DNA from: an uncultured Eubacteriales bacterium | GTDB lineage: Bacteria > Bacillota > Clostridia > RUG12999 | Direction: 5' to 3' | DNA: 64,000 bases | Assembly: GCA_964592375.1 (NCBI GenBank) | Contig: CAZQDP010000005.1 | Location: forward strand, 148 to 64,147 | Shown here: piece by piece, positions 1-64,000 of the stretch | How the letters are laid out: each line of letters opens with the position of its first letter | How positions within the stretch are numbered: the stretch's first letter is position 1 | Program-made: the position numbers and the translations under genes | Notes under the pieces: model-generated | Seen by the model: only the letters and a program-made list of their open reading frames with translations | Databases searched by the model: none | Told to the model about the DNA's origin: nothing

Positions 1-232
1 CAACGAACACGCCAGCACCAACTAATACGCCGGCACCAACGTCAGCACCAACGAACACACCTGTGCCAACGAACACACCGGTGCCGACGAACACACCGGT
101 ACCAACGAATACGCCGTCACCAACATCGCAACCAACAAATTCGCCGCAACCAACGAGTTCGCCGCAACCGACCGCCGTGCCAACAGTTTCGCCTGTGCCA
201 ACGGCAGCACCGGCGCCCACACCAAAAGGCAT
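1..232. repeat. Imperfect tandem DNA repeats encoding a Pro/Thr-rich linker (ccaacgaacacaccggtgccgacgaa...)
   Basis: Direct reading of the sequence: repeated CCAACGAAYACRCCG units. The translation is TNTPVPTNTP.... Confidence 0.7.
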
Positions 233-1490
233 ATTCTTTAATGACAATTTTGAAAGGTATACCTTAGGCAATGTACAGGCGCCATGGTCAAATGGTTCTT
301 CGACGCTTAGCATTGGTGATATTGCCATTATAGATGATCCGTCAAGTAGCGGAAGAGCGAAGGTTTTAAAAGTAGAACACAAAGGTTCGCCGGCTGCTGC
401 GCAAGCAGTTGCAGCACTTGCGGCAGGTTCTTTCCCGGAGCAGAAAGCTAGATACACATTGCGTTATGATGTCTATCTGCCAACAGCTGCAACCACAGCT
501 GCAAATGTAATGAATTTCAGTAAAGAAGTAGGCTTCCCATATGGTGTTGGCATAGGAACATCTACAGGTGCAACCACTGCCATTGTAGCAAACGGCGGAA
601 CAGATTTAACAAAGCCGGGCTCCAAGGGTGCATGGATCACTGTTGAGTGCCAAGTGGATGTACCAAATCAGCTGTATAGATATAAGGTAGACAACTCAAC
701 CTTCTCAGGCTGGACTGGATTTAGACCAGGTTCAACACCGCATGTAACGATGAAAAGTCTAACCATCGGTTCAAGCAATGCAGTGACTGCCGGTTTATTC
801 TATGTTGATAACATCATGATGTTTAATACGGATGTAAATAATCCATCTGTTAAGACCGTAAAATTCTTTAATAAAGCCGGTTCTGAATTGACTGATCTCA
901 CTGCAATGGATACGGAAATTGGCAAAATAGAAGTTCAATTCGATGGTGTGCTTCCAATTAATAGTGCCACATTAACGGATACATCGGTTGTTCTGAAAAA
1001 CACGAAATCCAATACCAATGTTCCAACATCACGCCAGTTTGACAGTGCAAGCAATTTGCTTACAATTACGCCTACCGCAGCCTTGGATTATGATGCAAGC
1101 CATACACTTACATTGCTTGGTGCAAGCGTAGCGGATACGAACGGGACGATCATTGGTCAGGATTACGTGAAGAGTTTCAAAACGTTTGCAAGAAAGGTTA
1201 CAGCAATTGCTTCCATAACCGGCGAATTGAAAGACGGAGCCACCATTACGCCATTTGTAACGGTTAGAGAAGCTGTACCTAATGCTTCTATTCTTGTAGC
1301 ATTATACGATACCGATAATCGACTATTAGCAATTAGAATTATCAAAGATGTGAACCTAAGTGTAGGAACAACGCAGCTTAGTGCAATCCTAATGCCAGCA
1401 TCTGGCACGGCGGTTCGTGCCGTGGTACTTGTAACAGACAGTGAGCTGGTACCTGTAGCAGAGCCGACAGTACCTGCGCCTGCGGTTTAA
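1..1490 (+). CDS. Secreted/cell-surface protein, 5'-truncated by window edge. It has a Pro-Thr linker (TNTPxP repeats), a ~190-aa beta-rich module starting FNDNFE (possible concanavalin/LamG-like fold), an Ig-like domain and a C-terminal domain.
   Basis: The reading frame is open from position 3. The PT-rich linker continues upstream of the first ATG at 63. The module resembles the repeated domain in the 13681 and 15967 genes (DNFE start, ...YVDN end). No SLH motif is present in the visible part. Confidence 0.5.
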   Translation, partial: TNTPAPTNTPAPTSAPTNTPVPTNTPVPTNTPVPTNTPSPTSQPTNSPQPTSSPQPTAVPTVSPVPTAAPAPTPKGIFFNDNFERYTLGNVQAPWSNGSSTLSIGDIAIIDDPSSSGRAKVLKVEHKGSPAAAQAVAALAAGSFPEQKARYTLRYDVYLPTAATTAANVMNFSKEVGFPYGVGIGTSTGATTAIVANGGTDLTKPGSKGAWITVECQVDVPNQLYRYKVDNSTFSGWTGFRPGSTPHVTMKSLTIGSSNAVTAGLFYVDNIMMFNTDVNNPSVKTVKFFNKAGSELTDLTAMDTEIGKIEVQFDGVLPINSATLTDTSVVLKNTKSNTNVPTSRQFDSASNLLTITPTAALDYDASHTLTLLGASVADTNGTIIGQDYVKSFKTFARKVTAIASITGELKDGATITPFVTVREAVPNASILVALYDTDNRLLAIRIIKDVNLSVGTTQLSAILMPASGTAVRAVVLVTDSELVPVAEPTVPAPAV

Positions 1491-1600
1491 GCTGAAAATG
1501 ACCTATGGGGGCAGAGCATCTGCCCCCCGGCATGGTCAAAGCAATAGAATAAAACCATACAAAAAAATAGAAAAGGTAGTGATATGGAGTGAGGATAACA

Positions 1601-4525
1601 ATGAAAATGAAACTTGTTTGCCTTATAACCGCATTTATTCTTCTCTTTTCAGTGGTACCGGCAAGTGCTGCGCGCTTATTCTACGATGTACCTGAAGGAG
1701 ATTCGTTATACTATGCGGTCAATGAGCTAAGTGCTCTTGGCATCATCTCAGGAGATGCTCAGTCTGAGCTTAAACCAAACGAACCCATTACCAAGGGACA
1801 AATTGCACAGCTTTTGGAAAGCTATTTGGGCCTTGCGCAAAGTGAATCACTGGTCACCGGCTTTGAGGATGTACCATCCTCCCATGCGGCATATCATGCA
1901 ATTGGTGCGCTTGCGGGAGCGGGCTTTATCTCAGCTGATAAAGACGGAAAAATGAATCCAGACAGTAACCTAACCCTTGAACAGACCTTGGAAATATTCC
2001 TTGGCGTGATGGGTTACCTTCCAATCGCGCAGCAGAAGAAGAGCAACGTGGTTGTGGCTTCTGATATTGGGCTGATGAAAAATGTAAAAATGGCTTCTGG
2101 TATGGTTCTCAAAAGAGATGTACTGGCAATGCTGTATAACTCGCTGGACATCAATGTACTGGTTCAAAGCAGTATATCTAGCACTGGTCAGTTTACCTTA
2201 AAGGAAGATAAACCGATTCTTGAAAAATATAGAGACATTTATTCGGAAACTGGGATTGTTGAAGCGAACAGCGTAACAAATCTATACACCGCCATAGGCT
2301 GTGCCGATGGATATGTTGAAATTGGTAGCGTGCTATACAATGTAGCGGAAAGTAAAGCGGATCGCTTCATCGGTCAAAAGGTAAAGCTCTATTATAAAGA
2401 GAGCATCAAAGATAATGAAAAAGTTGCCGTGGCAGCCGTTGTAAGAGAAGATAAGAACAAAACCTTAAGAATAGAACAAGACGATATAGCAGATATCAAC
2501 TTTACAACCAATAAGGCAGAATATAACGATTATAATGCAAAAGCGCAGACGGTATCTATTTCACAGTCCAAATATATTCTATACAATGGTGTAGCGTATC
2601 AAGACTGGACCTTTGATGCGGATACCTTTAAAGGATATGTCGAGTTCATTGATAACAATCGGGATGATGTATATGATATTATCTCTGTTTGGGAATACTT
2701 CAATGTAAAAGTTGCATCTATGGACTTAGAGGATAAGAGCATATACGGTAGATATTATAAGAATAATAATGGGGTTTATGTTTATACCTCCGATAAATTT
2801 ACGCTTGAAGCCGGCATTGGAAGCAAACAAACCATTATGAATAACGGTACCCAGGTAGATTTTTCTGCCATCAAGCCGGGCATGATGGTAAGCATTTTTG
2901 CAAGCCGAGAAGCTGTGCAGGGTGAGGGCAGTAAAAATAGTGTTATTTATCTCTCAACCACCGTGGTAAAGGGTGAAATTGAGGAACATGGCGATGAAGA
3001 GATTGTTGTAGAAGGCGAAACCCTTCAATTAGACGATGCCTTTGTTGCGCAGGGCACAAATTTTAACACCTTAACCCTTGGCTCCATTCGCACCTTATAT
3101 TTGGATGCATTTGGGTATGTCACCGATGTGGAGCTGGAAAACACGACTTCTCCAACAGGGATAAACTATGGGCTGATTACAGATTATGGAATCGGCACAG
3201 GCATGGATGCCAAGCTGGCGCTGAAAATTTTTGGCCAAGACGGCAAAATGCTGATCGCAGACGTGGCGGATAAGGTAGAACTCAACGGCGAGATGACGAA
3301 ATTGGAAACACCCACATCAAAAATGGATGCAAGTAATCCAATTATAAGCATCATCATTGCTGCTGGCAACAATCAGCTAGTGGTTCGCTATCGTGTTAAT
3401 GCAGATGGGGAAATTAACTTTATCGATACACCATCATCTGCTACATTAGCTCTCGATGAGAAAGATCCGGATGCTCTTGTAGAAAATGCAGCATGGAGGG
3501 GAAATGCTTATGTAAGAAATGGTATGCTTGTAATAGGAAATGCTATTGCAGGAACATTGTTTATTGACGATAAGCAATCAGTGGTATTTATGAAGGCCGG
3601 GTTTACAGATCTTGAAGATTACGACTATGCAGTTGTAAAATCAAGTAAGTTTATTCAGTATTCCACTTATAATGTCACTGCATATAATATGAATGAATTT
3701 GGAGTTCCAAAGGTTGTTTTTGCAACCGATTCACAAATGAATCAAATTAGTACAACCACGTTTGGCAGCTTTAGCTATAACACTGCACAAGGAGGGTATA
3801 CGGGTTTCCGTTTAGAATCTGTTTTAACAGGCCAAATTACAGCAAAAAGCCAAGGCATAAATAATGAAGGCGATGCTGTTATAAAGCTGACCATTGGTGG
3901 AAAAGCGTATTCTTGCACAACGACCCTACAATATCAACTGCAAAGAGACACCATAGTGCAGGCTACAACACCAGCTACTCCTCTACCGGCAGCGGCAGAT
4001 ACTCTTTCGGTAGGTGACCATGTTCGCTTTAAGCTCAATAATCGAGGTGAAATCTATGCGCTGTATCCGGACGTTAAAATGATAACGAGTAACAGCGGAA
4101 TAGAAAACGCAATTTTAACTTCTGTTAATGCAACTACGAATACTTATTATATGTACAATAACTTAGGAGATACCAATTGGTATTCCGGCAACTATGCAGA
4201 TTTCTGCTATGGCTTTGTATATTCTAAGGATCCGGTGAGCAATAGAATTTCAGTTGCTTCATCGACCAGTGCAACCGATGTTGTGGCATTTAACAATCCG
4301 AATGACTGTATGAGCTTTGGCAATCTGGAGGCGGCACCCAAGCGTGCACTCAACACCTCAGCGGCAACCAAGGTGAGCATTTACGACGGAGTTTCAAAAA
4401 AGGTGAAAAAAGGCACAATGGCAGACCTGAAGGATTATAAAAACTGCGGGGAAGCATCCTTGATATTTGTTAAGTTTAAAGATACTGTGGTACAAGAAAT
4501 ATTTGTATATCAGCTTGACAGGTAA
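1601..4525 (+). CDS. Large S-layer-homology (SLH) domain cell-surface protein with signal peptide, N-terminal SLH repeats and a long beta-rich body
   Basis: The N-terminus MKMKLVCLITAFILLFSVVPASA is a signal peptide. Two SLH-like motifs follow (FYDVPEGDSLYYAVNELSALGIISGD; FEDVPSSHAAYHAIGALAGAGFISADKDG). The ORF track starts at GTG 1589. ATG 1601 has the better RBS (GAGGA + 5 nt). Confidence 0.6.
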   Translation: MKMKLVCLITAFILLFSVVPASAARLFYDVPEGDSLYYAVNELSALGIISGDAQSELKPNEPITKGQIAQLLESYLGLAQSESLVTGFEDVPSSHAAYHAIGALAGAGFISADKDGKMNPDSNLTLEQTLEIFLGVMGYLPIAQQKKSNVVVASDIGLMKNVKMASGMVLKRDVLAMLYNSLDINVLVQSSISSTGQFTLKEDKPILEKYRDIYSETGIVEANSVTNLYTAIGCADGYVEIGSVLYNVAESKADRFIGQKVKLYYKESIKDNEKVAVAAVVREDKNKTLRIEQDDIADINFTTNKAEYNDYNAKAQTVSISQSKYILYNGVAYQDWTFDADTFKGYVEFIDNNRDDVYDIISVWEYFNVKVASMDLEDKSIYGRYYKNNNGVYVYTSDKFTLEAGIGSKQTIMNNGTQVDFSAIKPGMMVSIFASREAVQGEGSKNSVIYLSTTVVKGEIEEHGDEEIVVEGETLQLDDAFVAQGTNFNTLTLGSIRTLYLDAFGYVTDVELENTTSPTGINYGLITDYGIGTGMDAKLALKIFGQDGKMLIADVADKVELNGEMTKLETPTSKMDASNPIISIIIAAGNNQLVVRYRVNADGEINFIDTPSSATLALDEKDPDALVENAAWRGNAYVRNGMLVIGNAIAGTLFIDDKQSVVFMKAGFTDLEDYDYAVVKSSKFIQYSTYNVTAYNMNEFGVPKVVFATDSQMNQISTTTFGSFSYNTAQGGYTGFRLESVLTGQITAKSQGINNEGDAVIKLTIGGKAYSCTTTLQYQLQRDTIVQATTPATPLPAAADTLSVGDHVRFKLNNRGEIYALYPDVKMITSNSGIENAILTSVNATTNTYYMYNNLGDTNWYSGNYADFCYGFVYSKDPVSNRISVASSTSATDVVAFNNPNDCMSFGNLEAAPKRALNTSAATKVSIYDGVSKKVKKGTMADLKDYKNCGEASLIFVKFKDTVVQEIFVYQLDR

Positions 4526-4577
4526 GTGCGGATAACGAAATAAGAATAAGTGGCGGCTGCCATGCGGCCGCCTGCAG

Positions 4578-6287
4578 ATGGAGGTAATAGATTTGAAAAA
4601 GTTTAATCGTGCAATTCAAATGCTCGCCCTTTGCCTGAGTATAGCCGTTCTGGTTTCCTGCTTAAGCGTTGTAGCCTTTGCAACAGCAGGAATTTCAGCG
4701 GAGGTTGTATACTTGGAGGGTGAGGGCAACGAATATTTCACCATATCAGGCTCGGCACCTGTCAATTCTCAAGCAGTTGTTACCGTGTATGGCGTGCCAA
4801 GCACAGTCACAACACCTGCCGGCATTACGGAGAGCAACATTATGTTATTTGCCACAGGGCTGACAAGTACCACCGGTACATTTTCCATTAATGCATATCA
4901 GATGGGCGGCATAGCTAGCGGGAACTATAACATTTTTGTTATGGTTGAGGGAGTCGGAAATACAATGGTTCCTTTTGCGTACTTTTCTGTAGATGGACGT
5001 GACGCGGTGAAAGAGGATTTCAACGATAACGCGAATATAGAAACCGCGATTGTAGCATGGATTGACAAGCTGGGCGTGCCATTACTCGGGTATGATAGTT
5101 CAAATTCCGACTTTGTGGCCGATGTATTTGCTTCTTTGATCCCGAAGAACGCGCAAGACCAGCCAGTACAATTTACAGATGTTCAGGCAATCAAGGACAT
5201 TGCACAAAAAGCATTAATCCTCAATGCAATAAAAAATGCACTTACAGATCAAGCAGCGCTTGATTTAATTCAGGAGCATGCAACAACACTGGGTATGAAT
5301 GTGAGCAAGCTGGGTAGCAACAATCTATACAATTTAATTTCAGCACAAGCGTTTAAAATCGCTGACTTTACAGATTTAGAAGCGAACTCAATATATCTTG
5401 CGGCATGGGATACAGCATTAATCCTTGCAGAAGTCAATCTACTGACCGACGCTCGAACCATTCAAGAGAGAATGCTTGTAACATATAAGACAACTTTCAT
5501 GCTAAGCACCGCATCAGGATATTCAGATTACGCAGAAATGACAGAATTAAAGCGGGCTTTGGTATTTGGGGATATCAAAGATGATTTTGTGAGTGGAAAA
5601 TATTATTATACTGTTCAGCAAGCAAGAAATGCATTTACAAAGTATGTCGGTGAAGTAAAAAGCACTATACCTCCTAAGCGCACCGGTGGTGGTGACGGTG
5701 GTACAGTTGCAACCATTGGCATAGCACCTATGCCAACCGCTGCACCAATTGCCTTTACTGATCTTGCAAGCGTTCAGTGGGCTACCGCTTCCGTCAATAC
5801 ACTTGTAGGCGCTGGAGTTGTCAAAGGTTATGAGGATAACACATTCCGTCCTCAAAATGCCGTAACAAGAGCAGAATTTTCTAAAATGCTGGTTATGGTA
5901 TTAAAGCTTGATTTGCAGGCAGCCAAAGGCACCTTTGCAGATGCAGGCACTAGCGAATGGTTTACACCTTATGTGGAAGCTCTTGCGGCGGCAGGTGTTG
6001 CAAAGGGATTGGGCGATGGCAACTTTGGCGTAGATATGCCAATAAGCCGTCAGGATGCTGCTACGATGATTAATCGTGCAGTTGAAAAATATGGCATTAA
6101 GCTTACTGCAGGCACACCCAAAACGTTTGCAGATAGTGCAACCATTGCTGATTATGCAAAGGATTCCGTCAATGCGCTGAGCGCAGCCGGTATTATTAAC
6201 GGCACAGACGGTAATTTCCTCCCCACTAACAATATTACAAGAGCAGAATCTGCAAAGATTTTAGCAGACATATACAACGCAAAATAA
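4578..6287 (+). CDS. Cell-surface protein with signal peptide and three C-terminal SLH domains
   Basis: Three C-terminal SLH repeats are present (FTDLASVQWATASVNTLVGAGVVKGYEDNTFRPQNAVTRAEF; FADAGTSEWFTPYVEALAAAGVAKGLGDGNFG; FADSATIADYAKDSVNALSAAGIINGTDGNF). An alternative TTG start at 4594 lies 8 nt after GGAGG. Confidence 0.6.
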   Translation: MEVIDLKKFNRAIQMLALCLSIAVLVSCLSVVAFATAGISAEVVYLEGEGNEYFTISGSAPVNSQAVVTVYGVPSTVTTPAGITESNIMLFATGLTSTTGTFSINAYQMGGIASGNYNIFVMVEGVGNTMVPFAYFSVDGRDAVKEDFNDNANIETAIVAWIDKLGVPLLGYDSSNSDFVADVFASLIPKNAQDQPVQFTDVQAIKDIAQKALILNAIKNALTDQAALDLIQEHATTLGMNVSKLGSNNLYNLISAQAFKIADFTDLEANSIYLAAWDTALILAEVNLLTDARTIQERMLVTYKTTFMLSTASGYSDYAEMTELKRALVFGDIKDDFVSGKYYYTVQQARNAFTKYVGEVKSTIPPKRTGGGDGGTVATIGIAPMPTAAPIAFTDLASVQWATASVNTLVGAGVVKGYEDNTFRPQNAVTRAEFSKMLVMVLKLDLQAAKGTFADAGTSEWFTPYVEALAAAGVAKGLGDGNFGVDMPISRQDAATMINRAVEKYGIKLTAGTPKTFADSATIADYAKDSVNALSAAGIINGTDGNFLPTNNITRAESAKILADIYNAK

Positions 6288-6311
6288 GAAATAAAAAGCA
6301 AACATGCAAAA

Positions 6312-6337
6312 AGGCGGCTGGAAACAGCCGTCTTTTT
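6312..6337 (+). terminator. Rho-independent terminator after the SLH protein gene
   Basis: ggcggctg-gaaa-cagccgtc hairpin (8 bp, one G-U pair) followed by TTTTT. Confidence 0.5.
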
Positions 6338-6949
6338 GAGATTTTAGATATTAGATGTAAAATGTTAGAGTAGAGAGTGGAGAAGACGGATAGGTGAAAT
6401 AAAACGCAAAGTCGTAATATTTGGTAGCCAGCTCAGCCTTATCCCCTTGCTAAATGGAGTTATCACCGCAGTAACAGAAGGATATTGACTGATTTATTAT
6501 GTAGAATATGCGACACAAGCGTTAATTCACCGATTATTAATATCACGTTTGCGATATGGGTATCATCCATTGAAACATTGCTATTGCTTATGTGGCAAAG
6601 AAATATGCTGAAAGATGGAGCTATTGTAAAATAGTTGGTTATCCATCACATAGATTGCTACATAGGGGGTTTAAGAGATATTTCGCGCATATTGCTTGCT
6701 ACAAAAGATGAACAAGGAATAATTCAGCATATCAAAGTTTTCTCCTCAGGGAAGAGGAGATACAAGTTTATTTAAGATCAGTATAATTTCAATTATTTAT
6801 AACTCAATCTTATGCATTCTGCCTGCTTTTTGGCTTCGGCAAATTGATGCTCTGCACGAACACTTGAGGCAGTGCAGCTGTAACTTCAACAGTTCAAATA
6901 GCTTTATGGTCATGGTATTTTAGAACCACGATTGTGAGGCACTTTGGTT

Positions 6950-7798
6950 TCATCTTCTTGATTTTCGAAAAATTCTATTGCGTACAGGGCGACGCGAAGG
7001 TAGTTGCCTTTTCATCAATTTTCTTTTTGCGAGAGATTTATTTGGTACAAGTACTTCTGATTGAACCTGAGCAGCGCTATTTGGAAGACCAAAGCGACTG
7101 TGCATATCATCATGTTGTGAAGAAGCAACAAAAAGATGCGCACGCACAGCTTGTTCATATGGAATGATAAAAACACTGCCAACACAGGTGATGATGCCAA
7201 GGAGTATCCAGTGTAAAAACGACAGGTCTAGCAGAAATATATCCGCTTTATATCCTTTTGTCATTTTACGGCTAAGACATAGCACTTCCTTATATCCCAA
7301 GTGAGGATTTTGGGCAAGGATATATGGTACGAACCGATATGAATATGCCTTGACAATACCAGGAACGATAAACAGTAAGGACCACAGCCATATAAAGAGT
7401 CCACGCAGGAACATTACTTTTACGATATTTTTATATTGCCCTTCAAAAAAAGCACTGCCAAGCTGTGAGATAGCGCTATCCGACTTTGCAAGACCCAAAA
7501 AGTACCTGGCACTGCCGATTTCGATGGAAAATCCAATAAAAATGCGATAGAAGGCATAAATCAGAATAGCACCAAGAATGAGAAGACCGATAGCAGTGAT
7601 ATATGCTGACGGCTCCCTGAACTGCCCCTGCAAATGTAAAAGCCCTTTATATGGATCCCAATCTACATAAAAATTTGAAAACCCAAACAAGGTAGAGCCA
7701 CCGGCGAATAAAAGCAAAAGACCGACAACCATGCTTTTTAAATAATTGCCCCTTAGCGATACTTGTGCAGCCTTTTTTAGTTTTTGTCGTGTCCACAT
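6950..7798 (-). CDS. Polytopic membrane protein, DUF975-like
   Basis: The N-terminus MWTRQKLKKAAQVSLRGNYLKSMVVGLLLL matches the typical DUF975 opening (MWTR.ELK..A...L.GNYWK). Multiple TM segments and a basic C-tail are present. Confidence 0.45.
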   Translation of the reverse strand: MWTRQKLKKAAQVSLRGNYLKSMVVGLLLLFAGGSTLFGFSNFYVDWDPYKGLLHLQGQFREPSAYITAIGLLILGAILIYAFYRIFIGFSIEIGSARYFLGLAKSDSAISQLGSAFFEGQYKNIVKVMFLRGLFIWLWSLLFIVPGIVKAYSYRFVPYILAQNPHLGYKEVLCLSRKMTKGYKADIFLLDLSFLHWILLGIITCVGSVFIIPYEQAVRAHLFVASSQHDDMHSRFGLPNSAAQVQSEVLVPNKSLAKRKLMKRQLPSRRPVRNRIFRKSRR

Positions 7799-7923
7799 GA
7801 GCGACCATTCCTCTCTTTATAAGTGCATAGGTATATTCTACACAATTTAGCAAACAAAATCAATCATTTTTATGGCAAAGATACAAAGTTTTCTGAATAG
7901 CATACTTTGTAGCATGCGTCACA

Positions 7924-7952
7924 TTGACGAGAGCTTAAAAATATGGTACAAT
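7924..7952 (+). promoter_or_regulatory. Sigma-A-like promoter upstream of the phosphofructokinase gene
   Basis: TTGACG - 17 bp - TACAAT, with a TG two nt upstream of the -10 box (atatGGTACAAT). Confidence 0.35.
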
Positions 7953-8050
7953 ACAACATATACAAAATGTTTACTAAAACAACATGATATTTTGAGAAAA
8001 TGTCATAAAATACGTGATAATTTCACACATAATCGGAAGGATGAAATGGA

Positions 8051-9277
8051 ATGAAAAATTGTGTAATCGGTCAATCGGGAGGACCGACAGCAGTCATCAA
8101 TGCCAGTTTGTGCGGAGCGGTTTGCGCCGCCATGCAGGCTGAGGATATTGGGCATGTATATGGCATGGTCAACGGTATGCAGGGCTTGATGAGTGAGAAG
8201 TTTGTGAATTTTGATGAGATTATCAAAAATGAGAAGGATGTAAATCTACTTTGCAATACGCCGGCGGCATTTTTAGGTTCCTGTCGATTTAAGTTGCCAG
8301 CGGTAGAGGATAAGCCGGCGTTTTTTCAGGAAGCGTTTGCAATACTAGAAAAGCACAATATCGGATACTTTTTTTATATCGGTGGCAACGATTCCATGGA
8401 TACCATTAAAAAAATGGATCAATATGCCAAGCGTGTCGGTAGCGAAATAAAGTTTATGGGAATACCGAAGACTGTAGATAACGACCTGCCCGTAACCGAC
8501 CACACACCCGGATTTGGCTCTGCGGCGCGTTACATTGCCGCAAGTCTTCGTGAGATTGGGCTTGACAGCGATGTGTATGATGTTCATTCGGTAACCATTG
8601 TGGAGATGATGGGGCGCAATGCTGGTTGGCTTACCGCCGCCGCCGCACTTGCTAGATGTGGCAAGGGAACCGCTCCGCACCTGATTTATCTTCCGGAAGT
8701 GCCTTTTAGCGACGAGCAGTTTATAGAGGATATTCGCAGTTTGCAGGGGATAGGAAACGTGGTAGTAGCTGTTTCTGAGGGAATTCGATATGCAGATGGT
8801 ACATATGTATGCGAAAGTGCATGCAGTGGAATGAAGGATGTATTTGGTCATCAATATTTAAGCGGAACCGCAAAGGTACTTGAAAACAAGGTAAGAACAT
8901 TATTAGGATATAAGGCGCGGGGGATTGAGATCAATGTTACTCAGCGTTGCGCTGCACATTTTGCATCCCAAACGGATATAGATGAAGCCTTTGCTGTGGG
9001 TGCAAAGGCTGTGGAAATCGCCTGCATGGGGATTAGCGGGCATTTTGTATACTTCAAACGAATCAGCAATTCTCCCTACGAGATTGCAATGGAGCATTGC
9101 CCCATTGAGCTCGTTGCCAATGTAGAGAAAAAGGTGCCAAGAGAGTGGATCAATGCAAAAGGCAATGATGTCACCATTGAAATGATAAACTATTTAAAAC
9201 CGCTGATTATGGGTCAACCGAGCCTTACACTTGAGGATGGGCTGCCAGTGTACATGCGGCTGAATAAACATCTGTAA
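8051..9277 (+). CDS. pfp: 6-phosphofructokinase, probably pyrophosphate-dependent (long ~400-aa type)
   Basis: PFK motifs are present: GQSGGPTAVINAS, GGNDSMDT and GIPKTVDNDL. The Lys in PKTxDND is the PPi-PFK signature; ATP-PFKs have Gly-Thr there. The 408-aa length fits the PPi group. Confidence 0.8.
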   Translation: MKNCVIGQSGGPTAVINASLCGAVCAAMQAEDIGHVYGMVNGMQGLMSEKFVNFDEIIKNEKDVNLLCNTPAAFLGSCRFKLPAVEDKPAFFQEAFAILEKHNIGYFFYIGGNDSMDTIKKMDQYAKRVGSEIKFMGIPKTVDNDLPVTDHTPGFGSAARYIAASLREIGLDSDVYDVHSVTIVEMMGRNAGWLTAAAALARCGKGTAPHLIYLPEVPFSDEQFIEDIRSLQGIGNVVVAVSEGIRYADGTYVCESACSGMKDVFGHQYLSGTAKVLENKVRTLLGYKARGIEINVTQRCAAHFASQTDIDEAFAVGAKAVEIACMGISGHFVYFKRISNSPYEIAMEHCPIELVANVEKKVPREWINAKGNDVTIEMINYLKPLIMGQPSLTLEDGLPVYMRLNKHL

Positions 9278-10400
9278 AAGGTGCGTTATGCTTGCGGCAG
9301 GCATTTTGTACGTCCTCGTATTCGGGGGCGTACTTTTTATGGTCATCATGCAGGGATACCTTCACGCGGATGTCACCGTAAGCGGTGGATACCACAATAC
9401 TGCTACGGGGCAATACGCGGCGGGTGGCGATGTATTTTCGAAGCCCAATGGTAGAGGTATGGCGCAATATAATATCCTCCAGTGGTGATGGGTCACCGGA
9501 TGCAATGACACCAAGAATAATACCCGGACGGTTTTTCTTCATATAAATAGGGATAGTATATACATCCAGTGCGCCTTGCTCAAAAAGCAGCTGACAGGCA
9601 AGACCAATGGCCTCTCCTGTGCTATCGTCTATATTGGCCTCAATTACGTTCACACAGTCCTTTAAGGCGGACTGTTCATCGATAAGCAATGCGCGAAGAA
9701 CATTGGCACGAACAAAATCCTTCCCTCCTGCGCCATAGCCGATGCCACAAACGATGCCGCCTGGAAAATCAAAGCTACTGCAGATTGCTGCTACAATACC
9801 GGCCCCGGTGGGCGTAATCATCTCGCCTTCTTCCGGAGTCATTACAATGGGAATTTGCGCACTTCGCAAGATTTCCAGCGTGGCAGGAACCGGAACGGGG
9901 ATAACGCCATGCCGACTTTGAACAGTTCCATGACCCTCGCACAAGGGGGAGGCGATGATGCGAGATGGCGAAATCTCATCAAGCAGAATAGAAACGCCCA
10001 CAATATCGACAATGGAATCAATACAACCCACTTCATGAAAGCATACATCCTTGGGGAGGCAACCGTGAATTTTCCCCTCTGCCTCTGCAATGATCGTAAA
10101 AATTTGAGTTGCTGTGCTTTTGATATTTTGGGGGAGCATGCTATTTTCAATGAGGGAGACAATCTCTGCAAAGCTCCTGCCGTGATGGTGATGGGCAAGG
10201 CCTGTCTGATGCACATGGGTATGGGTGGCTGTAATGCCATTTTTTACGACCTTCTTCTGCACAATTTCAAATTCACTGTCTAAACCCAAAAGGGAAAGGC
10301 CGTTCTTGAGCTTTTCAAATCCATTACAAAGCTCACAAAGTGCAGACAAAGTCATGTCCCCACTAATTCCGGAGCTGCAATCCAAATATAATGTTTTCAT
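9225..10400 (-). CDS. larC: LarC, nickel-pincer nucleotide cofactor nickel insertase (DUF111 family)
   Basis: The N-terminus MKTLYLDCSSGISGDMTLSAL is the characteristic DUF111/LarC opening. The ~390-aa gene lies in an operon with larB and larE. Its 3' end overlaps the convergent pfp by 53 bp. Confidence 0.75.
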   Translation of the reverse strand: MKTLYLDCSSGISGDMTLSALCELCNGFEKLKNGLSLLGLDSEFEIVQKKVVKNGITATHTHVHQTGLAHHHHGRSFAEIVSLIENSMLPQNIKSTATQIFTIIAEAEGKIHGCLPKDVCFHEVGCIDSIVDIVGVSILLDEISPSRIIASPLCEGHGTVQSRHGVIPVPVPATLEILRSAQIPIVMTPEEGEMITPTGAGIVAAICSSFDFPGGIVCGIGYGAGGKDFVRANVLRALLIDEQSALKDCVNVIEANIDDSTGEAIGLACQLLFEQGALDVYTIPIYMKKNRPGIILGVIASGDPSPLEDIILRHTSTIGLRKYIATRRVLPRSSIVVSTAYGDIRVKVSLHDDHKKYAPEYEDVQNACRKHNAPFTDVYSAACTLAAHPQV

Positions 10401-10441
10401 CGTGTGTCCTTTCCTGCCGGGAGCATTGCCATTTCCATAGA

Positions 10442-11200
10442 CTAACTCTTGTTGATTACCGCAGCACTGTATCCGGCACCAAAGCCATTGTCTATATTCA
10501 CCACACTAACCCCGGCGGCGCAGGAATTGAGCATACATAATAAAGCGGAAATCCCGCCAAAGCTGGCGCCATAACCGACACTGGTGGGTACTGCAATAAC
10601 AGGACGTGACACCAAACCGGCCACAACACTTGCAAGGGCTCCCTCCATGCCTGCAACAGCAATAATGACATTGGCGGACAAAATAGGCTCAAGGTTTCCC
10701 ATCAGGCGGTGTATACCGGCCACGCCGACGTCATAGATGCGTGTTACCGTATTGCCCAACAGCTCTGCGGTTACAGCGGCTTCTTCGGCCACCGGAATGT
10801 CCGCAGTACCACCGGTTAAGACAGCGATTGTGCCTTTGCCACATGGCGTGATATTTTTTGCTATTGAAAAAATGCGGGCATCCTCATAGTATACCGCATC
10901 GGGATACACCTTGTGCAAACCTGAAAACACGTCCCCATCGGCCCTGGTGCCAAAAATATTTTCACTACCGCTTTGCTGCATCCGCGCCACAATATCAATA
11001 ATATGCGATAATTTCTTGCCGGGGCAAAAGATTACCTCTGCAAAGCCGGTACGAATACTGCGGTGATTGTCCACCTTTGCAAAGCCGATATCGTCATATG
11101 GAAGGGTTTTCAGTGCCTCAAAGGCAGTTGCAATATCGGTACTTCCGGATTTCACGCGCGCTAATAAGTCTTTGATAGCCGCCTCATTCATTGTCAACAC
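10442..11200 (-). CDS. larB: LarB, PurE-like pyridinium-3,5-biscarboxylic acid mononucleotide synthase
   Basis: The ~250-aa protein has a PurE-like C-terminal half (VIIAVAGMEGALASVVAGL...VIAVPTSVGYGA). Its position between larC and larE supports the call. Confidence 0.7.
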   Translation of the reverse strand: MLTMNEAAIKDLLARVKSGSTDIATAFEALKTLPYDDIGFAKVDNHRSIRTGFAEVIFCPGKKLSHIIDIVARMQQSGSENIFGTRADGDVFSGLHKVYPDAVYYEDARIFSIAKNITPCGKGTIAVLTGGTADIPVAEEAAVTAELLGNTVTRIYDVGVAGIHRLMGNLEPILSANVIIAVAGMEGALASVVAGLVSRPVIAVPTSVGYGASFGGISALLCMLNSCAAGVSVVNIDNGFGAGYSAAVINKS

Positions 11201-12026
11201 ATCCCTTATGATGCCCCGGCGCAGGGCTTTGCTTCTTTATTAATACCTTGTTCATATTGCCGGACTGAAATGGCTCTAAATCAAGTGAAATATATCGGTA
11301 TCCTACTTTTTTGAGTTGTGATACTACCTTTTCGCGCATAGAAAACAGCTTCTCCATTTGAGTGCTGGCGATTTCTATCTTCGCCAGATCATCGTAGTGT
11401 CGAACCCGAAAAGCAATAAACCCTAAATCGGAAAGAATATTTTCGGCGTGTTCAATGCGAGACAGTGCATCTTGCGTGATAGCGGTATAATAAGGTATGC
11501 GAGAAGCAAGGCAAGCCGCACTGGCACGATCGTAGCCGCTCATGCCAAGCCTTTTAGAGTATCGGCGCACATCTGCTTTAGAAAAATCGGCTTCCACCAA
11601 AGGGCTTAGTATACCGAGCTCGCTCAGTGCCAAAGCTCCGGGGCGATGGTCCTGCAAATCATCTGTATTAGAGCCGTCTACCACGGTCAAAATGCCTTGC
11701 GCCAAAGCGAAATCTTTCATTTGCGTCATAATGGACTGCTTGCAAAAATAACACCGATCGGGCGCGTTTTGCACAAAGCCAGGGATAGCATACTCATTGG
11801 CCGCAAAAATATAATGGGGAATATGAAGAGCCTCTGCAAACTGCATAGCAGTATTCATCTCCCGTAGTGGCACCATGCTACCGCTGGCAGTGGCGGCGAT
11901 GACCTTTTGCATGCCAATGCTTGCGGCTACCCATAAAAGAAACGAGCTGTCAACCCCACCGGAGAAGGCAACACAAATGCTTTGATGCTTCTGAAGAATG
12001 GCCGCAAGTGCTTTTAGCTTTCCCAT
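11184..12026 (-). CDS. larE: LarE, ATP-dependent sacrificial sulfur transferase (PP-loop ATPase)
   Basis: The PP-loop SGGVDSS lies near the N-terminus. The protein is 280 aa and conserved Cys residues are present. It is adjacent to larB and larC. Confidence 0.7.
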   Translation of the reverse strand: MGKLKALAAILQKHQSICVAFSGGVDSSFLLWVAASIGMQKVIAATASGSMVPLREMNTAMQFAEALHIPHYIFAANEYAIPGFVQNAPDRCYFCKQSIMTQMKDFALAQGILTVVDGSNTDDLQDHRPGALALSELGILSPLVEADFSKADVRRYSKRLGMSGYDRASAACLASRIPYYTAITQDALSRIEHAENILSDLGFIAFRVRHYDDLAKIEIASTQMEKLFSMREKVVSQLKKVGYRYISLDLEPFQSGNMNKVLIKKQSPAPGHHKGCVDNE

Positions 12027-12029
12027 ACA

Positions 12030-13424
12030 TCAAAACTCACAGTTACTAACCGTGCGTGGAAAAGACTGAACATCTCGAATATTTGAAATTCCAGTAAGAT
12101 ACATAATCAGCCGCTCAAAGCCAAGGCCAAAGCCGGCATGCTTTGTGCTACCATACCTTCGGGTGTCAAGATACCAAGAATAATCATTCGGTGAAAGGCC
12201 AAGCTCCTCCAGGCGGGAAGTTAAAAGGTCAAGGCGTTCTTCTCTTTGACTGCCACCGATAATCTCGCCGATGCCCGGTACCAGGCAGTCCATTGCAGCC
12301 ACGGTTTTGCCATCCTCATTTTGGCGCATATAAAATGCTTTGATTTCCTTGGGATAATCAGTTACAAATACAGGCTTTTTAAATACCTGCTCTGTTAAAT
12401 ACCGCTCGTGCTCTGTTTGCAAATCGCATCCCCAGCTGATGGGATACTCAAAGGCAACATCTGCATTTTGAAGAATTTCAATGGCTTTTGTATACGTTAC
12501 ATGTCCAAAATCGGAAGACACTACATGCTGGAGCCTGTCTAGCAATCCTTTGTCAATAAACTGGCTGAAAAATTCCATTTCCTCGGGTGCATGTTGCAGG
12601 CAATAGGAAATAATATATTTCAGCATATTTTCTGCAAGTTGCATGTCATCGAAAAGATCGGCAAAAGCAATTTCCGGCTCTATCATCCAAAACTCTGCGG
12701 CATGACGAGCGGTATTTGAGTTTTCTGCACGGAAGGTAGGACCAAAGGTATAAACCTTGCCAAAGGCCATGCAATGAGTTTCCACATTTAGCTGTCCGCT
12801 GACGGTAAGATTTGCCCCCTTACCGAAAAAGTCCTTCGAAAAATCCACACTGCCATCTTCGGCATGTGGTGGATTTTCGCACGGCAGGGTGGTGACACGA
12901 AACATTTCGCCGGCACCCTCGCAGTCGTTTGCGGTAATGATTGGGGTATGCACATACACAAAGCCTTGCTCATTGAAAAATTGATGAATGGCAAAGGCTG
13001 CCAGAGAACGTATGCGAAGCACTGCCGAAAATGTATTGGTGCGTGGTCGCAGATGAGCAATGGAACGCAAAAATTCCATCGAGTGGCGTTTTTTCTGCAA
13101 GGGATAATCAGGGCCGGAAATGCCTTGCACCTCCACATGGGATGCCTTGATTTCAAAAGGCTGATTGGCATCGGGTGTGAGTGCCAAAACGCCCTGCACA
13201 ATAACAGAGGAACCAACACCAAGCTTTGCTATCTCATCAAAGTTTGAAAGAAATTCTTTTTCAAATACCACTTGTACACTTTTAAAAAAGCTCCCATCGT
13301 TTAGCTCCATAAATCCAAAGGATTTCGAATCTCGCACCGTGCGCACCCAGCCGGCTACAGTGATACTTTTATCCGCATACTCAGCGGTGCTTCTGTATAA
13401 TTGTTTTACATCAATTTTAAACAA
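12030..13424 (-). CDS. asnS: Asparagine--tRNA ligase
   Basis: The 464-aa protein has an N-terminal OB-fold anticodon-binding region followed by class II aaRS motifs ([21 protein letters not shown]). The start is TTG with AAAGGA 9 nt upstream. Confidence 0.85.
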
Positions 13425-13617
13425 TTTAAAACATTCCTTTCCATCATAAATAAGATGTAAATAAAGTATTTATATTTTAAGGTATATTATAACACACTTT
13501 ATAAAATTTTCAACAAAAATTTTCAAAAAATAGGAACAGGCAATGCAAATACTCTCCCTGTGCGACCAAATATGACAATATGCAAAGAAAACGGGAAGTA
13601 ATGTGACCAAATGCATA

Positions 13618-13646
13618 TTTACTTTTCACAAAAAATAATGTATAAT
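13618..13646 (+). promoter_or_regulatory. Putative promoter of the 13681 secreted-protein gene
   Basis: TTTACT - 17 bp - TATAAT, with TG immediately upstream of the -10 box. A strong RBS (AAAGGGAGG) precedes ATG 13681. Confidence 0.3.
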
Positions 13647-13680
13647 AATCATACACTTTACTAAAGGGAGGACAATACAT

Positions 13681-15705
13681 ATGATAACTTCAAAAAGACT
13701 TTTTTCGCTCTTGATGGTTGTATTTATTTTAACCGCAAGCATGGCAGTCGTTACCGCGGAAACAAAATACATCGTAAATGAAGACTTCAACTCACTTTCG
13801 GGAAGCACCAAGCTACCCGGATTTTCCATGTTGGAGTTCGATAGCGGCAATGGCTCAGTCGAATCATTTACAAAAGCAGACGGAAATAAGGGCATCACCC
13901 TTACCGACAAAGATGCTTCAAAAATGGTGGGCTTTTCTAAATCATTTAGTGCAGTAGCCACCACCATGACTTTTGAAATGGAAGTTAAAATGAGTGCATA
14001 CTCAGCGGCACCCGCCGTTGTATGTGTATCGGACGGCAGAGCATGGCCTCCTGCGGCGCAGATACTCATTGCGGCAGATTCCGTCAAAGCGTTTGATGCG
14101 AATGAAACCAAAAGCACAACTACACCAAAGGGATTTTTCAAACTGATGGTTTATTTGGATGCAAGTGCAGGTACATATGACGTATACGTTGGCGAAACCA
14201 AGATGAGCGGCCTCAAATTCCGCAGTGATGCCAAGAAAATGAGTAGAATTGATGTAACCGGCGGACTTGGCAAAGCACCTACAATCATTTCGATTGATAA
14301 CTATAAGGTATATGAAGGCACCCCTGAGGTACAAGGCACAGTAACCGAAGGTGGGCAGACGGATACCCCTGCCACTCCCGGAACAGGAACAACCACCCCT
14401 GCAGGCGGCGGCTCGGTTATTTTTCAGGATAACTTTGAATCCGGTAATATCAGTAGCTTAAAAGCATTCGCCGAAGGAAAGCTTGAGCTGAAAGATGGAA
14501 ATGGTGGCAAGTATTTATATATAACGGATAACAATGATAAGTCACCGGCTGGTTGGCAGCTTGACATTCCGGAGCAAAAGGCAGAATTCACATTGGCATT
14601 TGACTTTTTCCGCGATAGCAGCTCGAAAGCATCGCCAATTATGTACGCAGCAAGCACTGCAGTGGCATTCCCTGCTGGCGTAGCGACATTTTTGAATAGC
14701 AAGCTTTCTGGATTTTCAGGTCCAAATGCCGCAGATAACAAGGCTTCAGCTACGGATATCCCGGCGGACAAGTGGGTAAAGATAGTTTATGCTATTCGCC
14801 CAAACAGCCTTACCTATGATGTTTATGTTAGTGGTGTAAAAGCAATCGATAATTGGGGTTTTAGAAATCAAGGCATATCGTCCATCGACCATTTGCAATT
14901 TGCAGGAGCGACAAACCCAAGCCCCGGTGTTTTAGGAATAGATAATGTGGTTGTTCATGCAGGTGCACCCACGGCAGATGAAATTGCCGGAAAAGCAGCT
15001 ACAACCGCACCCACCGCACCCACAGCACCCACAGCACCCACAGCACCCGCAGCACCCGCAGCACCTGCAGCACCTGCGCCAACCGCTAAGCCTGCCACAC
15101 CGGCAGCTCCTTCTACAGCAGGCGGCTCCGCTATCTATCAGGAGAATTTTGAAGCAGCAAACGTCGGCAGCTTAAAAGCATACGCCGAAGGTAAGCTTGA
15201 GCTGAAGGATGGAAATGGCGGTAAGTATTTGTTTATTACAGATAACAATGATAAATCACCTGCCGGTTGGCAGCTGGATATTCCGGAACAGAAGGCTGAA
15301 TTTACATTGGTTTTTGATTTTATGCGCGATAGTACTTCCAAGTGCCCGGCAATTATGTACGCAGGAAGCTCTGCAGCGGCATTTCCTCCCGGCGTAGCGA
15401 CATTTTTAGCAAGCAAGCTCAGCGGGTTTACCAGTGCTACAGAACAAAAAGTGTCTGCCGCTGAAATCCCGGCAGACAAGTGGGTCAAGGTGGTTTATGC
15501 TATTCGTCCAAACAGCCTTACCTATGATGTATATGTAAATGGTGTAAAAGCAATTGATAATTGGGGCTTTAGAAATCAAACCATCACTTCCATAGACTAT
15601 TTCCACTTTGCAGGTAGCACAAGCCCAAGCCCAGGAACTTTTGGAGTAGACAATGTTGTTGTTCATGCAGGAGCACCCACAGCTACTGAAATAGCAGCAA
15701 AATAG
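13681..15705 (+). CDS. Secreted protein built from three copies of an uncharacterised ~190-aa beta-rich module (possible concanavalin/LamG-like fold) with an internal PT linker. It has no SLH or obvious anchor.
   Basis: A signal peptide is present (MITSKRLFSLLMVVFILTASMAVVTA). The N-terminal module starts at IVNEDFNSL. Modules 2 and 3 run from FQDNFESG to VDNVVVHAGAPT and are ~80% identical to each other. A (TAP)n linker separates them. Confidence 0.5.
   Translation: MITSKRLFSLLMVVFILTASMAVVTAETKYIVNEDFNSLSGSTKLPGFSMLEFDSGNGSVESFTKADGNKGITLTDKDASKMVGFSKSFSAVATTMTFEMEVKMSAYSAAPAVVCVSDGRAWPPAAQILIAADSVKAFDANETKSTTTPKGFFKLMVYLDASAGTYDVYVGETKMSGLKFRSDAKKMSRIDVTGGLGKAPTIISIDNYKVYEGTPEVQGTVTEGGQTDTPATPGTGTTTPAGGGSVIFQDNFESGNISSLKAFAEGKLELKDGNGGKYLYITDNNDKSPAGWQLDIPEQKAEFTLAFDFFRDSSSKASPIMYAASTAVAFPAGVATFLNSKLSGFSGPNAADNKASATDIPADKWVKIVYAIRPNSLTYDVYVSGVKAIDNWGFRNQGISSIDHLQFAGATNPSPGVLGIDNVVVHAGAPTADEIAGKAATTAPTAPTAPTAPTAPAAPAAPAAPAPTAKPATPAAPSTAGGSAIYQENFEAANVGSLKAYAEGKLELKDGNGGKYLFITDNNDKSPAGWQLDIPEQKAEFTLVFDFMRDSTSKCPAIMYAGSSAAAFPPGVATFLASKLSGFTSATEQKVSAAEIPADKWVKVVYAIRPNSLTYDVYVNGVKAIDNWGFRNQTITSIDYFHFAGSTSPSPGTFGVDNVVVHAGAPTATEIAAK
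14403..14995. repeat. Intragenic direct repeat copy 1 (~590 bp). It is ~85% nucleotide-identical to 15121-15702 and clearly related to 16689-17272.
   Basis: Aligned by eye: aaagcattcgccgaaggaaagcttgagctgaaagatggaaatgg... versus aaagcatacgccgaaggtaagcttgagctgaaggatggaaatgg... . The similarity persists to ...gttcatgcaggtgcacccac. Confidence 0.7.
14998..15110. repeat. Short tandem repeats encoding a (TAP)n/(AAP)n linker
   Basis: Units of gcacccaca / gcacccgca repeat ~10 times, translating as TAPTAPTAPTAPAAPAAPAAP. Confidence 0.7.
15121..15702. repeat. Intragenic direct repeat copy 2 (paired with 14403-14995)
   Basis: See copy 1. It encodes the third module of the 13681 gene. Confidence 0.7.
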
Positions 15706-15816
15706 GTTCACGAATATAGTCGCTATTTATGGTCGCTTGGTGGAGTAGAAAATAGAAAGCGCTTCATGAGCGCACCTGCTAAGCTAGATTTTAAATAACA
15801 AAAAGTAGAATAATTA

Positions 15817-15851
15817 AAACAGCCGCATTTCATTTTGCGGCTGTTTTTTTC
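15817..15851 (+). terminator. Rho-independent terminator after the 13681 gene
   Basis: aaaCAGCCGCAtttcatttTGCGGCTGttttttt: an 8-bp GC-rich stem followed by T7. Confidence 0.6.
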
Positions 15852-15966
15852 AGTCCTTACCCTTAATATGGTTTGCAAGCCAATTGATGTATGGAAAAGC
15901 GCGGAGGTACATATAATATATGTATAGCAATTTGCAGGTGCAAGAAGAGTAAGGGAGGGTAAAAGA

Positions 15967-17916
15967 ATGAACAGAGCCAAGAGGCTAACTTCAATTTTTG
16001 TAGTTCTATTTATTTTCATCGGAAGTCTTATCGGAACATGTGCGCAGAGTATGGTTATTGTAAACGAAGACTTTAATTCTCTGCAAGGAAAGGTCAATCT
16101 ACCGGGATTTTCTATGCTGGAAACAAATTCAGGGAAGGGATTTGTGCAAGCAATAGCAAGAAGCGGGAGTGGCAAAATGATTACGCTCACAGATAATGAC
16201 CCCACCAAAATGATTGGGTTTTCAAAAGTTTTTGATGCAGTCAAGGTTCCTCTCACGTTTGAGATTGAAGCGAAAGTAGAGAAAAGATCGAGTACTCCTG
16301 CTGTTATTTGCATATTTGATGACAGGGCATGGCCTCCGGCGGCACAAATACTCATTGCGCCTGATTTAGTGAAAGCGTTTGATAAAAGCGAAACAAAAAG
16401 CATTGGTACACCAAAAGGGTTTTTTAGACTTGCGGTGTATTTGGATGTAGCGGCGGGCACATATGATGTATATGTTGGAGACACCAAGATGAGCGCACTC
16501 AAATTCCGCTGCGAGGCGAAGAGCATTAGCAGAATTGATATCACAGGAGGTCTTGGGCTCGCCCCGAGCGTAGTATCATTTGACAATTATAAGGTATATG
16601 AAGGCGAACCGGAGGCAAAGGGCATAATCAAAGAAGGCGGAACGACAGATGCCGAAAATGCCTCTGCAACAGGAACTGCTACTGCAACGGGCAAAGAAGT
16701 CATCTATCAGGAAACCTTTGATAGCGCAAATGTAAGCAGCCTTGGGGTTGTTGGAGATGGAAAGCTGGAACTGAAAGAAAGAGATAGCGGCAAGTATCTG
16801 CACATTACAGATAATAGTGATACTGCGCCGGCCGGATGGCAAATCATGGTGCCGGAACAGAAAAAGGAGTTTACCCTGGCATTTGATTTTATACGCGAGA
16901 GCGCTACAAAATGCTCGCCGATTATGTATGCAGGGGATTCTGCCGCATTGTTTCCTCCCGGCGTTGCCACATTTTTGAATACCAAACTAAGCGGATTTAC
17001 CAGTGCAACGGAACAAAAAACATCCGACGCAGAGATTCCCTCAGATAAGTGGACAAAAGTGGTCTATAGTATTCGACCAGATAGCCGCACTTATGATGTG
17101 TATATTAGTGGGAAAAAGGCAATTGACAATTGGGGCTTTCGAAACCAAAGCATAGCTTCCATTAACGTTATGCAATTTGCAGGCTCAACAAATCCGAGTC
17201 CCGGTCTATTTGGTGTTGATAATGTCTTGGTGCACGCAGGAGCACCCACGGTGGAGGATTTGACCGGAAAAGCACCTGTCGCCACTTCCAGTAGCACTGC
17301 GGCGCCTATCGCAGGTGCCACCGTTTATAAAGAAGACTTTAGTAGCGCAAAGGCAGGGCCTGCGGAAGATAAATATCCCGGAAACGGCAGTGGTTCAGGC
17401 ACGATTATCGTCAAATCAAGAGCTACGGGTGATCAATATCTTGAAATCACCGATAGCGGGGATGATGGCACATTCGGATGGGTATCCAAGGGCTGGGAAG
17501 TGCAAACTGCAAAGCATACCATTGCATTTGATTTGCTGGTGCCATCCACGAACAAATTTCTTCCGATGACTTATATGTATGATGACGCCGCAAGCTTTCC
17601 GCCTGCCGCAACCGGTCTTTTCCAGGGTGAATTCATTGCATTCAATGGAAGTATGCAGGTGAAATCGGGATTTACTATTCAAAATGATAAGTGGTACAGA
17701 GTGACCTATGCTATAGATCCTGCAAAGGGAGAGTTTTCGGCCTATATAGATGGTACCAAGGTTGCGGATCAATTTTTATTCCGCAATCCGAATGCCAAGG
17801 CAATATCCTCTTTGCATTTCGTGGGTGGGATGAACCCTAGTCCGTGTGTATTTGGGGTAGATAATATTCACATTTATAAAGGTGATCCCGCCTCGCTTGA
17901 TATTGCAAAGAAATAA
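15967..17916 (+). CDS. Secreted paralog of the 13681 gene. It has a signal peptide, an N-terminal module, a middle module and a more divergent third module.
   Basis: The N-terminal module IVNEDFNSLQGKVNLPGFSMLE... is paralogous to 13681. The middle module runs IYQETFDSANVSSLG...VDNVLVHAGAPT. The third module ends ...VDNIHIYKGDP. Confidence 0.5.
   Translation: MNRAKRLTSIFVVLFIFIGSLIGTCAQSMVIVNEDFNSLQGKVNLPGFSMLETNSGKGFVQAIARSGSGKMITLTDNDPTKMIGFSKVFDAVKVPLTFEIEAKVEKRSSTPAVICIFDDRAWPPAAQILIAPDLVKAFDKSETKSIGTPKGFFRLAVYLDVAAGTYDVYVGDTKMSALKFRCEAKSISRIDITGGLGLAPSVVSFDNYKVYEGEPEAKGIIKEGGTTDAENASATGTATATGKEVIYQETFDSANVSSLGVVGDGKLELKERDSGKYLHITDNSDTAPAGWQIMVPEQKKEFTLAFDFIRESATKCSPIMYAGDSAALFPPGVATFLNTKLSGFTSATEQKTSDAEIPSDKWTKVVYSIRPDSRTYDVYISGKKAIDNWGFRNQSIASINVMQFAGSTNPSPGLFGVDNVLVHAGAPTVEDLTGKAPVATSSSTAAPIAGATVYKEDFSSAKAGPAEDKYPGNGSGSGTIIVKSRATGDQYLEITDSGDDGTFGWVSKGWEVQTAKHTIAFDLLVPSTNKFLPMTYMYDDAASFPPAATGLFQGEFIAFNGSMQVKSGFTIQNDKWYRVTYAIDPAKGEFSAYIDGTKVADQFLFRNPNAKAISSLHFVGGMNPSPCVFGVDNIHIYKGDPASLDIAKK
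16689..17272. repeat. Third copy of the ~590-bp module-encoding repeat (in the paralogous gene)
   Basis: This segment encodes the middle module of the 15967 gene (GKEVIYQETFDS...VHAGAPT). Identity to copies 1 and 2 is lower, but the relationship is clear at the protein level and at the DNA level by eye. Confidence 0.55.
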
Positions 17917-17940
17917 TAAAAAAGGTAGCATGTAAAATAC

Positions 17941-17993
17941 AAATGCACCCCAAATGCATACTAGCCATTGGCAGTTGCATTTGGGGTGCATTT
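17941..17993. terminator. Bidirectional terminator hairpin between the convergent 15967 gene and rpiB
   Basis: A perfect ~18-bp inverted repeat (AAATGCACCCCAAATGCA...TGCATTTGGGGTGCATTT) is flanked by A/T runs on both sides. Confidence 0.5.
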
Positions 17994-18033
17994 AAAAAAA
18001 CACTGCGCTTTCGGTCATTTGCAATCGTGAGGA

Positions 18034-18480
18034 TTATAGATACCTCTTTTCAATATCCATTATCTTATCCACCCTGACAAGGTGGCGCCCACCTTGAAAC
18101 CCGGCATGAAGATATGCCCTTACAATCTCAACCGCATCGGCAGGCGTGGTAATTCGGCCGCCAAGGGCAATGACATTTGCATTATTATGCTCCCTTGCCA
18201 TTTGTCCACAAAATACATCACAGCAGTGGGCCGCCCTGATGCCGCGAACTTTATTGGCGGCAATGGACATACCAATGCCTGTGCCGCACAGTAAGATGCC
18301 TGCGTCACATTTGCCGCTTAAAATGGCCTCGCAAACGGGCAGAGCCACATCGGGATAGTCGGCAGACGCTTCATCTATAATACCAAAATCCGTATATGTA
18401 TATCCGTTTTCTTCTAAAAAAGTAAGAATACTTCTCTTTAAGCACAGTCCGCCATGATCACTTCCAATTGCAATGTTCAT
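18034..18480 (-). CDS. rpiB: Ribose-5-phosphate isomerase B (RpiB/LacAB family)
   Basis: The N-terminus is MNIAIGSDHGGLCLKRSILTFLEENGYTYTDFG. The protein is 148 aa, the typical RpiB size. Confidence 0.8.
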   Translation of the reverse strand: MNIAIGSDHGGLCLKRSILTFLEENGYTYTDFGIIDEASADYPDVALPVCEAILSGKCDAGILLCGTGIGMSIAANKVRGIRAAHCCDVFCGQMAREHNNANVIALGGRITTPADAVEIVRAYLHAGFQGGRHLVRVDKIMDIEKRYL

Positions 18481-19181
18481 GTTACATCCATTGCCTCCTT
18501 CATTCTTTCTGCTTGAGATTTACGCAGATATATTGGGATAAGTCGGTCGGCATTTTGATCCTGCCCGGTGGAATATTGCAAAGCAGCCAGTACCCCTACG
18601 CAAGAAGCGGATTGCATATTGCTGCTAGCAGGTGCGAATAAGCATAAACGACCAAGCTCACGAGACAGTAGCTCGCGATGCACCAAAGCACCGTCTCCAA
18701 TAAAAATGGCCTCGTGGCCTCGGGCTTTTACCGCATCGATAACAGCATCAAGGGCGAGTGCACAGGGTGGGGATAGCTCTTTGAGGCCGCTGGCTTCAAA
18801 TCGGTACCCTGCAGAATAAACCTGCTGGTTCCTAGCATCGAGCACGGGATAAATATCCGCACGACAATGTGGCAGAAGATATGCCATTGCCTCTAAGGTA
18901 GACACACCCACAACCGGTTTATCAAGACCAAAAGAAAGACCCTTTGCAGCGGATACACCAATGCGAATTCCGGTAAAGGAACCGGGGCCGCAGGCAACGG
19001 CAAATAAATCAATATCGGAGGGAGTAAGATTCACTTGCCCCAGCATATGGTCAATCATTGGCATTAGCCGCTCAGAATGAGTGAGTGTATCGTTTATGGT
19101 CAGCTCACATAGTAGCTTATCCTCTTGCAAAATGGCAACAGAGGCCACCGATGAGGAGGTATCAATCGCCAGTATTTTCAT
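18477..19181 (-). CDS. tsaB: tRNA threonylcarbamoyladenosine biosynthesis protein TsaB (YeaZ)
   Basis: The N-terminus is MKILAIDTSSSVASVAILQEDKLL. The protein is 234 aa and its gene overlaps rpiB by 4 bp. Confidence 0.8.
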   Translation of the reverse strand: MKILAIDTSSSVASVAILQEDKLLCELTINDTLTHSERLMPMIDHMLGQVNLTPSDIDLFAVACGPGSFTGIRIGVSAAKGLSFGLDKPVVGVSTLEAMAYLLPHCRADIYPVLDARNQQVYSAGYRFEASGLKELSPPCALALDAVIDAVKARGHEAIFIGDGALVHRELLSRELGRLCLFAPASSNMQSASCVGVLAALQYSTGQDQNADRLIPIYLRKSQAERMKEAMDVT

Positions 19182-19606
19182 AAATCATCCATTCCTTCTA
19201 CGCATATTTCGCGGCAGTTCTCATCCATGCCGGCTACTCGGCTAATGGTAATACGAATATTGCGCCCGCCTACAATACTTTCTGAAAATGTGGGCCACTC
19301 AATCACCGTAATGCCACTTTGGCCAATATATTCATCCAAGCCGGCCTCGAATAGCTCCTCCTGCGAATGCAGTCGATATAAATCAAAATGGTACAGCGTT
19401 AAGCGGCCCTCATGAATATTCATCAGAGCAAAGGTAGGACTGCTGACCACGGTACTCACCCCAAGGGCAGCAGCAAGACCCTGCACAAATGCGGTTTTCC
19501 CTACGCCCATCTCTCCATATAAACGTAATACATCCCCATCTTGAAGGGTTGGAGCAAGACTTTTTGCAACCGCCTTGGTTTGATCATCACTATGACTTTG
19601 AAACAT
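19178..19606 (-). CDS. tsaE: tRNA threonylcarbamoyladenosine biosynthesis ATPase TsaE (YjeE)
   Basis: A Walker A motif is present (YGEMGVGKT). The start is taken at the internal Met (MFQSHSDD...). The longer ORF-track start at 19657 would overlap fhs. Confidence 0.7.
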   Translation of the reverse strand: MFQSHSDDQTKAVAKSLAPTLQDGDVLRLYGEMGVGKTAFVQGLAAALGVSTVVSSPTFALMNIHEGRLTLYHFDLYRLHSQEELFEAGLDEYIGQSGITVIEWPTFSESIVGGRNIRITISRVAGMDENCREICVEGMDDL

Positions 19607-19625
19607 CAAAACCTCCATTATCGGA

Positions 19626-21296
19626 TTAAAACAACCCTGAAACAATGCCGTTTTCATCTATATCAATGGCATTGGCGGCAGGAGATAGGGGCAGTCCCGG
19701 CATGGTCATCACATCACCGGTCAAAACCACGACAAAACCGGCGCCGGCAGATAAACGAACTTCCTTGACCGAAACATCAAAATCGCAAGGCCGGCAAAGC
19801 AACTGAGGATTATCCGAAAGAGAATACTGGGTTTTCGCCATGCAAACAGGCAGGTTTCCATAGCCCATGGCCTCTATTTCACCAATGGTTTTTAAAGCAG
19901 AGGGGCTGTAATTAACGCCCTTTCCGCCATACACTTTTGTGACAATGCTCAGGATTTTCTCCTGTAATGAAAGAAAGAGGTCATAATATGGCCTAAATGC
20001 GACGGGTGCCCTGTCGGTCAGTGCAATCACTTCCTTGGCAAGGGCAAGCCCACCCTCTGCACCTTTTGCAAATACTTCAGAAAGGACGCAGACAACGCCC
20101 ATTTCCTTGCAAAATTCCTGCACACATGCAATTTCTCCGGGAGAATCCGTATCAAAACAGTTGAGTGCGACAACGCAAGGAACACCCAAAGCGGCGATAT
20201 TTTCAATATGCTTACCAAGGTTAGGCAGTCCGGCTTTGAGAGCCTCTGCATTTTCGACCTTCAACTCGCGGATAGGAACATGCCCATTATACTTGAGTGC
20301 ACGCACCGTCGCCACAAGTACCACGGCCTGTGGGGAAAGGTTCGCATACCGGCACTTAATATCAAAAAACTTTTCGCCTCCAAGGTCAGCACCAAAACCG
20401 GCCTCGGTAATGCAGTAATCTCCAAGTTTAAGCGCAAGCTTAGTCGCACGAACGCTATTACAACCATGAGCTATATTGGCAAAAGGTCCGCCGTGCATCA
20501 CACAAGGTGTGCCTTCTAAGGTTTGCACCAAATTAGGCGAAATGGCATCCTTTAGCAGTACGGTCATCGCGCCGCCGGCCTCTACATCCCCTGCCGTTAC
20601 CGGCTGATCCGAATAAGTATACGCCACCACCATACGAGATAAGCGCTTTTTCAGATCCATTAAATCCTCAGACAGACAAAGAATAGCCATGACCTCGGAA
20701 GCCACAGAAATCATAAACCCATCCTGCCTTGGCATGCCATCTATTCGGCCGCCTAGACCTACAATCACATTACGCAGTGCGCGGTCGTTCATATCCAGTA
20801 CACGCTTACATACAACTCGCCTGGGGTCAATTTGAAGGCGGTTACCTTGATGGATATGATTATCAATGAGCGCACAAAGCAAATTGTTGGCGGCGGTAAC
20901 TGCATGAATATCCCCCGTGAAGTGTAGGTTAATATCCTCCATGGGAACCACCTGTGCATATCCACCCCCCGCGGCGCCACCCTTTACACCAAAGACGGGG
21001 CCAAGAGAAGGCTCTCTCAGTGCAATAACTGTATTTTTGCCAAGACTGCACATGGCTTGGCCAAGGCCTACTGTGGTTGTGGTTTTGCCTTCACCGGCTG
21101 GAGTGGGATTGATAGCGGTGACCAAAATGAGCTTTCCGTCTTTCTCCTTGCCCAGTCGGTCGATGGCGGTTTGATTGATTTTGGCTTTATATCGTCCGTA
21201 AAACTCAATTTCATCCTCCAAAAGACCTAAGGAGCTTGCCACATCGGCAATGGGGCGCATTTGGCATTGCCTTGCAATTTCAATATCTGTTTTCAT
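19626..21296 (-). CDS. fhs: Formate--tetrahydrofolate ligase
   Basis: The 556-aa protein shows [12 protein letters not shown] and the overall FTHFS pattern. Confidence 0.9.
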
Positions 21297-21583
21297 TCGT
21301 CAAAAACCTCCATTTGATGAATTTTTACCAAACATGCAATTTTCTTCAATCATATGTTCGGTTTACATTTTGAGGCCGTTTTTATACATTTTTAATGAAA
21401 TTATAAACACTCTGCACAGTGTTATGCACAGGTTAAAGCCATTTTCATCCCTTTTCTCGTTAAGTTATGCACAGGGTAGGGAAAAATGCAAAGCATTTAT
21501 GGAAGGACTTGGCTTTCATTTATTCATCTTTTGGTAAACATAATTTTAGGTTAACAATTATTTCCCAATTGATAAAAATTGTA

Positions 21584-23287
21584 TTAAAGACACCTTTTAA
21601 TAAATTTTACAGCTTCAACCTCGGCATCGGATAGGCTCATTTCAGAAACCTCACCGCTGCTGCGGAGTTTGTACTCCACAATGCCCTCTGAGGCTTTGCG
21701 ACCTACGGTAATCCGAACAGGAATGCCAATCAAATCGGCATCCTTAAATTTCACGCCTGCTCGCTCATCCCTATCATCCAGCAGTACCTCAATCCCCTGC
21801 CCTCGAAGCGAATGATACAGCTTTTCCGCTTCGCTCCTTTGAATGTCATCGGCGATGTTCACACATACAATGAGTACATGGAAGGGGGCAAGTGAAGCAG
21901 GCCAAACAATACCGTTTTCATCACAATTCTGCTCAATGACCGCTGCCATACATCGATTGACACCAATGCCATAGCAACCCATAACCATGGGGGTGGGTTT
22001 CCCCTCTTCATCAAGAAATGTACAATCCAGCGCTTTGCTGTACTTGGTTCCCAGCTTAAAAATATGCCCCACCTCAATGCCGCCGGCAGTATGAACGAGG
22101 CCGCCGCATTTGGGACAGCAATCGCCGTCTGCAATATTTCGAAGATCCACAAAAGCCTTGGGGGTAAAATCCTTGCCAATATTCACATTTTCAAAATGGA
22201 AGTCCGTCTGATTAGCACCGCATATGAAATTTTGCATCAGCTCAATTTCTAAGTCCGCAAGCACATCAATGGCAAGTCCAATAGGGCCTGCAAAGCCAAC
22301 AGCGGCACCGGTGATGGCCGCGACATCCTCCGCACAGGCCATTTCCAGTGCGGCGCATCCCAAATGGTTTTGAAGCTTGGTTTCGTTCAGCTCACGATCC
22401 CCACGAAGAAGCACTGCCACAAAAGCATCATCCGCTTTATAAATAAGCGTTTTCACAAATAATGAGGCCGGAGCAGAAAGGAATTGCATCAGCTGGTCTA
22501 TGGTGCGAACACCGGGCGTATGTACCTGCTTTTTTTCTGCACTGCAAGGTGGACAATCTATTTTTTGAGGTACGCAAGGGGCCTTTTCATCATTGGCCGC
22601 AAAACCGCAAATGTCGCAATATGCAATGACTGCCTCGCCCACCTCAGACTTCACCATAAATTCCTGCGAGCCACTACCACCCATGGCTCCCGAATCTGCA
22701 TCCACTGCAATATAATTCATTCCCATTCGATCAAAAGCGGCGCAGTAGGCATGATACATATTGGTATAAGACACATCAAGCCCTAAGGCGTCCTTATCAA
22801 AGCTATATGCATCCTTCATAATAAATTCGCGGCTACGCATCACGCCAAAACGCGGACGGCGCTCATCACGATATTTGGTTTGGATTTGATACAATGTCAG
22901 CGGTAGGCTACGGTAGGATTTCACTTCACTGCGCACGGTTTGCGTAAAAATTTCTTCATGCGTAGGACCAAGGCAAAAATCCCTACCCCCTCTGTCTTGC
23001 AGGCGAAACATCTCGGGACCAAACACATCCCATCTGCCTGAGGCCTGATAAGTTTCGGAAGGTAACAGTGCAGGCATCAGCAGTTCCTGCGCACCATGCG
23101 CATCCATTTCCTCGCGAATAATTTGCTCCACCTTCTTCAGACTGCGAAGGCCCAAGGGCAAATACGCATATATACCGGCTGCCACCTTTCGCATGAGGCC
23201 GGCACGCAGCATCAACTGATGGCTTTTAATCTCCGCTTCAGCCGGTACCTCCTTTAAAGTAGGCATCAACAGATTTGACATTTTCAT
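21584..23287 (-). CDS. proS: Proline--tRNA ligase (bacterial type with editing domain)
   Basis: The 567-aa protein starts [30 protein letters not shown] and has class II motifs. Confidence 0.9.
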
Positions 23288-23769
23288 AGTGATCGTCCCT
23301 TCTCGTTTATCAGCGCCACTGCATAAGCTGCAATACCCTCGCCTCTGCCGGCAAAGCCCATTTGCTCTGTTGTGGTCGCCTTGATATTTATTTTATACTC
23401 GCCAACACCAAGCGCGGCTGCAATATTTTCTTCCATTTGGGCGGTATAAGGGGAAAGCTTTGGCCACTGAGCTACAATGGTGCAATCAATATTACCCACC
23501 TCAAAACCTGCCTCCGCTATCTTGCTTGCCACTTGCTTTAACAAAAGAATACTGGAAATATTCTGAAAGGATACATCCGTATCCGGAAAAAGCTTTCCAA
23601 TATCGCCAAGTGAGGCGGCACCCAAAAGTGCATCCATTATCGCATGCAAGAGTACATCCGCATCTGAATGACCGAGCAGACCCAGCGGATGCATAATATC
23701 AACTCCGCCAAGAATCAGCCTTCTCCCCTCGACTAATCGATGAACATCATATCCGCTACCAATACGCAT
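23284..23769 (-). CDS. ispF: 2-C-methyl-D-erythritol 2,4-cyclodiphosphate synthase
   Basis: The protein reads [23 protein letters not shown]...[10 protein letters not shown]. The start is taken at the Met giving [10 protein letters not shown]; the ORF-track start at 23853 adds 28 residues of N-terminal extension that is not expected for IspF. Confidence 0.8.
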
Positions 23770-24505
23770 CGATTTCTCCCCCATCCTCATTTGAAGCTTC
23801 CACAAAAGCGGGTTCTTTACCTGCCAATATAGCAGTAGCAAGCATGATATCATGCTTGGTTGTGATCTTTATATTCAGCGGATGCCCATCTACCATTTGC
23901 ACATGTATGCCCTGCCCATTTGCAAGGCCGCATAAGTCCGTATACCGGCTTAAAATGGCATGGGGCAGTGCCAATAGTTTATCTAAGATTTCCGATTGAA
24001 AAGTTTGCGGTGTTTGGGTTTGATATAGACTGCTGCGAGCTGGTACATGGCATAGTTTTTGCCCGCATTCGGAAACGGCAATGGTATCCGATACAGGCAA
24101 AAAAGTTCCGCAGGCACCATGCAAAGATGCTGCGGCAATGCTATTTTCTATCATTTCCTTCGTCACAAATGGACGAGCGGCGTCATGCGTTAAAATAATA
24201 TCCTGCGGTTGCAAGGCATATTGCGCCTTCAAGTGGCTGTATGCGTTTGTAATGGTTTGCATTCTGTCTGCTCCGCCTTGGATAATGCTACACTGCTGCT
24301 CCAAAATACCTGCATGAAAGAGCATTTCCCTTGCAGTAAGAACAAAATCCTTCGGCATGCCAACCACAATGTGCCGACAAAACGGTATAAAAGCCTTGAT
24401 AGTATGTATAAAAATAGGATGTGGACCGACCTTAATAAATTGCTTTGGAATATTTAATTCCATCCGAGTCCCTCTACCCCCTGCAGCAATCAGAAGATAG
24501 GACAT
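23756..24505 (-). CDS. ispD: 2-C-methyl-D-erythritol 4-phosphate cytidylyltransferase
   Basis: The N-terminus is MSYLLIAAGGRGTRMELNIPKQFIKV. The protein is 249 aa. Confidence 0.85.
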   Translation of the reverse strand: MSYLLIAAGGRGTRMELNIPKQFIKVGPHPIFIHTIKAFIPFCRHIVVGMPKDFVLTAREMLFHAGILEQQCSIIQGGADRMQTITNAYSHLKAQYALQPQDIILTHDAARPFVTKEMIENSIAAASLHGACGTFLPVSDTIAVSECGQKLCHVPARSSLYQTQTPQTFQSEILDKLLALPHAILSRYTDLCGLANGQGIHVQMVDGHPLNIKITTKHDIMLATAILAGKEPAFVEASNEDGGEIDAYW

Positions 24506-24536
24506 GTACGATCATCCCTTCCATATGCAAAAAAGC

Positions 24537-25019
24537 TTATAGCTTTTCAATAATTGCACTCAGCACACATTCCACATCGTCCTTGAGCTTATCTTGCGCC
24601 AGCACGATTTCGCTGATTAAAATTTGTTTTGCACTGGAAAGCATTTTTCGTTCCCCTGAGGATAAACCACGGGACTTGTCCCTGCACATGAGGGTTTTGA
24701 CAACTTGCGCCACCTCATAAATATCGCCACTCTTAATGCGGGCTACATTTTCACGATATCGCTTATTCCAGTTGCTGTTAATTTCTTCTTCATACTCTTC
24801 AAAATAGCGAATGACCATATCCGCTTCACTACTGCAAATGATGCTACGCACCCCGATGCAGGCAACATTGTTCACAGGAATCATGACCTTCATATCATCA
24901 CAAGGCATTTTAAGCACATAATAATGCTTACGTTCCCCTAAAATCTCTTTTTCTTCAATTGATTCAATTACCCCAGCGCCATGCATAGGATACAAAATCC
25001 GATCTCCAATACAATACAT
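24537..25019 (-). CDS. carD: CarD/CdnL family RNA-polymerase-binding transcription factor
   Basis: MYCIGDRILYPMHGAGVIESIEEKEILGERKHYYVL is the CarD_CdnL_TRCF N-domain. The gene sits in the usual position upstream of ispD. Confidence 0.7.
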   Translation of the reverse strand: MYCIGDRILYPMHGAGVIESIEEKEILGERKHYYVLKMPCDDMKVMIPVNNVACIGVRSIICSSEADMVIRYFEEYEEEINSNWNKRYRENVARIKSGDIYEVAQVVKTLMCRDKSRGLSSGERKMLSSAKQILISEIVLAQDKLKDDVECVLSAIIEKL

Positions 25020-25224
25020 AAAAATGCCTCCCAACGGCTGAAAAACGAGTGTCTTTTAACCCTTAAAAACAAGGAAATTTAAGTTAAAAACAAGTCGTAT
25101 TCCCACACTTTCTATTATACAGCATATTATTGCCTTTGTCAAAGCATTTTATACCCAATTGGTGTTTTTAGTGGATATTTATAGAATTACGCTGTGCAAG
25201 AGGTGCATATTATATAACTTAACC

Positions 25225-25253
25225 TTGACAAGAATAAGGTAATCATGTAGAAT
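25225..25253 (+). promoter_or_regulatory. Sigma-A-type promoter for the FHA-RDD gene
   Basis: TTGACA - 17 bp - TAGAAT. Confidence 0.4.
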
Positions 25254-25292
25254 TATAGAAACAAAGATAGTGAAAAAAGGATGATTTTAGAT

Positions 25293-26066
25293 ATGATGAA
25301 TTACTATCTTACGGTATACATCGGTTCAAAGGTACAAAACACAATATGCTTAAATGAGCAAAAAGGATTTGTGGGTGGCAGAATTACTTTTGGAAGAGCG
25401 CAGGATAACGATATTGTGCTATCGTATCCTACGGTGTCCAGAAGTCATGGCGCCATTGAATTTGTAGGCGAGAAAGTGTATATGACAGACAGCGGAAGCC
25501 TTAATAAACTGAGCTACAAGGGCAAGCAGTATACAAAAGTGCCGCTGAGAGACAGAATGCTCATTTCTCTTTCACCCGGCAGGCAAACGGAGGAATCCAT
25601 CCGTCTGTACTTTACCGCTGTGCAGGCCATGAAACCTACGGTAGCTACCGAAGAAGGGGATACGAATACGCAGGGCTATGCCCATGCGGAAATCGGCCGA
25701 AGAATCACGGCGCTTGCGATTGATTTGTTTATTATATTTTTCATGTGGATTGGAGCCATGGTCCTTCTTTTATTTCTTGACTTGCCTTTTAAAATGGAGA
25801 TTGGTGTTTTTTGCATTTTTCCCATTTGGATTTTGTATTTTGCTCTATCCGATAGCTCTGATAAGCAAGGAACTGCAGGAAAAAAAGTTGCCGGTATTCT
25901 TGTGGCAAGCGATGAAGGAATAAGAATTTCTATAAAATCTGCGTACATACGCAGTGTGATGAAGCTTGTGTCCATCCTCATCTTAGGGATTGGTTTCGCC
26001 CCTATTTTCTCTTCTGGAAAAACATTGCACGATGCAGTGGCAAAAACCAATGTGTTTTTGCGATAG
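25293..26066 (+). CDS. FHA domain protein with C-terminal RDD-family membrane domain
   Basis: The FHA core reads GRITFGRAQDNDIVLSYPTVSRSHGAIEF. The C-terminal TM region has an RDD-like signature (RRITALAIDLFI...GKKVAGILV). The start is taken at Met5 (RBS AAGGA + 11 nt). Confidence 0.6.
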   Translation: MMNYYLTVYIGSKVQNTICLNEQKGFVGGRITFGRAQDNDIVLSYPTVSRSHGAIEFVGEKVYMTDSGSLNKLSYKGKQYTKVPLRDRMLISLSPGRQTEESIRLYFTAVQAMKPTVATEEGDTNTQGYAHAEIGRRITALAIDLFIIFFMWIGAMVLLLFLDLPFKMEIGVFCIFPIWILYFALSDSSDKQGTAGKKVAGILVASDEGIRISIKSAYIRSVMKLVSILILGIGFAPIFSSGKTLHDAVAKTNVFLR

Positions 26067-26141
26067 CAGGAAGCACAAAATGTATCTTATTTTCAAATGA
26101 ATGGCTATCTCGTTCACTTATAGAATGATGGAGGTTTTCGC

Positions 26142-26651
26142 TTGTTTACTAAATTCAGTGTTCGTCAGTTGGTATATGCTGCCTTTATCGCAGCTATCTA
26201 TGCCGCACTTACACTTTTTCCGCCGCTAGCGGCTATTTCTTATGGGCCGATTCAATTTCGCGTAGCAGAGGTGATGACCGTTTTGCCCATGTACACACCC
26301 TTAGCGATACCAGGCCTATTTGTAGGCTGTTTGATTTCCAATATGTTTAGTAGCTATGGATTTATGGATATCGTAATTGGAAGCACGGCTACCCTTATTG
26401 CAGCTATTTTTACCTATCTTTTGCGGAAAAATAAGCTTGTGGCATTGTTTATGCCCGTGCTTTTTAATGGATTAATTGTGGGCTGGCTGATTACCTATAG
26501 TATGTCTTTTGGTAGCGGTGTCTTTCCAATGCCGCTCTTTTTGTTCAATGCAGGAACAGTCGCTTTGGGTGAGCTTGGCGTATGCTATGCATTTGGGTAT
26601 CCGTTCACCCTATTTTTAGATAAAAAAGGAAAGGATTTATTTCGGACATAA
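26142..26651 (+). CDS. queT: QueT-family queuosine-precursor transporter (ECF-type S component-like membrane protein)
   Basis: The 169-aa protein has ~5 TM segments. Its N-terminus MFTKFSVRQLVYAAFIAAIYAALT is typical of the QueT family. The start is TTG with GGAGG 7 nt upstream. Confidence 0.55.
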   Translation: MFTKFSVRQLVYAAFIAAIYAALTLFPPLAAISYGPIQFRVAEVMTVLPMYTPLAIPGLFVGCLISNMFSSYGFMDIVIGSTATLIAAIFTYLLRKNKLVALFMPVLFNGLIVGWLITYSMSFGSGVFPMPLFLFNAGTVALGELGVCYAFGYPFTLFLDKKGKDLFRT

Positions 26652-26749
26652 ATTGATGGGCATAAATGGTGAATAAAAAATGAGAAGCTTACTTCTTGTT
26701 CAATTCACAATTTTTGTAGGTAGCGTGATATTTGTCCGGGTGATTTTGA

Positions 26750-28453
26750 ATGAGAACATACAAATGGAGATACATGCAGCATCATCCGTATATGGACAGT
26801 GTGCTTGCCCTATCTGAAGAAACGGGTTTATCCACGCTTGCCGTGGCTACCGCAATGAACCGGGGCTTGCAAAATGCAAGGGCTTTGCTGGATTTTGTCC
26901 ACAAGCTTTTTGAACAGCTCCACAATCCCATGCTCATGAAGGATATGGACAAGGCGGTGGCGCGCATTTCAATGGCCATTGCGCGGGGAGAAAAAATTGT
27001 TGTATACGGAGATTATGACGTGGACGGTATTACTTCCGTTTCAGTGCTGACACATTATTTAAGAAGCTGTGGGGCACGGGTGGATTACTATATTCCGGGA
27101 AGAATGGAAGAAGGGTATGGGGTAAACCGAGGAGCAATCGATAAAATCAAAGCCTTAGAAGCAGGGCTGATTATCACGGTAGATACGGGCACAACAGCGG
27201 TAGAGGAATGCGAATACATCCAAGCCCTGGGGATGGATGTGATTATTACCGATCATCATCGGTGCAAGGAGAAGCTACCGGTTTGCGTGGCTGTTGTTAA
27301 TCCACAACAAGAGGATTGCCCCTATCCTTTTAAAAACTTAGCAGGTGTAGGCGTGGTGTTTAAGCTTTTGTGTGCGCACTGCAAAGATGATAAAAAGGTG
27401 TTTGAGCGATATGGAGATTTGATCACCATCGGCACCATTGCAGATGTGGTGAGTTTACATGGCGAAAATCGCATTATTGTGCATGAGGGGCTTGCGCTTG
27501 TGTCGAACACAAAGAATATGGGACTGAGGGCACTCATTGAGGCCTGCTGTATTCGTAGTCCCATGATGGGTGTGGGCAATATTGGCTTTTCCATTGCACC
27601 GCGTATTAATGCGGCAGGGCGGGTGGGCAGTGCCTCAAAAGCGGTGAGCCTGTTTCTTTCGGACGACGATGCCGAGGCTGAGGCCATCGCGAAGGAGCTA
27701 TGTAGTGAAAATCGTAGCCGGCAGGAAATGGAAAATGAAATCATGGCGGAGGCAATACAAATGATAGAGAACAATCCCGCCTTGGGGACACAAAAGGTCA
27801 TTGTCCTTTGGAAAGATGGCTGGCACCATGGTGTCATCGGCATTGTGGCATCTCGCATCAGCGAAAAATATTATCGTCCGTGCATCCTCATTGGCGTGGA
27901 TAATGAGGCGGGAAAAGGCTCCGGGCGTAGCATCAAAGGCTTTAATTTATTTGAGGCCCTGCGTGAATGCAGTGACCTTGTAGAAAAATTCGGGGGTCAT
28001 GAGCTTGCGGCAGGTCTTAGTATTCATCAAGAAAATATCCATAAGCTCAGTAGTCGCCTGAACAGCATTGCCAATGATTTATTGGGTGAGGTAGCACTTG
28101 AGCCCACACTTTATATCGATTGTGAGCTACCAAAGGAATGCATTTCGCTTATGGCGGCAGAGCAACTGAGTATACTGGAACCATTTGGAACGGGCAATCC
28201 GCAGCCCTGCTTTTCCATTTCCGACTGCATCATCAGAAAGTGTTCACTGCTTTCGGTGGATAAACATATTGCAATGGTACTGGAAAAGGAAAATGCAGTA
28301 TTTGAAGCGGTGGGCTTTTCTCTGGGGGGGCTGTATAAGCAATACCGCGAAGGCGATGTGATCAGTGTTGCGGGAGCAATTTCCGTAAATGAATACCATG
28401 GTAGGCGAAAGCTACAATTTATCATCAAGGATGTTGTAGGGCAAAAGGCGTAG
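26750..28453 (+). CDS. recJ: Single-stranded-DNA-specific exonuclease RecJ
   Basis: DHH motifs are present (VYGDYDVDGITS, ITDHH) and a DHHA1 region (GGHELAAG). The protein is 567 aa. Confidence 0.85.
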   Translation: MRTYKWRYMQHHPYMDSVLALSEETGLSTLAVATAMNRGLQNARALLDFVHKLFEQLHNPMLMKDMDKAVARISMAIARGEKIVVYGDYDVDGITSVSVLTHYLRSCGARVDYYIPGRMEEGYGVNRGAIDKIKALEAGLIITVDTGTTAVEECEYIQALGMDVIITDHHRCKEKLPVCVAVVNPQQEDCPYPFKNLAGVGVVFKLLCAHCKDDKKVFERYGDLITIGTIADVVSLHGENRIIVHEGLALVSNTKNMGLRALIEACCIRSPMMGVGNIGFSIAPRINAAGRVGSASKAVSLFLSDDDAEAEAIAKELCSENRSRQEMENEIMAEAIQMIENNPALGTQKVIVLWKDGWHHGVIGIVASRISEKYYRPCILIGVDNEAGKGSGRSIKGFNLFEALRECSDLVEKFGGHELAAGLSIHQENIHKLSSRLNSIANDLLGEVALEPTLYIDCELPKECISLMAAEQLSILEPFGTGNPQPCFSISDCIIRKCSLLSVDKHIAMVLEKENAVFEAVGFSLGGLYKQYREGDVISVAGAISVNEYHGRRKLQFIIKDVVGQKA

Positions 28454-28503
28454 ATAAGATCATTGTGGCAGAGGATTTTTTCCCGCAAAGAAGGAGTAAT
28501 GGC

Positions 28504-30696
28504 ATGAGCGAGCCTGAAAAGAGCACCGTAAAATTATACGAAGACCTAATCCAAAAGCTTGATAAGGGCACAGTGAGCTATGATAAGGAGCTCATTTTGC
28601 ATGCGTATCTTTTTGCGTACAAAGCGCACGAGGGCCAAAGGCGCCTGTCTGGCAGTCCGTACATCGATCATCCTTTGGAGGTAGCTAGTGTCATTGCTGA
28701 GCTTTCCATGGATAGCCAGACCATAGCGGCAGGCATTTTGCATGATACAGTGGAGGACACCGATGTAACAAAAGAAAAGCTGGAAATTGAATTTGGCAAA
28801 GAGATTGCGGAAATGGTAGACGGCGTCACGAAGCTTGGTAAAATCAGCTTTACAGCGGCCATGGATGAACAGGTGGAAAATCTTCGTAAGATGTTCATGG
28901 CCATGGCGCACGACATTCGGGTGATGATCATCAAGCTCTCTGATCGTCTGCACAACATGCGCACGCTTGAATTTATGCCGGACCATAAAAGAAGAACCAA
29001 GTCACTGGAGACCATTGAGGTGTTTGCGCCTATCGCCCATCGTCTTGGTATGTTTAAAGTGAAGGTGGAGCTGGAGGATTTATCTCTCAAATATTTAGAT
29101 CCCATTTCGTATGACGATATTGTTGAGGAAATCGAAAAGCGTAAAAGTCATAATAGCAATTATATCAATACGATCATTGAAGTCATTCAAAAGCGGCTTT
29201 GCGAACTGGATATTCATTGTGAAATCAGCGGCAGAATTAAGCATATTTATAGTATCTTTAAAAAAACCTATGCCCAAGGCAGAAGTATGGATGAGATTTA
29301 TGATATCTTTGCGGTGCGTATCATTGTGGAGAGCATTGCCGATTGCTACGCCGCTTTAGGGGTCGTGCACGATCTGTTCAAGCCACTGCCCGGCAGAATT
29401 AAAGATTATATCGCAATGCCAAAGCCCAACATGTATCAATCCCTGCATACCACCGTTATCGGGATTGAGGGTACACCCTGCGAGGTTCAAATTCGAACCA
29501 AAGAAATGCACCGCATTGCAGAATATGGTATAGCGGCCCATTGGAAGTATAAAGAAGGCGGCAGTGCCGATGTCAATGTGGATGCGAAGATGACCTGGGT
29601 GCGCCAGCTGCTTGAATTACAGCAGGATGTGACGGACAAAGAAGAGTATATGCGCATGCTCAAAATGGATATGTTTGCAAATGAGGTGTTTGTGTTTACG
29701 CCCAAGGGGGATGTTATTAACCTGCCGGCCGGCTCTTGTCCCATTGATTTTGCATACAGTATTCATAGTGCCATAGGCTCGAAAATGATGGGAGCAAAGG
29801 TCAACGGAAAGCTGGTGCCGCTCGACTACACCCTGCAAAACGGGGATATCATTAGTATTCTCACTTCTCAATCTGTTCACGGGCCCAGTAGGGACTGGTT
29901 AAAAATTGTAAAAACCTCCGCCGCTCGCAATAAAATCAATCAGTGGTTTAAGCGTGAGCGAAGAGAAGAAAATATATTCCACGGAAAAGAGCTTCTTGAT
30001 AAGGTCATCAAAAAATCCGGATATTCTGCGGCGCAGCTTTTGCATTTGGATATTTTAGGCTCGCTGTTGCGCAGAAATAATTTGAATAATTTAGATGATC
30101 TTTATGCCATTGTGGGTTACGGCGGCCTGAGTGCCACCAATGTGGTGGCAAGACTGCGAGATGAGTATACTCGGCAGCTTGGCGAAAAAGAAATCACCGA
30201 AAAGCCGGAAAAACCCATTGTACGAACCAGTAGCAATGGCGTGATGGTGAAGGGAATTGAGAATTGCTTGGTTCGTTTTGCCAGGTGCTGCGGTCCGGTG
30301 CCGGGAGATCAAATCATCGGGTATATTACAAGAGGCAGGGGCGTATCCGTGCATCGAAGCGACTGCACAAACATTCACACCAATGTAATCGGGCAAGGGC
30401 AGAGTGACCGAATGATTGAGGTGGAATGGGAAGGCGGAAGCAGTGGAGCGTATAATGCGGAGCTTGCGGTTTTGGCGGACGATCGCACCGGTATGCTGGC
30501 CGATATTGTCACCGCCATTTCCAATATGAAGGTTGCAACGCATAGTCTTAATGCACGAACCACCAAGGATGCGCAAGTGTATATTACCATGCAGCTGGAG
30601 ATATCCAATTCCGCGCAGCTGGAAAATATCATCCGAAAGCTTGTGAAGATCAGAGGCGTGATTAAGGTCATGAGAAATATGCAGGTGGGCGGATAG
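28504..30696 (+). CDS. relA: Bifunctional (p)ppGpp synthetase/hydrolase RelA/SpoT (Rel)
   Basis: The HD domain (HDTVEDT), the synthetase domain (RIKHIYSIFKK...DIFAVRIIV), TGS and a C-terminal ACT domain are all present. The start is taken at MSEPEKS (AAGGAG + 7 nt) rather than the ORF-track ATG at 28465. Confidence 0.9.
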   Translation: MSEPEKSTVKLYEDLIQKLDKGTVSYDKELILHAYLFAYKAHEGQRRLSGSPYIDHPLEVASVIAELSMDSQTIAAGILHDTVEDTDVTKEKLEIEFGKEIAEMVDGVTKLGKISFTAAMDEQVENLRKMFMAMAHDIRVMIIKLSDRLHNMRTLEFMPDHKRRTKSLETIEVFAPIAHRLGMFKVKVELEDLSLKYLDPISYDDIVEEIEKRKSHNSNYINTIIEVIQKRLCELDIHCEISGRIKHIYSIFKKTYAQGRSMDEIYDIFAVRIIVESIADCYAALGVVHDLFKPLPGRIKDYIAMPKPNMYQSLHTTVIGIEGTPCEVQIRTKEMHRIAEYGIAAHWKYKEGGSADVNVDAKMTWVRQLLELQQDVTDKEEYMRMLKMDMFANEVFVFTPKGDVINLPAGSCPIDFAYSIHSAIGSKMMGAKVNGKLVPLDYTLQNGDIISILTSQSVHGPSRDWLKIVKTSAARNKINQWFKRERREENIFHGKELLDKVIKKSGYSAAQLLHLDILGSLLRRNNLNNLDDLYAIVGYGGLSATNVVARLRDEYTRQLGEKEITEKPEKPIVRTSSNGVMVKGIENCLVRFARCCGPVPGDQIIGYITRGRGVSVHRSDCTNIHTNVIGQGQSDRMIEVEWEGGSSGAYNAELAVLADDRTGMLADIVTAISNMKVATHSLNARTTKDAQVYITMQLEISNSAQLENIIRKLVKIRGVIKVMRNMQVGG

Positions 30697-30715
30697 GCCC
30701 CGAAAGGAAATGAAT

Positions 30716-31336
30716 ATGCTGATTGAAAAATTGGTAGTAGGACCTGTGCAAACGAACTGTTATATTTATGCTATAAAAGAAGGTTCAGAAGGCATTGTGG
30801 TAGATCCGGGAGATTGTGCGGAAAAGATTTTAAGCCGCATTGCAGAGCGAAACTTAACCATTGTATATATTGTACTCACCCATTGCCATTTTGACCATAT
30901 CGGGGCGGTGGAGCGACTGCGCAAGGAAACGGGTGCAAAAGTAGTCATCCACGCGCAAGATGCTGAAGGGCTTTATAATCCGAAGGTGAGCCTGGCCGCA
31001 CTCGTTGGGATGAATACGACCAATAACCCGGCGGACATTTGTGTGCAGGATATGCAGCAGCTTCGCGCCGGAGAGATGACCTTTACGGTTCTTCATACAC
31101 CGGGGCATACCAGAGGAGGCATTTGCCTTCTGCACGAGAAAACGCTCTTTTCGGGAGACACGCTCTTCGCAGGAAATATTGGAAGATGTGACCTGCCGGG
31201 TGGTAGCTTACCCATGCTTACAAAATCTATTTCACAACAGTTGATGTGTCTTTCCGATGAGGTAGAGGTCTATCCGGGGCACGGTGAAAAAACCAGCATA
31301 GGCAATGAAAGGAACAATAATCCATATGTCTCATAA
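30716..31336 (+). CDS. MBL-fold metallo-hydrolase (hydroxyacylglutathione hydrolase-like)
   Basis: The metal-binding motif HCHFDHIG and a downstream H.PGHT motif are present. The protein is ~205 aa. Confidence 0.6.
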   Translation: MLIEKLVVGPVQTNCYIYAIKEGSEGIVVDPGDCAEKILSRIAERNLTIVYIVLTHCHFDHIGAVERLRKETGAKVVIHAQDAEGLYNPKVSLAALVGMNTTNNPADICVQDMQQLRAGEMTFTVLHTPGHTRGGICLLHEKTLFSGDTLFAGNIGRCDLPGGSLPMLTKSISQQLMCLSDEVEVYPGHGEKTSIGNERNNNPYVS

Positions 31337-32777
31337 ACCCATTGCCGTCGTTTTAGAGGGCCATAGCAGTAGTAACGCCATGCTGGAAATCGTCCATGCC
31401 ATGACGGGCCAGAGCGTGCTAATATCAAAAGACAGCGAGAACTGGGATGTGCATAGCAGCATTTGCGTTGTAGATGGCAAAATTGGTTGCACAACCCGTT
31501 TGCGCACAGCGGAAGGAATTGTGTCTGAATACAGAGCAGAGCCTTTTTATGAACCTGCCGCAAAGGCGGCCTCCGAGGCGGCCAAGCGATGCTATTATTT
31601 ACTATCCTCTCGTCACTTAGGGAAAACCCTTCCTTGGGGAACGCTAACCGGCATAAGGCCGGCTGGCATTGTGCGAAAATATGCAGGGGATACGGATGCG
31701 GCGCTTGCCATCAAATTCATGCAAGAGCAGTATTTTGTATCCGAAGAAAAAGCAAGGCTTGCCACCGAAACATATCAAAACCAAAGACCGATCATTGAGC
31801 GTTTCAAGGAAAACGAGGTTTGCGTATACATCGGCATCCCTTTTTGTCCCACGCGGTGCCTTTACTGCTCATTTATTTCGGTGTCAACCCCGAAAATGTT
31901 AAAACTCATTGAACCCTATACCGCTTGCCTACTAAAAGAAATTGCCTTGGCAGGGCAGATGCTTTTGGAAAAGGGACGAAAGGGTTGTGCCGTCTATATT
32001 GGTGGCGGCACGCCCACGATACTGCCGCCCCACCTACTCTCGCAACTTCTTTCCGCTTGCAACGCGGCCTTTGGCCCCGTGAAGGAATTTACAGTGGAAG
32101 CCGGCCGGCCGGATACGCTTTGCGAAGAAAAAATAAAAATCATGTTAGATAGTGGGGTTACGCGCACCAGTATCAATCCGCAGACCCTCAATGACAGTGT
32201 ACTGGAAACCATCGGCAGAAAGCATACTGCAAAGGATTTTGACAAAGCATACAATATGGCGATATCGCTTGGAATGACTAATATTAATACGGATGTTATC
32301 GCAGCCCTTCCGGGGGAAAGCACGCAGATGTTTGTGCATTCCCTAGAGCGGCTACTGCGATATAACCCGGCCTCGGTCACCCTGCATACCATGTGCGAAA
32401 AGCGAGGATCCACCCTGCGCACTGATGCAGAGCACCAAATTCAGCAGGCCGCAAATCAAGCCATAGAGATGGTATCCATCGGGCAGAAGATGATTATGCG
32501 CAGTGGGCAGAAGCCCTATTATATGTACCGCCAAAAGGATACGGCAGGAAATCTTGAAAATGTAGGATTTTCAAAGGCGGGTGCCCATTGCCTTTACAAC
32601 GTAGCCATGATGGAGGATGTCGCTACCGTGGTCGCCCTTGGCGCCGGAGCGGTATCAAAGATAGTGGATAGAAAAACCGGCAGAATTCAGCGCATGGCCA
32701 ATACCAAGGATGCAGTGGATTATATTCGAGATTTTGATAAAATAATGCAAAAAAAGAAGGAATGGGCAGTTGGATAG
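31326..32777 (+). CDS. Radical SAM protein, HemN/HemZ-like (oxygen-independent coproporphyrinogen-III oxidase family)
   Basis: The radical-SAM cluster motif CPTRCLYCSF (CxxxCxxC) follows an N-terminal HemZ-like extension. The start is ambiguous between 31305 and 31326. Confidence 0.6.
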   Translation: MSHKPIAVVLEGHSSSNAMLEIVHAMTGQSVLISKDSENWDVHSSICVVDGKIGCTTRLRTAEGIVSEYRAEPFYEPAAKAASEAAKRCYYLLSSRHLGKTLPWGTLTGIRPAGIVRKYAGDTDAALAIKFMQEQYFVSEEKARLATETYQNQRPIIERFKENEVCVYIGIPFCPTRCLYCSFISVSTPKMLKLIEPYTACLLKEIALAGQMLLEKGRKGCAVYIGGGTPTILPPHLLSQLLSACNAAFGPVKEFTVEAGRPDTLCEEKIKIMLDSGVTRTSINPQTLNDSVLETIGRKHTAKDFDKAYNMAISLGMTNINTDVIAALPGESTQMFVHSLERLLRYNPASVTLHTMCEKRGSTLRTDAEHQIQQAANQAIEMVSIGQKMIMRSGQKPYYMYRQKDTAGNLENVGFSKAGAHCLYNVAMMEDVATVVALGAGAVSKIVDRKTGRIQRMANTKDAVDYIRDFDKIMQKKKEWAVG

Positions 32778-33597
32778 ATTAAAGAATAAAAAAATATATT
32801 TACTTGATATGGATGGCACCATTTATTTAGGTAATCAGCTTATCAAAGGTGCAAAGGAGCTTATTTGGTATTTTCAAAGCAAGCATATTGAGTATGTTTT
32901 TATGACCAATAATTCTTCAAAAAGCAAAGCGGAATATGTGAAGAAGCTTTGCAACCTTGGGATTGATGCAAAGGAGGAAAATGTTTTTACCTCCGGGCAA
33001 GCGGCAGCACTTTATCTTGCAAAAATGAAAAAGAGCGCAGTTTTGTATGTGGTGGGTACCGCGGCACTGAAAAAAGAGCTTACGAATTTCGGTTTTACCA
33101 TTCTTATCGGCAAGGAAAAACCTGCTGATTTTGTACTGGTAGGGTATGACACGGAGCTGACATATGAAAAGCTTACCATGGCCTGCGCGCATCTTTGTGA
33201 GGGAGCCGGCTTTTTTGCAACCAATCCGGATGTGGTTTGCCCTGCCGAAGGCGGCAGGTTTTTGCCCGATTGTGCTACCATGTGCGATATGCTTCGGGCG
33301 GCTACAGGCAAGGAGCCATTTTATATCGGAAAACCACGCAGTGAGATGCCGCTTGGCATTTTAAAGGAGAGGGGCATCGCGCCGGAGTTCGCCGTGATTG
33401 TGGGAGACAGACTGTATACCGATATTGCCTGCGGCAAAAATGCCTGCATCGATACGGTGCTTGTCCTCTCGGGTGAAACCACGGCAGAGATGGCGCGAAG
33501 CTCTTCCATCAAAGCGGAAATAACCGTCAAAGGTATTTGGGACATTTTAGCTTTATATCAAAATATGGAGCAGAGCCATCATAATCAAAAAAAATAA
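32770..33597 (+). CDS. HAD-IIA family sugar-phosphate phosphatase (NagD-like)
   Basis: The HAD motif I reads LLDMDGTIY. The protein is 275 aa and the C-terminal GD motif reads VIVGDRLYTDI. Confidence 0.65.
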   Translation: MDRLKNKKIYLLDMDGTIYLGNQLIKGAKELIWYFQSKHIEYVFMTNNSSKSKAEYVKKLCNLGIDAKEENVFTSGQAAALYLAKMKKSAVLYVVGTAALKKELTNFGFTILIGKEKPADFVLVGYDTELTYEKLTMACAHLCEGAGFFATNPDVVCPAEGGRFLPDCATMCDMLRAATGKEPFYIGKPRSEMPLGILKERGIAPEFAVIVGDRLYTDIACGKNACIDTVLVLSGETTAEMARSSSIKAEITVKGIWDILALYQNMEQSHHNQKK

Positions 33598-33688
33598 AGC
33601 CGATAGCCTTTGGACGTTTGCATGAAAAGTGGTCTGATAAAAAAATGAAAAAGAAAATAAAAAAACGTAACTTTCATGCCCAAAAAGG

Positions 33689-33717
33689 TTGACGTAGGCT
33701 AAAAAATATACTAAAAT
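33689..33717 (+). promoter_or_regulatory. Putative promoter for the DUF1015-cdaA-cdaR transcription unit
   Basis: TTGACG - 17 bp - TAAAAT. Confidence 0.35.
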
Positions 33718-33756
33718 AAAAAATAGGCTAAGGAAAAATGAAAGGATGGATGAACA

Positions 33757-35070
33757 ATGGCAGATTTAAAGGCTTTTAAAGGTCTTTGCTATAATAAAGA
33801 CATTGTTGGCAGTATGACGGAGGTGACCACACCTCCGTATGATATTATCTCACCCTCGGAGCAAGAAGGGTATTATGCCGCACATCCCTTTAATGTTATT
33901 CGCCTGGAGCAGGGCCGGGAGCAGGCAGGGGACGACGAGAGTCATAATAAATATACCCGTGCCGGGGAGTTTTTGAGTGAATGGATCGAGTCCGGTGTAC
34001 TTCGGTTTGAGGACAAGGATGCCTTATATATTTACGGTCAGGAGTTTACCTTAAAGGACGGGCGCAGTTTATCCTACAAGGGTATTTTGGGGCTTGTTCG
34101 GATAGAGGAATTTTCAAAAGGCATCATTCTGCCTCATGAAGAAACCCTATCCAAGGCAAAGATGGACAGATACAACCTGATGGCCGCCACCAATTCCAAT
34201 TTCAGCCCCATCTATTCCTTGTATATGGATAAATCGGGAAGCATTCCGAGCATCATTGAGGAATGCTCCGCAGGCAAACCGGATATTAGCTTTACTGCGG
34301 TGGATGGTGTGCTTCAAAAATTGTGGGTGGTCACCGATGAGGAGATTATCGCCCGCATTCGGGCGCAATTTGCCGACAAACAGCTTTTTATTGCGGATGG
34401 GCATCATCGCTATGAAACCGCATTGAATTACAGAAATCACAAAAGGGAAAAAAATCCTGGCTTTTCTTATGATGACAATTTTAATTATAGCATGATGTTT
34501 TTGGTGGAAATGGATGCACCGGGATTGGTGGTGTTCCCCACCCATCGCATGCTCAAAGATTTGCACAGCTTTGACCCGAGCAGGGTGGTTGAGCTTTTGA
34601 GTGGCACTTTTGATATTACCCATATGAAGGCCGATGAAAACGCTGCCTTGGAAATTGAAAAAAGACTTTCCGAGGTTGCTCATAATAAGGCGTTTGCCAT
34701 GTACATAGGGGGCGGAGAATATTATTTGATGATTCTCAAAAGCATGGATATTATTCATAAGGCATTGGAGGCCAAAATTGATGCATATCGTTCACTGGAT
34801 GTGACGGTGCTCCACACGCTCATTCTCGATAAGGTCTTTGGGATTGACAGTGAAAATTTAAAACAGCAGACCAATCTTGTCTATACAAGAGATTCTGAAT
34901 TTGCAGTGTCGGGCGTTGATACAGGAGAATTTTCATGTAGCTTTTTCCTCAATCCCACCAAGATTGAGCAAATTAAGGATGTATCCCTGGCAGGAGAGAA
35001 AATGCCTCAGAAATCCACTTATTTTTATCCCAAACTGATCACGGGTCTTGTGATGAATAAATTTGAATAA
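33757..35070 (+). CDS. DUF1015 family protein
   Basis: The N-terminus MADLKAFKGLCYNKDIVGSMTEVTTPPYDIIS is the characteristic DUF1015 opening (F....Y......S....PPYD). The protein is ~437 aa. Confidence 0.6.
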   Translation: MADLKAFKGLCYNKDIVGSMTEVTTPPYDIISPSEQEGYYAAHPFNVIRLEQGREQAGDDESHNKYTRAGEFLSEWIESGVLRFEDKDALYIYGQEFTLKDGRSLSYKGILGLVRIEEFSKGIILPHEETLSKAKMDRYNLMAATNSNFSPIYSLYMDKSGSIPSIIEECSAGKPDISFTAVDGVLQKLWVVTDEEIIARIRAQFADKQLFIADGHHRYETALNYRNHKREKNPGFSYDDNFNYSMMFLVEMDAPGLVVFPTHRMLKDLHSFDPSRVVELLSGTFDITHMKADENAALEIEKRLSEVAHNKAFAMYIGGGEYYLMILKSMDIIHKALEAKIDAYRSLDVTVLHTLILDKVFGIDSENLKQQTNLVYTRDSEFAVSGVDTGEFSCSFFLNPTKIEQIKDVSLAGEKMPQKSTYFYPKLITGLVMNKFE

Positions 35071-35109
35071 ACGCCGCGGCCATAAGAGCAACGGTGGGAG
35101 GACAGAAGG

Positions 35110-35967
35110 ATGTTTGGTGCAGTAACTGAATTTATCAATAATACGCTGCATTTTACCCTTTCGGATATCATAGATATTCTGATTGTGGCGTACATTATTT
35201 ATAAAGCCATTCAAATCGTGAAGGAAACGAGGGCACTACAGCTCTTAAAGGGTGTCGCGGTGATTTTGCTTGCCATGCAGGTGAGCGAGTGGCTTCAGTT
35301 TAATGCAATCAGCTACATCTTAAAAAACACCATTCAACTTGGCATGCTGGCACTGCTGGTTGTGTTTCAGCCGGAGCTGCGCAAGGGCCTTGAGCAGGTA
35401 GGACGGGGAGGACTTGGTGCCTTCTTTAAAATTGATACAGAAAGCAGTGCGGAGCAAACCGGCGAGGTGATTATCCAAATATGTGATGCCGCCGATCTAT
35501 TGTCCCGTAGCAGAACAGGTGCTTTGATTGTCGTGGAGCGGGACACCAAAATTGGTGATGTCATTCGCACCGGCACAGCACTGGATGCAAAAGTCAGCTC
35601 ACATCTTTTGCAGAATATCTTTTATGATAAGTCTCCCCTGCACGATGGTGCTGTCATTATAAAGGAAAATAAAATTGCAGCGGCAGCCTGTTACCTGCCT
35701 CTGAGTGAAGACAATAGTATCAGCAAGGATTTAGGGACCAGGCATCGTGCGGCCATTGGGATGAGCGAGGTGTCGGATGCAGTGGTTATTGTGGTATCGG
35801 AGGAAACGGGAAAGATTGCAGTGGCACTGGGAGGAGACTTAACTCGCAACTTAACGGTAGAAAATTTATCCAGAGCGCTCCATAGGCTGATGATGCCAAA
35901 GAGCGAAGAGGATAAAGCAAGAAAATCGCTGATTGTAAAGGTGAAAAGCAAATGGACAAAAAAATAA
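35110..35967 (+). CDS. cdaA: Diadenylate cyclase CdaA (c-di-AMP synthase, DisA_N domain, membrane-anchored)
   Basis: Three N-terminal TM helices are present. The DAC domain motifs are DGAVII and GTRHRAAIG. The protein is 285 aa. Confidence 0.85.
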   Translation: MFGAVTEFINNTLHFTLSDIIDILIVAYIIYKAIQIVKETRALQLLKGVAVILLAMQVSEWLQFNAISYILKNTIQLGMLALLVVFQPELRKGLEQVGRGGLGAFFKIDTESSAEQTGEVIIQICDAADLLSRSRTGALIVVERDTKIGDVIRTGTALDAKVSSHLLQNIFYDKSPLHDGAVIIKENKIAAAACYLPLSEDNSISKDLGTRHRAAIGMSEVSDAVVIVVSEETGKIAVALGGDLTRNLTVENLSRALHRLMMPKSEEDKARKSLIVKVKSKWTKK

Positions 35968-36866
35968 AAAGCAATTTGATGCTCCGAATACTATCGGTGG
36001 GTATTGCAATTATCATATGGCTCTATGTGATTTTGACTCAGGACCCAGTGATGAACAATACCATCTCTTCACTGCCTATTAATAGCATATTAACCACTGC
36101 ACTGAGCAGAGAGAATTTGCAGGTTATCAGCATGAGTCAAAAAAATGCCGAAATCTCGGTGTGGGGAAAGCGCAGTGTTGTTTTGTCGAAATCTCGTTTC
36201 TCTGCCAGTATTAACTTGGGGCTCATTACCCAGCCCGGCTATTATACCCTGTCTGTGGATATTGATCGGCCGGATGGTGTGGAAATCAAATCTCGGCATC
36301 CGCAGACGGTGGATGTGTATGTGGATAAAAATATTACCGTAGAAAAGCAGGTAGTGATTGCCTATAATGGTACCCCAAAGCAAGGGTATGAAATTTCCGC
36401 CACGGGCAGTGCCAATGCGTTTGTAACGGGTCCCTCCATGCTTATCCATAAAGTGGCATATCTTTCTGCGGTGGTGGATGTAGACGGATTATCAGCAAGC
36501 GGGCAAAAAAATGTGAAGCTGATTCCGGCAGACAGCACAGGCCAGGAAATGAAAAACGATGAAATCACAACACCCGAAATTCCCGTCAGCTACAACGCGA
36601 TTTTTTATAAAGAAGTGACGGTAAAGCCTGTGCTTGATCAGGCAAGTCCATCGGCAAAGGCAGAGGCAACACCCAAAAAGGTGATTATATACGGCAATCC
36701 GGAGAAGACGGAGAGCATGAGCGAAATATATACCACCATGATTAATGTAGGTGACCAGCAGGTCGGCAGTGCAAAGGAATACGAAGCGGAGCTGATTTTG
36801 CCACAAGGCATTTTCCTCAAAAAGGATACTTCCACCAAGGTAAAGGTAATGGTGACAAATAAGTAA
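35952..36866 (+). CDS. cdaR: CdaA regulatory protein CdaR (YbbR-like domain protein)
   Basis: The protein has one N-terminal TM segment and repeated YbbR-like beta domains. It overlaps the cdaA stop codon, which is the canonical cdaA-cdaR arrangement. Confidence 0.7.
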   Translation: MDKKIKSNLMLRILSVGIAIIIWLYVILTQDPVMNNTISSLPINSILTTALSRENLQVISMSQKNAEISVWGKRSVVLSKSRFSASINLGLITQPGYYTLSVDIDRPDGVEIKSRHPQTVDVYVDKNITVEKQVVIAYNGTPKQGYEISATGSANAFVTGPSMLIHKVAYLSAVVDVDGLSASGQKNVKLIPADSTGQEMKNDEITTPEIPVSYNAIFYKEVTVKPVLDQASPSAKAEATPKKVIIYGNPEKTESMSEIYTTMINVGDQQVGSAKEYEAELILPQGIFLKKDTSTKVKVMVTNK

Positions 36867-36931
36867 TGGTAAGAAGTGTGCGCAAAGGCTTGTTGGCGCA
36901 CAGATTATCATGAGATGAAGGTGCGTAACTT

Positions 36932-38671
36932 ATGGATGAAATACGGTTTATATTGGGGCTTTTGGCTCCATACAAGCGGCGTTATTTTACGGCTTTACTG
37001 CTGATTGCGCTGATAACACCCGTAAATGTCGTCAATAATTTTCTTATTAAAACCATTATTGACGATGTCATAGGAAAACACCAAATTCAGCTACTGGCAG
37101 GGATTTTAACCCTGTTTTATTCGCTTACGGTTGTGCGAGTGGTCGGTTGGTATTACGCTCATTATGCCATCGAGCAAGTTAGCCAGCGAATTATGTTTTT
37201 TCTTCGCAGTGAGGGTTATAAAAAGATCCTAGGTATGGATTTTTCTTTCTTTGATCGGCACCGAACCGGCGATTTGATGACAAGGATGACCGCCGATATC
37301 GAGCTGGTTCGTCATTTTTTAGCTCATGTGATGTTTACTGTAGTTGAAAATAGCGTGCTGTTTATCGGTGCGCTTATTGTGATGTTTACCATGGCGGATA
37401 TTTCCTTTGTGGTGATGGTCCTGATGCTTATTCCCATTATTGTGGCGCTCGCCTTTCGCATGTCAAAGGAGGTGCACCCATGCTTTGCAAAAATCCGCGA
37501 GATGCGTTCCGCACTCAACACAGTGGTGCAAGAAAATATCGGTGCCAATCGGGTTGTCAAGGCGTTTGTCCGAGAAGATTTTGAAAATGAAAAGCTGAGC
37601 GAGGCCAATGAAAATTATAAGGTAGCCAATTTTGATGCCAATAAGGTATGGCGAAAATATATGCCCTTTATGTCCAACGCACAGATGCTGATCGTATTTT
37701 ATAATATCGTGGTAGGTGGCATGCTGGTCATTGCCGAAAAGCTCAGTTTGGGTGAGCTGATTATGTTCAATAACATGGCATGGGTTATTACAACCCCGCT
37801 TAGCATGGTGGGGTGGATTGTGAATGATACGTCTAACTGTGCAGCTTCCATTGCAAAGCTTCGAGAGCTTCTATCGGAAGAGCCTGAAATTTCAAATCCT
37901 AAGCCGGCGGTGGATACAAGACTTGAGGGAAGCTTCGAGTTTGAGCGTGTGAGCTTTGCGTATGATAATATGACGCAAGGTGCACTTGTGGATGTGAGCT
38001 TTTCCGTGCGAAAGGGTCAGAAAATAGCCATCGTGGGGCCAACAGGCAGTGGAAAATCGACTGTTATTAGCCTGCTAGGCAGGTTTTACGATGCGCAAAA
38101 GGGGAGACTCCTGGTAGATGGCATTGATATTCGAGATTATGATCTGGAAACCTTGCGTTCTAATATTGCAGTGGCACAGCAGGACGTTTTTCTTTTCTCG
38201 GAAACCGTGGCGGCCAATATTGCCTATGGCAAAGCAAATGCCACCATGGAAGAAATTATCGCTGCCGCAAAGGCCGCCTGCGCCCACGAGTTTATCCAGC
38301 AGTTGCCCCAGGGGTACAATACCATCATCGGGGAGAGAGGCGTTGGCCTCTCGGGAGGTCAAAAGCAAAGGCTCACCCTGGCGAGGGCACTGCTGAAAAA
38401 TCCCTCCGTACTTATTTTGGACGACACTACCTCCAGTCTGGATGCCAGAACCGAAAATGATATTCAAGAAAAGCTACGGGAGTGTTTTCATGAAAAAACG
38501 GTGTTCATCATCTCTCAGCGCATTGCCTCCGTGAAGGATTGCGACAAGATTATCGTACTAAGTGATGGTCGCATATCGGAGATTGGCAGCCATGAGCAGC
38601 TGCTAAGGCAAAAGAAATACTATTACAATATATACATCCAGCAATATGCCTTTGGCAGCGAGGAGGGATGA
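36932..38671 (+). CDS. ABC exporter, fused permease/ATPase (multidrug/lipid exporter type), subunit 1
   Basis: A six-TM domain is followed by Walker A (GPTGSGKST), the signature LSGGQKQR and Walker B (ILILDD). Confidence 0.8.
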   Translation: MDEIRFILGLLAPYKRRYFTALLLIALITPVNVVNNFLIKTIIDDVIGKHQIQLLAGILTLFYSLTVVRVVGWYYAHYAIEQVSQRIMFFLRSEGYKKILGMDFSFFDRHRTGDLMTRMTADIELVRHFLAHVMFTVVENSVLFIGALIVMFTMADISFVVMVLMLIPIIVALAFRMSKEVHPCFAKIREMRSALNTVVQENIGANRVVKAFVREDFENEKLSEANENYKVANFDANKVWRKYMPFMSNAQMLIVFYNIVVGGMLVIAEKLSLGELIMFNNMAWVITTPLSMVGWIVNDTSNCAASIAKLRELLSEEPEISNPKPAVDTRLEGSFEFERVSFAYDNMTQGALVDVSFSVRKGQKIAIVGPTGSGKSTVISLLGRFYDAQKGRLLVDGIDIRDYDLETLRSNIAVAQQDVFLFSETVAANIAYGKANATMEEIIAAAKAACAHEFIQQLPQGYNTIIGERGVGLSGGQKQRLTLARALLKNPSVLILDDTTSSLDARTENDIQEKLRECFHEKTVFIISQRIASVKDCDKIIVLSDGRISEIGSHEQLLRQKKYYYNIYIQQYAFGSEEG

Positions 38672-38677
38672 TGACAA

Positions 38678-40453
38678 GTGGCGAAGATTAATACATATCA
38701 GCAGGATGAAGAGCTGAAAGTGAAGCTGAATAAAAGCCATCTGCAAAAAGCCGCAACCTATATCCTGCCATATCGAAAAGAATTTATCCTAACCATTTTT
38801 GTGGTGCTCCTTGCTACCATTTGTAGCACAGCGGGGCCATATATCATCAAGCAGGCCATTGATGTGATGATCCCCCAAAAAAGCATTTCCGGGCTGGTGC
38901 TTTTGGGAGTTATTTATTTGGTCACCGTGATTATTTCCGGCTTTGCCATGTATTTTAGAATGAAATACATGAACTATGTGGGCCAGAGCATTATTTTTGA
39001 TATTCGAAGGGATTTGTTTGCGCATCTGCAAAAGCTCCCCTTTACGTATTACGATGAAAGGCCGCACGGCAAAATCATGGTGCGTGTGGTCAATTATGTG
39101 AACTCCATTTCGGATATGTTTTCCAATGGGATTATCAATGCCATTATGGACGTGTTTTCCATTATCGTGGTGCTTGGTTTTATGCTGATGACCAGCGTAA
39201 AGTTTACCATCATTCTGCTTTGCAGTATACCTTTATTAACACTGATTATCTTTAGCCTGCGCAAAGTGCACAGAAAGGCATGGCAGGCATATAGTGATAA
39301 AAACTCCAACCTCAATGCCTATTTGCATGAAAGCATTAACGGCATAAGAGTTACCCAAGCATTTGCAAGAGAAAAGAAAAATGCACGAATTTTTACGCGC
39401 ATATCAGGGGATACCTTCCGCCACTTTATGAAAGGCAAAGCCATCGAGTTTCTGATTTGGCCCACCACCATGCTGATATCGGATTTTACCATATGCACCG
39501 TGTATTTTTTAGGTGTAGCCGCGATATTTCGAGGTGAAATTACAGTGGGTGTAGTCATTGCCATCATTGCCTACATCGGTAGGTTTTGGGGACCCATTAA
39601 CAATATGAGCAGTCTGTATAACAGTGTAATGACCAACGCCGCCTATTTGGACAGGATATTTGAAACCATGAATGAAGAAATTACCATAGAGGATGCCCCC
39701 GATGCATACGAGCTGCCAAAGGGGAAGGGCACTGTGGAATTTGTTCATGTGAGCTTTTCATATGAAGAGGGCAGGCCCGTGCTCCAGGATATATCCTTTC
39801 GGATAGAGCCGGGGCAAAGCGTAGCGCTGGTGGGGCATACCGGCGCGGGCAAGACCACCATTGTCAATTTGCTAAGCAGGTACTACGATCTGCAAGAAGG
39901 CCAAATTTGTATTGATGGGCATGATACTCGTAGTGTTACCATCAAATCATTGCGAAGCCGCATTGGGTATATGTTGCAAGACAGCTTTATTTTTTCCGGC
40001 AGTATCCTCGAAAATATCCGTTATGGCAAAATAGAGGCCACGGATGAGGAGGTGATTTGCGCCGCAAAAGCAGCCTGCGCCCATGATTTTATCATGGAGC
40101 AAAAGGACGGCTACCATACCTGTGTCAGTGAGCGAGGCGCAACCCTATCGGCAGGGCAAAGGCAGCTGATTTCCCTCTCCAGGGCTATGCTCAAAAACCC
40201 CGATATTTTGGTGCTGGATGAGGCCACCTCCGCGATTGACACAGAAACAGAAGCAAGGCTGATGGAAGGCATTGCTAATATTCTTAAAGATCGAACTGCC
40301 TTTCTCATTGCCCACAGACTATCCACCATCAAAAACGCCGATCGCATTATGGTCATCGGCGAAAAAAGCATTTTAGAAGATGGCACCCACGAGGAGCTTA
40401 TGGCGCTAAGGGGTGAGTATTACCATTTTTATGTTACGCAAAATCAGGAATGA
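38678..40453 (+). CDS. ABC exporter, fused permease/ATPase, subunit 2 (heterodimer partner)
   Basis: The TMD is followed by Walker A (GHTGAGKTT), the signature LSAGQRQL and Walker B (ILVLDEA). The gene lies immediately downstream of subunit 1. Confidence 0.8.
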   Translation: MAKINTYQQDEELKVKLNKSHLQKAATYILPYRKEFILTIFVVLLATICSTAGPYIIKQAIDVMIPQKSISGLVLLGVIYLVTVIISGFAMYFRMKYMNYVGQSIIFDIRRDLFAHLQKLPFTYYDERPHGKIMVRVVNYVNSISDMFSNGIINAIMDVFSIIVVLGFMLMTSVKFTIILLCSIPLLTLIIFSLRKVHRKAWQAYSDKNSNLNAYLHESINGIRVTQAFAREKKNARIFTRISGDTFRHFMKGKAIEFLIWPTTMLISDFTICTVYFLGVAAIFRGEITVGVVIAIIAYIGRFWGPINNMSSLYNSVMTNAAYLDRIFETMNEEITIEDAPDAYELPKGKGTVEFVHVSFSYEEGRPVLQDISFRIEPGQSVALVGHTGAGKTTIVNLLSRYYDLQEGQICIDGHDTRSVTIKSLRSRIGYMLQDSFIFSGSILENIRYGKIEATDEEVICAAKAACAHDFIMEQKDGYHTCVSERGATLSAGQRQLISLSRAMLKNPDILVLDEATSAIDTETEARLMEGIANILKDRTAFLIAHRLSTIKNADRIMVIGEKSILEDGTHEELMALRGEYYHFYVTQNQE

Positions 40454-40618
40454 ACAAGGGTTAATTTTGCTTATAGTATGCTGACAAGCAAAGATTTTGG
40501 CATTCTTTGAATATATGCTTCAAACCCATAAATGTATTGAAAATATTAGGCACATATGATATAATAAACATCGTCGTGAAAGGCCTATACAGAGGCACTT
40601 AAAAAAGGAGCGGTCCAT

Positions 40619-42592
40619 ATGAAAACTATCGTACATTTATTAATTCTTTCCATGAGTCTTGGCATGCTGTTTGCTTTTTCCCCCTTGTGTGCGGGAGCAC
40701 AGTCAAAGCCCTTTGAAGATGGAGATAGGGTACTGATTATTGGAGATAGCATTACCCATTATGGTGTATATCATATGCTCCTCAATGAATTTTATCAAAC
40801 CAGATATCCGGGTAGCAATATCAAATTTTTTAGTGGCGGCCGCTCGGGAGATACTGCCGCGGGTGCGCTAGTGCGCTTGCCGGAGGAAATTGAAAAGGTT
40901 AAACCGACAAAGGCCACGGTGATGCTGGGCATGAACGATGTGGGAAGAACCAGCTATTCTGCCGCTATTCCATCGGAGACGCAGCTAAAAAGCAGAATGG
41001 ACATGATCGATACATATGAAAAAAATGTAGAAAAAATTGTTGATCTGCTTCAAGAAAAAAAGATAGAAGTAACACTCATTACGCCCACACCCTATGACGA
41101 TACCCTGCAAGCAGCAGCAGTGAACAATGTGGGCTATGGCGGGGCACTGCGAGAAGCAACCCTCAGAATGAAGGCAATCGGGCAGAAAAAAGGGGTTGCG
41201 GTCATTGATGTCAATACGCCCATGAATGCCATCAATTTTGCCATCCAAAAGGATAATCCTGCGGCAACCATTATCGGAGCAGACAGAATTCATCCCGGAG
41301 TGGACGGGCACAACGTAATGGCGCAACTGATTTTGCAACAGCAAGGCGCGTTGGGCGACGTAGCCTCTGTCCATATTGACGGGAGCGGCGCAAAGCTGAT
41401 TACCGCCAAGGATGCGAAGGTGACTGCGATTACAAAGATGGGCGGCGGACTGCAATTTACCTATCAGCCACAGCGCCTACCGGCCTTTGCGGACAGTAAC
41501 TATATGATTGCCGATTCATATGTAAATTTCACAAAGGATATCAATCGAGAAACCATTACCATTACCAATCTTACCCCTGCGGTATACCAGCTCAAAATTG
41601 ACGGCAAGGAAGCAGGAGAGTATACACATATCGGATTTTCATATGGGGTCAATATTGCAACCCTTGCGGCAAATGCCCAAAGGGATACACTCGCCAAGAT
41701 TCGCTCCGTAAGCACGGCGAGATATAATACGCAAATCAAGCTGCGGGACAAAGCCTTTACCTTATGGATGATGAAAAGCCAAGGGTATTCCGATATGAAA
41801 AAATACTACGATGATAAATATACCAATATGGATGCATTTAATCGCACAAGGCTGGACAATGCACTCTATGCCATGGATCATGAGGCGGACATTGATAAGC
41901 AAGTTGAAGCTTATGAGCAGGAGATGGAAAGTCTTATCAAACCGGCTGCGTGCAAGATGGAGATAATAAAGACTGATAAAGTGTTGCCGGTGGAAACGCC
42001 TACACCTACCCCATCCCCCACGCCCACGCCAACGCCAACGCCAACTCCCGTGCCAACACCAAAAATGGAAATTGAGGGAATAAAAGAGCACTGGGGCGAG
42101 ATGTATATTGAAAGACTGGGCGGCGAAGGACTGCTGAAGGGCATGTATAGCGGGGGTGATTTTGCGCCGGATAAACCTGTGACTCGAGCGGAATTTGCGG
42201 CACTAGCCGCAAGAGCCGGCAAGTTCCTTGCAAAATCAAATACAAATCCTTTTTCAGATGTTGATAAGCTAGCATGGCATTATGAGGATTTGATTGCCTC
42301 CTATGAAAATGGGCTCATTAAGGGTACAGGGGATGGGCTCTTTAGCCCCGACCTTACTATTTCCCGTCAGGACATGGCAGTGATGCTACAAAGAGGCTTT
42401 GCGTATCCTACGGCGCCCCCATCAGACTTTGTGGATCGGGCAGAAATTGCCGATTATGCAAAGCAGGCGGTGGATTCCTGCGTGAAAAAGGGCATTATTA
42501 CGGGAAATCCCGGCAAGGTTTTTGAGCCGGAGGGCCTGGTAACAAGAGCACAAATGGCAGCGGTACTGTGCAGAGTAATGGTGAGCAGATAA
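40619..42592 (+). CDS. Cell-surface SGNH/GDSL-family hydrolase with PT linker and three C-terminal SLH domains
   Basis: A signal peptide is present. SGNH block I reads LIIGDSITHYG and block III reads GMNDV. A (TP)n linker (TPTPTPSPTPTPTPTPTPVPTP) precedes three SLH repeats (FSDVDKLAWHYEDLIASYENGLIKGTGDG...). Confidence 0.65.
   Translation: MKTIVHLLILSMSLGMLFAFSPLCAGAQSKPFEDGDRVLIIGDSITHYGVYHMLLNEFYQTRYPGSNIKFFSGGRSGDTAAGALVRLPEEIEKVKPTKATVMLGMNDVGRTSYSAAIPSETQLKSRMDMIDTYEKNVEKIVDLLQEKKIEVTLITPTPYDDTLQAAAVNNVGYGGALREATLRMKAIGQKKGVAVIDVNTPMNAINFAIQKDNPAATIIGADRIHPGVDGHNVMAQLILQQQGALGDVASVHIDGSGAKLITAKDAKVTAITKMGGGLQFTYQPQRLPAFADSNYMIADSYVNFTKDINRETITITNLTPAVYQLKIDGKEAGEYTHIGFSYGVNIATLAANAQRDTLAKIRSVSTARYNTQIKLRDKAFTLWMMKSQGYSDMKKYYDDKYTNMDAFNRTRLDNALYAMDHEADIDKQVEAYEQEMESLIKPAACKMEIIKTDKVLPVETPTPTPSPTPTPTPTPTPVPTPKMEIEGIKEHWGEMYIERLGGEGLLKGMYSGGDFAPDKPVTRAEFAALAARAGKFLAKSNTNPFSDVDKLAWHYEDLIASYENGLIKGTGDGLFSPDLTISRQDMAVMLQRGFAYPTAPPSDFVDRAEIADYAKQAVDSCVKKGIITGNPGKVFEPEGLVTRAQMAAVLCRVMVSR
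41995..42062. repeat. Short tandem repeat encoding a (TP)n linker
   Basis: cctacacctaccccatcccccacgcccacgccaacgccaacgccaact. Confidence 0.6.
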
Positions 42593-42656
42593 GGTAAAAG
42601 ATGGTGTTTTCCCTGCAAAAAGGTGCGCCTACAATGGGAAAAGTGAGGATAAAAAC

Positions 42657-45600
42657 ATGCAAAGGCTGATGCAAATTGCAAGGGAGATGCATATTGAAAA
42701 TAGCGAGGATATCGTGGTGGAGGATTTATTGCTCTACCGCAAAAGCAAACGGATAGAACTTTTTCTAAAGAGCAAAAGAGTGCTAGGAGAAAGCGAAAAT
42801 TCTCATATAAAGGAAGTTTTAAGGCTTCGATACATGATAGAGGACGTAAGGCTTCATGTCAAGTATACCTTCGAACTTACCTCGGATAATATGGGGGACT
42901 ATCTAAATCATCTTGCCCTTCGCATGAAGGAGCATTCCGCCCTATGCGCATTTTTGCTAAGCACCGCCACCGCAGAGATAGAAAAAGATACCATACAAAT
43001 TTTCACGCCGCATGATAGTGCCCATCTTTTGGAGAAGCAGAGCTGTGGCAAAATGATAGAAGCCATTGTTTTTGAAGAGATGGGGAAAAAGGTCGCGGTG
43101 TTCATTGTGGATAATGGTGAGGAAAAGAGCAAATACGAAAATCAAGAAAAGGAAGTGCAACGATTCGCTCCTAAGGAGGCGGCAAAGGTTGACTTTGATG
43201 CGCCTTTACCGAAAAAGCACCCAGCACTGCATATCGATGCAGAGCAGGTGCCTCAAGCAGTGGAGGCGTGGGAAGCAGTGCAGGACGAAGCACCAATGCC
43301 CGCAGAGTCACCAAGCCAGGCTTTGGAAGAGGAAAAAGAAGCTTCCACCCATAAAAAAGTGCTTAAAGGGCGCAAAATTGAAGGAGATTTCACCCCTATT
43401 GTGAAGATTACAGCATCTTCAGGCAAGGTAAATATCTGGGGGGATATTTTCACCAGTGAGGTGCGGGAGCTGAAAAGCGGCCGAAAGCTGATTAGCTTTA
43501 CCTTGACCGATTATACAAGCTCTATCAAGGTGAAATTTTTTACCGGGTCGAAAAATAAGGACAAAAAATCAGAAACTGCAGAAAAGCTTGCCGCAAGCCT
43601 GAAAGCAAATATGCGCGTGGCGGTCAGCGGACGCGCGGAATTTGACGAGTATGAAAAGCAGTTGGTCATCATGTGCAGTGATATTTGTGAGCAGAACGTG
43701 GAAAAAAGAATGGACAATGCACCCGAAAAACGAGTGGAGCTACATATGCATACCCAGATGTCCGCCATGGATGGCATCACGCCGGTAAAAAGCCTCATTG
43801 AGCGTGCGGCCTCTTGGGGACATGCGGCCATCGCCATTACGGATCACGGCGTTGTGCAGGCGTTTCCCGATGCATATGATGCGGCAAAGACGGCTGCAAA
43901 AAAAGGATGCCCCATCAAAATTCTCTATGGGATGGAGGGTTATTTGCGCCGCGCAAGCGTAAACTGTGTGTATCACCCTAGGCCGCGTTGTTTGACGGAA
44001 GAAATCGTTATTTTTGATATTGAAACCACAGGTCTTAGTCCTACTGCGGAAGCCATCATCGAAATTGGCGCTGTAAGGCTTTTGGATGGAGAAATTACGG
44101 ATCGGTTTAACTCCTTTGTCAACCCCAAAAGGCCCATACCATCTTTTATCACCGAGCTGACAGGCATTGATGACAAGATGGTGGCAGAAGCCCCACAGAT
44201 TAAAGAAGTCTTGGAAGATTTTTATGCCTTTGTGGGAGAGGCACCCTTATGCGCGCACAATGCAACCTTTGATACCTCCTTTGTACGCCAGCACGCATCA
44301 CAGGTGGGACTTCCCTTTGACTTTTGTTATATTGATACCTTAGAGATGGCAAGAAGTCTTTTGCCGGAGCTGAAAAATCATAAATTGGGCACGATTGTAA
44401 AGCATTTGGGTATTGAGCTGGTTAATCATCACCGTGCCTCGGATGATGCAGAGGCTACCGCTCATATCTTAAAGCATTTTATTGACACACTGGCAAAGCA
44501 GGAAATTACTTGCATTAGCAGTCTTAATACAGCACTTGCGGGACGAAACGAAAAAAAGGCAGGCACATACCACATTATGCTCCTTGCGAAAAATAAGGAA
44601 GGTCTGCAGAATTTGTATCGTATTGTCAGTGCATCGCATTTGGAGTATTTTTATAAAAAGCCTGTGATACCGATGGAGCTTCTGGAAAAGCATCGGGAGG
44701 GGCTGATTATCGGTTCTGCCTGCGAGAGCGGCGAGTTATATTCCGCACTACTTTGCGGAGCGAGTCAATCGGAAATTGAAAGAATTGCAAAGTTTTATGA
44801 TTATTATGAGGTACAGCCCATAGACAATAATTTATTCCTGGTAAACGAAGGCAGAGTGAAAAACCGTGAAGGGCTCAGGGAAATAAATAAAAAAATTGTC
44901 GCATTAGGAGCAAAGCTACAAAAACCCGTCGTCGCCACCTGCGACGTGCATTTTATGGATAAGGAGGATGAAATGCTACGTCGGATTATTATGGATGCAC
45001 TGAAGTTTTCCGATGTGGACAATCAGCCCCCCTTATATCTGCGCACCACCGAGGAGATGCTGGAGGAATTTTCGTATTTGGGAGAGAAAACGGCTTATGA
45101 GGTGGTGGTGAAAAACACCAACCGATTAGCGGATATGATAGAAGCAGTGCAGCTGTTGCCAAATGAAGCACATCCACCCAAAATGCCGGGTGTGGAAGAG
45201 GAACTCATCAAAATCTCCACCGGCAAGGCAAAAGAAATTTATGGCGAGAATTTGCCGGAAATTGTGAAAGAGCGCATGGACAGAGAGCTTGCCTCCATCA
45301 TCAAACACGGCTTTGCGGTGATGTATATTATTGCACAGAGGCTGGTGGCAAAATCCTTATCCGATGGCTATTTGGTGGGCTCCAGAGGCAGTGTTGGTTC
45401 ATCCTTTGTGGCATTTCTGGCGGGCATTACCGAGGTGAACGCATTAGAACCCCACTATGTTTGTCCCGCTTGCCGACATAGTGAGGTTATTTTGGACGGT
45501 TCGGTGGGCTGTGGTGCGGATATGGAGGATAAGAACTGCCCAAGCTGTGGCACATTGTACTGCAAAGATGGGTATGACATTCCCTTTGAAACCTTTCTGG

Positions 45601-47039
45601 GCTTTGATGGAGACAAGGAACCGGATATTGACCTGAATTTTTCGGGAGATTATCAGCCCATTGCGCATAAATATACAGAAGAGCTCTTTGGCGCAGGATA
45701 TGTATTTCGAGCAGGGACCATCGGCACCATTGCAGAGAAAACAGCCTACGGATTTATTATGAAATATTTTGAGAAAAGAAATAGTAAGCCTCCGGCGGCG
45801 GAGGTGGACCGGTTGGTCAAGGGCTGTACCGGCATCAAGCGAACCACAGGGCAGCATCCTGGTGGCATTATGGTGGTGCCACGAGATGAGGATATTCATT
45901 GGTACTGCCCCGTTCAGCGTCCGGCCGATGATGAGGCGAAGGACATTATCACGACTCATTTTGACTATCATTCCATTTCAGGCAAACTTCTGAAACTGGA
46001 TATTTTGGGTCATGACGATCCGACTGTTATCCGTATGCTACAGGACTTGACAGGGGTGGACCCACAAAGCATTCAAATTGGCGATGCCAGGGTAATGAAC
46101 CTGTTTGCAGATACAAAGGTACTGGGCGTTACACCGGAGCAAATTTTCAGTGAAGTGGGTACCTTTGGCGTTCCTGAATTCGGCACGAGCTTCGTGCGCA
46201 AAATGCTGGTGGATACAAAGCCCACCACCTTCGCAGAGCTTGTGCGCATTTCCGGTCTATCCCACGGGACGGATGTATGGCTGAACAATGCGCAGGATTT
46301 GGTGAAAAGCGGTGTGGCTTCCCTAAGAGAGGTCATATGTACACGTGATGATATTATGACATATCTTATTCATGCAGGTCTTGAAAAGAAGCAGGCGTTT
46401 AAAATCATGGAAAGTGTACGTAAAGGAAAGGGCTTAACAGAAGAAATGGAGCAGGTGATGGTGGAGAATAACGTGCCGGATTGGTATATTTCTTCCTGCA
46501 AAAAAATTAAATACATGTTCCCCAAGGCGCATGCTGTAGCTTATGTAATGATGGCGTTTCGCATTGCGTATTTTAAGCTATATTATCCTAAGGAGTATTA
46601 TACAACATACTTTACCGTGCGAGCAGATGATTTCGACGCCAATATCATGACGGGCACCCGTGAGGAAATCGGGCAGCGGCTTGCAGAGCATTATAAAAAG
46701 GAAGAGATGACCACCAAGGAAAAAAATCAGCTGACCATTCTTGAAATGTGCAATGAAATGTACCTGCGAGGGCTAGCATTTTCACAAATTGACATTTACA
46801 GATCGCATGCAGTAAGGTTTATGCCGGATGAGGAAGGAATTTTGCCACCACTAAGTGCCATGCCCGGTCTTGGCAAATCGGCTGCAGAGAGTATTGTGCA
46901 AGCAAGGGTAGAGAGTGAATTTACCAGCATTGAGGATTTAAAGAAGCGCTCGAAAGTATCCAAGACCGTGGTAGAAATGCTCAAAGAAAAGGGATGCCTT
47001 GCGAGCATACCCGATACGGAGCAGATGACCATGTTTTAA
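42657..47039 (+). CDS. polC: DNA polymerase III PolC-type (Gram-positive replicative polymerase with intrinsic 3'-5' exonuclease)
   Basis: The 1460-aa protein has a PHP domain (VELHMHTQMSAMDG), a DEDD exonuclease (IFDIETTGLS...HRASDDAEAT) and a Zn-finger region (CPACRHS...CPSCG). Confidence 0.9.
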   Translation: MQRLMQIAREMHIENSEDIVVEDLLLYRKSKRIELFLKSKRVLGESENSHIKEVLRLRYMIEDVRLHVKYTFELTSDNMGDYLNHLALRMKEHSALCAFLLSTATAEIEKDTIQIFTPHDSAHLLEKQSCGKMIEAIVFEEMGKKVAVFIVDNGEEKSKYENQEKEVQRFAPKEAAKVDFDAPLPKKHPALHIDAEQVPQAVEAWEAVQDEAPMPAESPSQALEEEKEASTHKKVLKGRKIEGDFTPIVKITASSGKVNIWGDIFTSEVRELKSGRKLISFTLTDYTSSIKVKFFTGSKNKDKKSETAEKLAASLKANMRVAVSGRAEFDEYEKQLVIMCSDICEQNVEKRMDNAPEKRVELHMHTQMSAMDGITPVKSLIERAASWGHAAIAITDHGVVQAFPDAYDAAKTAAKKGCPIKILYGMEGYLRRASVNCVYHPRPRCLTEEIVIFDIETTGLSPTAEAIIEIGAVRLLDGEITDRFNSFVNPKRPIPSFITELTGIDDKMVAEAPQIKEVLEDFYAFVGEAPLCAHNATFDTSFVRQHASQVGLPFDFCYIDTLEMARSLLPELKNHKLGTIVKHLGIELVNHHRASDDAEATAHILKHFIDTLAKQEITCISSLNTALAGRNEKKAGTYHIMLLAKNKEGLQNLYRIVSASHLEYFYKKPVIPMELLEKHREGLIIGSACESGELYSALLCGASQSEIERIAKFYDYYEVQPIDNNLFLVNEGRVKNREGLREINKKIVALGAKLQKPVVATCDVHFMDKEDEMLRRIIMDALKFSDVDNQPPLYLRTTEEMLEEFSYLGEKTAYEVVVKNTNRLADMIEAVQLLPNEAHPPKMPGVEEELIKISTGKAKEIYGENLPEIVKERMDRELASIIKHGFAVMYIIAQRLVAKSLSDGYLVGSRGSVGSSFVAFLAGITEVNALEPHYVCPACRHSEVILDGSVGCGADMEDKNCPSCGTLYCKDGYDIPFETFLGFDGDKEPDIDLNFSGDYQPIAHKYTEELFGAGYVFRAGTIGTIAEKTAYGFIMKYFEKRNSKPPAAEVDRLVKGCTGIKRTTGQHPGGIMVVPRDEDIHWYCPVQRPADDEAKDIITTHFDYHSISGKLLKLDILGHDDPTVIRMLQDLTGVDPQSIQIGDARVMNLFADTKVLGVTPEQIFSEVGTFGVPEFGTSFVRKMLVDTKPTTFAELVRISGLSHGTDVWLNNAQDLVKSGVASLREVICTRDDIMTYLIHAGLEKKQAFKIMESVRKGKGLTEEMEQVMVENNVPDWYISSCKKIKYMFPKAHAVAYVMMAFRIAYFKLYYPKEYYTTYFTVRADDFDANIMTGTREEIGQRLAEHYKKEEMTTKEKNQLTILEMCNEMYLRGLAFSQIDIYRSHAVRFMPDEEGILPPLSAMPGLGKSAAESIVQARVESEFTSIEDLKKRSKVSKTVVEMLKEKGCLASIPDTEQMTMF

Positions 47040-47068
47040 TGAAGGGCAATAAGATAAATGAGGAGACT

Positions 47069-47097
47069 GCTGATTGCAGTCTCCCCTTTTTTTTAAA
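47069..47097. terminator. Bidirectional rho-independent terminator between polC and the convergent membrane-protein gene
   Basis: GGAGACTGCtgattGCAGTCTCC is followed by CCTTTTTTTT and flanked by AAAAAAA on the other side. Confidence 0.6.
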
Positions 47098-47125
47098 AAA
47101 AGCTTGCATAAAAAATGATGCTCCC

Positions 47126-48688
47126 CTATTTTTGTTTGAAAAATTTGCGTAAAATGGCACCAGTGGTAAAATAGAGAATGACGGCAAAAGAAATATCAAA
47201 ACTAAGGTTAAAGATAAACAGCTGCTTCCCCATATCCGCTTCCCCATTGCCAAGTGCCGGCAGGGGATACTGCAAAATTCCAATGAGCATAATGAAAAAC
47301 AGTAGCGAGATATATTCCCTTTTTCTTGCATCTTTTTTGATAAATTGCAAGAAAAGCACAATAAAATAGATGAGGTAATACAATACCAGAAATATAAAAG
47401 AGCGAGGCAGGAGCAAGGATTTTATGGTGTTGTGCAGTGTAAAAAAAGAATTGAGCTCTCGCTTATAGGCGGCATCTTCCTTTGTGTAGTTCCCCATCAT
47501 CCCCACCTTATTATCAAAGGCGTTTTGGGCTGTTATCTCCATTTTCTCATACAGGCGCGCCGGGCGAGATAGGTAAAATTTCAGCACGCTCTGCCTGCTT
47601 ATCCTGTCATAAAACAATTCATCAAATGCAGTGCTTTTGGTGTCAATGGGAAGGTCCACATCATATGCATTGGTGCCTGCAAGCACAGCAAGCTCAGGAG
47701 ACAAACCCAAGGCCACTAAATCCTGTGAAGGGGTGGTGGAATTCTTCAGCACACCGTAGAATACGGAATTGTACATGGTGTCTCTCTCTAAATGACCAGG
47801 AGCGCTGGTATAGATACCAATGGTGATTAGCAAAAGAAGAAAATACCCCAATAGCATGGTTACGGTATGCTTGCGGTCTCTGAGCCATACCGGTATAAGG
47901 AAGAGGGCAATGAGAAAGGAAAGCAGGGTGTATTGCATTTTTGAACCAAAGAACATATACGCAAAGATAAAAAGCCAAATCAGGGATCTTCGGCTACCGC
48001 TTTTAATATGGCAAAGTCCAAAAGCTGCCATTGCAAGGAGGGATACATAGGAACAAGCCTCCCCGTAAAAGCTATTAAAATATATGGTCTGCGTACTGTC
48101 TCCCAATCCAAAAAGCGTAAGGATGCAGAGCAGCAGAGTTAAAATGCGGTTTTGACTTTTCAGGCTCAAGATAATTAAATACACGCTGAAAAGAAGCAGT
48201 GCCATATACACCCCTGCCATATAGCGAAGATCAAAAATGCCGCTTTCATGGAAAAGACTGCTCAGGCAAATGCCAATGGTTACAATAATATTCTGGCTGA
48301 CTGCATAAATTTCCTGTACCCGAAAGAAGGGTGCAATAAAATAAAACAGTGTGAGCGATAAAGACTGGAGCACGGGGGGGATTTCAATGGGAAGCCCTTC
48401 ATAGGCCGAATAGGTATATATCGGCACATAATAGTCATAAAAAAGAGGCACATCCGGCTGATGAAACCCATAGGGCACGAGCATTCTTGCAAAATCTCCA
48501 TTGTCTGCCACGCCTCGATATGGCGGCAAAAAAAGCAGTATCACCATGATGATTAGCATAATGGCAGGTGTAAGCACCTGAGGAGAAAGCAAGGCGTTTA
48601 TACATTGCTTTGCACTGAGACTTTTCAAAAATATATTACATCGATTAAAAAATGATTTCAACACGATTTTCCTCCGTATCCCACACAA
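47126..48688 (-). CDS. Uncharacterised polytopic membrane protein (~12 TM, 520 aa), co-transcribed downstream of dnaE
   Basis: The protein is strongly hydrophobic with multiple TM segments. No recognisable catalytic motif was seen by eye. It lies 3 bp downstream of dnaE on the same strand. Confidence 0.4.
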   Translation of the reverse strand: MCGIRRKIVLKSFFNRCNIFLKSLSAKQCINALLSPQVLTPAIMLIIMVILLFLPPYRGVADNGDFARMLVPYGFHQPDVPLFYDYYVPIYTYSAYEGLPIEIPPVLQSLSLTLFYFIAPFFRVQEIYAVSQNIIVTIGICLSSLFHESGIFDLRYMAGVYMALLLFSVYLIILSLKSQNRILTLLLCILTLFGLGDSTQTIYFNSFYGEACSYVSLLAMAAFGLCHIKSGSRRSLIWLFIFAYMFFGSKMQYTLLSFLIALFLIPVWLRDRKHTVTMLLGYFLLLLITIGIYTSAPGHLERDTMYNSVFYGVLKNSTTPSQDLVALGLSPELAVLAGTNAYDVDLPIDTKSTAFDELFYDRISRQSVLKFYLSRPARLYEKMEITAQNAFDNKVGMMGNYTKEDAAYKRELNSFFTLHNTIKSLLLPRSFIFLVLYYLIYFIVLFLQFIKKDARKREYISLLFFIMLIGILQYPLPALGNGEADMGKQLFIFNLSFDISFAVILYFTTGAILRKFFKQK

Positions 48689-48690
48689 AA

Positions 48691-51600
48691 TTATTTCATT
48701 TTTACGTTTTCAATTCCCAAAAGGGTTTGTAGCATTTGCTCTGTTTGTGCAGTATAATCAACACATGCATCCCATTTCATTCTGTCGCAAAACTCCTCAC
48801 GGTAAAACACCACGGGAGTAGAACCCGGGCTCTGAAGCAGAGCCTGTTTTACCTGAGGGAGAAGAAAGTCTTTGCCGATTTTAAAGCGCAGATATAAGGT
48901 CTTTTCCGTAGGCGGGCTTGGGGGCACGACAGGTCCTGCATTTCGTATATCCTCCAAGAGGACCACTTCCTCTGCAATGAGCTTGGAGTCTCCATCTTCT
49001 TTGAGGTCAATTCTGCCACGGATGAGCACATGCATATCCACTTGAAGGCATGGTGCAAACTTTTGTAGCACTTTGGGAAAAACAACGACCTCAATACTGC
49101 CGGAAAGGTCCTCTATTTGCACAAAAGCCATGGTAGAAGAAGACTTTGTTAGTTTGTCTTTTTTTGCAGTTACAATGCCTGCCATAGACACGAAATCCTT
49201 ATCGTGCACAGGGGCACTCTGAGATACATCTTCAAAATATTGGACAATATCCCCAGTCGTTAAAGTGACATATTGGCTGATAAGATCAGCATATTCATCT
49301 AACGGATGGCCGGACACATAAATACCTAGCATTTCCTTTTCCATGGCCAAAAGTGTTGGCGTATCAAATTCCTTCCTATTGTTCAAAGGTCGAAGAACCG
49401 CGGCCTCTTCTTCCCCAAACAGTGACATTTGACCTTCTACGTTTTTACGACGAACATTTGCTATTTCATCCATTTCATCTTCATAGATAGCCAGTAGGTG
49501 GGAGCGTTTTTCACCCAAGCTATCAAATGCGCCGCACTTAATAAGACTTTCAACAGCACGCTTGTTGTTGTCGGAGCCCTGCATACGCAAAAGAAAATCT
49601 CCAAAGGATTGAATGGGCGTGTCTTTGCGTTTTTCAATAATGCTCGTTACAAGATTGTATCCAATATTTTTAATGGCCGCAAGACCAAAGCGAATGCAGT
49701 TGCCATCCACCGTAAATCCTTCATGGCTGCACCCAATATCCGGCGGCAAAAGCTTAATTCCCATTCGGCTACATTCTGCCACATAGGTTGAAACTTTGCC
49801 CGATACTCCCAAAACGCTCGATAGCAGAGCCGCCATATATTGGGTGGGGTAATGATATTTAAAATAGGCAGTTTGATATGCCACTATGGCATAGGCCGCC
49901 GCGTGAGATTTATTAAATGCATAATTTGCAAAATCCATCATTTCATCAAAAATAGCATTGGCACATCGCTCATCTATTCCCCTGCGAATTGCACCCTCCA
50001 ATAGCACATTTCCCTGCTCGTCCACCATGCCATGCACAAAATGTGCTCTCTCTTCCTCCATCACAGTGGCTTTCTTTTTAGACATCGCTCTACGCACAAG
50101 ATCCGCTCTGCCCATGGAATATCCTGCCAGATCACGCACGATCTGCATGACCTGCTCTTGATAGACCATGCAACCGTAGGTTACGCTCAAAATGGGCTCT
50201 AAAAGAGGGTGCTTATAGGTGATGCTATCTGGACGGTGCTTGCCCCTTATGTAATACGGAATTTGATCCATGGGGCCGGGACGGTAGAGGGAAATGCCAG
50301 CAATTAAATCTTCTATGCTACGAGGCATCAGCTCCTTCATGAATTGCTTCATGCCGCGGCTTTCCAGCTGAAACACGCCGTCTGTATTGCCCTGTGAGAG
50401 CATGTCGAACACGCCGGCATCCTGCTGATCAATATCCTCTAAGGAAACTTTTTCTCCCGTGCTCTCTAAAATAATACGCAAGGTATCGCGCAGGACCGTG
50501 AGGTTGCGAAGACCCAAAAAGTCCATCTTTAAAAGACCTAAATTTTGCAGGGTATCCATATCAAATTGGGTGGTGATCACATCTCCGTTTCGGGAAAGCG
50601 GCACATAATCAGTCACCGGTTTTTCGCAGATAACAACGCCTGCCGCATGGGTAGAGGCATGGCGAGGAGTGCCTTCTAAAGCCATGGCAATATCCAGCAT
50701 TTCCTTCATTTGAGCATCATTATCATAAATGGCTTTCAGCTCAGAGCTAATCTCCAGGGCACGCGCAATGGTGATTTTTAGCTCATTTGGGATGAGCTTT
50801 GCAATCCTGTCTGCCTCTGCATAGGGCAAGCTCAGCACCCTGGCGCAGTCACGTACGGCTTGCTTGGCACCCATTGTACCAAAAGTAATAATCTGTGCCA
50901 CATTGGCCTTGCCGTATTTTTCCACCACATAATCGATGACCTCTTGGCGTCGCTCTATGCAAAAATCAATATCGATATCAGGCATGCTAATGCGCTCCGG
51001 ATTTAAAAAGCGCTCAAATAAAAGATTATATTTCATCGGATCGATATCGGTAATGCGCAGGCAATAGGACACGAGGCTACCAGCGGCAGAGCCTCTGCCG
51101 GGGCCAACAATAATGCCGCTATCCTTCGCATATTTGATAAAATCCCATACAATTAAGAAATAGTCCACATACCCCATATTTTCAATGGTTTCAAGCTCAT
51201 AGAAAAGCCGTGGTTTTAGCGACTCGGAATGCTTGCCATAGCGCTCGGAAAGTCCTTCAAGACACAAGCTGCGCATATACGCCGCCGCATCCGTGACACC
51301 CTCAGGCAACTGATAACGAGGCAAGTGCAGCTCGTCAAAGGAAAGCGCTACATTGCACCTGGCGGCAATGTCTACCGTATTGCGAGCAGCCTCGGGAAGG
51401 GCAGGAAAGAGGGCGGCCATTTCATCCCCCGATTTTAAGTAAAATTCATTGGTATCAAACCGCATTCTCTTTTCCATGTCTACTGTTTTACCGGTCTGGA
51501 TACACAAAAGTGCATCCTGCACCTTGGCATCCTTTTGATGAATATAATGTACGTCATTGGTTACAACAAGGCCGATACCCAGCCGATGAGATAAATCAAT

Positions 51601-52170
51601 CAGTTTGATATTTACCCTGCGTTGCTCCTCAATGCCGTGATCCTGCAACTCAATAAAAAAATTATCCTTGCCGAAAATATCGAGGTAACGTAGTGCATAT
51701 TTTTCTGCCAATGCATCATCATTTTCTAAAAAACTGCGGCAAATATCTCCTGCCAGGCAAGCAGACAGTGCAATAATTCCCTCATGATGGGCAAGCAAAA
51801 GCTCCATATCCACACGAGGTTTGTAATAAAACCCTTCCGTATAACCAGCAGATACAATTTTAAGCAAATTAAAATAGCCCACATTGTTCATGGCAAGGAG
51901 CACAAGATGACCCGGCTCTGCATCCTGGCGACCGTCCATGTCAAAGCGGCTGCGCCGAGCGGTATATACCTCACAGCCTAAAATTGGCTTAAGGCCTGCA
52001 CTTTTGACTTTATTATAAAAATCAATGACACCAAACATGCAGCCATGGTCTGTAATGGCGATGCTGTCCATTCCCAGTTCCTTGGCACGTGCGGCCAATT
52101 TACCAATTTTACAAGCACCATCTAGCAAGCTGTATTCACTGTGGTTATGAAGATGAACAAATGGCGTCAT
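48691..52170 (-). CDS. dnaE: DNA polymerase III alpha subunit DnaE
   Basis: The PHP N-terminus is MTPFVHLHNHSEYSLLDGA...ITDHG. The protein is 1159 aa. The GS region reads DFLGLRNLTV. Confidence 0.9.
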   Translation of the reverse strand: MTPFVHLHNHSEYSLLDGACKIGKLAARAKELGMDSIAITDHGCMFGVIDFYNKVKSAGLKPILGCEVYTARRSRFDMDGRQDAEPGHLVLLAMNNVGYFNLLKIVSAGYTEGFYYKPRVDMELLLAHHEGIIALSACLAGDICRSFLENDDALAEKYALRYLDIFGKDNFFIELQDHGIEEQRRVNIKLIDLSHRLGIGLVVTNDVHYIHQKDAKVQDALLCIQTGKTVDMEKRMRFDTNEFYLKSGDEMAALFPALPEAARNTVDIAARCNVALSFDELHLPRYQLPEGVTDAAAYMRSLCLEGLSERYGKHSESLKPRLFYELETIENMGYVDYFLIVWDFIKYAKDSGIIVGPGRGSAAGSLVSYCLRITDIDPMKYNLLFERFLNPERISMPDIDIDFCIERRQEVIDYVVEKYGKANVAQIITFGTMGAKQAVRDCARVLSLPYAEADRIAKLIPNELKITIARALEISSELKAIYDNDAQMKEMLDIAMALEGTPRHASTHAAGVVICEKPVTDYVPLSRNGDVITTQFDMDTLQNLGLLKMDFLGLRNLTVLRDTLRIILESTGEKVSLEDIDQQDAGVFDMLSQGNTDGVFQLESRGMKQFMKELMPRSIEDLIAGISLYRPGPMDQIPYYIRGKHRPDSITYKHPLLEPILSVTYGCMVYQEQVMQIVRDLAGYSMGRADLVRRAMSKKKATVMEEERAHFVHGMVDEQGNVLLEGAIRRGIDERCANAIFDEMMDFANYAFNKSHAAAYAIVAYQTAYFKYHYPTQYMAALLSSVLGVSGKVSTYVAECSRMGIKLLPPDIGCSHEGFTVDGNCIRFGLAAIKNIGYNLVTSIIEKRKDTPIQSFGDFLLRMQGSDNNKRAVESLIKCGAFDSLGEKRSHLLAIYEDEMDEIANVRRKNVEGQMSLFGEEEAAVLRPLNNRKEFDTPTLLAMEKEMLGIYVSGHPLDEYADLISQYVTLTTGDIVQYFEDVSQSAPVHDKDFVSMAGIVTAKKDKLTKSSSTMAFVQIEDLSGSIEVVVFPKVLQKFAPCLQVDMHVLIRGRIDLKEDGDSKLIAEEVVLLEDIRNAGPVVPPSPPTEKTLYLRFKIGKDFLLPQVKQALLQSPGSTPVVFYREEFCDRMKWDACVDYTAQTEQMLQTLLGIENVKMK

Positions 52171-53597
52171 TTACAAATTTCCTCTTCCTTTTTCGAATTG
52201 TTTAAAATGATTTCTCCCGCTTTGAAAATGTCTCCCGCGCCCATGGTAATAATCATATCCCCTTTTGTAGCGGCCCTTTGAGCATAAGAGGATATTTTTT
52301 CAAAGGTTGGCAGGTATATGGCGTTTCTGCCGCATTCACGTATGCTAATGGCCAAATCGCTGGAGGAAACAATGCCTTCATCCTTTTCCCGAGCGGCATA
52401 AATATCGGCTAATATCACTTCATCTGCATCTCCAAAAGCGGAGGCAAAATCATCAAAAAATGAGAATGTTCTGGAATAAGTGTGAGGCTGAAAAATACAA
52501 ATCAGGCGGCCGTCGCAAATATCCCGAGCGGCGGAAAGACTCGCCATAATCTCTGTGGGATGATGGGCATAATCATCATATATCGCAACGCCAGCTACTT
52601 CACCTTTGTATTCAAGCCGCCTTTTTACGCCTTCATAATCTTCAATGCCGCGGCAAGCAACGCTCATATCAAGCCCCAAGGCATATGCATTGGCCAGGGC
52701 GGCCAAGGAGTTGAGCAGATTGTGCCTGCCGGCAACGCGCAGGCAAACTCGGCAAATTGGCTCGCCGCATATCTCCAGCAAATAGCAAGGCAAACCGCCT
52801 GCATACTGCACGTCTACCGCACGGAGCATGGCATCCGCATTGGCAAGGCCGTAGCTGATTATTCTGCATCGGGCTTTTGAAACCACTTTCTGCACATCAA
52901 TATCATCCCAAAGTGCCACCACATATCCGCTTGAAGGCACAAGGGAAACAAATGCTTCATATGCGCTTTCATAATCATCCTTATCTTTAAAATAATCTAA
53001 GTGATCCGGCTCAACATTGAGCACCGTAACGCCAAAAGGACGAAAACTCAAAAAGCTTCGGTGATATTCGCATGCCTCTGCCAAAAAATATTCTCCGGCA
53101 CCCGTGCGTAAATTTCCCCCGATTTTATCAAGCTCGCCGCCCACCATAATGGTAGGGTCACAGCCACTTTCAATTAAAATATGGGATAGCATAGAAGTCA
53201 CTGTGGTTTTTCCGTGCGTGCCCGATATGGCAATGGGATAAGGGAATTCATCCATGATAAGGCCTAGTAGCACGGGCCGCTCCACCATAGGAATTCCGGC
53301 ATGGGCAGCGGCTGCACGCTCCGGATTATCCTGCTGTACGGCGGCAGTATATACAACCAAATTAGCGCCTCCCACATTTTCCGCTCGGTGGGATAAAAAC
53401 ACCTGTGCCCCCTTGCTTTCAAGATGTGTAATCATGGGCGTTAGGTGCAGGTCCGATCCGGTTACCCGAAACCCCTTTTGCATCATCACAAGTGCCAAGG
53501 CACTCATGCTAATACCGCCAATTCCAATAAAATGAACCCTGCCACCTGAAGGGATTAAATGTAAACTATCCAAAATCAGTTTCATTCCTTTCGACAC
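52167..53597 (-). CDS. murC: UDP-N-acetylmuramate--L-alanine ligase
   Basis: The Mur ligase N-terminus reads HFIGIGGISMSALA and the ATP site GTHGKTTVTSM. The protein is 476 aa. Confidence 0.85.
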   Translation of the reverse strand: MSKGMKLILDSLHLIPSGGRVHFIGIGGISMSALALVMMQKGFRVTGSDLHLTPMITHLESKGAQVFLSHRAENVGGANLVVYTAAVQQDNPERAAAAHAGIPMVERPVLLGLIMDEFPYPIAISGTHGKTTVTSMLSHILIESGCDPTIMVGGELDKIGGNLRTGAGEYFLAEACEYHRSFLSFRPFGVTVLNVEPDHLDYFKDKDDYESAYEAFVSLVPSSGYVVALWDDIDVQKVVSKARCRIISYGLANADAMLRAVDVQYAGGLPCYLLEICGEPICRVCLRVAGRHNLLNSLAALANAYALGLDMSVACRGIEDYEGVKRRLEYKGEVAGVAIYDDYAHHPTEIMASLSAARDICDGRLICIFQPHTYSRTFSFFDDFASAFGDADEVILADIYAAREKDEGIVSSSDLAISIRECGRNAIYLPTFEKISSYAQRAATKGDMIITMGAGDIFKAGEIILNNSKKEEEICK

Positions 53598-53877
53598 TCA
53601 CGCTTGCATTGCACAATAAAAGAAGCCCCGATCACCTTTAAAACGGGAGAAGTGGTTTTATGAAGTTTTCTCAATATCATGCAAGACATTTTGAATGGAT
53701 GCCTCATTTATAACATTTACGTATATTATATTATATTATCTTAAAAATATAAATAGTATTTTGAAAATTTTGATATATTTCACAAAAAATAAGTGTATTT
53801 CTATGAAAATCCACTGCACATTCGCAGTTGCTGTGCAACAAGTACAGATATTCATCAGACGATTTGAGATACTGCAA

Positions 53878-53905
53878 CAATAAAAGCCTTGATTGCTCAA
53901 GACTT
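53878..53905 (-). terminator. Weak terminator-like hairpin downstream of the HD-GYP gene
   Basis: On the minus strand, AAAAGTCTTGAgcaaTCAAGGCTTTT forms a 10/11-bp stem and is followed by ATTG. Confidence 0.25.
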
Positions 53906-53946
53906 TTATCCACATTATTGCATTTTTCTATTTTATTTGCGCCGTA

Positions 53947-56481
53947 CTATGATACGATAGATACCTTAGCGATAGAGCTTATCTTCCCTTTCATGACAAG
54001 ATCAATAAAAATTTCTGCAAGTTTAGGGTCAAACTGCGTTCCTGCATTTTTCTTCAGCTCTAAAACAGCAAACTCAAAGGGCATTGGCTTTTTGTATTGC
54101 CTCTCAGAGGTCATGGCATCAAAAGCATCCGCAATGGCAAGGCATCTGCCACCAATTGGAATATCCTCGCCTTTGATCCCTCGTGGATAGCCTCGGCCAT
54201 CCCAACGCTCGTGATGGCTGATGGCAATGGGGATTAAGTAGTTCAGTGCAGGAAGATGCTTAATAATTTCCACTGAATTTTCTACATGTTTCTTCATTTC
54301 AAAATATTCATCGTCATCCAGTTTTCCTTGCTTGGTCAAAATGTGCTCGGATATGCCAATCTTCCCGATATCATGTAGCAGAGCGGCTTCTTTAATAATT
54401 TTGACATGCTCCGCATCAAGACCGAGTTCTTTGCCAAGGGCAATGGCATATTCCGCCACACGCTGGGAATGACCAAAGGTGACGTGGTCCTTCACATCAA
54501 TGGCGGCAGTCAACGCATGGATAGTGGTTGCATATTCCGCATATTTATCATTTGAGCTAAGAGATTTTTGGTCGATTTCTTTTTCATACACCTTGCCCGA
54601 TGCATAGGTTACAATCTTATTTTTACCGGAAAACTTTGCATTGTACACAGCAAGCTCCACATTTTGTAAAAGCTGAGCAATGGATGAGGCCGTATAGGGA
54701 TAGGTTGCAATGCCTGCACTTAAGGTAAGGGTTTTAAGCTTAGAGGTTGGCTTAAACGCCAGCTGGCTTTTGATTTTTTCCGCGAAGTAGAGCGCCTTGA
54801 TGGAATCATACCCCGGCAAAATAACGGCAAACACCTTGCCACTGTAGCGTACAGCCTTGCCGCACTCACCCAAGGTAGATTTGATAATATTTGCAATCTC
54901 TTTTAGCGCAATATCGCCTTCGGAGTATCCATAAAGCTGATTGTATAGCTTAAAATCGTCAACATTTAAAAATAGAAGGGATAATACATCATTTTTAGAT
55001 TTCTCCATAAAGGTATCAAGCTGCTCATGAAAGAATTTCCGATTAAGCAGGCCTGTTAGGTCGTCTGTTCTGGCGTCATTGTATACCTTTTCATACAGAT
55101 GAGCGTTTTTAATAGCAATGGAGGTAATGGAACCGACCGACTCTAAAAAGTTGATATTTTCCGAAGATAAACAGATTTTACTGGGCTTGCCGCATATTAC
55201 CACAATGCCATACAAACAATCCTCTACCTTCAGTGGGGCAAGACACAAGGCGTTAATTCTTGCAAGCTCACTTTTCTCATGTTCCCACATGGCCTTATAG
55301 TGCACGGATTTTGAAAACTCGCTCAGAAGAAGACAATTCGATGCATTCTCATCCACCGCACCCTTTAGCAATGCCAAAACGCATGGATTATCTTCCCGGA
55401 GGGTAAAATCACGTCTGGCCAGTGGACTGCATGTTGCGACTGTTATATAAGATGCTCGCTTCTCATCCTTTAAGCAAATATAAATTTTATCGATATTGAT
55501 GGTGGTTTTGATAATGGAAATCAGGGCGGCGGAAATTTCATCAATATTAAGCGTTTTTGATATTGTTGCGCTATAATTTTTAATATTATTGTCTCTGTCT
55601 TTTCTTGTACGGAACTGCTTGACATTTAACTTTTTAACCAAAAAGTACGCAAAGGCAACTGATACAAGAAACAGAAGATTAACGACAAATAAATGGTTTT
55701 GTGTAAACATGGGTGTTGCATTTTTGATAAATGCATCAATATCATTTACAAAGTAAAAGAAAATCACGGAGGTAAAGATAGCGGCGGTAAAGCCAATGGT
55801 ATTGCTGGAAACCAACAATTGAAGTGAAAATAAACGTTTTTTATACAACGATATGAGCAGTGCCACGGCATAGAAAATGCCGGACAATGTATCAAATGGA
55901 AATACATTTCCCGGAATAACAGAAAGAAGATTACCCGCAAATAAAATATACATCCCGATGGCAACAAAGATAAGCCCCGAAGACATCGCGGAATTCTTTT
56001 TCAAAGACGTATTGACCATGTAGGAGGCACGTAGTACAATCAGTGCAAAGAAAGTGGTGGGAATGAGTACATGCCATGTGGTATTGTATAAAAAAACCAC
56101 TCGGTTCGGTTCGATATAAGTGAGTGTAGGTACAGCTAAAAATACTTCAAAATGCGTAAAGAATAGCAATATGATGGTTCCCGTCCAGAAAAACAAGCGC
56201 AGGAATTTATTTTTAAGACCGGTATAGGTGCTAATAAAATCATACATCAATACGGGTGCGGAAAAAATCGACAAAAGCGAAATCTCATACCACAGCCGAT
56301 ATCCGGGGTACAACAACAAGCGCATAAAAAGTGAACCGGCAGTCCACCCGATAAACGCAACTAAAAGCATCATAAACGAGCGTAAAAGCTCATTCTTTTT
56401 GGCAATAAGTATACAGCAAAGTAAGAAACCATAGCAGCATAAAGCAATCAATTGTACATAAATGAAAGGTATGGCTGCCAT
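53947..56481 (-). CDS. Polytopic membrane signalling protein: ~9 TM N-domain, then GAF, degenerate GGDEF and HD-GYP c-di-GMP phosphodiesterase domains
   Basis: The GGDEF-domain fold is present (DDLTGLLNRKFF...), but the signature reads RYSGKVF in place of RYGGEEF. The HD-GYP motifs are intact: HDIGK...HHERWDGRGYP. Confidence 0.7.
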   Translation of the reverse strand: MAAIPFIYVQLIALCCYGFLLCCILIAKKNELLRSFMMLLVAFIGWTAGSLFMRLLLYPGYRLWYEISLLSIFSAPVLMYDFISTYTGLKNKFLRLFFWTGTIILLFFTHFEVFLAVPTLTYIEPNRVVFLYNTTWHVLIPTTFFALIVLRASYMVNTSLKKNSAMSSGLIFVAIGMYILFAGNLLSVIPGNVFPFDTLSGIFYAVALLISLYKKRLFSLQLLVSSNTIGFTAAIFTSVIFFYFVNDIDAFIKNATPMFTQNHLFVVNLLFLVSVAFAYFLVKKLNVKQFRTRKDRDNNIKNYSATISKTLNIDEISAALISIIKTTINIDKIYICLKDEKRASYITVATCSPLARRDFTLREDNPCVLALLKGAVDENASNCLLLSEFSKSVHYKAMWEHEKSELARINALCLAPLKVEDCLYGIVVICGKPSKICLSSENINFLESVGSITSIAIKNAHLYEKVYNDARTDDLTGLLNRKFFHEQLDTFMEKSKNDVLSLLFLNVDDFKLYNQLYGYSEGDIALKEIANIIKSTLGECGKAVRYSGKVFAVILPGYDSIKALYFAEKIKSQLAFKPTSKLKTLTLSAGIATYPYTASSIAQLLQNVELAVYNAKFSGKNKIVTYASGKVYEKEIDQKSLSSNDKYAEYATTIHALTAAIDVKDHVTFGHSQRVAEYAIALGKELGLDAEHVKIIKEAALLHDIGKIGISEHILTKQGKLDDDEYFEMKKHVENSVEIIKHLPALNYLIPIAISHHERWDGRGYPRGIKGEDIPIGGRCLAIADAFDAMTSERQYKKPMPFEFAVLELKKNAGTQFDPKLAEIFIDLVMKGKISSIAKVSIVS

Positions 56482-58106
56482 TAAACCTTCACCTCCCGGG
56501 GGAAGAACTCATGCTGAGCAATCTTTTGTATTTCCGTAAGTACATAGGAGGGTGCATTCATTCGTGGGACGGCTTCGCCTGTTCTCTTTTGATATTCCTC
56601 TAAGGCACCACATTTTAAAATGGTAATTTTAAGCGGCTCAATTCCGAGCAGTTTTTTTAGATCTTTACAATCATTGTCGAAATATTTAAAATAAACACTG
56701 AGGTGATCTGTAAGCACCGAGGAACTGACGGCGGTTGTTTCCAGACTTTCCTCAAAATATTCAACATACAAATTTAAATATGGACGATTATTTAAAAATT
56801 CTTTTCTCGCAAACCAGTTTTTCAGTGTTAAACCCGAAACACGAATGGCCTCTGAAATGGTATTTTCCGTAATTCTGGTAAAGCCTGCAATATCAATCAC
56901 AGTGGGCACTCTGTCTACATATGTCAAGTGTGGCAGGGCTACACCGTCTGCCATGCTCACATTGGCTGTGCAACAGTACACATCACCAACTCGATAACGC
57001 ACAAAGGCACCGCCTTTTAATACTGAAATGACAATTTCATAGTTTTTGTTTACAGTCAGCTCGCTGAGCAAATAAGTGGTCGGTTTAAAGGAAGGATTTG
57101 CAATGTTTTTTAGCATATCCTCTTCAGGAATGAACTCATAAAAACAAGCATCGGGGAATAAAATAATGCCATTTTTTGCCCAAGTTTCCGTTCCGATACA
57201 GGTAGGCTCCGTTCCGGCTGCAATTTCCGATGGGCGAATTCCCCAATATTCCTCTAAAAAGTCTTTATACACGGCAGTGTCTGTGCCTGCGCAAATAAGG
57301 GATTTTAATTTGAAGATATCTTTGGGTTTTAAAGGCGTTTTTTTGATTTTGCTTTTAATTGTAGCACCAAGTAACCTAAAAAACATAAAGGGTGAAAGCT
57401 TAAGCAGTGATTTGATACCCGAGCCTGTGCTCGAGCTTTGTGTGCAAAAGCTTTCCGTAATATAGGTAATCACACTGCTCAACCCTGCAAACATATCAAT
57501 GCCATGCTGAAGACCAAGCTTAAACCCGGCTCTGTTGCGCTCGCCAAAAGACATTTTGGCACCATCTTCCAAGGAAGGCAGATACTGATAATTAAATTCT
57601 TCATTGAGTAGCAAAGGGAATAGGCCTGTAGCAAAAGGCAAGGGAGCAAAACCATAGAGCATTTTGTCTCCTGGTCTTAAAAAGAACTCGCCCCGAGCTG
57701 TGCTTGTGGACAGCATGGCCACCGCCAACACATTATTTTTATAAACATCAAGCATATTTCTTGTATATGGTGCAAGCTTGATAGGGTGCTTTCCACCCTC
57801 CCAAGTGGTTTCAATCCAAATAACAGGCTCTGCCGGTAGCATATCCTTGTCCTTCGACAAAAGAACATCGGCATAATCCGAAAAGGTGGTGAGGGGAACC
57901 ATTTCACGGAACTCCTTCACACTACGAGGCGTTTTTCCGTTTAAAATCTTCTGTCCAAGACCACTTTTCGACCAAAGCGCAAGTTGCTCTTCCATCAGCC
58001 GAAATTGAATTTGCATATATTCATCAATCGTTAAATCCAAAAAACCACAATATTCATCCCAAAGGGCCTCATATTGTCTCTTTTTTAGCTTGTCCACAAA
58101 TTTCAT
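56481..58106 (-). CDS. GH3-family protein (bacterial homolog of plant acyl-acid amido synthetases)
   Basis: The protein is 541 aa. Its N-terminal pattern (...SVKEFREMVPLTTFSDYADVL...EPVIWIETTWEGGKHPIKLAPYT...) aligns by eye with the bacterial GH3 pattern (YEDFK..VPI.TYEDIKPYV...SSGTT..KFIP). A stop/start TAATG overlap links it to the HD-GYP gene. Confidence 0.5.
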   Translation of the reverse strand: MKFVDKLKKRQYEALWDEYCGFLDLTIDEYMQIQFRLMEEQLALWSKSGLGQKILNGKTPRSVKEFREMVPLTTFSDYADVLLSKDKDMLPAEPVIWIETTWEGGKHPIKLAPYTRNMLDVYKNNVLAVAMLSTSTARGEFFLRPGDKMLYGFAPLPFATGLFPLLLNEEFNYQYLPSLEDGAKMSFGERNRAGFKLGLQHGIDMFAGLSSVITYITESFCTQSSSTGSGIKSLLKLSPFMFFRLLGATIKSKIKKTPLKPKDIFKLKSLICAGTDTAVYKDFLEEYWGIRPSEIAAGTEPTCIGTETWAKNGIILFPDACFYEFIPEEDMLKNIANPSFKPTTYLLSELTVNKNYEIVISVLKGGAFVRYRVGDVYCCTANVSMADGVALPHLTYVDRVPTVIDIAGFTRITENTISEAIRVSGLTLKNWFARKEFLNNRPYLNLYVEYFEESLETTAVSSSVLTDHLSVYFKYFDNDCKDLKKLLGIEPLKITILKCGALEEYQKRTGEAVPRMNAPSYVLTEIQKIAQHEFFPREVKV

Positions 58107-58690
58107 TTTATTATCTCCATTACTACTTTGTTTTTCTGCAAATTGGTGATAAAGCCTTTAAAAGTCGCTCTGCTTGGAAACATAAATGGTGTTGCAAGTC
58201 TATATGCTGGGTATCCTTCAAATATTTTGGGGAATATATAATAATCCTGAAATAGACTATATAGGATATTGCAACCCCCAAAAACGATAAACGCCAACAA
58301 AACAAAATCAATACCGGTAAATGCCCATAAGCTCAAATAAAAAAGCATAAAGCAAGGGAGCGCGGGATGACGGCATAGTCCATATGCACCCTTCGTGCAT
58401 AAAGCAAATTGCTCAGCCTCACAGTAGGTTTTTTTAAATGGAATGGCAAAAAACAACGAATAAACAGTGAGCCCCAAGAAAAGAACTGCCATGAGAAGAA
58501 CAACTACTTTTCCAAGCAAGGGAAGGGCAAAGTGACTATCGTAAAACAAAATGCCAACTGTCGCAACGACAACCAAGATAAATCCCATCAAAAACTGCAA
58601 CGATAGAAATTTGTTTTTTATAAAAACCTGGTTTATGTCATACACAAAAAACAGCATAAAGCCTATAAGACCTAACCAAATAAACGGCAT
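58103..58690 (-). CDS. Membrane methyltransferase-like protein (ICMT/PEMT-like isoprenylcysteine carboxyl methyltransferase family)
   Basis: The ~195-aa protein has 4-5 TM segments. RHPALPCFMLFYLSLWAF resembles the ICMT RHPxY motif. The C-terminal region reads FEGYPAYRLATPF. The start is taken at the internal Met, which has AAAGGA 8 nt upstream. An ATGA overlap links it to the GH3 gene. Confidence 0.4.
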   Translation of the reverse strand: MPFIWLGLIGFMLFFVYDINQVFIKNKFLSLQFLMGFILVVVATVGILFYDSHFALPLLGKVVVLLMAVLFLGLTVYSLFFAIPFKKTYCEAEQFALCTKGAYGLCRHPALPCFMLFYLSLWAFTGIDFVLLAFIVFGGCNILYSLFQDYYIFPKIFEGYPAYRLATPFMFPSRATFKGFITNLQKNKVVMEIIK

Positions 58691-58805
58691 AACAAATATC
58701 CTTTCGCTTGATTGTATTTTTTGATGATGTATTCCAAAGGCTAGTGCGAGGCAAATCATTGGGAGGTTTCACCTTGAAAAACCGGCGCATAGAGATGCCA
58801 AAGTT

Positions 58806-58842
58806 TATTATATAATATTATTTTTTAAAATACAATACAAAT
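58806..58842 (-). promoter_or_regulatory. Putative promoter for the methyltransferase-GH3-HD-GYP operon
   Basis: On the minus strand, TTGTAT - 17 bp - TATTAT(ATAAT) lies in an AT-rich divergent region. Confidence 0.25.
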
Positions 58843-59011
58843 TTCTACTAAAATATACAAAATAATTTTATGCATATTGCTATAAAAAACAGTAAAAATA
58901 CACATAAACACACGCGTTTTCGGGATGTAATCGCAATGGAATAGAATATAAACAATAGACATACCCCAAAAAAATAGGCCAATGACAGCATATTTTTATG
59001 AATTGTGAATG

Positions 59012-59040
59012 TTGACATATTTTGAAAAAAGAGATAAAAT
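59012..59040 (+). promoter_or_regulatory. Sigma-A-type promoter for typA
   Basis: TTGACA - 17 bp - TAAAAT lies ~85 nt upstream of ATG 59127. Confidence 0.45.
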
Positions 59041-59126
59041 AATATATATTGCCTCATTTGCAGCTCAAAATGCATCCGAGCAACGATTGAAAAGTGGTAA
59101 CTTGAAAGGAATGAAGGTTAATTATA

Positions 59127-60944
59127 ATGGATATCAGAAGCGAACTTAGAAACATAGCAATTATTGCCCATGTTGACCATGGCAAAACCACCCTGGTTGA
59201 TTCCATGTTTAAGCAAAGTGGGATTTTTCGGTCCAATGAACGCGTGCAGGAGAGGGCAATGGACTCCAACGACTTAGAGCGGGAAAGAGGAATTACTATT
59301 CTTTCCAAAAATACATCGGTACATTATAAGGACTATATTATCAATATTGTCGACACACCGGGTCATGCGGATTTCGGCGGTGAGGTTGAGCGTGTTTTGG
59401 GAATGGTAGATGGGGTATTGCTACTGGTGGATGCCTTTGAAGGCGCCATGCCGCAGACCAAATTTGTACTCAAAAAGGCGTTGGAGCTCAATCTTCAGCC
59501 CATTGTCGTTGTCAATAAGATTGACAGGCCCTTTGCACGGCCTCATGAGGTAGTGGACGAGGTTTTAGATTTGTTTATTGAACTAGAGGCAGAAGAGCAT
59601 CAGCTGGATTTTCCGGTGGTGTATGCATCCTCTAGAGAAGGCTATGCAGTGCTTGAAGTCGGAGATGCCAGCGAGGATCTGCAGCATCTTTTCGAAACCA
59701 TTGTGCAGCAGGTACCACCGCCGTCTGGCGAGTTTGATGGCCCCCTGCAAATGCTGGTGACCAATATTGACATGGATGAATACGTGGGTCGAATTGCGGT
59801 AGGGCGCATTGTAAACGGCCGCATGGAAGCGGATCAACCAGTATGTATCTGCAAGAAGGAAGGCAAAACGGAAACAGGAAAAATAAATAAGCTGTATAAG
59901 TTTGAAGGTCTGCGCCGTGCGGAAGCACAGTCCGCCTACATGGGCGATATCGTGTGCCTATCCGGCATTGCAAATATTACCATTGGAGAGACCATTTGCA
60001 ATGTGGATAATCCGAGACCCCTGCCCTTTGCAGACATTGACGAACCCACCATTAGCATGACATTTTGTGTAAACGACAGCCCGTTTTCGGGGCGTGAGGG
60101 CAAATTTGTTACCTCTCGGCATTTGAGAGACAGATTATTTAAAGAGATAGAAACCAATCTGAGCATGAGGGTGGAGGAAACCGATTCGGCTGATTCCTTT
60201 AAGGTTTCGGGCAGAGGCGAGTTGCACCTTTCCATATTGATTGAAACGATGCGGCGTCAGGGTTATGAATTTCAGGTTAGTCGTCCGCAGGTTATCTTTA
60301 AAAAAGTAGACGATGTGCTATGTGAGCCAATGGAGCATTTGATTATTGATGTGCCGGAGGAATATATGGGTGCCATCATGGAAAAGCTCGGTACTCGCAA
60401 GGTGGAAATGGTGGATATGCACAACAAAAGCCAAGGGTATACAAGGGTTGAATTTAAAATTCCTTCCAGAGGGCTCATTGGATATCATTCCGAATTTATG
60501 TCAGATACAAAGGGCAATGGGATTATGAATCATATCTTGCTTGGTTATGAGCCGTATAAGGGAGAGATCCCCGGTCGTACCAGAGGATCCATGGTCGCAT
60601 GGGAGGATGGGGATGCCAATGCATACGGAATTTTCAACGCACAAGACAGAGGAGTACTGTTCATTGAACCGGGGCTGAAGATATATCAGGGCATGATCGT
60701 GGGAATGAACTCCAAAGAAGATGATATTGTGCTGAATGTCTGTAAGAAAAAGCAGCTAACCAATACAAGAGCTTCCGGGTCCGATGAAAGTCTCAGGCTG
60801 ATCACACCCATTAGAATGAGTTTGGAGAACTGCCTTGAATTTATCGCAGAAGATGAACTGGTAGAAATTACGCCTAAAAGCATACGGCTAAGAAAAAAGA
60901 TTTTACACAACGAGATTCGCGCCAAAACAAAAACAAAGGCATAA
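59127..60944 (+). CDS. typA: Translational GTPase TypA/BipA
   Basis: The G-domain reads [17 protein letters not shown]...[12 protein letters not shown]...NKID. The protein is 605 aa. Confidence 0.9.
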
Positions 60945-61016
60945 TCATTTTCGGCATAAGTGAAGTGTAAGATTGGCGAGGAAGAACGCATCAATAAAGT
61001 ATAGTTTGTTGCCTGA

Positions 61017-61062
61017 CAACGACGTCGAAACGGATGATCGACGTTGTTTGTTGGGCAATACT
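61017..61062 (+). terminator. Terminator-like hairpin after typA
   Basis: CAACG(acg)TCGA-aacggatga-TCGACGTTG forms a 9-bp stem with a bulge. TTTGTTGG...CTTTTTTT follows. Confidence 0.3.
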
Positions 61063-61091
61063 TTTTTTAATTTGAGAAGGAGTGTGCAGAT

Positions 61092-62033
61092 ATGGAAGAG
61101 AGAAAAACAAAGTATGGCATAATAAGAGGCATCATCACCTTTGAGAATTATGCAAGTGGGGCTCTGAAAGAGTGCATGTTAAATGCCAAAAGCAGTATTC
61201 GCCTGCCCTGTGCAAACTTGGTTCCGTCCTACGAAAGAGAAGAAGCAAGAAAAAAACACATCCCCTCGCTCACCTTCTATGAATCAGGCAATCTGAGCAA
61301 TATTGCATTGCAAAAGCAAACAGAGATTAGCACGCCCATCGGAAAAATCCCGGCAGAGTTTATTACTTTTTATGAGAGCGGAAAGATAAAACGCGTCTTT
61401 CCTCAAAACGGGAAATTGTCCGGTTACTGGTCTGAAAAGAATGAATATGACCTAGCGCCAATTATTCGTTTAAAACTGCCTTGTGGACAAATTAATACGA
61501 AAATCATCGGCATTCTGTTCTATGAAAGTGGAGCGGTGAAAAGCGTTACACTTTGGCCTGCAGACTTTATCATGGTACATACGCCCTGTGGAGAGTTGCC
61601 ACTTCGCATTGGCATTGCATTTTATGAAAGCGGTGCCATCCGATCGGTTGAACCACGCAGGTCTGTCATTGTTGGCACTCCAATAGGGGAGCTGAGTGCA
61701 TTCGATACAGAGGCAATTGGTATTCATGCAGATATCAATTCGTTAGCATTTGATGAAGAAGGTGGTATAGCATCGCTCACGACATCGGTAAACACAGTTA
61801 CTGTGAGAGCGGATTGCGGCAAGGAAGTGGTATACCACCCAGGCACAGTAATGAGTCATTTTGCTGAGGATATGATGAGTATAACACCCTTGAAAATATC
61901 GTTCACCAAGGAGACAGTTTGTTTCAACAATAGTGCGGCGGATACATATCCCATTACTGGACACGAGTTTTTTATTGGAAAGTTCGATATCAATAAAGAG
62001 AAAATGTGCAATGAGTGCGAAAAGTGCTCATAA
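61092..62033 (+). CDS. Repeat protein with ~6 copies of an FYESG-containing ~23-aa unit (MORN-variant/YwqK-like repeats) and a Cys-rich C-terminus
   Basis: Repeats are TFYESGNLSNI, TFYESGKIKRVFP, ILFYESGAVKSVT and AFYESGAIRSVEP, each preceded by TP.G.lP. The C-terminus reads CNECEKCS. Confidence 0.45.
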   Translation: MEERKTKYGIIRGIITFENYASGALKECMLNAKSSIRLPCANLVPSYEREEARKKHIPSLTFYESGNLSNIALQKQTEISTPIGKIPAEFITFYESGKIKRVFPQNGKLSGYWSEKNEYDLAPIIRLKLPCGQINTKIIGILFYESGAVKSVTLWPADFIMVHTPCGELPLRIGIAFYESGAIRSVEPRRSVIVGTPIGELSAFDTEAIGIHADINSLAFDEEGGIASLTTSVNTVTVRADCGKEVVYHPGTVMSHFAEDMMSITPLKISFTKETVCFNNSAADTYPITGHEFFIGKFDINKEKMCNECEKCS

Positions 62034-62188
62034 AGAAAACCGTTACAATAAGTAAGAAAAAGCATTGCATATGATGCTGCTTTGTGATATAATTTTGTAT
62101 GCGCTAGTTGCAATAGGATTGTGATCATTCATGGCAACATATATGGAAGTAGTTACTGCAAAATATCTTTTTCGGGGGTAAATCACAT

Positions 62189-64000
62189 ATGCAAAATCGA
62201 GGCGTTATGGCGGACAAAGTTATTATTTCTTTGATCTATGCTTATCTATCCCTGCCAATTCTCATGCTCTTTTTCGGTTGGTTTCGGTGGTACGTGGCAC
62301 TGCCATGTGCGCTCATGCTCATGACGGGTCTTGTCATTTCCGTGAGGTCAGGTTTTGAATATGCCGCTCCTGCAAGCGATATTTTTTCGAAGTATAAATG
62401 GGCTATCGCCGTGGTTGCACTATTTTTATTGGTTTTAACCTCAGGGATTGGGGGCATATTTTATCAAAATTGGGATTTTCATTCGCGTAATGCCATTTTT
62501 CATGATTTAATAAATCTTCAGTGGCCTGTAAAGTACGATTATCAAGGGGATGTTGCGCTATCCGCCGCAATAGGCAAAATGGGCATGATGGATTATTATT
62601 TTGCATCTTGGCTACCCGCTGCCATGCTTGGCAAGGTGTTTGGGTGGGATGGAGCCAATATCAGCCAGCTGATTTGGACTTTTCTTGGCATACTCGGCGC
62701 ATTTTATCTCTATGTACGCAAAATAGGAAAAATCGGTTTATGGGCGATTTTCATTTTCATCTTTTGGAGCGGTCTAGATTACGTCGGGCAGATCATATTT
62801 CGAGTTAATTCCTACAGTAGTTTGCAATCTTTTATGAAAACATTGCCAACAGTGCACATGGAATGGTGGGCGAGCCATTTTCAATATTCCTCTTTTGTTA
62901 CACAGTTATTTTATGTATTCAACCAAGCTGTGCCCGCATGGCTTGTGACGTATCTTATTTTAAACCAGAAAAATCTCAAAGTGATTGTGTTCACTGCATT
63001 TTTACTTGTGCCATATGGACCTCTGCCCTTTATTGGCACTTCGCTACTGCTTACTTTTGCAGTGTTTTTTGGAATAGATAATTTGAACTTGCGCTTTGGA
63101 GCAAGGATTAGTATAAAAAAGGTTGCAGGCAATATTAAAAGTGTATTTACATATACAAACACGTTGCTTATACTGCCGATGCTGCCGCTTATGCAATTTT
63201 TTCTGATTAATCAAGGTGGACAGCCCAAAGGATTTATTACCGATAAGATACCAAAAGATTTTGAGGGATTGAAAAGCTTTCTTCTGCATTTGCTTTTATT
63301 TTGTTTTTTTGAATTTGGATTGGCAGCACTGCTTCTCAAAAAGTGGTGTAATAAAAAGTTGCTGGCATTTGTATGCATCGTATTAACACTCATTCCCCTC
63401 TATTATGTGGGATTATACAATGATTTTGTGATGCGTGCTTCCATACCGCTTTTGTGCATTTTGTCACTGATGACGGCGAGCGTGATGTCCGATTTGATGG
63501 GTAGCCTTCAATGGCGTAGGAAAAAAAGTGTAGTAGAGATAGAGTCGATACTCATGCCGGCGATGCCGCAAGGGGCGGGAAGTGAACCGGAGGAGAATTT
63601 GCAATCTTCTGTTGAGGAGATAGGGCAAGAGGAGTACATGGCGCAAGAGAGCCTGCATGTACCCGATCAATTATTGCAAGAAGGCGATGAATTATCGCAA
63701 CCAATATGTTGTGAAAAGCTGCAGGAAGAGCCTTTTATACAAGAGATGCAGAGCACCTCGGAAGAATGCATGCCGGAAATATGCGAAGAGGAACCAATGC
63801 CGGTGATAGTGTATAAAAAGAGTTATCGGATTGCACTTGCCTTGGGATTAGCGGCTTTTATCCTTGTTGCAGCGTTGACGGGCACCGCAGAAATACACCG
63901 TTCACTGGATAATTCCAAAGGCAAGCTATTTGTGGAAGATAAATTAGTTGCGGATGCATGGAAAACCTTTTTGACTTCAGAGGAGGAGGGGGACGGGCAA
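62189..64000 (+). CDS. Polytopic membrane protein with an acidic Cys-containing insertion, 3'-truncated by the window edge. It is not in the supplied ORF track because no stop codon occurs before the window end.
   Basis: Reading frame 2 by eye from ATG 62189 gives an open frame to position 64000 (~600 codons). The hydrophobic N-terminal ~430 aa has 10 or more predicted TM segments. It is followed by an E/Q-rich stretch (EPEENLQSSVEEIGQEE...CCEKLQEEP...ECMPEICEEEPMP) and another TM segment. Confidence 0.45.
   Translation, partial: MQNRGVMADKVIISLIYAYLSLPILMLFFGWFRWYVALPCALMLMTGLVISVRSGFEYAAPASDIFSKYKWAIAVVALFLLVLTSGIGGIFYQNWDFHSRNAIFHDLINLQWPVKYDYQGDVALSAAIGKMGMMDYYFASWLPAAMLGKVFGWDGANISQLIWTFLGILGAFYLYVRKIGKIGLWAIFIFIFWSGLDYVGQIIFRVNSYSSLQSFMKTLPTVHMEWWASHFQYSSFVTQLFYVFNQAVPAWLVTYLILNQKNLKVIVFTAFLLVPYGPLPFIGTSLLLTFAVFFGIDNLNLRFGARISIKKVAGNIKSVFTYTNTLLILPMLPLMQFFLINQGGQPKGFITDKIPKDFEGLKSFLLHLLLFCFFEFGLAALLLKKWCNKKLLAFVCIVLTLIPLYYVGLYNDFVMRASIPLLCILSLMTASVMSDLMGSLQWRRKKSVVEIESILMPAMPQGAGSEPEENLQSSVEEIGQEEYMAQESLHVPDQLLQEGDELSQPICCEKLQEEPFIQEMQSTSEECMPEICEEEPMPVIVYKKSYRIALALGLAAFILVAALTGTAEIHRSLDNSKGKLFVEDKLVADAWKTFLTSEEEGDGQ

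Follow-up and report, generated by a model that had tools for sequence, protein, structure and literature searches.

The window analyzed here, a 64,000-nucleotide stretch of DNA from a poorly sampled Clostridia-type bacterium, contains two adjacent genes (hereafter A and B) whose full-length products share 50% identity. Behind a signal peptide, each protein carries a single domain of ~185–190 aa in triplicate (three module-HMM domain matches each), arranged as an N-terminal copy (N-type) and two further copies (M-type, M1 and M2; Table 1). Gene A has a ribosome-binding site and terminator of its own, as does gene B, and the two look like independent transcription units. The inverted repeat I4, between gene B and the convergent rpiB, is a perfect 18-bp repeat (100% complementary, 17-nt loop) and probably acts as a bidirectional terminator. 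Otherwise the neighborhood consists of opposite-strand housekeeping genes, and CAZymes, transporters, and regulators are absent from it.

Table 1. Features of genes A and B, their signals and modules, and the distant module copy at the window start.
Feature	Position	Strand	Description
Distant module copy	228..842	+	Inside ORF 3-1490, which runs off the window start; hmmsearch E 1.5e-5
Promoter-like site 5' of gene A	13618..13646	+	TTTACT-17 nt-TATAAT; 10/12 in consensus scan; putative function, from pattern
Gene A ribosome-binding site	13664..13671	+	AAGGGAGG, 9 nt 5' of ATG; sequence reading
Gene A	13681..15705	+	674-aa ORF: signal peptide, N-type module, M1, Pro/Thr/Ala linker, M2
Predicted Sec signal peptide of A	13681..13758	+	MITSKRLFSLLMVVFILTASMAVVTA, then ETKY; predicted cleavage site
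A_N	13765..14328	+	N-type ConA/LamG-like module, aa 29-216; HMM i-E 2.2e-12 vs M profile
A_M1	14416..14976	+	M-type module, aa 246-432; HMM 335 bits
Tandem 9-bp repeat	15007..15086	+	M1-M2 linker of A; x7.6 over 15007-15074; encodes (T/A)AP
A_M2	15130..15702	+	M-type module, aa 484-674; AlphaFold-modelled, pLDDT 91.4
Gene A intrinsic terminator	15816..15851	+	Hairpin, 12-bp stem, then T-run; stem from terminator scan
Gene B ribosome-binding site	15951..15958	+	AAGGGAGG, 8 nt 5' of ATG; sequence reading
Gene B	15967..17916	+	649-aa ORF: signal peptide, N-type module, M1, divergent M2
Predicted signal peptide of B	15967..16044	+	MNRAKRLTSIFVVLFIFIGSLIGTCA, then QS; from hydrophobicity; predicted cleavage site
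B_N	16051..16614	+	N-type module, aa 29-216; HMM i-E 1.4e-11 vs M profile
B_M1	16699..17253	+	M-type module, aa 245-429; HMM 341 bits
B_M2	17320..17895	+	Divergent M-type module, aa 452-643; Laminin_G_3 26.1 bits alone
Probable bidirectional terminator	17941..17993	.	Gene B / rpiB (convergent); inverted repeat I4

The sole hydrophobic stretch in either protein is the signal-peptide-like segment at the N-terminus (Kyte–Doolittle, 19-residue window, ~2.4); in A this segment (2.45) has a K/R n-region and V-T-A at positions −3 to −1. Pfam and motif scans of both proteins returned no SLH domain, LPXTG motif, lipobox (by regular expression), or dockerin-like motif. A and B are predicted to be exported by the Sec pathway and to carry no membrane, cell-wall, or S-layer anchor, in agreement with the original prediction of secreted, anchorless tandem paralogues built from a repeated module.

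Module relationships and age of the duplications

The N-terminal module had been regarded as distinct from the repeat. Both N-type copies are nevertheless detected by the M profile (Table 1), and alignment of the N-type and M-type profiles spans 176 columns (hhalign 96.9%, E 1.5e-10); as judged from these comparisons, what lies at the N-terminus is the repeated domain itself, in a third and divergent version. Amino acid identity is 65% between A_N and B_N, 78% between A_M1 and A_M2, 71% between B_M1 and A_M2, 66% between A_M1 and B_M1, and 32–36% between B_M2 and the remaining M modules. At the DNA level, A_M1 and A_M2 are 80% identical when codon-aligned, lower than the ~85% first estimated, and three families of direct repeats (D1–D3) connect the module copies. 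Shuffle z-scores (45–54 for close pairs, 21–22 for B_M2 against other M modules, 7.5–12.4 for N against M) place the similarity far above chance. The module is bounded by edge-strand signatures, [DE]xF[DEN] at the N-terminal side and, at the C-terminal side, [IV]DN[VI]x[VI] with a short helix after it. Internal motifs previously ascribed to the module as a whole (GWQ, ATFL..KLSGF, DNWGFRNQ, VHAGAPT) hold in three of the four M modules but not in B_M2, which has GWV, DQFLFRN, and IYKGDPAS.

A more distant copy (21–22% identity) lies within the open reading frame at the window start, where it has a Pro/Thr-rich linker on its N-terminal side and a Big_5 domain on its C-terminal side; the presence of a related module in this truncated surface protein had been correctly anticipated.

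The degree of synonymous divergence speaks against the recent duplication, or ongoing gene conversion, that had been proposed: dS is 0.83 for A_M1/A_M2 and ~2 or saturated for module pairs between the genes, the longest identical run between copies is 23 nt, and no gene-conversion tracts were found among the module copies. The duplications are old, A and B being old tandem paralogues, and with dN/dS of 0.09–0.15 across module pairs their modules are under purifying selection. Length instability could affect solely the 9-bp array in the Pro/Thr/Ala linker (7.6 units, 15007–15074, by Tandem Repeats Finder; described with period 27, the array extends to 15086).

This tandem repeat, the draft or MAG-type origin of the contig, and the absence of the exact protein A sequence from the protein collection are the points that could suggest an assembly or annotation artefact, in which repeats that were collapsed or chimerically joined, or DNA that does not code for protein, mimic a modular gene pair. 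Because the copies differ by 20–65%, the repeats were not collapsed or mis-joined by the assembler, and this concern, raised with the original prediction, can be set aside. Both frames are moreover long and open, with strong ribosome-binding sites and a terminator; the low dN/dS reflects coding constraint; protein B is recorded independently in a public collection (P0001); and the modules fold confidently in AlphaFold. We therefore regard an artefact as extremely improbable: both genes are real.

Fold and family of the module

AlphaFold models were obtained with high confidence for one module of each type (A_M2, pLDDT 91.4, pTM 0.90, 15 β-strands; A_N, pLDDT 88.1, pTM 0.86), and in these models the M-type and N-type modules are ConA/LamG β-sandwiches. 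The best Foldseek match of both is an accessory β-sandwich of Bacteroides thetaiotaomicron BT_1020 (PDB 5mqr; TMq 0.74 for M, 0.81 for N), followed by sialidase/trans-sialidase lectin domains and the clostridial neurotoxin Hc-N domain (E 1e-6 to 1e-5); legume and ERGIC-53-type lectins and agarase accessory domains are also matched. A search of the family profile against the PDB recovers 4qvs, 5mqr, lectins, laminin LG domains, and the Vibrio sialidase lectin domain. Together with the Pfam result below, these searches uphold the jelly-roll fold that had been proposed.

The whole proteins exceed the gathering score of Laminin_G_3 (PF13385; A 33.2 bits, B 36.0 bits, threshold 27.6), yet no individual module (0 of 6) reaches any Pfam gathering score: against Laminin_G_3, A_M2 and B_M2 score 25.1 and 26.1 bits, and the other four modules give no match. 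Similarly, B falls just under the threshold of Sialidase-like_CBM (PF22585; 25.2 bits, gathering score 27) and A has no match, although HMMER connects the module to true PF22585 members, and distant family members score 87–96 bits on that model. The earlier suggestion of an unannotated domain family thus stands in so far as single modules fit no Pfam model cleanly, but it gives way to the above-threshold match of the whole proteins to PF13385 and to the PF22585 link; a clean match to a well-characterized, functionally annotated family was looked for and not found. The module is a poorly modelled, divergent, and rare branch of the known ConA-like lectin/glucanase superfamily, at the fringe of Laminin_G_3 and Sialidase-like_CBM, and neither a new fold nor a new kind of domain.

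Its likeness to each of these families is partial. With Laminin_G_3, an accessory module in extracellular glycan-degrading enzymes of Clostridia, it shares the β-sandwich fold and the edge-strand signatures; the match is, however, limited to the C-terminal half of the Pfam model, and the A and B modules are joined to no enzyme. PMC9655821 cites Sakka et al (2019) for the report that, in a Ruminiclostridium josui arabinofuranosidase, the Laminin_G_3 module functions as a CBM. The BT_1020 domain is the top structural match and is also reached by sequence profile (E 1.2e-3, residues 444–572), but it shows 11–13% identity to the modules and is internal to a two-enzyme polypeptide, whereas A and B are free-standing tandem arrays; “CBM” is, as far as established, a nominal label for both PF22585 and this domain. 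The lectin-like domains of Trypanosoma cruzi TS (C-terminal), Vibrio cholerae sialidase, and Akkermansia GH181, like neurotoxin Hc-N, are jelly-rolls of similar size, although at 10–18% identity, in other domain contexts, and with no common ligand-binding residues established.

Some of the Foldseek matches are to enzymes (GH16 glucanases/laminarinases, GH131, a PL7 lyase, and Cip1; TMq 0.5–0.69), and weak sub-threshold Pfam matches to Polysacc_lyase (homologue P0004) and 3keto-disac_hyd (A_M2) point in the same direction, namely that the modules are themselves glycanases or lyases and A and B multi-catalytic secreted enzymes. The top structural matches are nonetheless non-catalytic domains, no catalytic domain was detected in A or B, and neither protein contains a GH16-type ExDxxE or ExDxE motif. 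Nor does the family conserve an acidic pair or a His/Tyr/Arg/Gln set: conserved residues lie mostly in core β-strands (F7, W118, Y135, D174–N175) and in one loop (F-R-N), as would be expected if the module were a binding scaffold of variable specificity. As homologues also carry separate, true catalytic domains beside the module, we consider catalysis by the modules improbable.

Partner domains and proposed function

When 1.84 billion representatives were searched exhaustively with HMMER, ~300 relatives of the module were found. Among these, P0002 combines the module with a GH96-like α-agarase homologue (9m0b, E 3.7e-21), and other partners include a PL8 lyase (P0028), GH28 (P0043), GH10 (P0067), CBM96 (P0113), esterases of the GDSL (P0011, P0050) and AXE1/α-β hydrolase (P0009) types, and BNR (P0006); further relatives are β-helix, DUF4962, and Cu_amine_oxidN1 proteins. 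In the enzymes of other Bacillota, the module typically occupies the mature N-terminus, is often doubled, and is often found at the C-terminus as well. It is, in these organisms, an accessory to extracellular polysaccharide-active enzymes, which makes the carbohydrate- or ligand-binding role first suggested for A and B plausible.

Since the module accompanies polysaccharide-active enzymes elsewhere, A and B are most likely free-standing sugar binders; we put the probability that they act as trivalent, non-catalytic, secreted glycan-binding proteins (stand-alone CBM/lectin) at roughly 0.6. Beside the nominal character of the “CBM” label and the failure of every single module to reach a Pfam gathering score, other considerations weigh against glycan binding. 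ConA/LamG domains elsewhere also bind proteins or lipids, or serve purely structurally, and, as A and B are flanked by housekeeping genes without a CAZyme, transporter, or regulator, genomic context lends the glycan-binding reading no support.

A possible, though unlikely, alternative is that A and B are associated with the cell envelope, where they would make protein–protein or protein–wall contacts (S-layer decoration, adhesion) instead of capturing substrate glycans. Several surface proteins with SLH domains are encoded in the genome, and a related module resides in the surface-type protein at the window start; the best PDB match of the family profile is 4qvs, a LamG-like “S-layer domain-containing protein” (E 3.5e-4); Cu_amine_oxidN1, common in Bacillota surface proteins, is found on many close homologues; neither neurotoxin Hc-N nor laminin LG functions simply as a sugar binder; and there is a weak PHROG match to a virion structural protein. 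Against this, A and B carry no SLH, Cu_amine_oxidN1, LPXTG, or other known retention domain, and polysaccharide-active enzymes are the dominant module partners elsewhere.

The glycan-binding reading has counterparts in multi-CBM and surface glycan-binding proteins (Bacteroides SusE/SusF; CBM-only proteins of Clostridia and Ruminococcus), in which tandem, non-catalytic β-sandwich modules provide multivalent avidity. These counterparts have a lipid anchor or are borne by a dockerin, and their genes lie in polysaccharide-utilization clusters; A and B would share the concept, but their modules belong to unrelated families, and they are unanchored and encoded among housekeeping genes. The sequence subfamily is rare, the kind of protein ordinary. 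Under the glycan-binding reading, A and B would leave the cell by the Sec pathway and stay free of any anchor, each presenting one N-type and two M-type β-sandwiches joined by flexible low-complexity linkers; multivalency would be the mechanism, the three modules binding an extracellular glycan with an avidity conferred by trivalency, and the N-type, M-type, and divergent B_M2 modules may plausibly differ in specificity.

Organization and history of the repeated module

Both genes (A and B) lie exactly where they had been predicted to lie, and each encodes a predicted signal peptide followed by three copies of one domain of about 185–190 aa. The first copy (the N-type modules A_N and B_N) had originally been taken as separate from the repeat. 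A profile built from the four M-type modules (A_M1, A_M2, B_M1 and B_M2; the M profile) recovers A_N and B_N (i-E 2.2e-12 and 1.4e-11), and profile–profile comparison of N with M gives a probability of 96.9% (E 1.5e-10, 176 columns), such that the N-terminal module is instead a divergent third copy.

A_M1 and A_M2 share 78% identity in protein and 80% in DNA (revised from ~85%), with corresponding values of 71% and 70.5% for A_M2/B_M1, 66% and 68% for A_M1/B_M1, and 65% and 66% for A_N/B_N; over their full length, proteins A and B are 50% identical. B_M2 shares 32–36% (protein) and 44–51% (DNA) with the other M modules, so that the internal repeats proposed originally are real but not uniform, the third module of B being divergent. 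N and M modules are 25–31% identical in protein and 38–43% in DNA. Against shuffled sequences these relationships score z = 21–22 (B_M2 versus other M modules) and 7.5–12.4 (N versus M). The internal copies are connected by families of direct repeats in the DNA, and the linkers of both proteins are low-complexity and rich in G, T, P and A. That the repeat structure is an artefact is vanishingly improbable, the 20–65% divergence between copies excluding an assembly error. Searching 350 six-frame ORFs with the M profile located one further, distant copy beyond A and B, as anticipated, in the ORF at the window start (E 1.5e-5), and no others.

Coordinates of the genes, modules, signals and neighboring features (nucleotide positions in the window, or amino acid positions where marked aa)
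Feature	Position	Strand	Description
Gene A	13681-15705	+	ORF, 674 aa
A_N	aa 29-216		N-type module of A
A_M1	aa 246-432		M-type module of A
A_M2	aa 484-668		M-type module of A
Gene B	15967-17916	+	ORF, 649 aa
B_N	aa 29-216		N-type module of B
B_M1	aa 245-429		M-type module of B
B_M2	aa 452-643		M-type module of B
Promoter match	13618-13646		Sigma-70-like, upstream of gene A
Tandem repeat	15007-15074		9-bp unit x 7.6, encodes the M1-M2 linker of A; period-27 description runs to 15086
Terminator-like hairpin	15816-15851		12-bp stem and T-run, 3' of gene A
Inverted repeat	17941-17993		Perfect 18-bp repeat, 17-nt loop, between convergent gene B and rpiB
Window-start ORF	3-1490	+	Open at window start; module at aa ~76-280 of frame
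SLH protein	1589-4525	+	978 aa, N-terminal SLH
SLH protein	4578-6287	+	569 aa, three C-terminal SLH repeats
Lar-type genes	9225-12026	-	Three consecutive genes, putatively of Lar type
GDSL esterase	40619-42592	+	C-terminal SLH repeats
PolC	42657-47039	+	
520-aa ORF	47126-48688	-	Ends 3 nt from dnaE ORF
DnaE	48691-52170	-	
GGDEF/HD_5 protein	53947-56481	-	844 aa

The duplication had been thought recent, or conversion ongoing. By the Nei–Gojobori method, A_M1 and A_M2 are separated by a dS of 0.83 and a dN of 0.13 (dN/dS 0.15), A_M2 and B_M1 by a dS of 2.1 (dN/dS 0.09), and A_N and B_N by a dS of 2.15 (dN/dS 0.13); all other module pairs are saturated at synonymous sites. Between A_M1 and A_M2 the longest identical nucleotide run is 23 nt; taken in windows of 20 codons, the two are 63% to 92% identical, and no extended conversion tract is apparent. 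On these values (dS from 0.83 to saturated, no run above 23 nt) we rejected recent duplication or gene conversion. Every module copy is under purifying selection, and hence all are probably functional. An order of events that fits the module identities would begin with an ancestral gene encoding SP-N-M-M', followed by a tandem gene duplication that is by now saturated at synonymous sites; a duplication or replacement within gene A, later but likewise old, would then have made its third module an M1-type copy, with B retaining the divergent one.

A strong Shine-Dalgarno sequence (AAGGGAGG) stands 8–9 nt ahead of the ATG of both genes. With their own Shine-Dalgarno sequences, a hairpin or inverted repeat at the 3' end, and the promoter match, A and B look like separate transcription units; the inverted repeat downstream of B is probably a bidirectional terminator common to B and rpiB. 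An Rfam scan of 13300–18200 returned chance-level matches only (at the inverted repeat, a miRNA), and no inverted repeat found by search points to an invertible promoter or cassette switching. The antisense ORFs 13626–14141 and 15723–16586 were rejected as genes, being shadows of the A and B coding frames.

Export, anchoring and genomic neighborhood

The sole hydrophobic stretch of each protein is its N-terminal segment (KD19 maxima of 2.45 in A and 2.36 in B, residues 7–25). Judged against the features of Sec signal peptides (positive n-region, h-region of 10–15 hydrophobic residues, small residues at −3/−1), both termini conform (MITSKR...VTA↓E in A, MNRAKR...TCA↓Q in B; charged n-region, small residues at −3/−1), and A and B are thus predicted to be secreted via a type I signal peptide cleaved at VTA↓E and TCA↓Q, respectively. 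Pfam gives no SLH or cohesin/dockerin domain in either protein, and regular expressions detect no LPXTG, lipobox or dockerin-like motif; a loose LPXTG pattern has a single match, VPSTN, internal to B. The possibility that B is a lipoprotein was rejected, its 'IGTC' not fitting the lipobox pattern. The signal peptides and the lack of an anchor proposed originally are therefore upheld.

Three SLH proteins are encoded in the window (Table), indicating that the organism has an S-layer-type envelope. A reading of A and B as envelope-associated, acting as protein-binding factors or adhesins, is unlikely in our judgment, though it deserves serious consideration; the SLH anchoring that the organism uses for those three proteins is missing from both.

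The window is core chromosome. On the strand opposite to A and B are encoded a class-II aminoacyl-tRNA synthetase, AIRC (LarB-like), a PP-loop ATPase and Ni_insertion (LarC) upstream, and RpiB, a TsaB-like protein, TsaE and FTHFS downstream; ProRS, RecJ, RelA/SpoT, PolC, DnaE, a Mur ligase and BipA lie farther off. No CAZyme, transporter or regulator adjoins the pair, and a horizontal-transfer island was rejected on GC content (0.42–0.46, as in the rest of the window). No GTDB species representative retrieved shares more than about 65% identity with the FTHFS (the best being MAGs of Clostridia or other Bacillota), which places the source in a poorly sampled Clostridia-type lineage.

Several other loci merit description. 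The window-start ORF comprises a long Pro/Thr-rich (PTNTPAPT...) linker, the module, a Big_5 Ig-like domain and a C-terminal region that Pfam does not match, and is by its sequence the truncated C-terminal portion of a larger protein, surface-borne or extracellular. The Lar-type genes, with Ni_insertion, AIR-carboxylase-like and PP-loop ATPase (a weak Asn_synthase match) domains, we take to be of LarC, LarB and LarE type, respectively, presumably a set for nickel-pincer cofactor biosynthesis; no LarA-type gene was identified adjoining them. Between PolC and DnaE lies the 520-aa ORF, which Pfam does not match at E ≤ 1e-3 and which may be co-transcribed with dnaE. The 844-aa protein combines a GGDEF diguanylate cyclase with an HD_5-type (PF13487) HD domain, a type associated with c-di-GMP phosphodiesterases, and would be a dual c-di-GMP turnover protein.

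Fold and Pfam relationships of the module

In hmmscan of the whole proteins, Laminin_G_3 (PF13385) scores 33.2 bits on A and 36.0 on B, both above the gathering threshold of 27.6, these scores being sums over two partial stretches. Taken singly, no module reaches that threshold (B_M2 26.1, A_M2 25.1, B_M1 17.3 bits), and Laminin_G_3 does not match A_M1, either N module or the window-start module at all. Sialidase-like_CBM (PF22585) scores 25.2 bits on B (gathering 27), does not match A, and gives at most 12.7 bits on single modules. Two public proteins (P0033 and P0037), more distant relatives matched by the M profile at about E 1e-11, score 87–96 bits on PF22585, a bridge that ties the window module to this family by transitive homology. 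At the Pfam level the module hence sits at the edge of Laminin_G_3 and is related to Sialidase-like_CBM below that family's threshold; its description as an unannotated family is only half right, in that no module reaches gathering by itself but the whole proteins pass Laminin_G_3. NCBIfam has nothing meaningful for A, B or their close homologues.

Single-sequence searching of the PDB gave no match. AlphaFold2, supplied with an alignment of the seven window modules only, yielded confident all-β models for A_M2 (pLDDT 91.4, pTM 0.90) and A_N (pLDDT 88.1, pTM 0.86), and Foldseek against the PDB ranked first for both the accessory β-sandwich of B. thetaiotaomicron BT_1020 (5mqr; TMq 0.74 for A_M2, TMq 0.81 and rmsd 3.1 Å for A_N). 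The next matches were lectin-like domains of trans-sialidase and Akkermansia sialidase and the clostridial neurotoxin Hc-N, along with an exo-β-agarase accessory domain and legume and ERGIC-53-type lectins; catalytic ConA-fold proteins (GH16, GH131, PL7, Cip1) matched more weakly, and identity across the matches was 7–18%. A profile from a 34-sequence alignment of the wider family retrieved from the PDB the LamG-like "S-layer domain-containing protein" 4qvs (E 3.5e-4) and residues 444–572 of 5mqr (E 1.2e-3), and further GH131, lectins, laminin LG domains and the Vibrio sialidase lectin domain. Models, Foldseek and profile agree on the ConA/LamG-like fold predicted originally, the modeled structure being a curved two-sheet β-sandwich (jelly roll, in the range of 180–200 residues) that superposes on known ConA-like lectin/glucanase superfamily members. 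PHROG 6011 ('virion structural protein') weakly matches A residues 502–627 (E 3e-7) and B residues 262–404 (E 4e-4), which probably reflects the ConA-like domains of phage structural proteins rather than phage origin, and there are no phage genes near A and B.

The module is bounded by an N-terminal [DE]xF[DEN] strand and a C-terminal [IV]DN[VI]x[VI] strand followed by a short helix, edges typical of Laminin_G_3-type modules. Positions conserved family-wide are mostly in core strands (F7, L34, D38, T59, D63, Y77, W118, Y135 and D174-N175), with the exception of the loop F147-R148-N149. This predominance of core residues argues against the modules being catalytic enzymes of the ConA fold, as does the absence of a catalytic motif: A and B contain no GH16-type ExDxxE/ExDxE motif by regular expression and no catalytic domain by Pfam, and the 34-sequence alignment has no conserved acidic pair. 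We consider catalysis very unlikely.

Relatives elsewhere and the likely role of A and B

Exhaustive HMMER searching of 1.84 billion cluster representatives, with the M profile as query, returned 300 proteins at E ≤ 1e-3, of which 39 lie at ≤ 1e-10 and 6 at ≤ 1e-30, the best being B itself (P0001, 672 bits); the exact A sequence is not in the collection, and the close relatives are all NCBI singleton clusters. The M profile found no related loci in species-representative genomes, nor did M and N alignments in JGI metagenomes. A word-indexed search with full-length A matched B alone, probably because the low-complexity linker swamped the candidates; there the four-module profile gave zero matches, missing even P0001, such that empty results of this search do not equate to absence of the family, and the 34-sequence profile gave two weak matches. 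In none of the top 40 homologues does a module match the N-type HMM better than the M-type one; no specifically N-type module is thus found outside the A/B pair, and a conserved N-then-M order in homologues was rejected.

Almost all of the relatives are large proteins of several domains, in which the module directly follows the signal peptide, often doubled, and frequently recurs at the extreme C-terminus. In the closest (P0002), residues 743–1195 match the solved α-agarase 9m0b (E 3.7e-21, GH96-like), a central region in which Pfam reports no catalytic domain. Other partners are PL8 lyase (P0028), GH28 (P0043), GH10 (P0067), β-helix (P0029, P0038), DUF4962 (P0073, P0090), CBM96 (P0113), GDSL esterase (P0011, P0050), AXE1/α-β hydrolase (P0009) and BNR sialidase-like (P0006) domains, and the substrates of the partner enzymes are agar-like, pectic, xylan and glycosaminoglycan/xanthan-type. 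Cu_amine_oxidN1 very often accompanies the module, with Big_2, Big_5, fn3 and CarboxypepD_reg as spacers. The closest relatives, P0002–P0009, are encoded on short contigs (9–46 kb), and many of them pair the module with Cu_amine_oxidN1; these proteins could belong to the MAG of the window or to a sister MAG, in which case the module would be a lineage-specific expansion.

Elsewhere, then, the module is an appendage of extracellular polysaccharide-active enzymes, contiguous within them as a CBM is, whereas A and B have no catalytic domain and are constrained, anchorless proteins with signal-peptide-like N-termini and only three flexibly linked ConA/LamG-type modules. The module would work most like a CBM or lectin module. 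The sole binding precedent is a Laminin_G_3 module from an arabinofuranosidase of Ruminiclostridium josui, for which CBM action has been reported (Sakka et al, 2019, as cited in PMC9655821). We infer that both proteins are secreted and, without being catalytic, bind glycans as trivalent stand-alone CBM or lectin arrays, the three modules of each strengthening binding by avidity, and that the N-type modules, the M-type modules and B_M2 may each have their own specificity; the carbohydrate- or ligand-binding role first envisaged would accordingly be retained as the likely one.

A bolder proposal, speculative and at low odds, is that the module founds an unclassified CBM family with its own ligand specificity, A and B being free trivalent glycan-capture or matrix-cross-linking proteins, an anchorless Gram-positive counterpart of surface glycan-binding proteins, in which the private N-type module recognizes a target (possibly the organism's own wall polymer) other than that of the M type. 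What is unusual is the poor capture by current models (Pfam misses the N-type variant altogether), the rarity of the family (some 300 members among 1.84 billion representatives at E ≤ 1e-3), and an architecture of modules only, with neither an anchor nor a PUL-like context. Neither the module nor A and B is conceptually new, and no current concept is challenged. Their present value lies mainly in a refined annotation: each protein has three ConA-like domains and a likely role as a lectin, and the duplications are old. If glycan binding is true, the ~300-member clade, poorly captured by Pfam, would be a new CBM-type family that aids annotation of the large extracellular enzymes of under-sampled Bacillota, and its stand-alone trivalent versions might serve as useful glycan probes.

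Follow-up and report, generated by a model that had tools for sequence, protein, structure and literature searches.

Genes A, B and C, encoded on the minus strand of the window (the whole stretch of 64,000 nucleotides that was analysed, from an uncultured Eubacteriales bacterium), form an operon that is present in hundreds of anaerobic Clostridia and appears to be an undescribed chemical-signalling module, whose molecule is unidentified. The operon encodes a putative membrane methyltransferase, a predicted GH3-type amide synthetase and a membrane sensor with an HD-GYP domain. A published description of this trio was not found in the literature. We tentatively interpret A-B-C, with somewhat less than even confidence, as a pair of ligand synthase and receptor that acts on the c-di-GMP network; its chemistry is inferred and the order of its steps is unsettled.

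Organization and conservation of the operon

The features of the operon are listed in Table 1. The genes are joined by start/stop overlaps, ATGA between A and B (58106-58103) and TAATG between B and C (56483-56479), which coincide exactly with those of the first-pass annotation. Shine-Dalgarno-like sequences precede the start codons of B (GGAGA, inside gene A) and of C (GGGAGGTGA, inside gene B). The start of A was revised to M24 at position 58690. This is most likely its true start because the homologues of A and its database copy P0121 (195 aa) also begin there; the sequence AAAGGA is found 7-12 nt before that ATG. The operon had been proposed to carry its own AT-rich promoter at 58760-58860. 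The region upstream of A is indeed AT-rich (GC ~0.32), but a consensus scan of this interval gave no good match to sigma-70 promoters; the nearest sigma-70-like sequence is located at 59068-59041 and is the only one on the minus strand between A and typA/bipA. No Rfam family was matched in that same region at E<=1, leaving the window without a riboswitch. The hairpin found 3' of C may represent the end of the operon.

Table 1. Features of the A-B-C operon and of its products in the window.
Feature	Position	Strand	Description	Basis or remark
Operon 5' region	58691..59126	-	Segment between A and the divergent typA/bipA gene	AT-rich; promoter not located
Gene A	58103..58690	-	Polytopic membrane protein, 195 aa	ORF reaches 58759 (58103..58759, 218 aa)
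Gene B	56481..58106	-	Predicted GH3-type (ANL superfamily) ATP-dependent acyl-acid amido synthetase, 541 aa	HMM, motifs, predicted fold
Gene C	53947..56481	-	Whole gene, 844 aa; start overlaps the B stop codon (TAATG)	ORF, overlap, Pfam
C residues 1-290	55612..56481	-	Membrane sensor region, ~9 TM: HisKA_7TM and two more helices	
C residues 312-459	55105..55548	-	GAF domain	GAF_3 24.8 bits, slightly below the cut-off of 27
C residues 471-622	54616..55071	-	Conserved-degenerate GGDEF domain	GGDEF match 1.1e-31
C residues 660-821	54019..54504	-	HD-GYP c-di-GMP phosphodiesterase domain, motifs intact	HD_5 1.3e-37; HD 5e-22
3' hairpin	53813..53828	-	Weak terminator-like hairpin 3' of C	Consensus scan only

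The trio is conserved as a neighbourhood: among the 82 related loci that are long enough to show it, none departs from this gene order and strand. These loci, which span several families, were taken from 523 species-level genomes, all of Clostridia or related Bacillota, and two further ones were reached independently using gene A as seed. The A/B junction is an overlap in 40 of 81 loci and measures 30 nt or less in 34 more; the corresponding figures for the B/C junction are 45 of 69 and 19. Flanking genes vary, conservation being limited to A, B and C, and the genomic surroundings of the closest relative (83% identity) are different. The trio is a genuine, self-contained module that travels together. 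It is hardly tenable, and already contradicted by the comparative data, that A, B and C are unrelated genes only sharing a transcript in this genome. Missing experimental data are all that can be said for such a chance association, against the constancy of order and strand in several families amid unconserved flanks, the existence of A-B fusion proteins and the association of distant relatives with HisKA_7TM (see below).

Directly upstream of A, a c-di-GMP-I riboswitch and, after it, a terminator are found in only three of the 82 loci (L018, L030 and L010). In these three lineages it is an independent tie of the operon to c-di-GMP.

The putative methyltransferase A

Searched alone, A matched no Pfam or NCBIfam model, all scores staying below the curated cut-offs. 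Its relation to ICMT/PEMT, which the first-pass annotation had called on a motif, is seen only at the family level: weak HMM matches have PEMT, ICMT and LmtA as nearest families, and the structures nearest to the predicted fold are members of the ICMT/PEMT superfamily. ICMT/Ste14, PEMT and LmtA are integral-membrane SAM-dependent methyltransferases that A resembles in its size, in being polytopic and helical, and in a C-terminal block G.Y...RHP ... (acidic pair) ..F..Y..Y...P; the protein of the window differs by lacking the Y of RHPxY and by having QD in place of EE. A is placed, as a remote member, in the ICMT/PEMT/steroid-reductase superfamily and is taken for a putative SAM-dependent membrane methyltransferase whose activity is inferred. 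The characterised methyltransferases of this superfamily act on lipids or on lipid-like/hydrophobic substrates.

The GH3-type protein B and its known relatives

GH3-type enzymes use ATP to adenylate a carboxylic acid and then form an amide between it and an amine, which is typically an amino acid. The assignment of the middle gene to this family rather than to another ANL family was borne out by concordant searches. B scores 45.4 bits against Pfam GH3_M (cut-off 23.6), while its match to the Pfam GH3 N-terminal domain (19.7 bits) stays under the cut-off. A B profile retrieved exclusively plant GH3 enzymes from the PDB sequences (best 4b2g, 4.8e-8), and plant GH3 structures head the Foldseek matches of its AF2 model (pTM 0.81; E 4e-19 to 1e-16), followed by PaaK-type ligases. 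The nucleotide motifs TTWEGG(K/R)xPxK, AGTEP and YRVGD are conserved (82 sequences). B is predicted from its sequence and modelled fold to be a cytosolic GH3-type adenylating amide synthetase; its substrates are unidentified.

The two-domain fold and YRVGD are common to B and the plant enzymes (JAR1/GH3.11, GH3.5, GH3.6, PBS3/GH3.12, VvGH3-1), which rank first among its PDB matches by structure and by sequence, yet identity is only 13-19%. Motif 1 is TTWEGGKxPxK in B and (S/T)SGT(S/T)xG..K in plants, the N-terminal signature W..YCGFLDL is peculiar to the bacterial clade of B, and the partner genes of B encode bacterial membrane proteins.

Bacterial GH3 proteins, previously noted as essentially uncharacterised, no longer are, since the GH3-like N-acyl-ornithine synthase OlsH was characterised in 2025 (PMC12493201). 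OlsH forms N-acyl-ornithine from free fatty acid, ATP and ornithine without CoA or ACP, and together with OlsG it makes and methylates trimethyl-ornithine lipid; a BLAST census located most of its homologues in Bacteroidota, Pseudomonadota and Planctomycetota, without singling out Bacillota (PMC12493201). The OlsH-OlsG-OlsI operon of Singulisphaera acidiphila resembles the trio in uniting a GH3-like adenylating enzyme with a methyltransferase (PMC12493201). However, B, at 17 bits against a model cut-off of 620, is no orthologue of OlsH, the trio has no OlsI-type alpha/beta-hydrolase, and its third partner is a signalling protein.

It is conceivable, though in our estimate quite improbable, that B and A synthesise a methylated bulk membrane lipid with an amino acid in it, while C senses the envelope or lipid state, adjusts c-di-GMP and is no receptor of a dedicated signal. 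The lipid or hydrophobic substrates of the A superfamily, the weak matches of A to PEMT, ICMT and LmtA, and the intramembrane input domain of C are compatible with such membrane remodelling. So is the case of OlsH, the only characterised bacterial GH3, whose product is the first intermediate on the way to a membrane lipid and whose operon also encodes the methyltransferase OlsG (PMC12493201); homology between OlsG and A has not been established. The low score of B against the OlsH model speaks against it, as does the lack of an OlsI-like O-acyltransferase or of any other conserved neighbour at the trio loci. Moreover, a one-to-one pairing with a signalling protein whose outputs are interchangeable is not usual for enzymes of bulk lipids.

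The membrane sensor C

Pfam searches, hydropathy analysis and motif alignment upheld the description of C as a ~9-TM sensor with a GAF domain, a degenerate GGDEF and an intact HD-GYP, the GAF_3 match falling just below its cut-off. Among the family assignments expected for the trio, Pfam thus supported those of B (GH3_M) and C (GGDEF, HD_5, HD) and gave no match for A. PF16927 (HisKA_7TM) was found when the N-terminal part of C was scanned alone (30.8 bits, cut-off 28.6) and in 22 of 24 C homologues (best 1.8e-16); the helix count is supported by hydropathy. Conserved intramembrane residues are W46, G49, S50, M53, R54, P172, G176, G183, P195, D197 and G201. GAF families are matched consistently in the homologues.

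The GGDEF signature is SGKVF in the window and (S/G)GKEF in nearly all of 70 aligned sequences, with N or S at the equivalent of D327 in 68 of them. The equivalents of the guanine-binding N335 and D344 are invariant (70/70), and there is no RxxD I-site. Judged by these residues the domain is not a cyclase; it may be a nucleotide-binding regulatory domain, GTP binding being inferred without binding data. A degenerate GGDEF is also found in Caulobacter PdeA/CC3396, a GTP-activated phosphodiesterase with an EAL output. C likewise has a dead GGDEF with retained guanine-binding residues directly upstream of its phosphodiesterase domain, but its output is HD-GYP, its GTP binding is only conjectured, and the simpler HisKA_7TM-GAF-HD-GYP relatives lack the dead GGDEF. 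The HD-GYP motifs LLHD(I/V)GKI and HHER(W/Y)DGxGYPR remain conserved across the aligned homologues. An intact HD-GYP behind a conserved-degenerate GGDEF makes C a plausible regulated phosphodiesterase, as far as sequence can tell. With HisKA_7TM and GAF as input and HD-GYP as output, it has the layout of a one-component membrane receptor.

Interchangeable sensor outputs in the wider GH3 clade

In the metagenome loci with distant GH3-clade members (62/62), the gene directly downstream encodes HisKA_7TM, and a HisKA_7TM(-GAF) sensor is also the neighbour in 4/4 sampled representatives of the clade. The output of the downstream sensor varies, being HD-GYP in 15 and a histidine kinase in ~31. Kinase forms often have the order HTH-REC regulator, GH3, kinase, while in the distant two-component variant L088 the GH3 gene is followed by a 7TM kinase and then by a REC-GAF-HD-GYP gene. 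A constant sensor input with an interchangeable output is the pattern predicted by a ligand-receptor relation. A is missing from the histidine-kinase and plain HD-GYP variants, so that the link of B to the sensor does not depend on it; at one distant locus (L166) the slot upstream of B is taken by an unrelated class-I methyltransferase. Fusions of A and B were found in three independent representative proteins, one of them on 3 contigs, and two fusion variants have no adjoining sensor. Clade-wide adjacency, fusions and riboswitches make the functional link between B and the sensor stronger than first proposed. Adjacency cannot distinguish between three possibilities, namely that the product is the ligand, that the enzyme modifies the sensor or docks onto it, or that the sensor detects the substrate of the enzyme.

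The second of these possibilities, which we consider unlikely, is that B makes no free ligand and acts on or with the receptor, either by covalently modifying it (adenylation or amidation of a carboxylate) in an adaptation-like manner, or by binding a cytosolic carboxylic acid and ATP and signalling that state through contact with the 7TM-GAF protein; A would be a membrane anchor or partner of B. The strict adjacency of B and HisKA_7TM sensors whatever the output, often with overlapping genes, and the position of B between response regulator and kinase in two-component versions are consistent with this. Furthermore, the first two nucleotide motifs of the L088 B look degenerate and its partner HD-GYP has lost the HD dyad, which suggests non-catalytic use in some lineages. 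By contrast, the strong conservation of the three adenylation motifs in the Clostridial clade and in the distant-clade consensus argues that B is a working enzyme, the sensorless A-B fusions point to a role of B independent of the receptor, and literature searches found no precedent of GH3 enzymes modifying proteins.

Alternatively, the 7TM-GAF protein could detect an exogenous or fermentation-derived carboxylic acid (aromatic, fatty or bile-acid-like) that B, with A where present, inactivates by conjugation and methylation, co-location reflecting a shared substrate and not a product that binds a receptor. We see only a small chance of this. In its favour, plant GH3 enzymes inactivate or activate hormones through conjugation (PMC12493201), the structures that match B next best are PaaK-type phenylacetate ligases, and record titles indicate that the carriers live where such acids abound (guts, digesters, sediments). 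The DNA-binding regulator in the operons of two-component variants is also typical of sense-and-respond detoxification cassettes, but HD-GYP versions have no transcriptional output able to induce the enzyme. Rather than standing under the control of the sensor, the enzyme genes are translated together with it, and no transporter or further catabolic gene is conserved beside the trio.

A proposed model for synthesis and perception of a signal

The Xanthomonas Rpf/DSF system comprises the synthase RpfF, the fatty acyl-CoA ligase RpfB, the sensor kinase RpfC and the HD-GYP regulator RpfG. In that system, enzymes of a lipid-like signal, one of them an ANL-superfamily adenylating enzyme, are encoded beside a membrane sensor with HD-GYP c-di-GMP phosphodiesterase output, and a two-component form of the present system exists (L088). 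The window operon is not an Rpf family member: it has no crotonase-type RpfF, its adenylating enzyme is GH3-type and not FadD-type, its input is HisKA_7TM-GAF and not that of RpfC, and its sensor and HD-GYP are one polypeptide without phosphorelay. The RpfG family is mentioned in bioRxiv 10.1101/2021.11.05.467447.

In the ligand synthase and receptor interpretation that we prefer, B would yield a hydrophobic amide, for example an N-acyl or aryl-acyl amino acid, which in Clostridia A would methylate at the membrane. The 7TM/GAF input of C would read either this product or its balance with the substrate, and C would thereupon switch c-di-GMP hydrolysis by the HD-GYP domain, possibly modulated by GTP on the dead GGDEF. 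Relatives of the GH3 and 7TM-GAF pair have a histidine kinase output instead. Several observations count against this interpretation: there are no biochemical, transcript or metabolite data for any member; B is remote from OlsH and without identified substrates; A is absent from some variants and two A-B fusion variants are sensorless; and riboswitches are confined to few loci, the window not among them. In those few lineages, placing the operon under a c-di-GMP-I riboswitch would close a feedback loop. A precedent for the logic by which a GH3 enzyme makes the signal exists in plants, where the conjugate JA-Ile serves as the ligand of a receptor.

Organization of the Operon

Three minus-strand genes make up the operon. 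They encode a 195-aa membrane protein (A), a 541-aa GH3-type protein (B), and an 844-aa HisKA_7TM-GAF-GGDEF-HD-GYP protein (C). Both start/stop overlaps reported in the first-pass annotation of this DNA are present: the ATG of B overlaps the TGA of A (...AAA ATG A...; 58106-58103) and the ATG of C overlaps the TAA of B (...GTT TAA TG G...; 56483-56479). The Shine-Dalgarno-like sequences of B and C are each found inside the preceding gene. Translation of A most likely initiates at M24 (58690), because its homologues and the database copy of the protein (P0121, 195 aa) begin there and an AAAGGA sequence is found upstream. The intergenic region 5′ of the operon is AT-rich, as the annotation had stated, but the promoter that it placed there could not be substantiated: a consensus scan located no convincing promoter 5′ of the operon in the window. 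A common promoter or operator motif was sought in the 250 nt 5′ of gene A in 77 related loci, yielding only A/T runs and RBS-like words. No Rfam family matched at the window operon at E ≤ 1.

The operon is flanked by housekeeping genes (see the table). Further observations in the window are a tight same-strand junction just downstream of the operon, a 313-aa protein with a repeated F(Y)ESG(x)(I/L) motif, and two long ORFs without Pfam match upstream of dnaE. Assignment of the operon to anti-phage defence was rejected, PADLOC giving just generic HD-domain noise.

Coordinates and neighbours of the features described in the text (L, related loci in other genomes or metagenomes; P, database proteins)
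Feature	Position	Strand	Remarks
Gene A	window:58103-58759	minus	ORF calling
Gene B	window:56481-58106	minus	ORF calling
Gene C	window:53947-56481	minus	ORF calling
Downstream flank			DnaE and MurC-type ligase
Upstream flank			TypA/BipA, divergent
Ligase-dnaE junction	window:52167-52170		MurC-type ligase stop overlaps dnaE start by 4 nt
313-aa protein	window:61092-62033	plus	MORN_2 match below threshold (24 bits)
1460-aa ORF	window:42657-47039	plus	
520-aa ORF	window:47126-48688	minus	
c-di-GMP-I aptamer	L018:5265-5349		Parasporobacterium paucivorans; 60.6 bits
c-di-GMP-I aptamer	L030:4710-4791		68.3 bits
c-di-GMP-I aptamer	L010:5236-5319		68.2 bits
Nonsense codon in gene C	L082:8994-8996		Coprococcus comes MSK.16.63
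PEMT-like/GH3 fusion, then B12-binding radical-SAM protein	L085:6001-9710		fusion of 744 aa; RHPGVYG, TSGKTGE (canonical)
PEMT-like/GH3 fusion, then B12-binding radical-SAM protein	L086:153-3862		as for L085
HTH_17-receiver regulator	L119:2617-3168		example of a kinase-type locus
Class-I SAM methyltransferase	L166:1152-1880		Methyltransf_11/UbiE-like
REC-GAF-HD-GYP protein	L088:6933-8498		HD dyad replaced (LRNLG), HHE..DG.GFP kept
GH3 protein P0334	L088/L089		downstream: HisKA_7TM kinase, then REC-GAF-HD-GYP
GH3 protein P0268			downstream: HisKA_7TM-GAF-PAS kinase
GH3 protein P0288			downstream: HisKA_7TM-GAF-PAS kinase
GH3 protein P0321			downstream: HisKA_7TM-GAF kinase

Conservation of the Gene Trio in Clostridia

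A scan of one genome per species identified 523 relatives of B, a protein family thus carried by at least 523 species-level genomes. The gene neighbourhood was recorded for the best 80 loci of these 523 and for two loci of the closest relative (82 in total). The best 80 are spread over Lachnospiraceae, Oscillospiraceae, Peptococcaceae, Anaerovoracaceae, Acetobacterium and others, the carriers including the gut genera Coprococcus, Blautia, Anaerostipes, Fusicatenibacter, and Hungatella. Wherever the contig allows, all 82 loci have genes A, B, and C in unchanged order on a single strand, which bears out the earlier proposal of the trio as a unit. Independent searches begun with A-family proteins led to the trio again, once in a Desulfotomaculum MAG and once in an abundant gut contig. 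The A-B junction is an overlap in 40 of 81 loci and spans at most 30 nt in 34 more; for the B-C junction the corresponding figures are 45 and 19 of 69 loci. No further neighbour is conserved in the 82 loci, the next most frequent cluster being generic ABC ATPases (18 loci), and the closest relative of B (83% identity) lies in a different genomic context. Mirror-tree correlations (r = 0.70–0.84) show co-inheritance only. Set beside this census, an adjacency of the three genes due to chance is scarcely credible.

Rfam scans revealed a c-di-GMP-I aptamer (RF01051) directly 5′ of gene A and on the same strand in three of the 82 trio loci; the window operon has none at E ≤ 1. The carriers do not form one close clade, because their B proteins are only 58–67% identical to each other. 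Downstream of every aptamer come a hairpin and a U-run. Aptamer and terminator hairpin coexist in the predicted minimum-energy fold, which is suggestive of an OFF switch without settling the matter.

Protein B Belongs to the GH3 Family

The assignment of the middle protein to GH3, made in the first-pass annotation, was upheld by several lines of evidence. The family was tested as Pfam PF03321/PF23571/PF23572 (ANL superfamily). In B of the window the GH3_M match scores 45.4 bits (cut-off 23.6), and that of the GH3 N-terminal domain lies just under its cut-off (19.7 bits); precomputed PF03321 and PF23572 matches exist for many B homologues. A profile of 25 homologues run against all PDB sequences retrieved plant GH3 enzymes only. 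The nucleotide motifs TTWEGG(K/R)xPxK, AGTEP, and YRVGD are kept in 82 sequences. YRVGD is an exact motif 3 (YRxGD) and AGTEP suits GH3 motif 2 (Y/A-G-x-T/S-E), while motif 1, which resembles a P-loop and is rich in Ser/Thr and Gly, is a variant in the Clostridial clade, distant clade members having the canonical TSGRxGExK. The AF2 model of B (pTM 0.81) has as its best Foldseek matches in the PDB AtGH3.15, GH3.6, GH3.5, VvGH3-1, PBS3, and JAR1 (E 4e-19 to 1e-16, TM 0.5–0.64), followed by PaaK-type ligases. B thus meets the HMM, motif, and predicted-fold criteria for a GH3 protein, the fold being of the two-domain type; ATP-dependent amide formation is inferred.

Plant GH3 enzymes are the closest structures to B, and its closest characterized relative is OlsH, a GH3-like N-acyl-ornithine synthase encoded in an operon with the methyltransferase OlsG and with OlsI (PMC12493201). 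That relationship brings in bulk remodelling of amino-lipids as an alternative function for the trio. B was rejected as an OlsH orthologue, scoring 17.2 bits where the equivalog cut-off is 620 (NCBIfam NF052613). No OlsI partner (alpha/beta-hydrolase O-acyltransferase) is conserved in the 82 loci, A and C being the only conserved neighbours. We regard bulk remodelling as improbable.

Protein A Is a Probable Remote Member of the ICMT/PEMT Superfamily

Protein A had been described as ICMT/PEMT-like, a description that holds in part only. The window protein has no Pfam or NCBIfam match even at E ≤ 10, and does not exceed the cut-offs of PF04140, PF04191, or NF040696. The supporting signal is remote and comes from the family as a whole and from structure comparison. 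Matches of 50 A-family members, all sub-threshold, were to PEMT (31 members, best 2e-5), NCBIfam isopcys_mtase (23), and ICMT (15), with weak matches to LmtA in eight. Compared with PDB sequences, the A-family profile finds Ma-ICMT best, and the alignment covers the diagnostic C-terminal motif block. The best alignments of the predicted structure (pLDDT 85.7), by length and rmsd, are with sterol reductase, SRD5A, and two ICMT structures.

The C-terminal RHPxY-hydrophobic-EE signature is the cofactor region of ICMT/PEMT enzymes, as known from work on Ste14p. In the A family R107 and H108 do not vary and P109 hardly does; RHP is kept, the Y is replaced, EE has become a near-invariant QD, and the downstream F..Y..Y...PF.P is kept. 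RHPGVYG is present in the more distant fusion protein P0259 (see below). Since the signature is altered and the signal from family-wide scans and structures is remote, A is probably a remote superfamily member, and its methyltransferase activity is inferred.

Protein C Is a Predicted Membrane Sensor with a c-di-GMP Phosphodiesterase Output

Pfam matched GGDEF, HD_5/HD, and, near threshold, GAF domains in C, recovering the domain set proposed initially (about nine TM helices, GAF, a degenerate GGDEF, and an intact HD-GYP). The N-terminal helices correspond to a HisKA_7TM domain plus two helices. HisKA_7TM (PF16927) is matched by residues 1-300 with 30.8 bits (cut-off 28.6) and by 22 of 24 homologues, and precomputed matches exist on orthologues; it was not reported in the scan of full-length C. 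The HD_5 match is strong (129.6 bits) and the HD-GYP motifs LLHDIGKI and HHERWDGRGYPR are intact and conserved across aligned homologues. On HMM and motif evidence C qualifies as an HD-GYP c-di-GMP phosphodiesterase; hydrolysis of c-di-GMP is inferred.

The GGDEF fold is recognizable (110 bits), and its signature reads SGKVF in the window protein and (S/G)GKEF in nearly all of 70 aligned sequences. At the position equivalent to D327, the first metal-binding Asp, 68 of the 70 have N or S; the equivalents of both guanine-binding residues, N335 and D344, are invariant, and an RxxD I-site is lacking. Failing both the GG(D/E)EF active-site and the metal-binding aspartate criteria, C is not a diguanylate cyclase, and its GGDEF domain is conserved but non-catalytic and probably binds a nucleotide.

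Gene C is split in C. comes MSK.16.63, where a Tyr codon immediately ahead of the GGDEF domain has become an in-frame TAA. This nonsense mutation suggests strain-level inactivation of the sensor. Gene C is also split in two in L048 and L070, without base-level inspection.

The Wider GH3 Clade and Its Partners

An exhaustive profile search with B yielded 1165 representative proteins, among which P0243, P0245, and P0259 are A-B fusions confirmed by the A-family HMM. Three contigs encode P0259, and the next gene downstream, which overlaps it by 4 nt, is not that of a sensor but that of a B12-binding radical-SAM protein. The A-B pair may here exist in a biosynthetic variant. P0245 has no conserved adjoining partner. 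P0021, P0242, and P0128, considered as longer GH3 fusions, proved to have internal duplications instead; such part-protein tandem duplications within some GH3 and A-family database entries are either assembly artefacts or real.

More distant GH3 enzymes keep the sensor. Four representatives sampled for neighbours (P0334, P0268, P0288, P0321) all precede a HisKA_7TM kinase gene. In a metagenome scan with distant GH3 enzymes (80 loci), HisKA_7TM is present in every one of the 62 downstream proteins that reach 250 aa; about 31 are histidine kinases, 15 are HisKA_7TM-GAF-HD-GYP proteins without GGDEF, and contig ends truncate the remainder. About 16 kinase-type loci have a response regulator (excisionase-type HTH_17 and receiver domains) 15–18 nt upstream of the GH3 gene, therefore the operon order is regulator, GH3, kinase. 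The A-like gene is absent from all these distant-clade metagenome loci. In a single case an unrelated methyltransferase gene lies 18 nt upstream of the distant GH3 gene, in the slot of A (L166), and may be a non-orthologous displacement of A. In L088 motifs 1 and 2 of the GH3 protein are divergent and the HD dyad of the REC-GAF-HD-GYP partner is replaced; going by these motifs, this lineage may be non-catalytic. Pairwise BLASTP of the window 7TM region with the L088 kinase was not significant (E 3.6), and the two are tied solely by their common Pfam family.

The 7TM-GAF input module is the constant partner of the GH3 clade and the output is interchangeable, because HisKA_7TM lies downstream in 62 of 62 loci and in the four sampled representatives with differing outputs. 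A is a second, Clostridia-centred partner of B that can be fused to it. The trio has two further rival explanations. Enzyme B might act on or with the sensor itself, which we consider unlikely. Alternatively, the genes might serve substrate sensing and detoxification, a reading to which we give even less credence.

Proposed Function and Relation to Known Systems

We class the trio as a cassette that couples a signal-producing enzyme to a receptor, with c-di-GMP or two-component signalling as the output; the underlying model is inferred. This model of a ligand synthase and its receptor is our preferred explanation, held tentatively at a little short of an even chance. B would join a hydrophobic carboxylic acid to an amine in an amide bond, as inferred from the precedent of OlsH (PMC12493201). 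A would methylate the product at the membrane, and the 7TM/GAF input of C would read this product, or the balance of substrate and product, and gate the HD-GYP activity. GTP bound at the dead GGDEF domain may take part in gating.

A more specific version is possible but doubtful: the bacterial GH3 clade would be a dedicated signal synthase for HisKA_7TM-GAF receptors, and the Clostridial trio would make a methylated messenger of lipo-amino-acid type, read inside the membrane and turned directly into c-di-GMP degradation. Such a messenger would resemble an N-acyl amino acid methyl ester.

In its logic the trio comes nearest to Rpf/DSF, in which lipid-signal enzymes are encoded beside a membrane sensor with HD-GYP output. 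The analogy is one of logic only: the RpfF crotonase-type synthase and the RpfC/RpfG phosphorelay genes are absent from the conserved module, and none of the defining Rpf proteins is found in the trio. To our knowledge, it has yet to be established which ligand the widespread HisKA_7TM sensor domain recognizes. A literature search that did not cover subscription journals found HisKA_7TM only in domain censuses and no paper on the trio, on GH3 with HD-GYP, on GH3 with ICMT and c-di-GMP, or on a GH3-like protein with a histidine kinase. A preprint census of HD-GYP proteins (10.1101/2021.11.05.467447) makes no mention of the architecture of C or its neighbours. All parts come from known families; the combination of a GH3 amide synthetase, a membrane methyltransferase-like protein, and a 7TM-GAF/c-di-GMP phosphodiesterase receptor is undescribed in the searchable literature.

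HD-GYP proteins are the main c-di-GMP hydrolases of Clostridia and their inputs are mostly unknown. The comparative pattern gives a testable input for this signalling and the first concrete indication of what the orphan HisKA_7TM domain might sense; it also suggests that the large, unstudied clade of bacterial GH3 proteins has a role other than making ornithine lipids. Reporter-based ligand discovery is feasible because the enzyme-sensor pair also occurs coupled to a histidine kinase as output. Should the dedicated signal-synthase proposal hold, Gram-positive anaerobes, human-gut commensals among them, would possess a novel class of chemical signalling that parallels plant hormone conjugation by GH3 enzymes.
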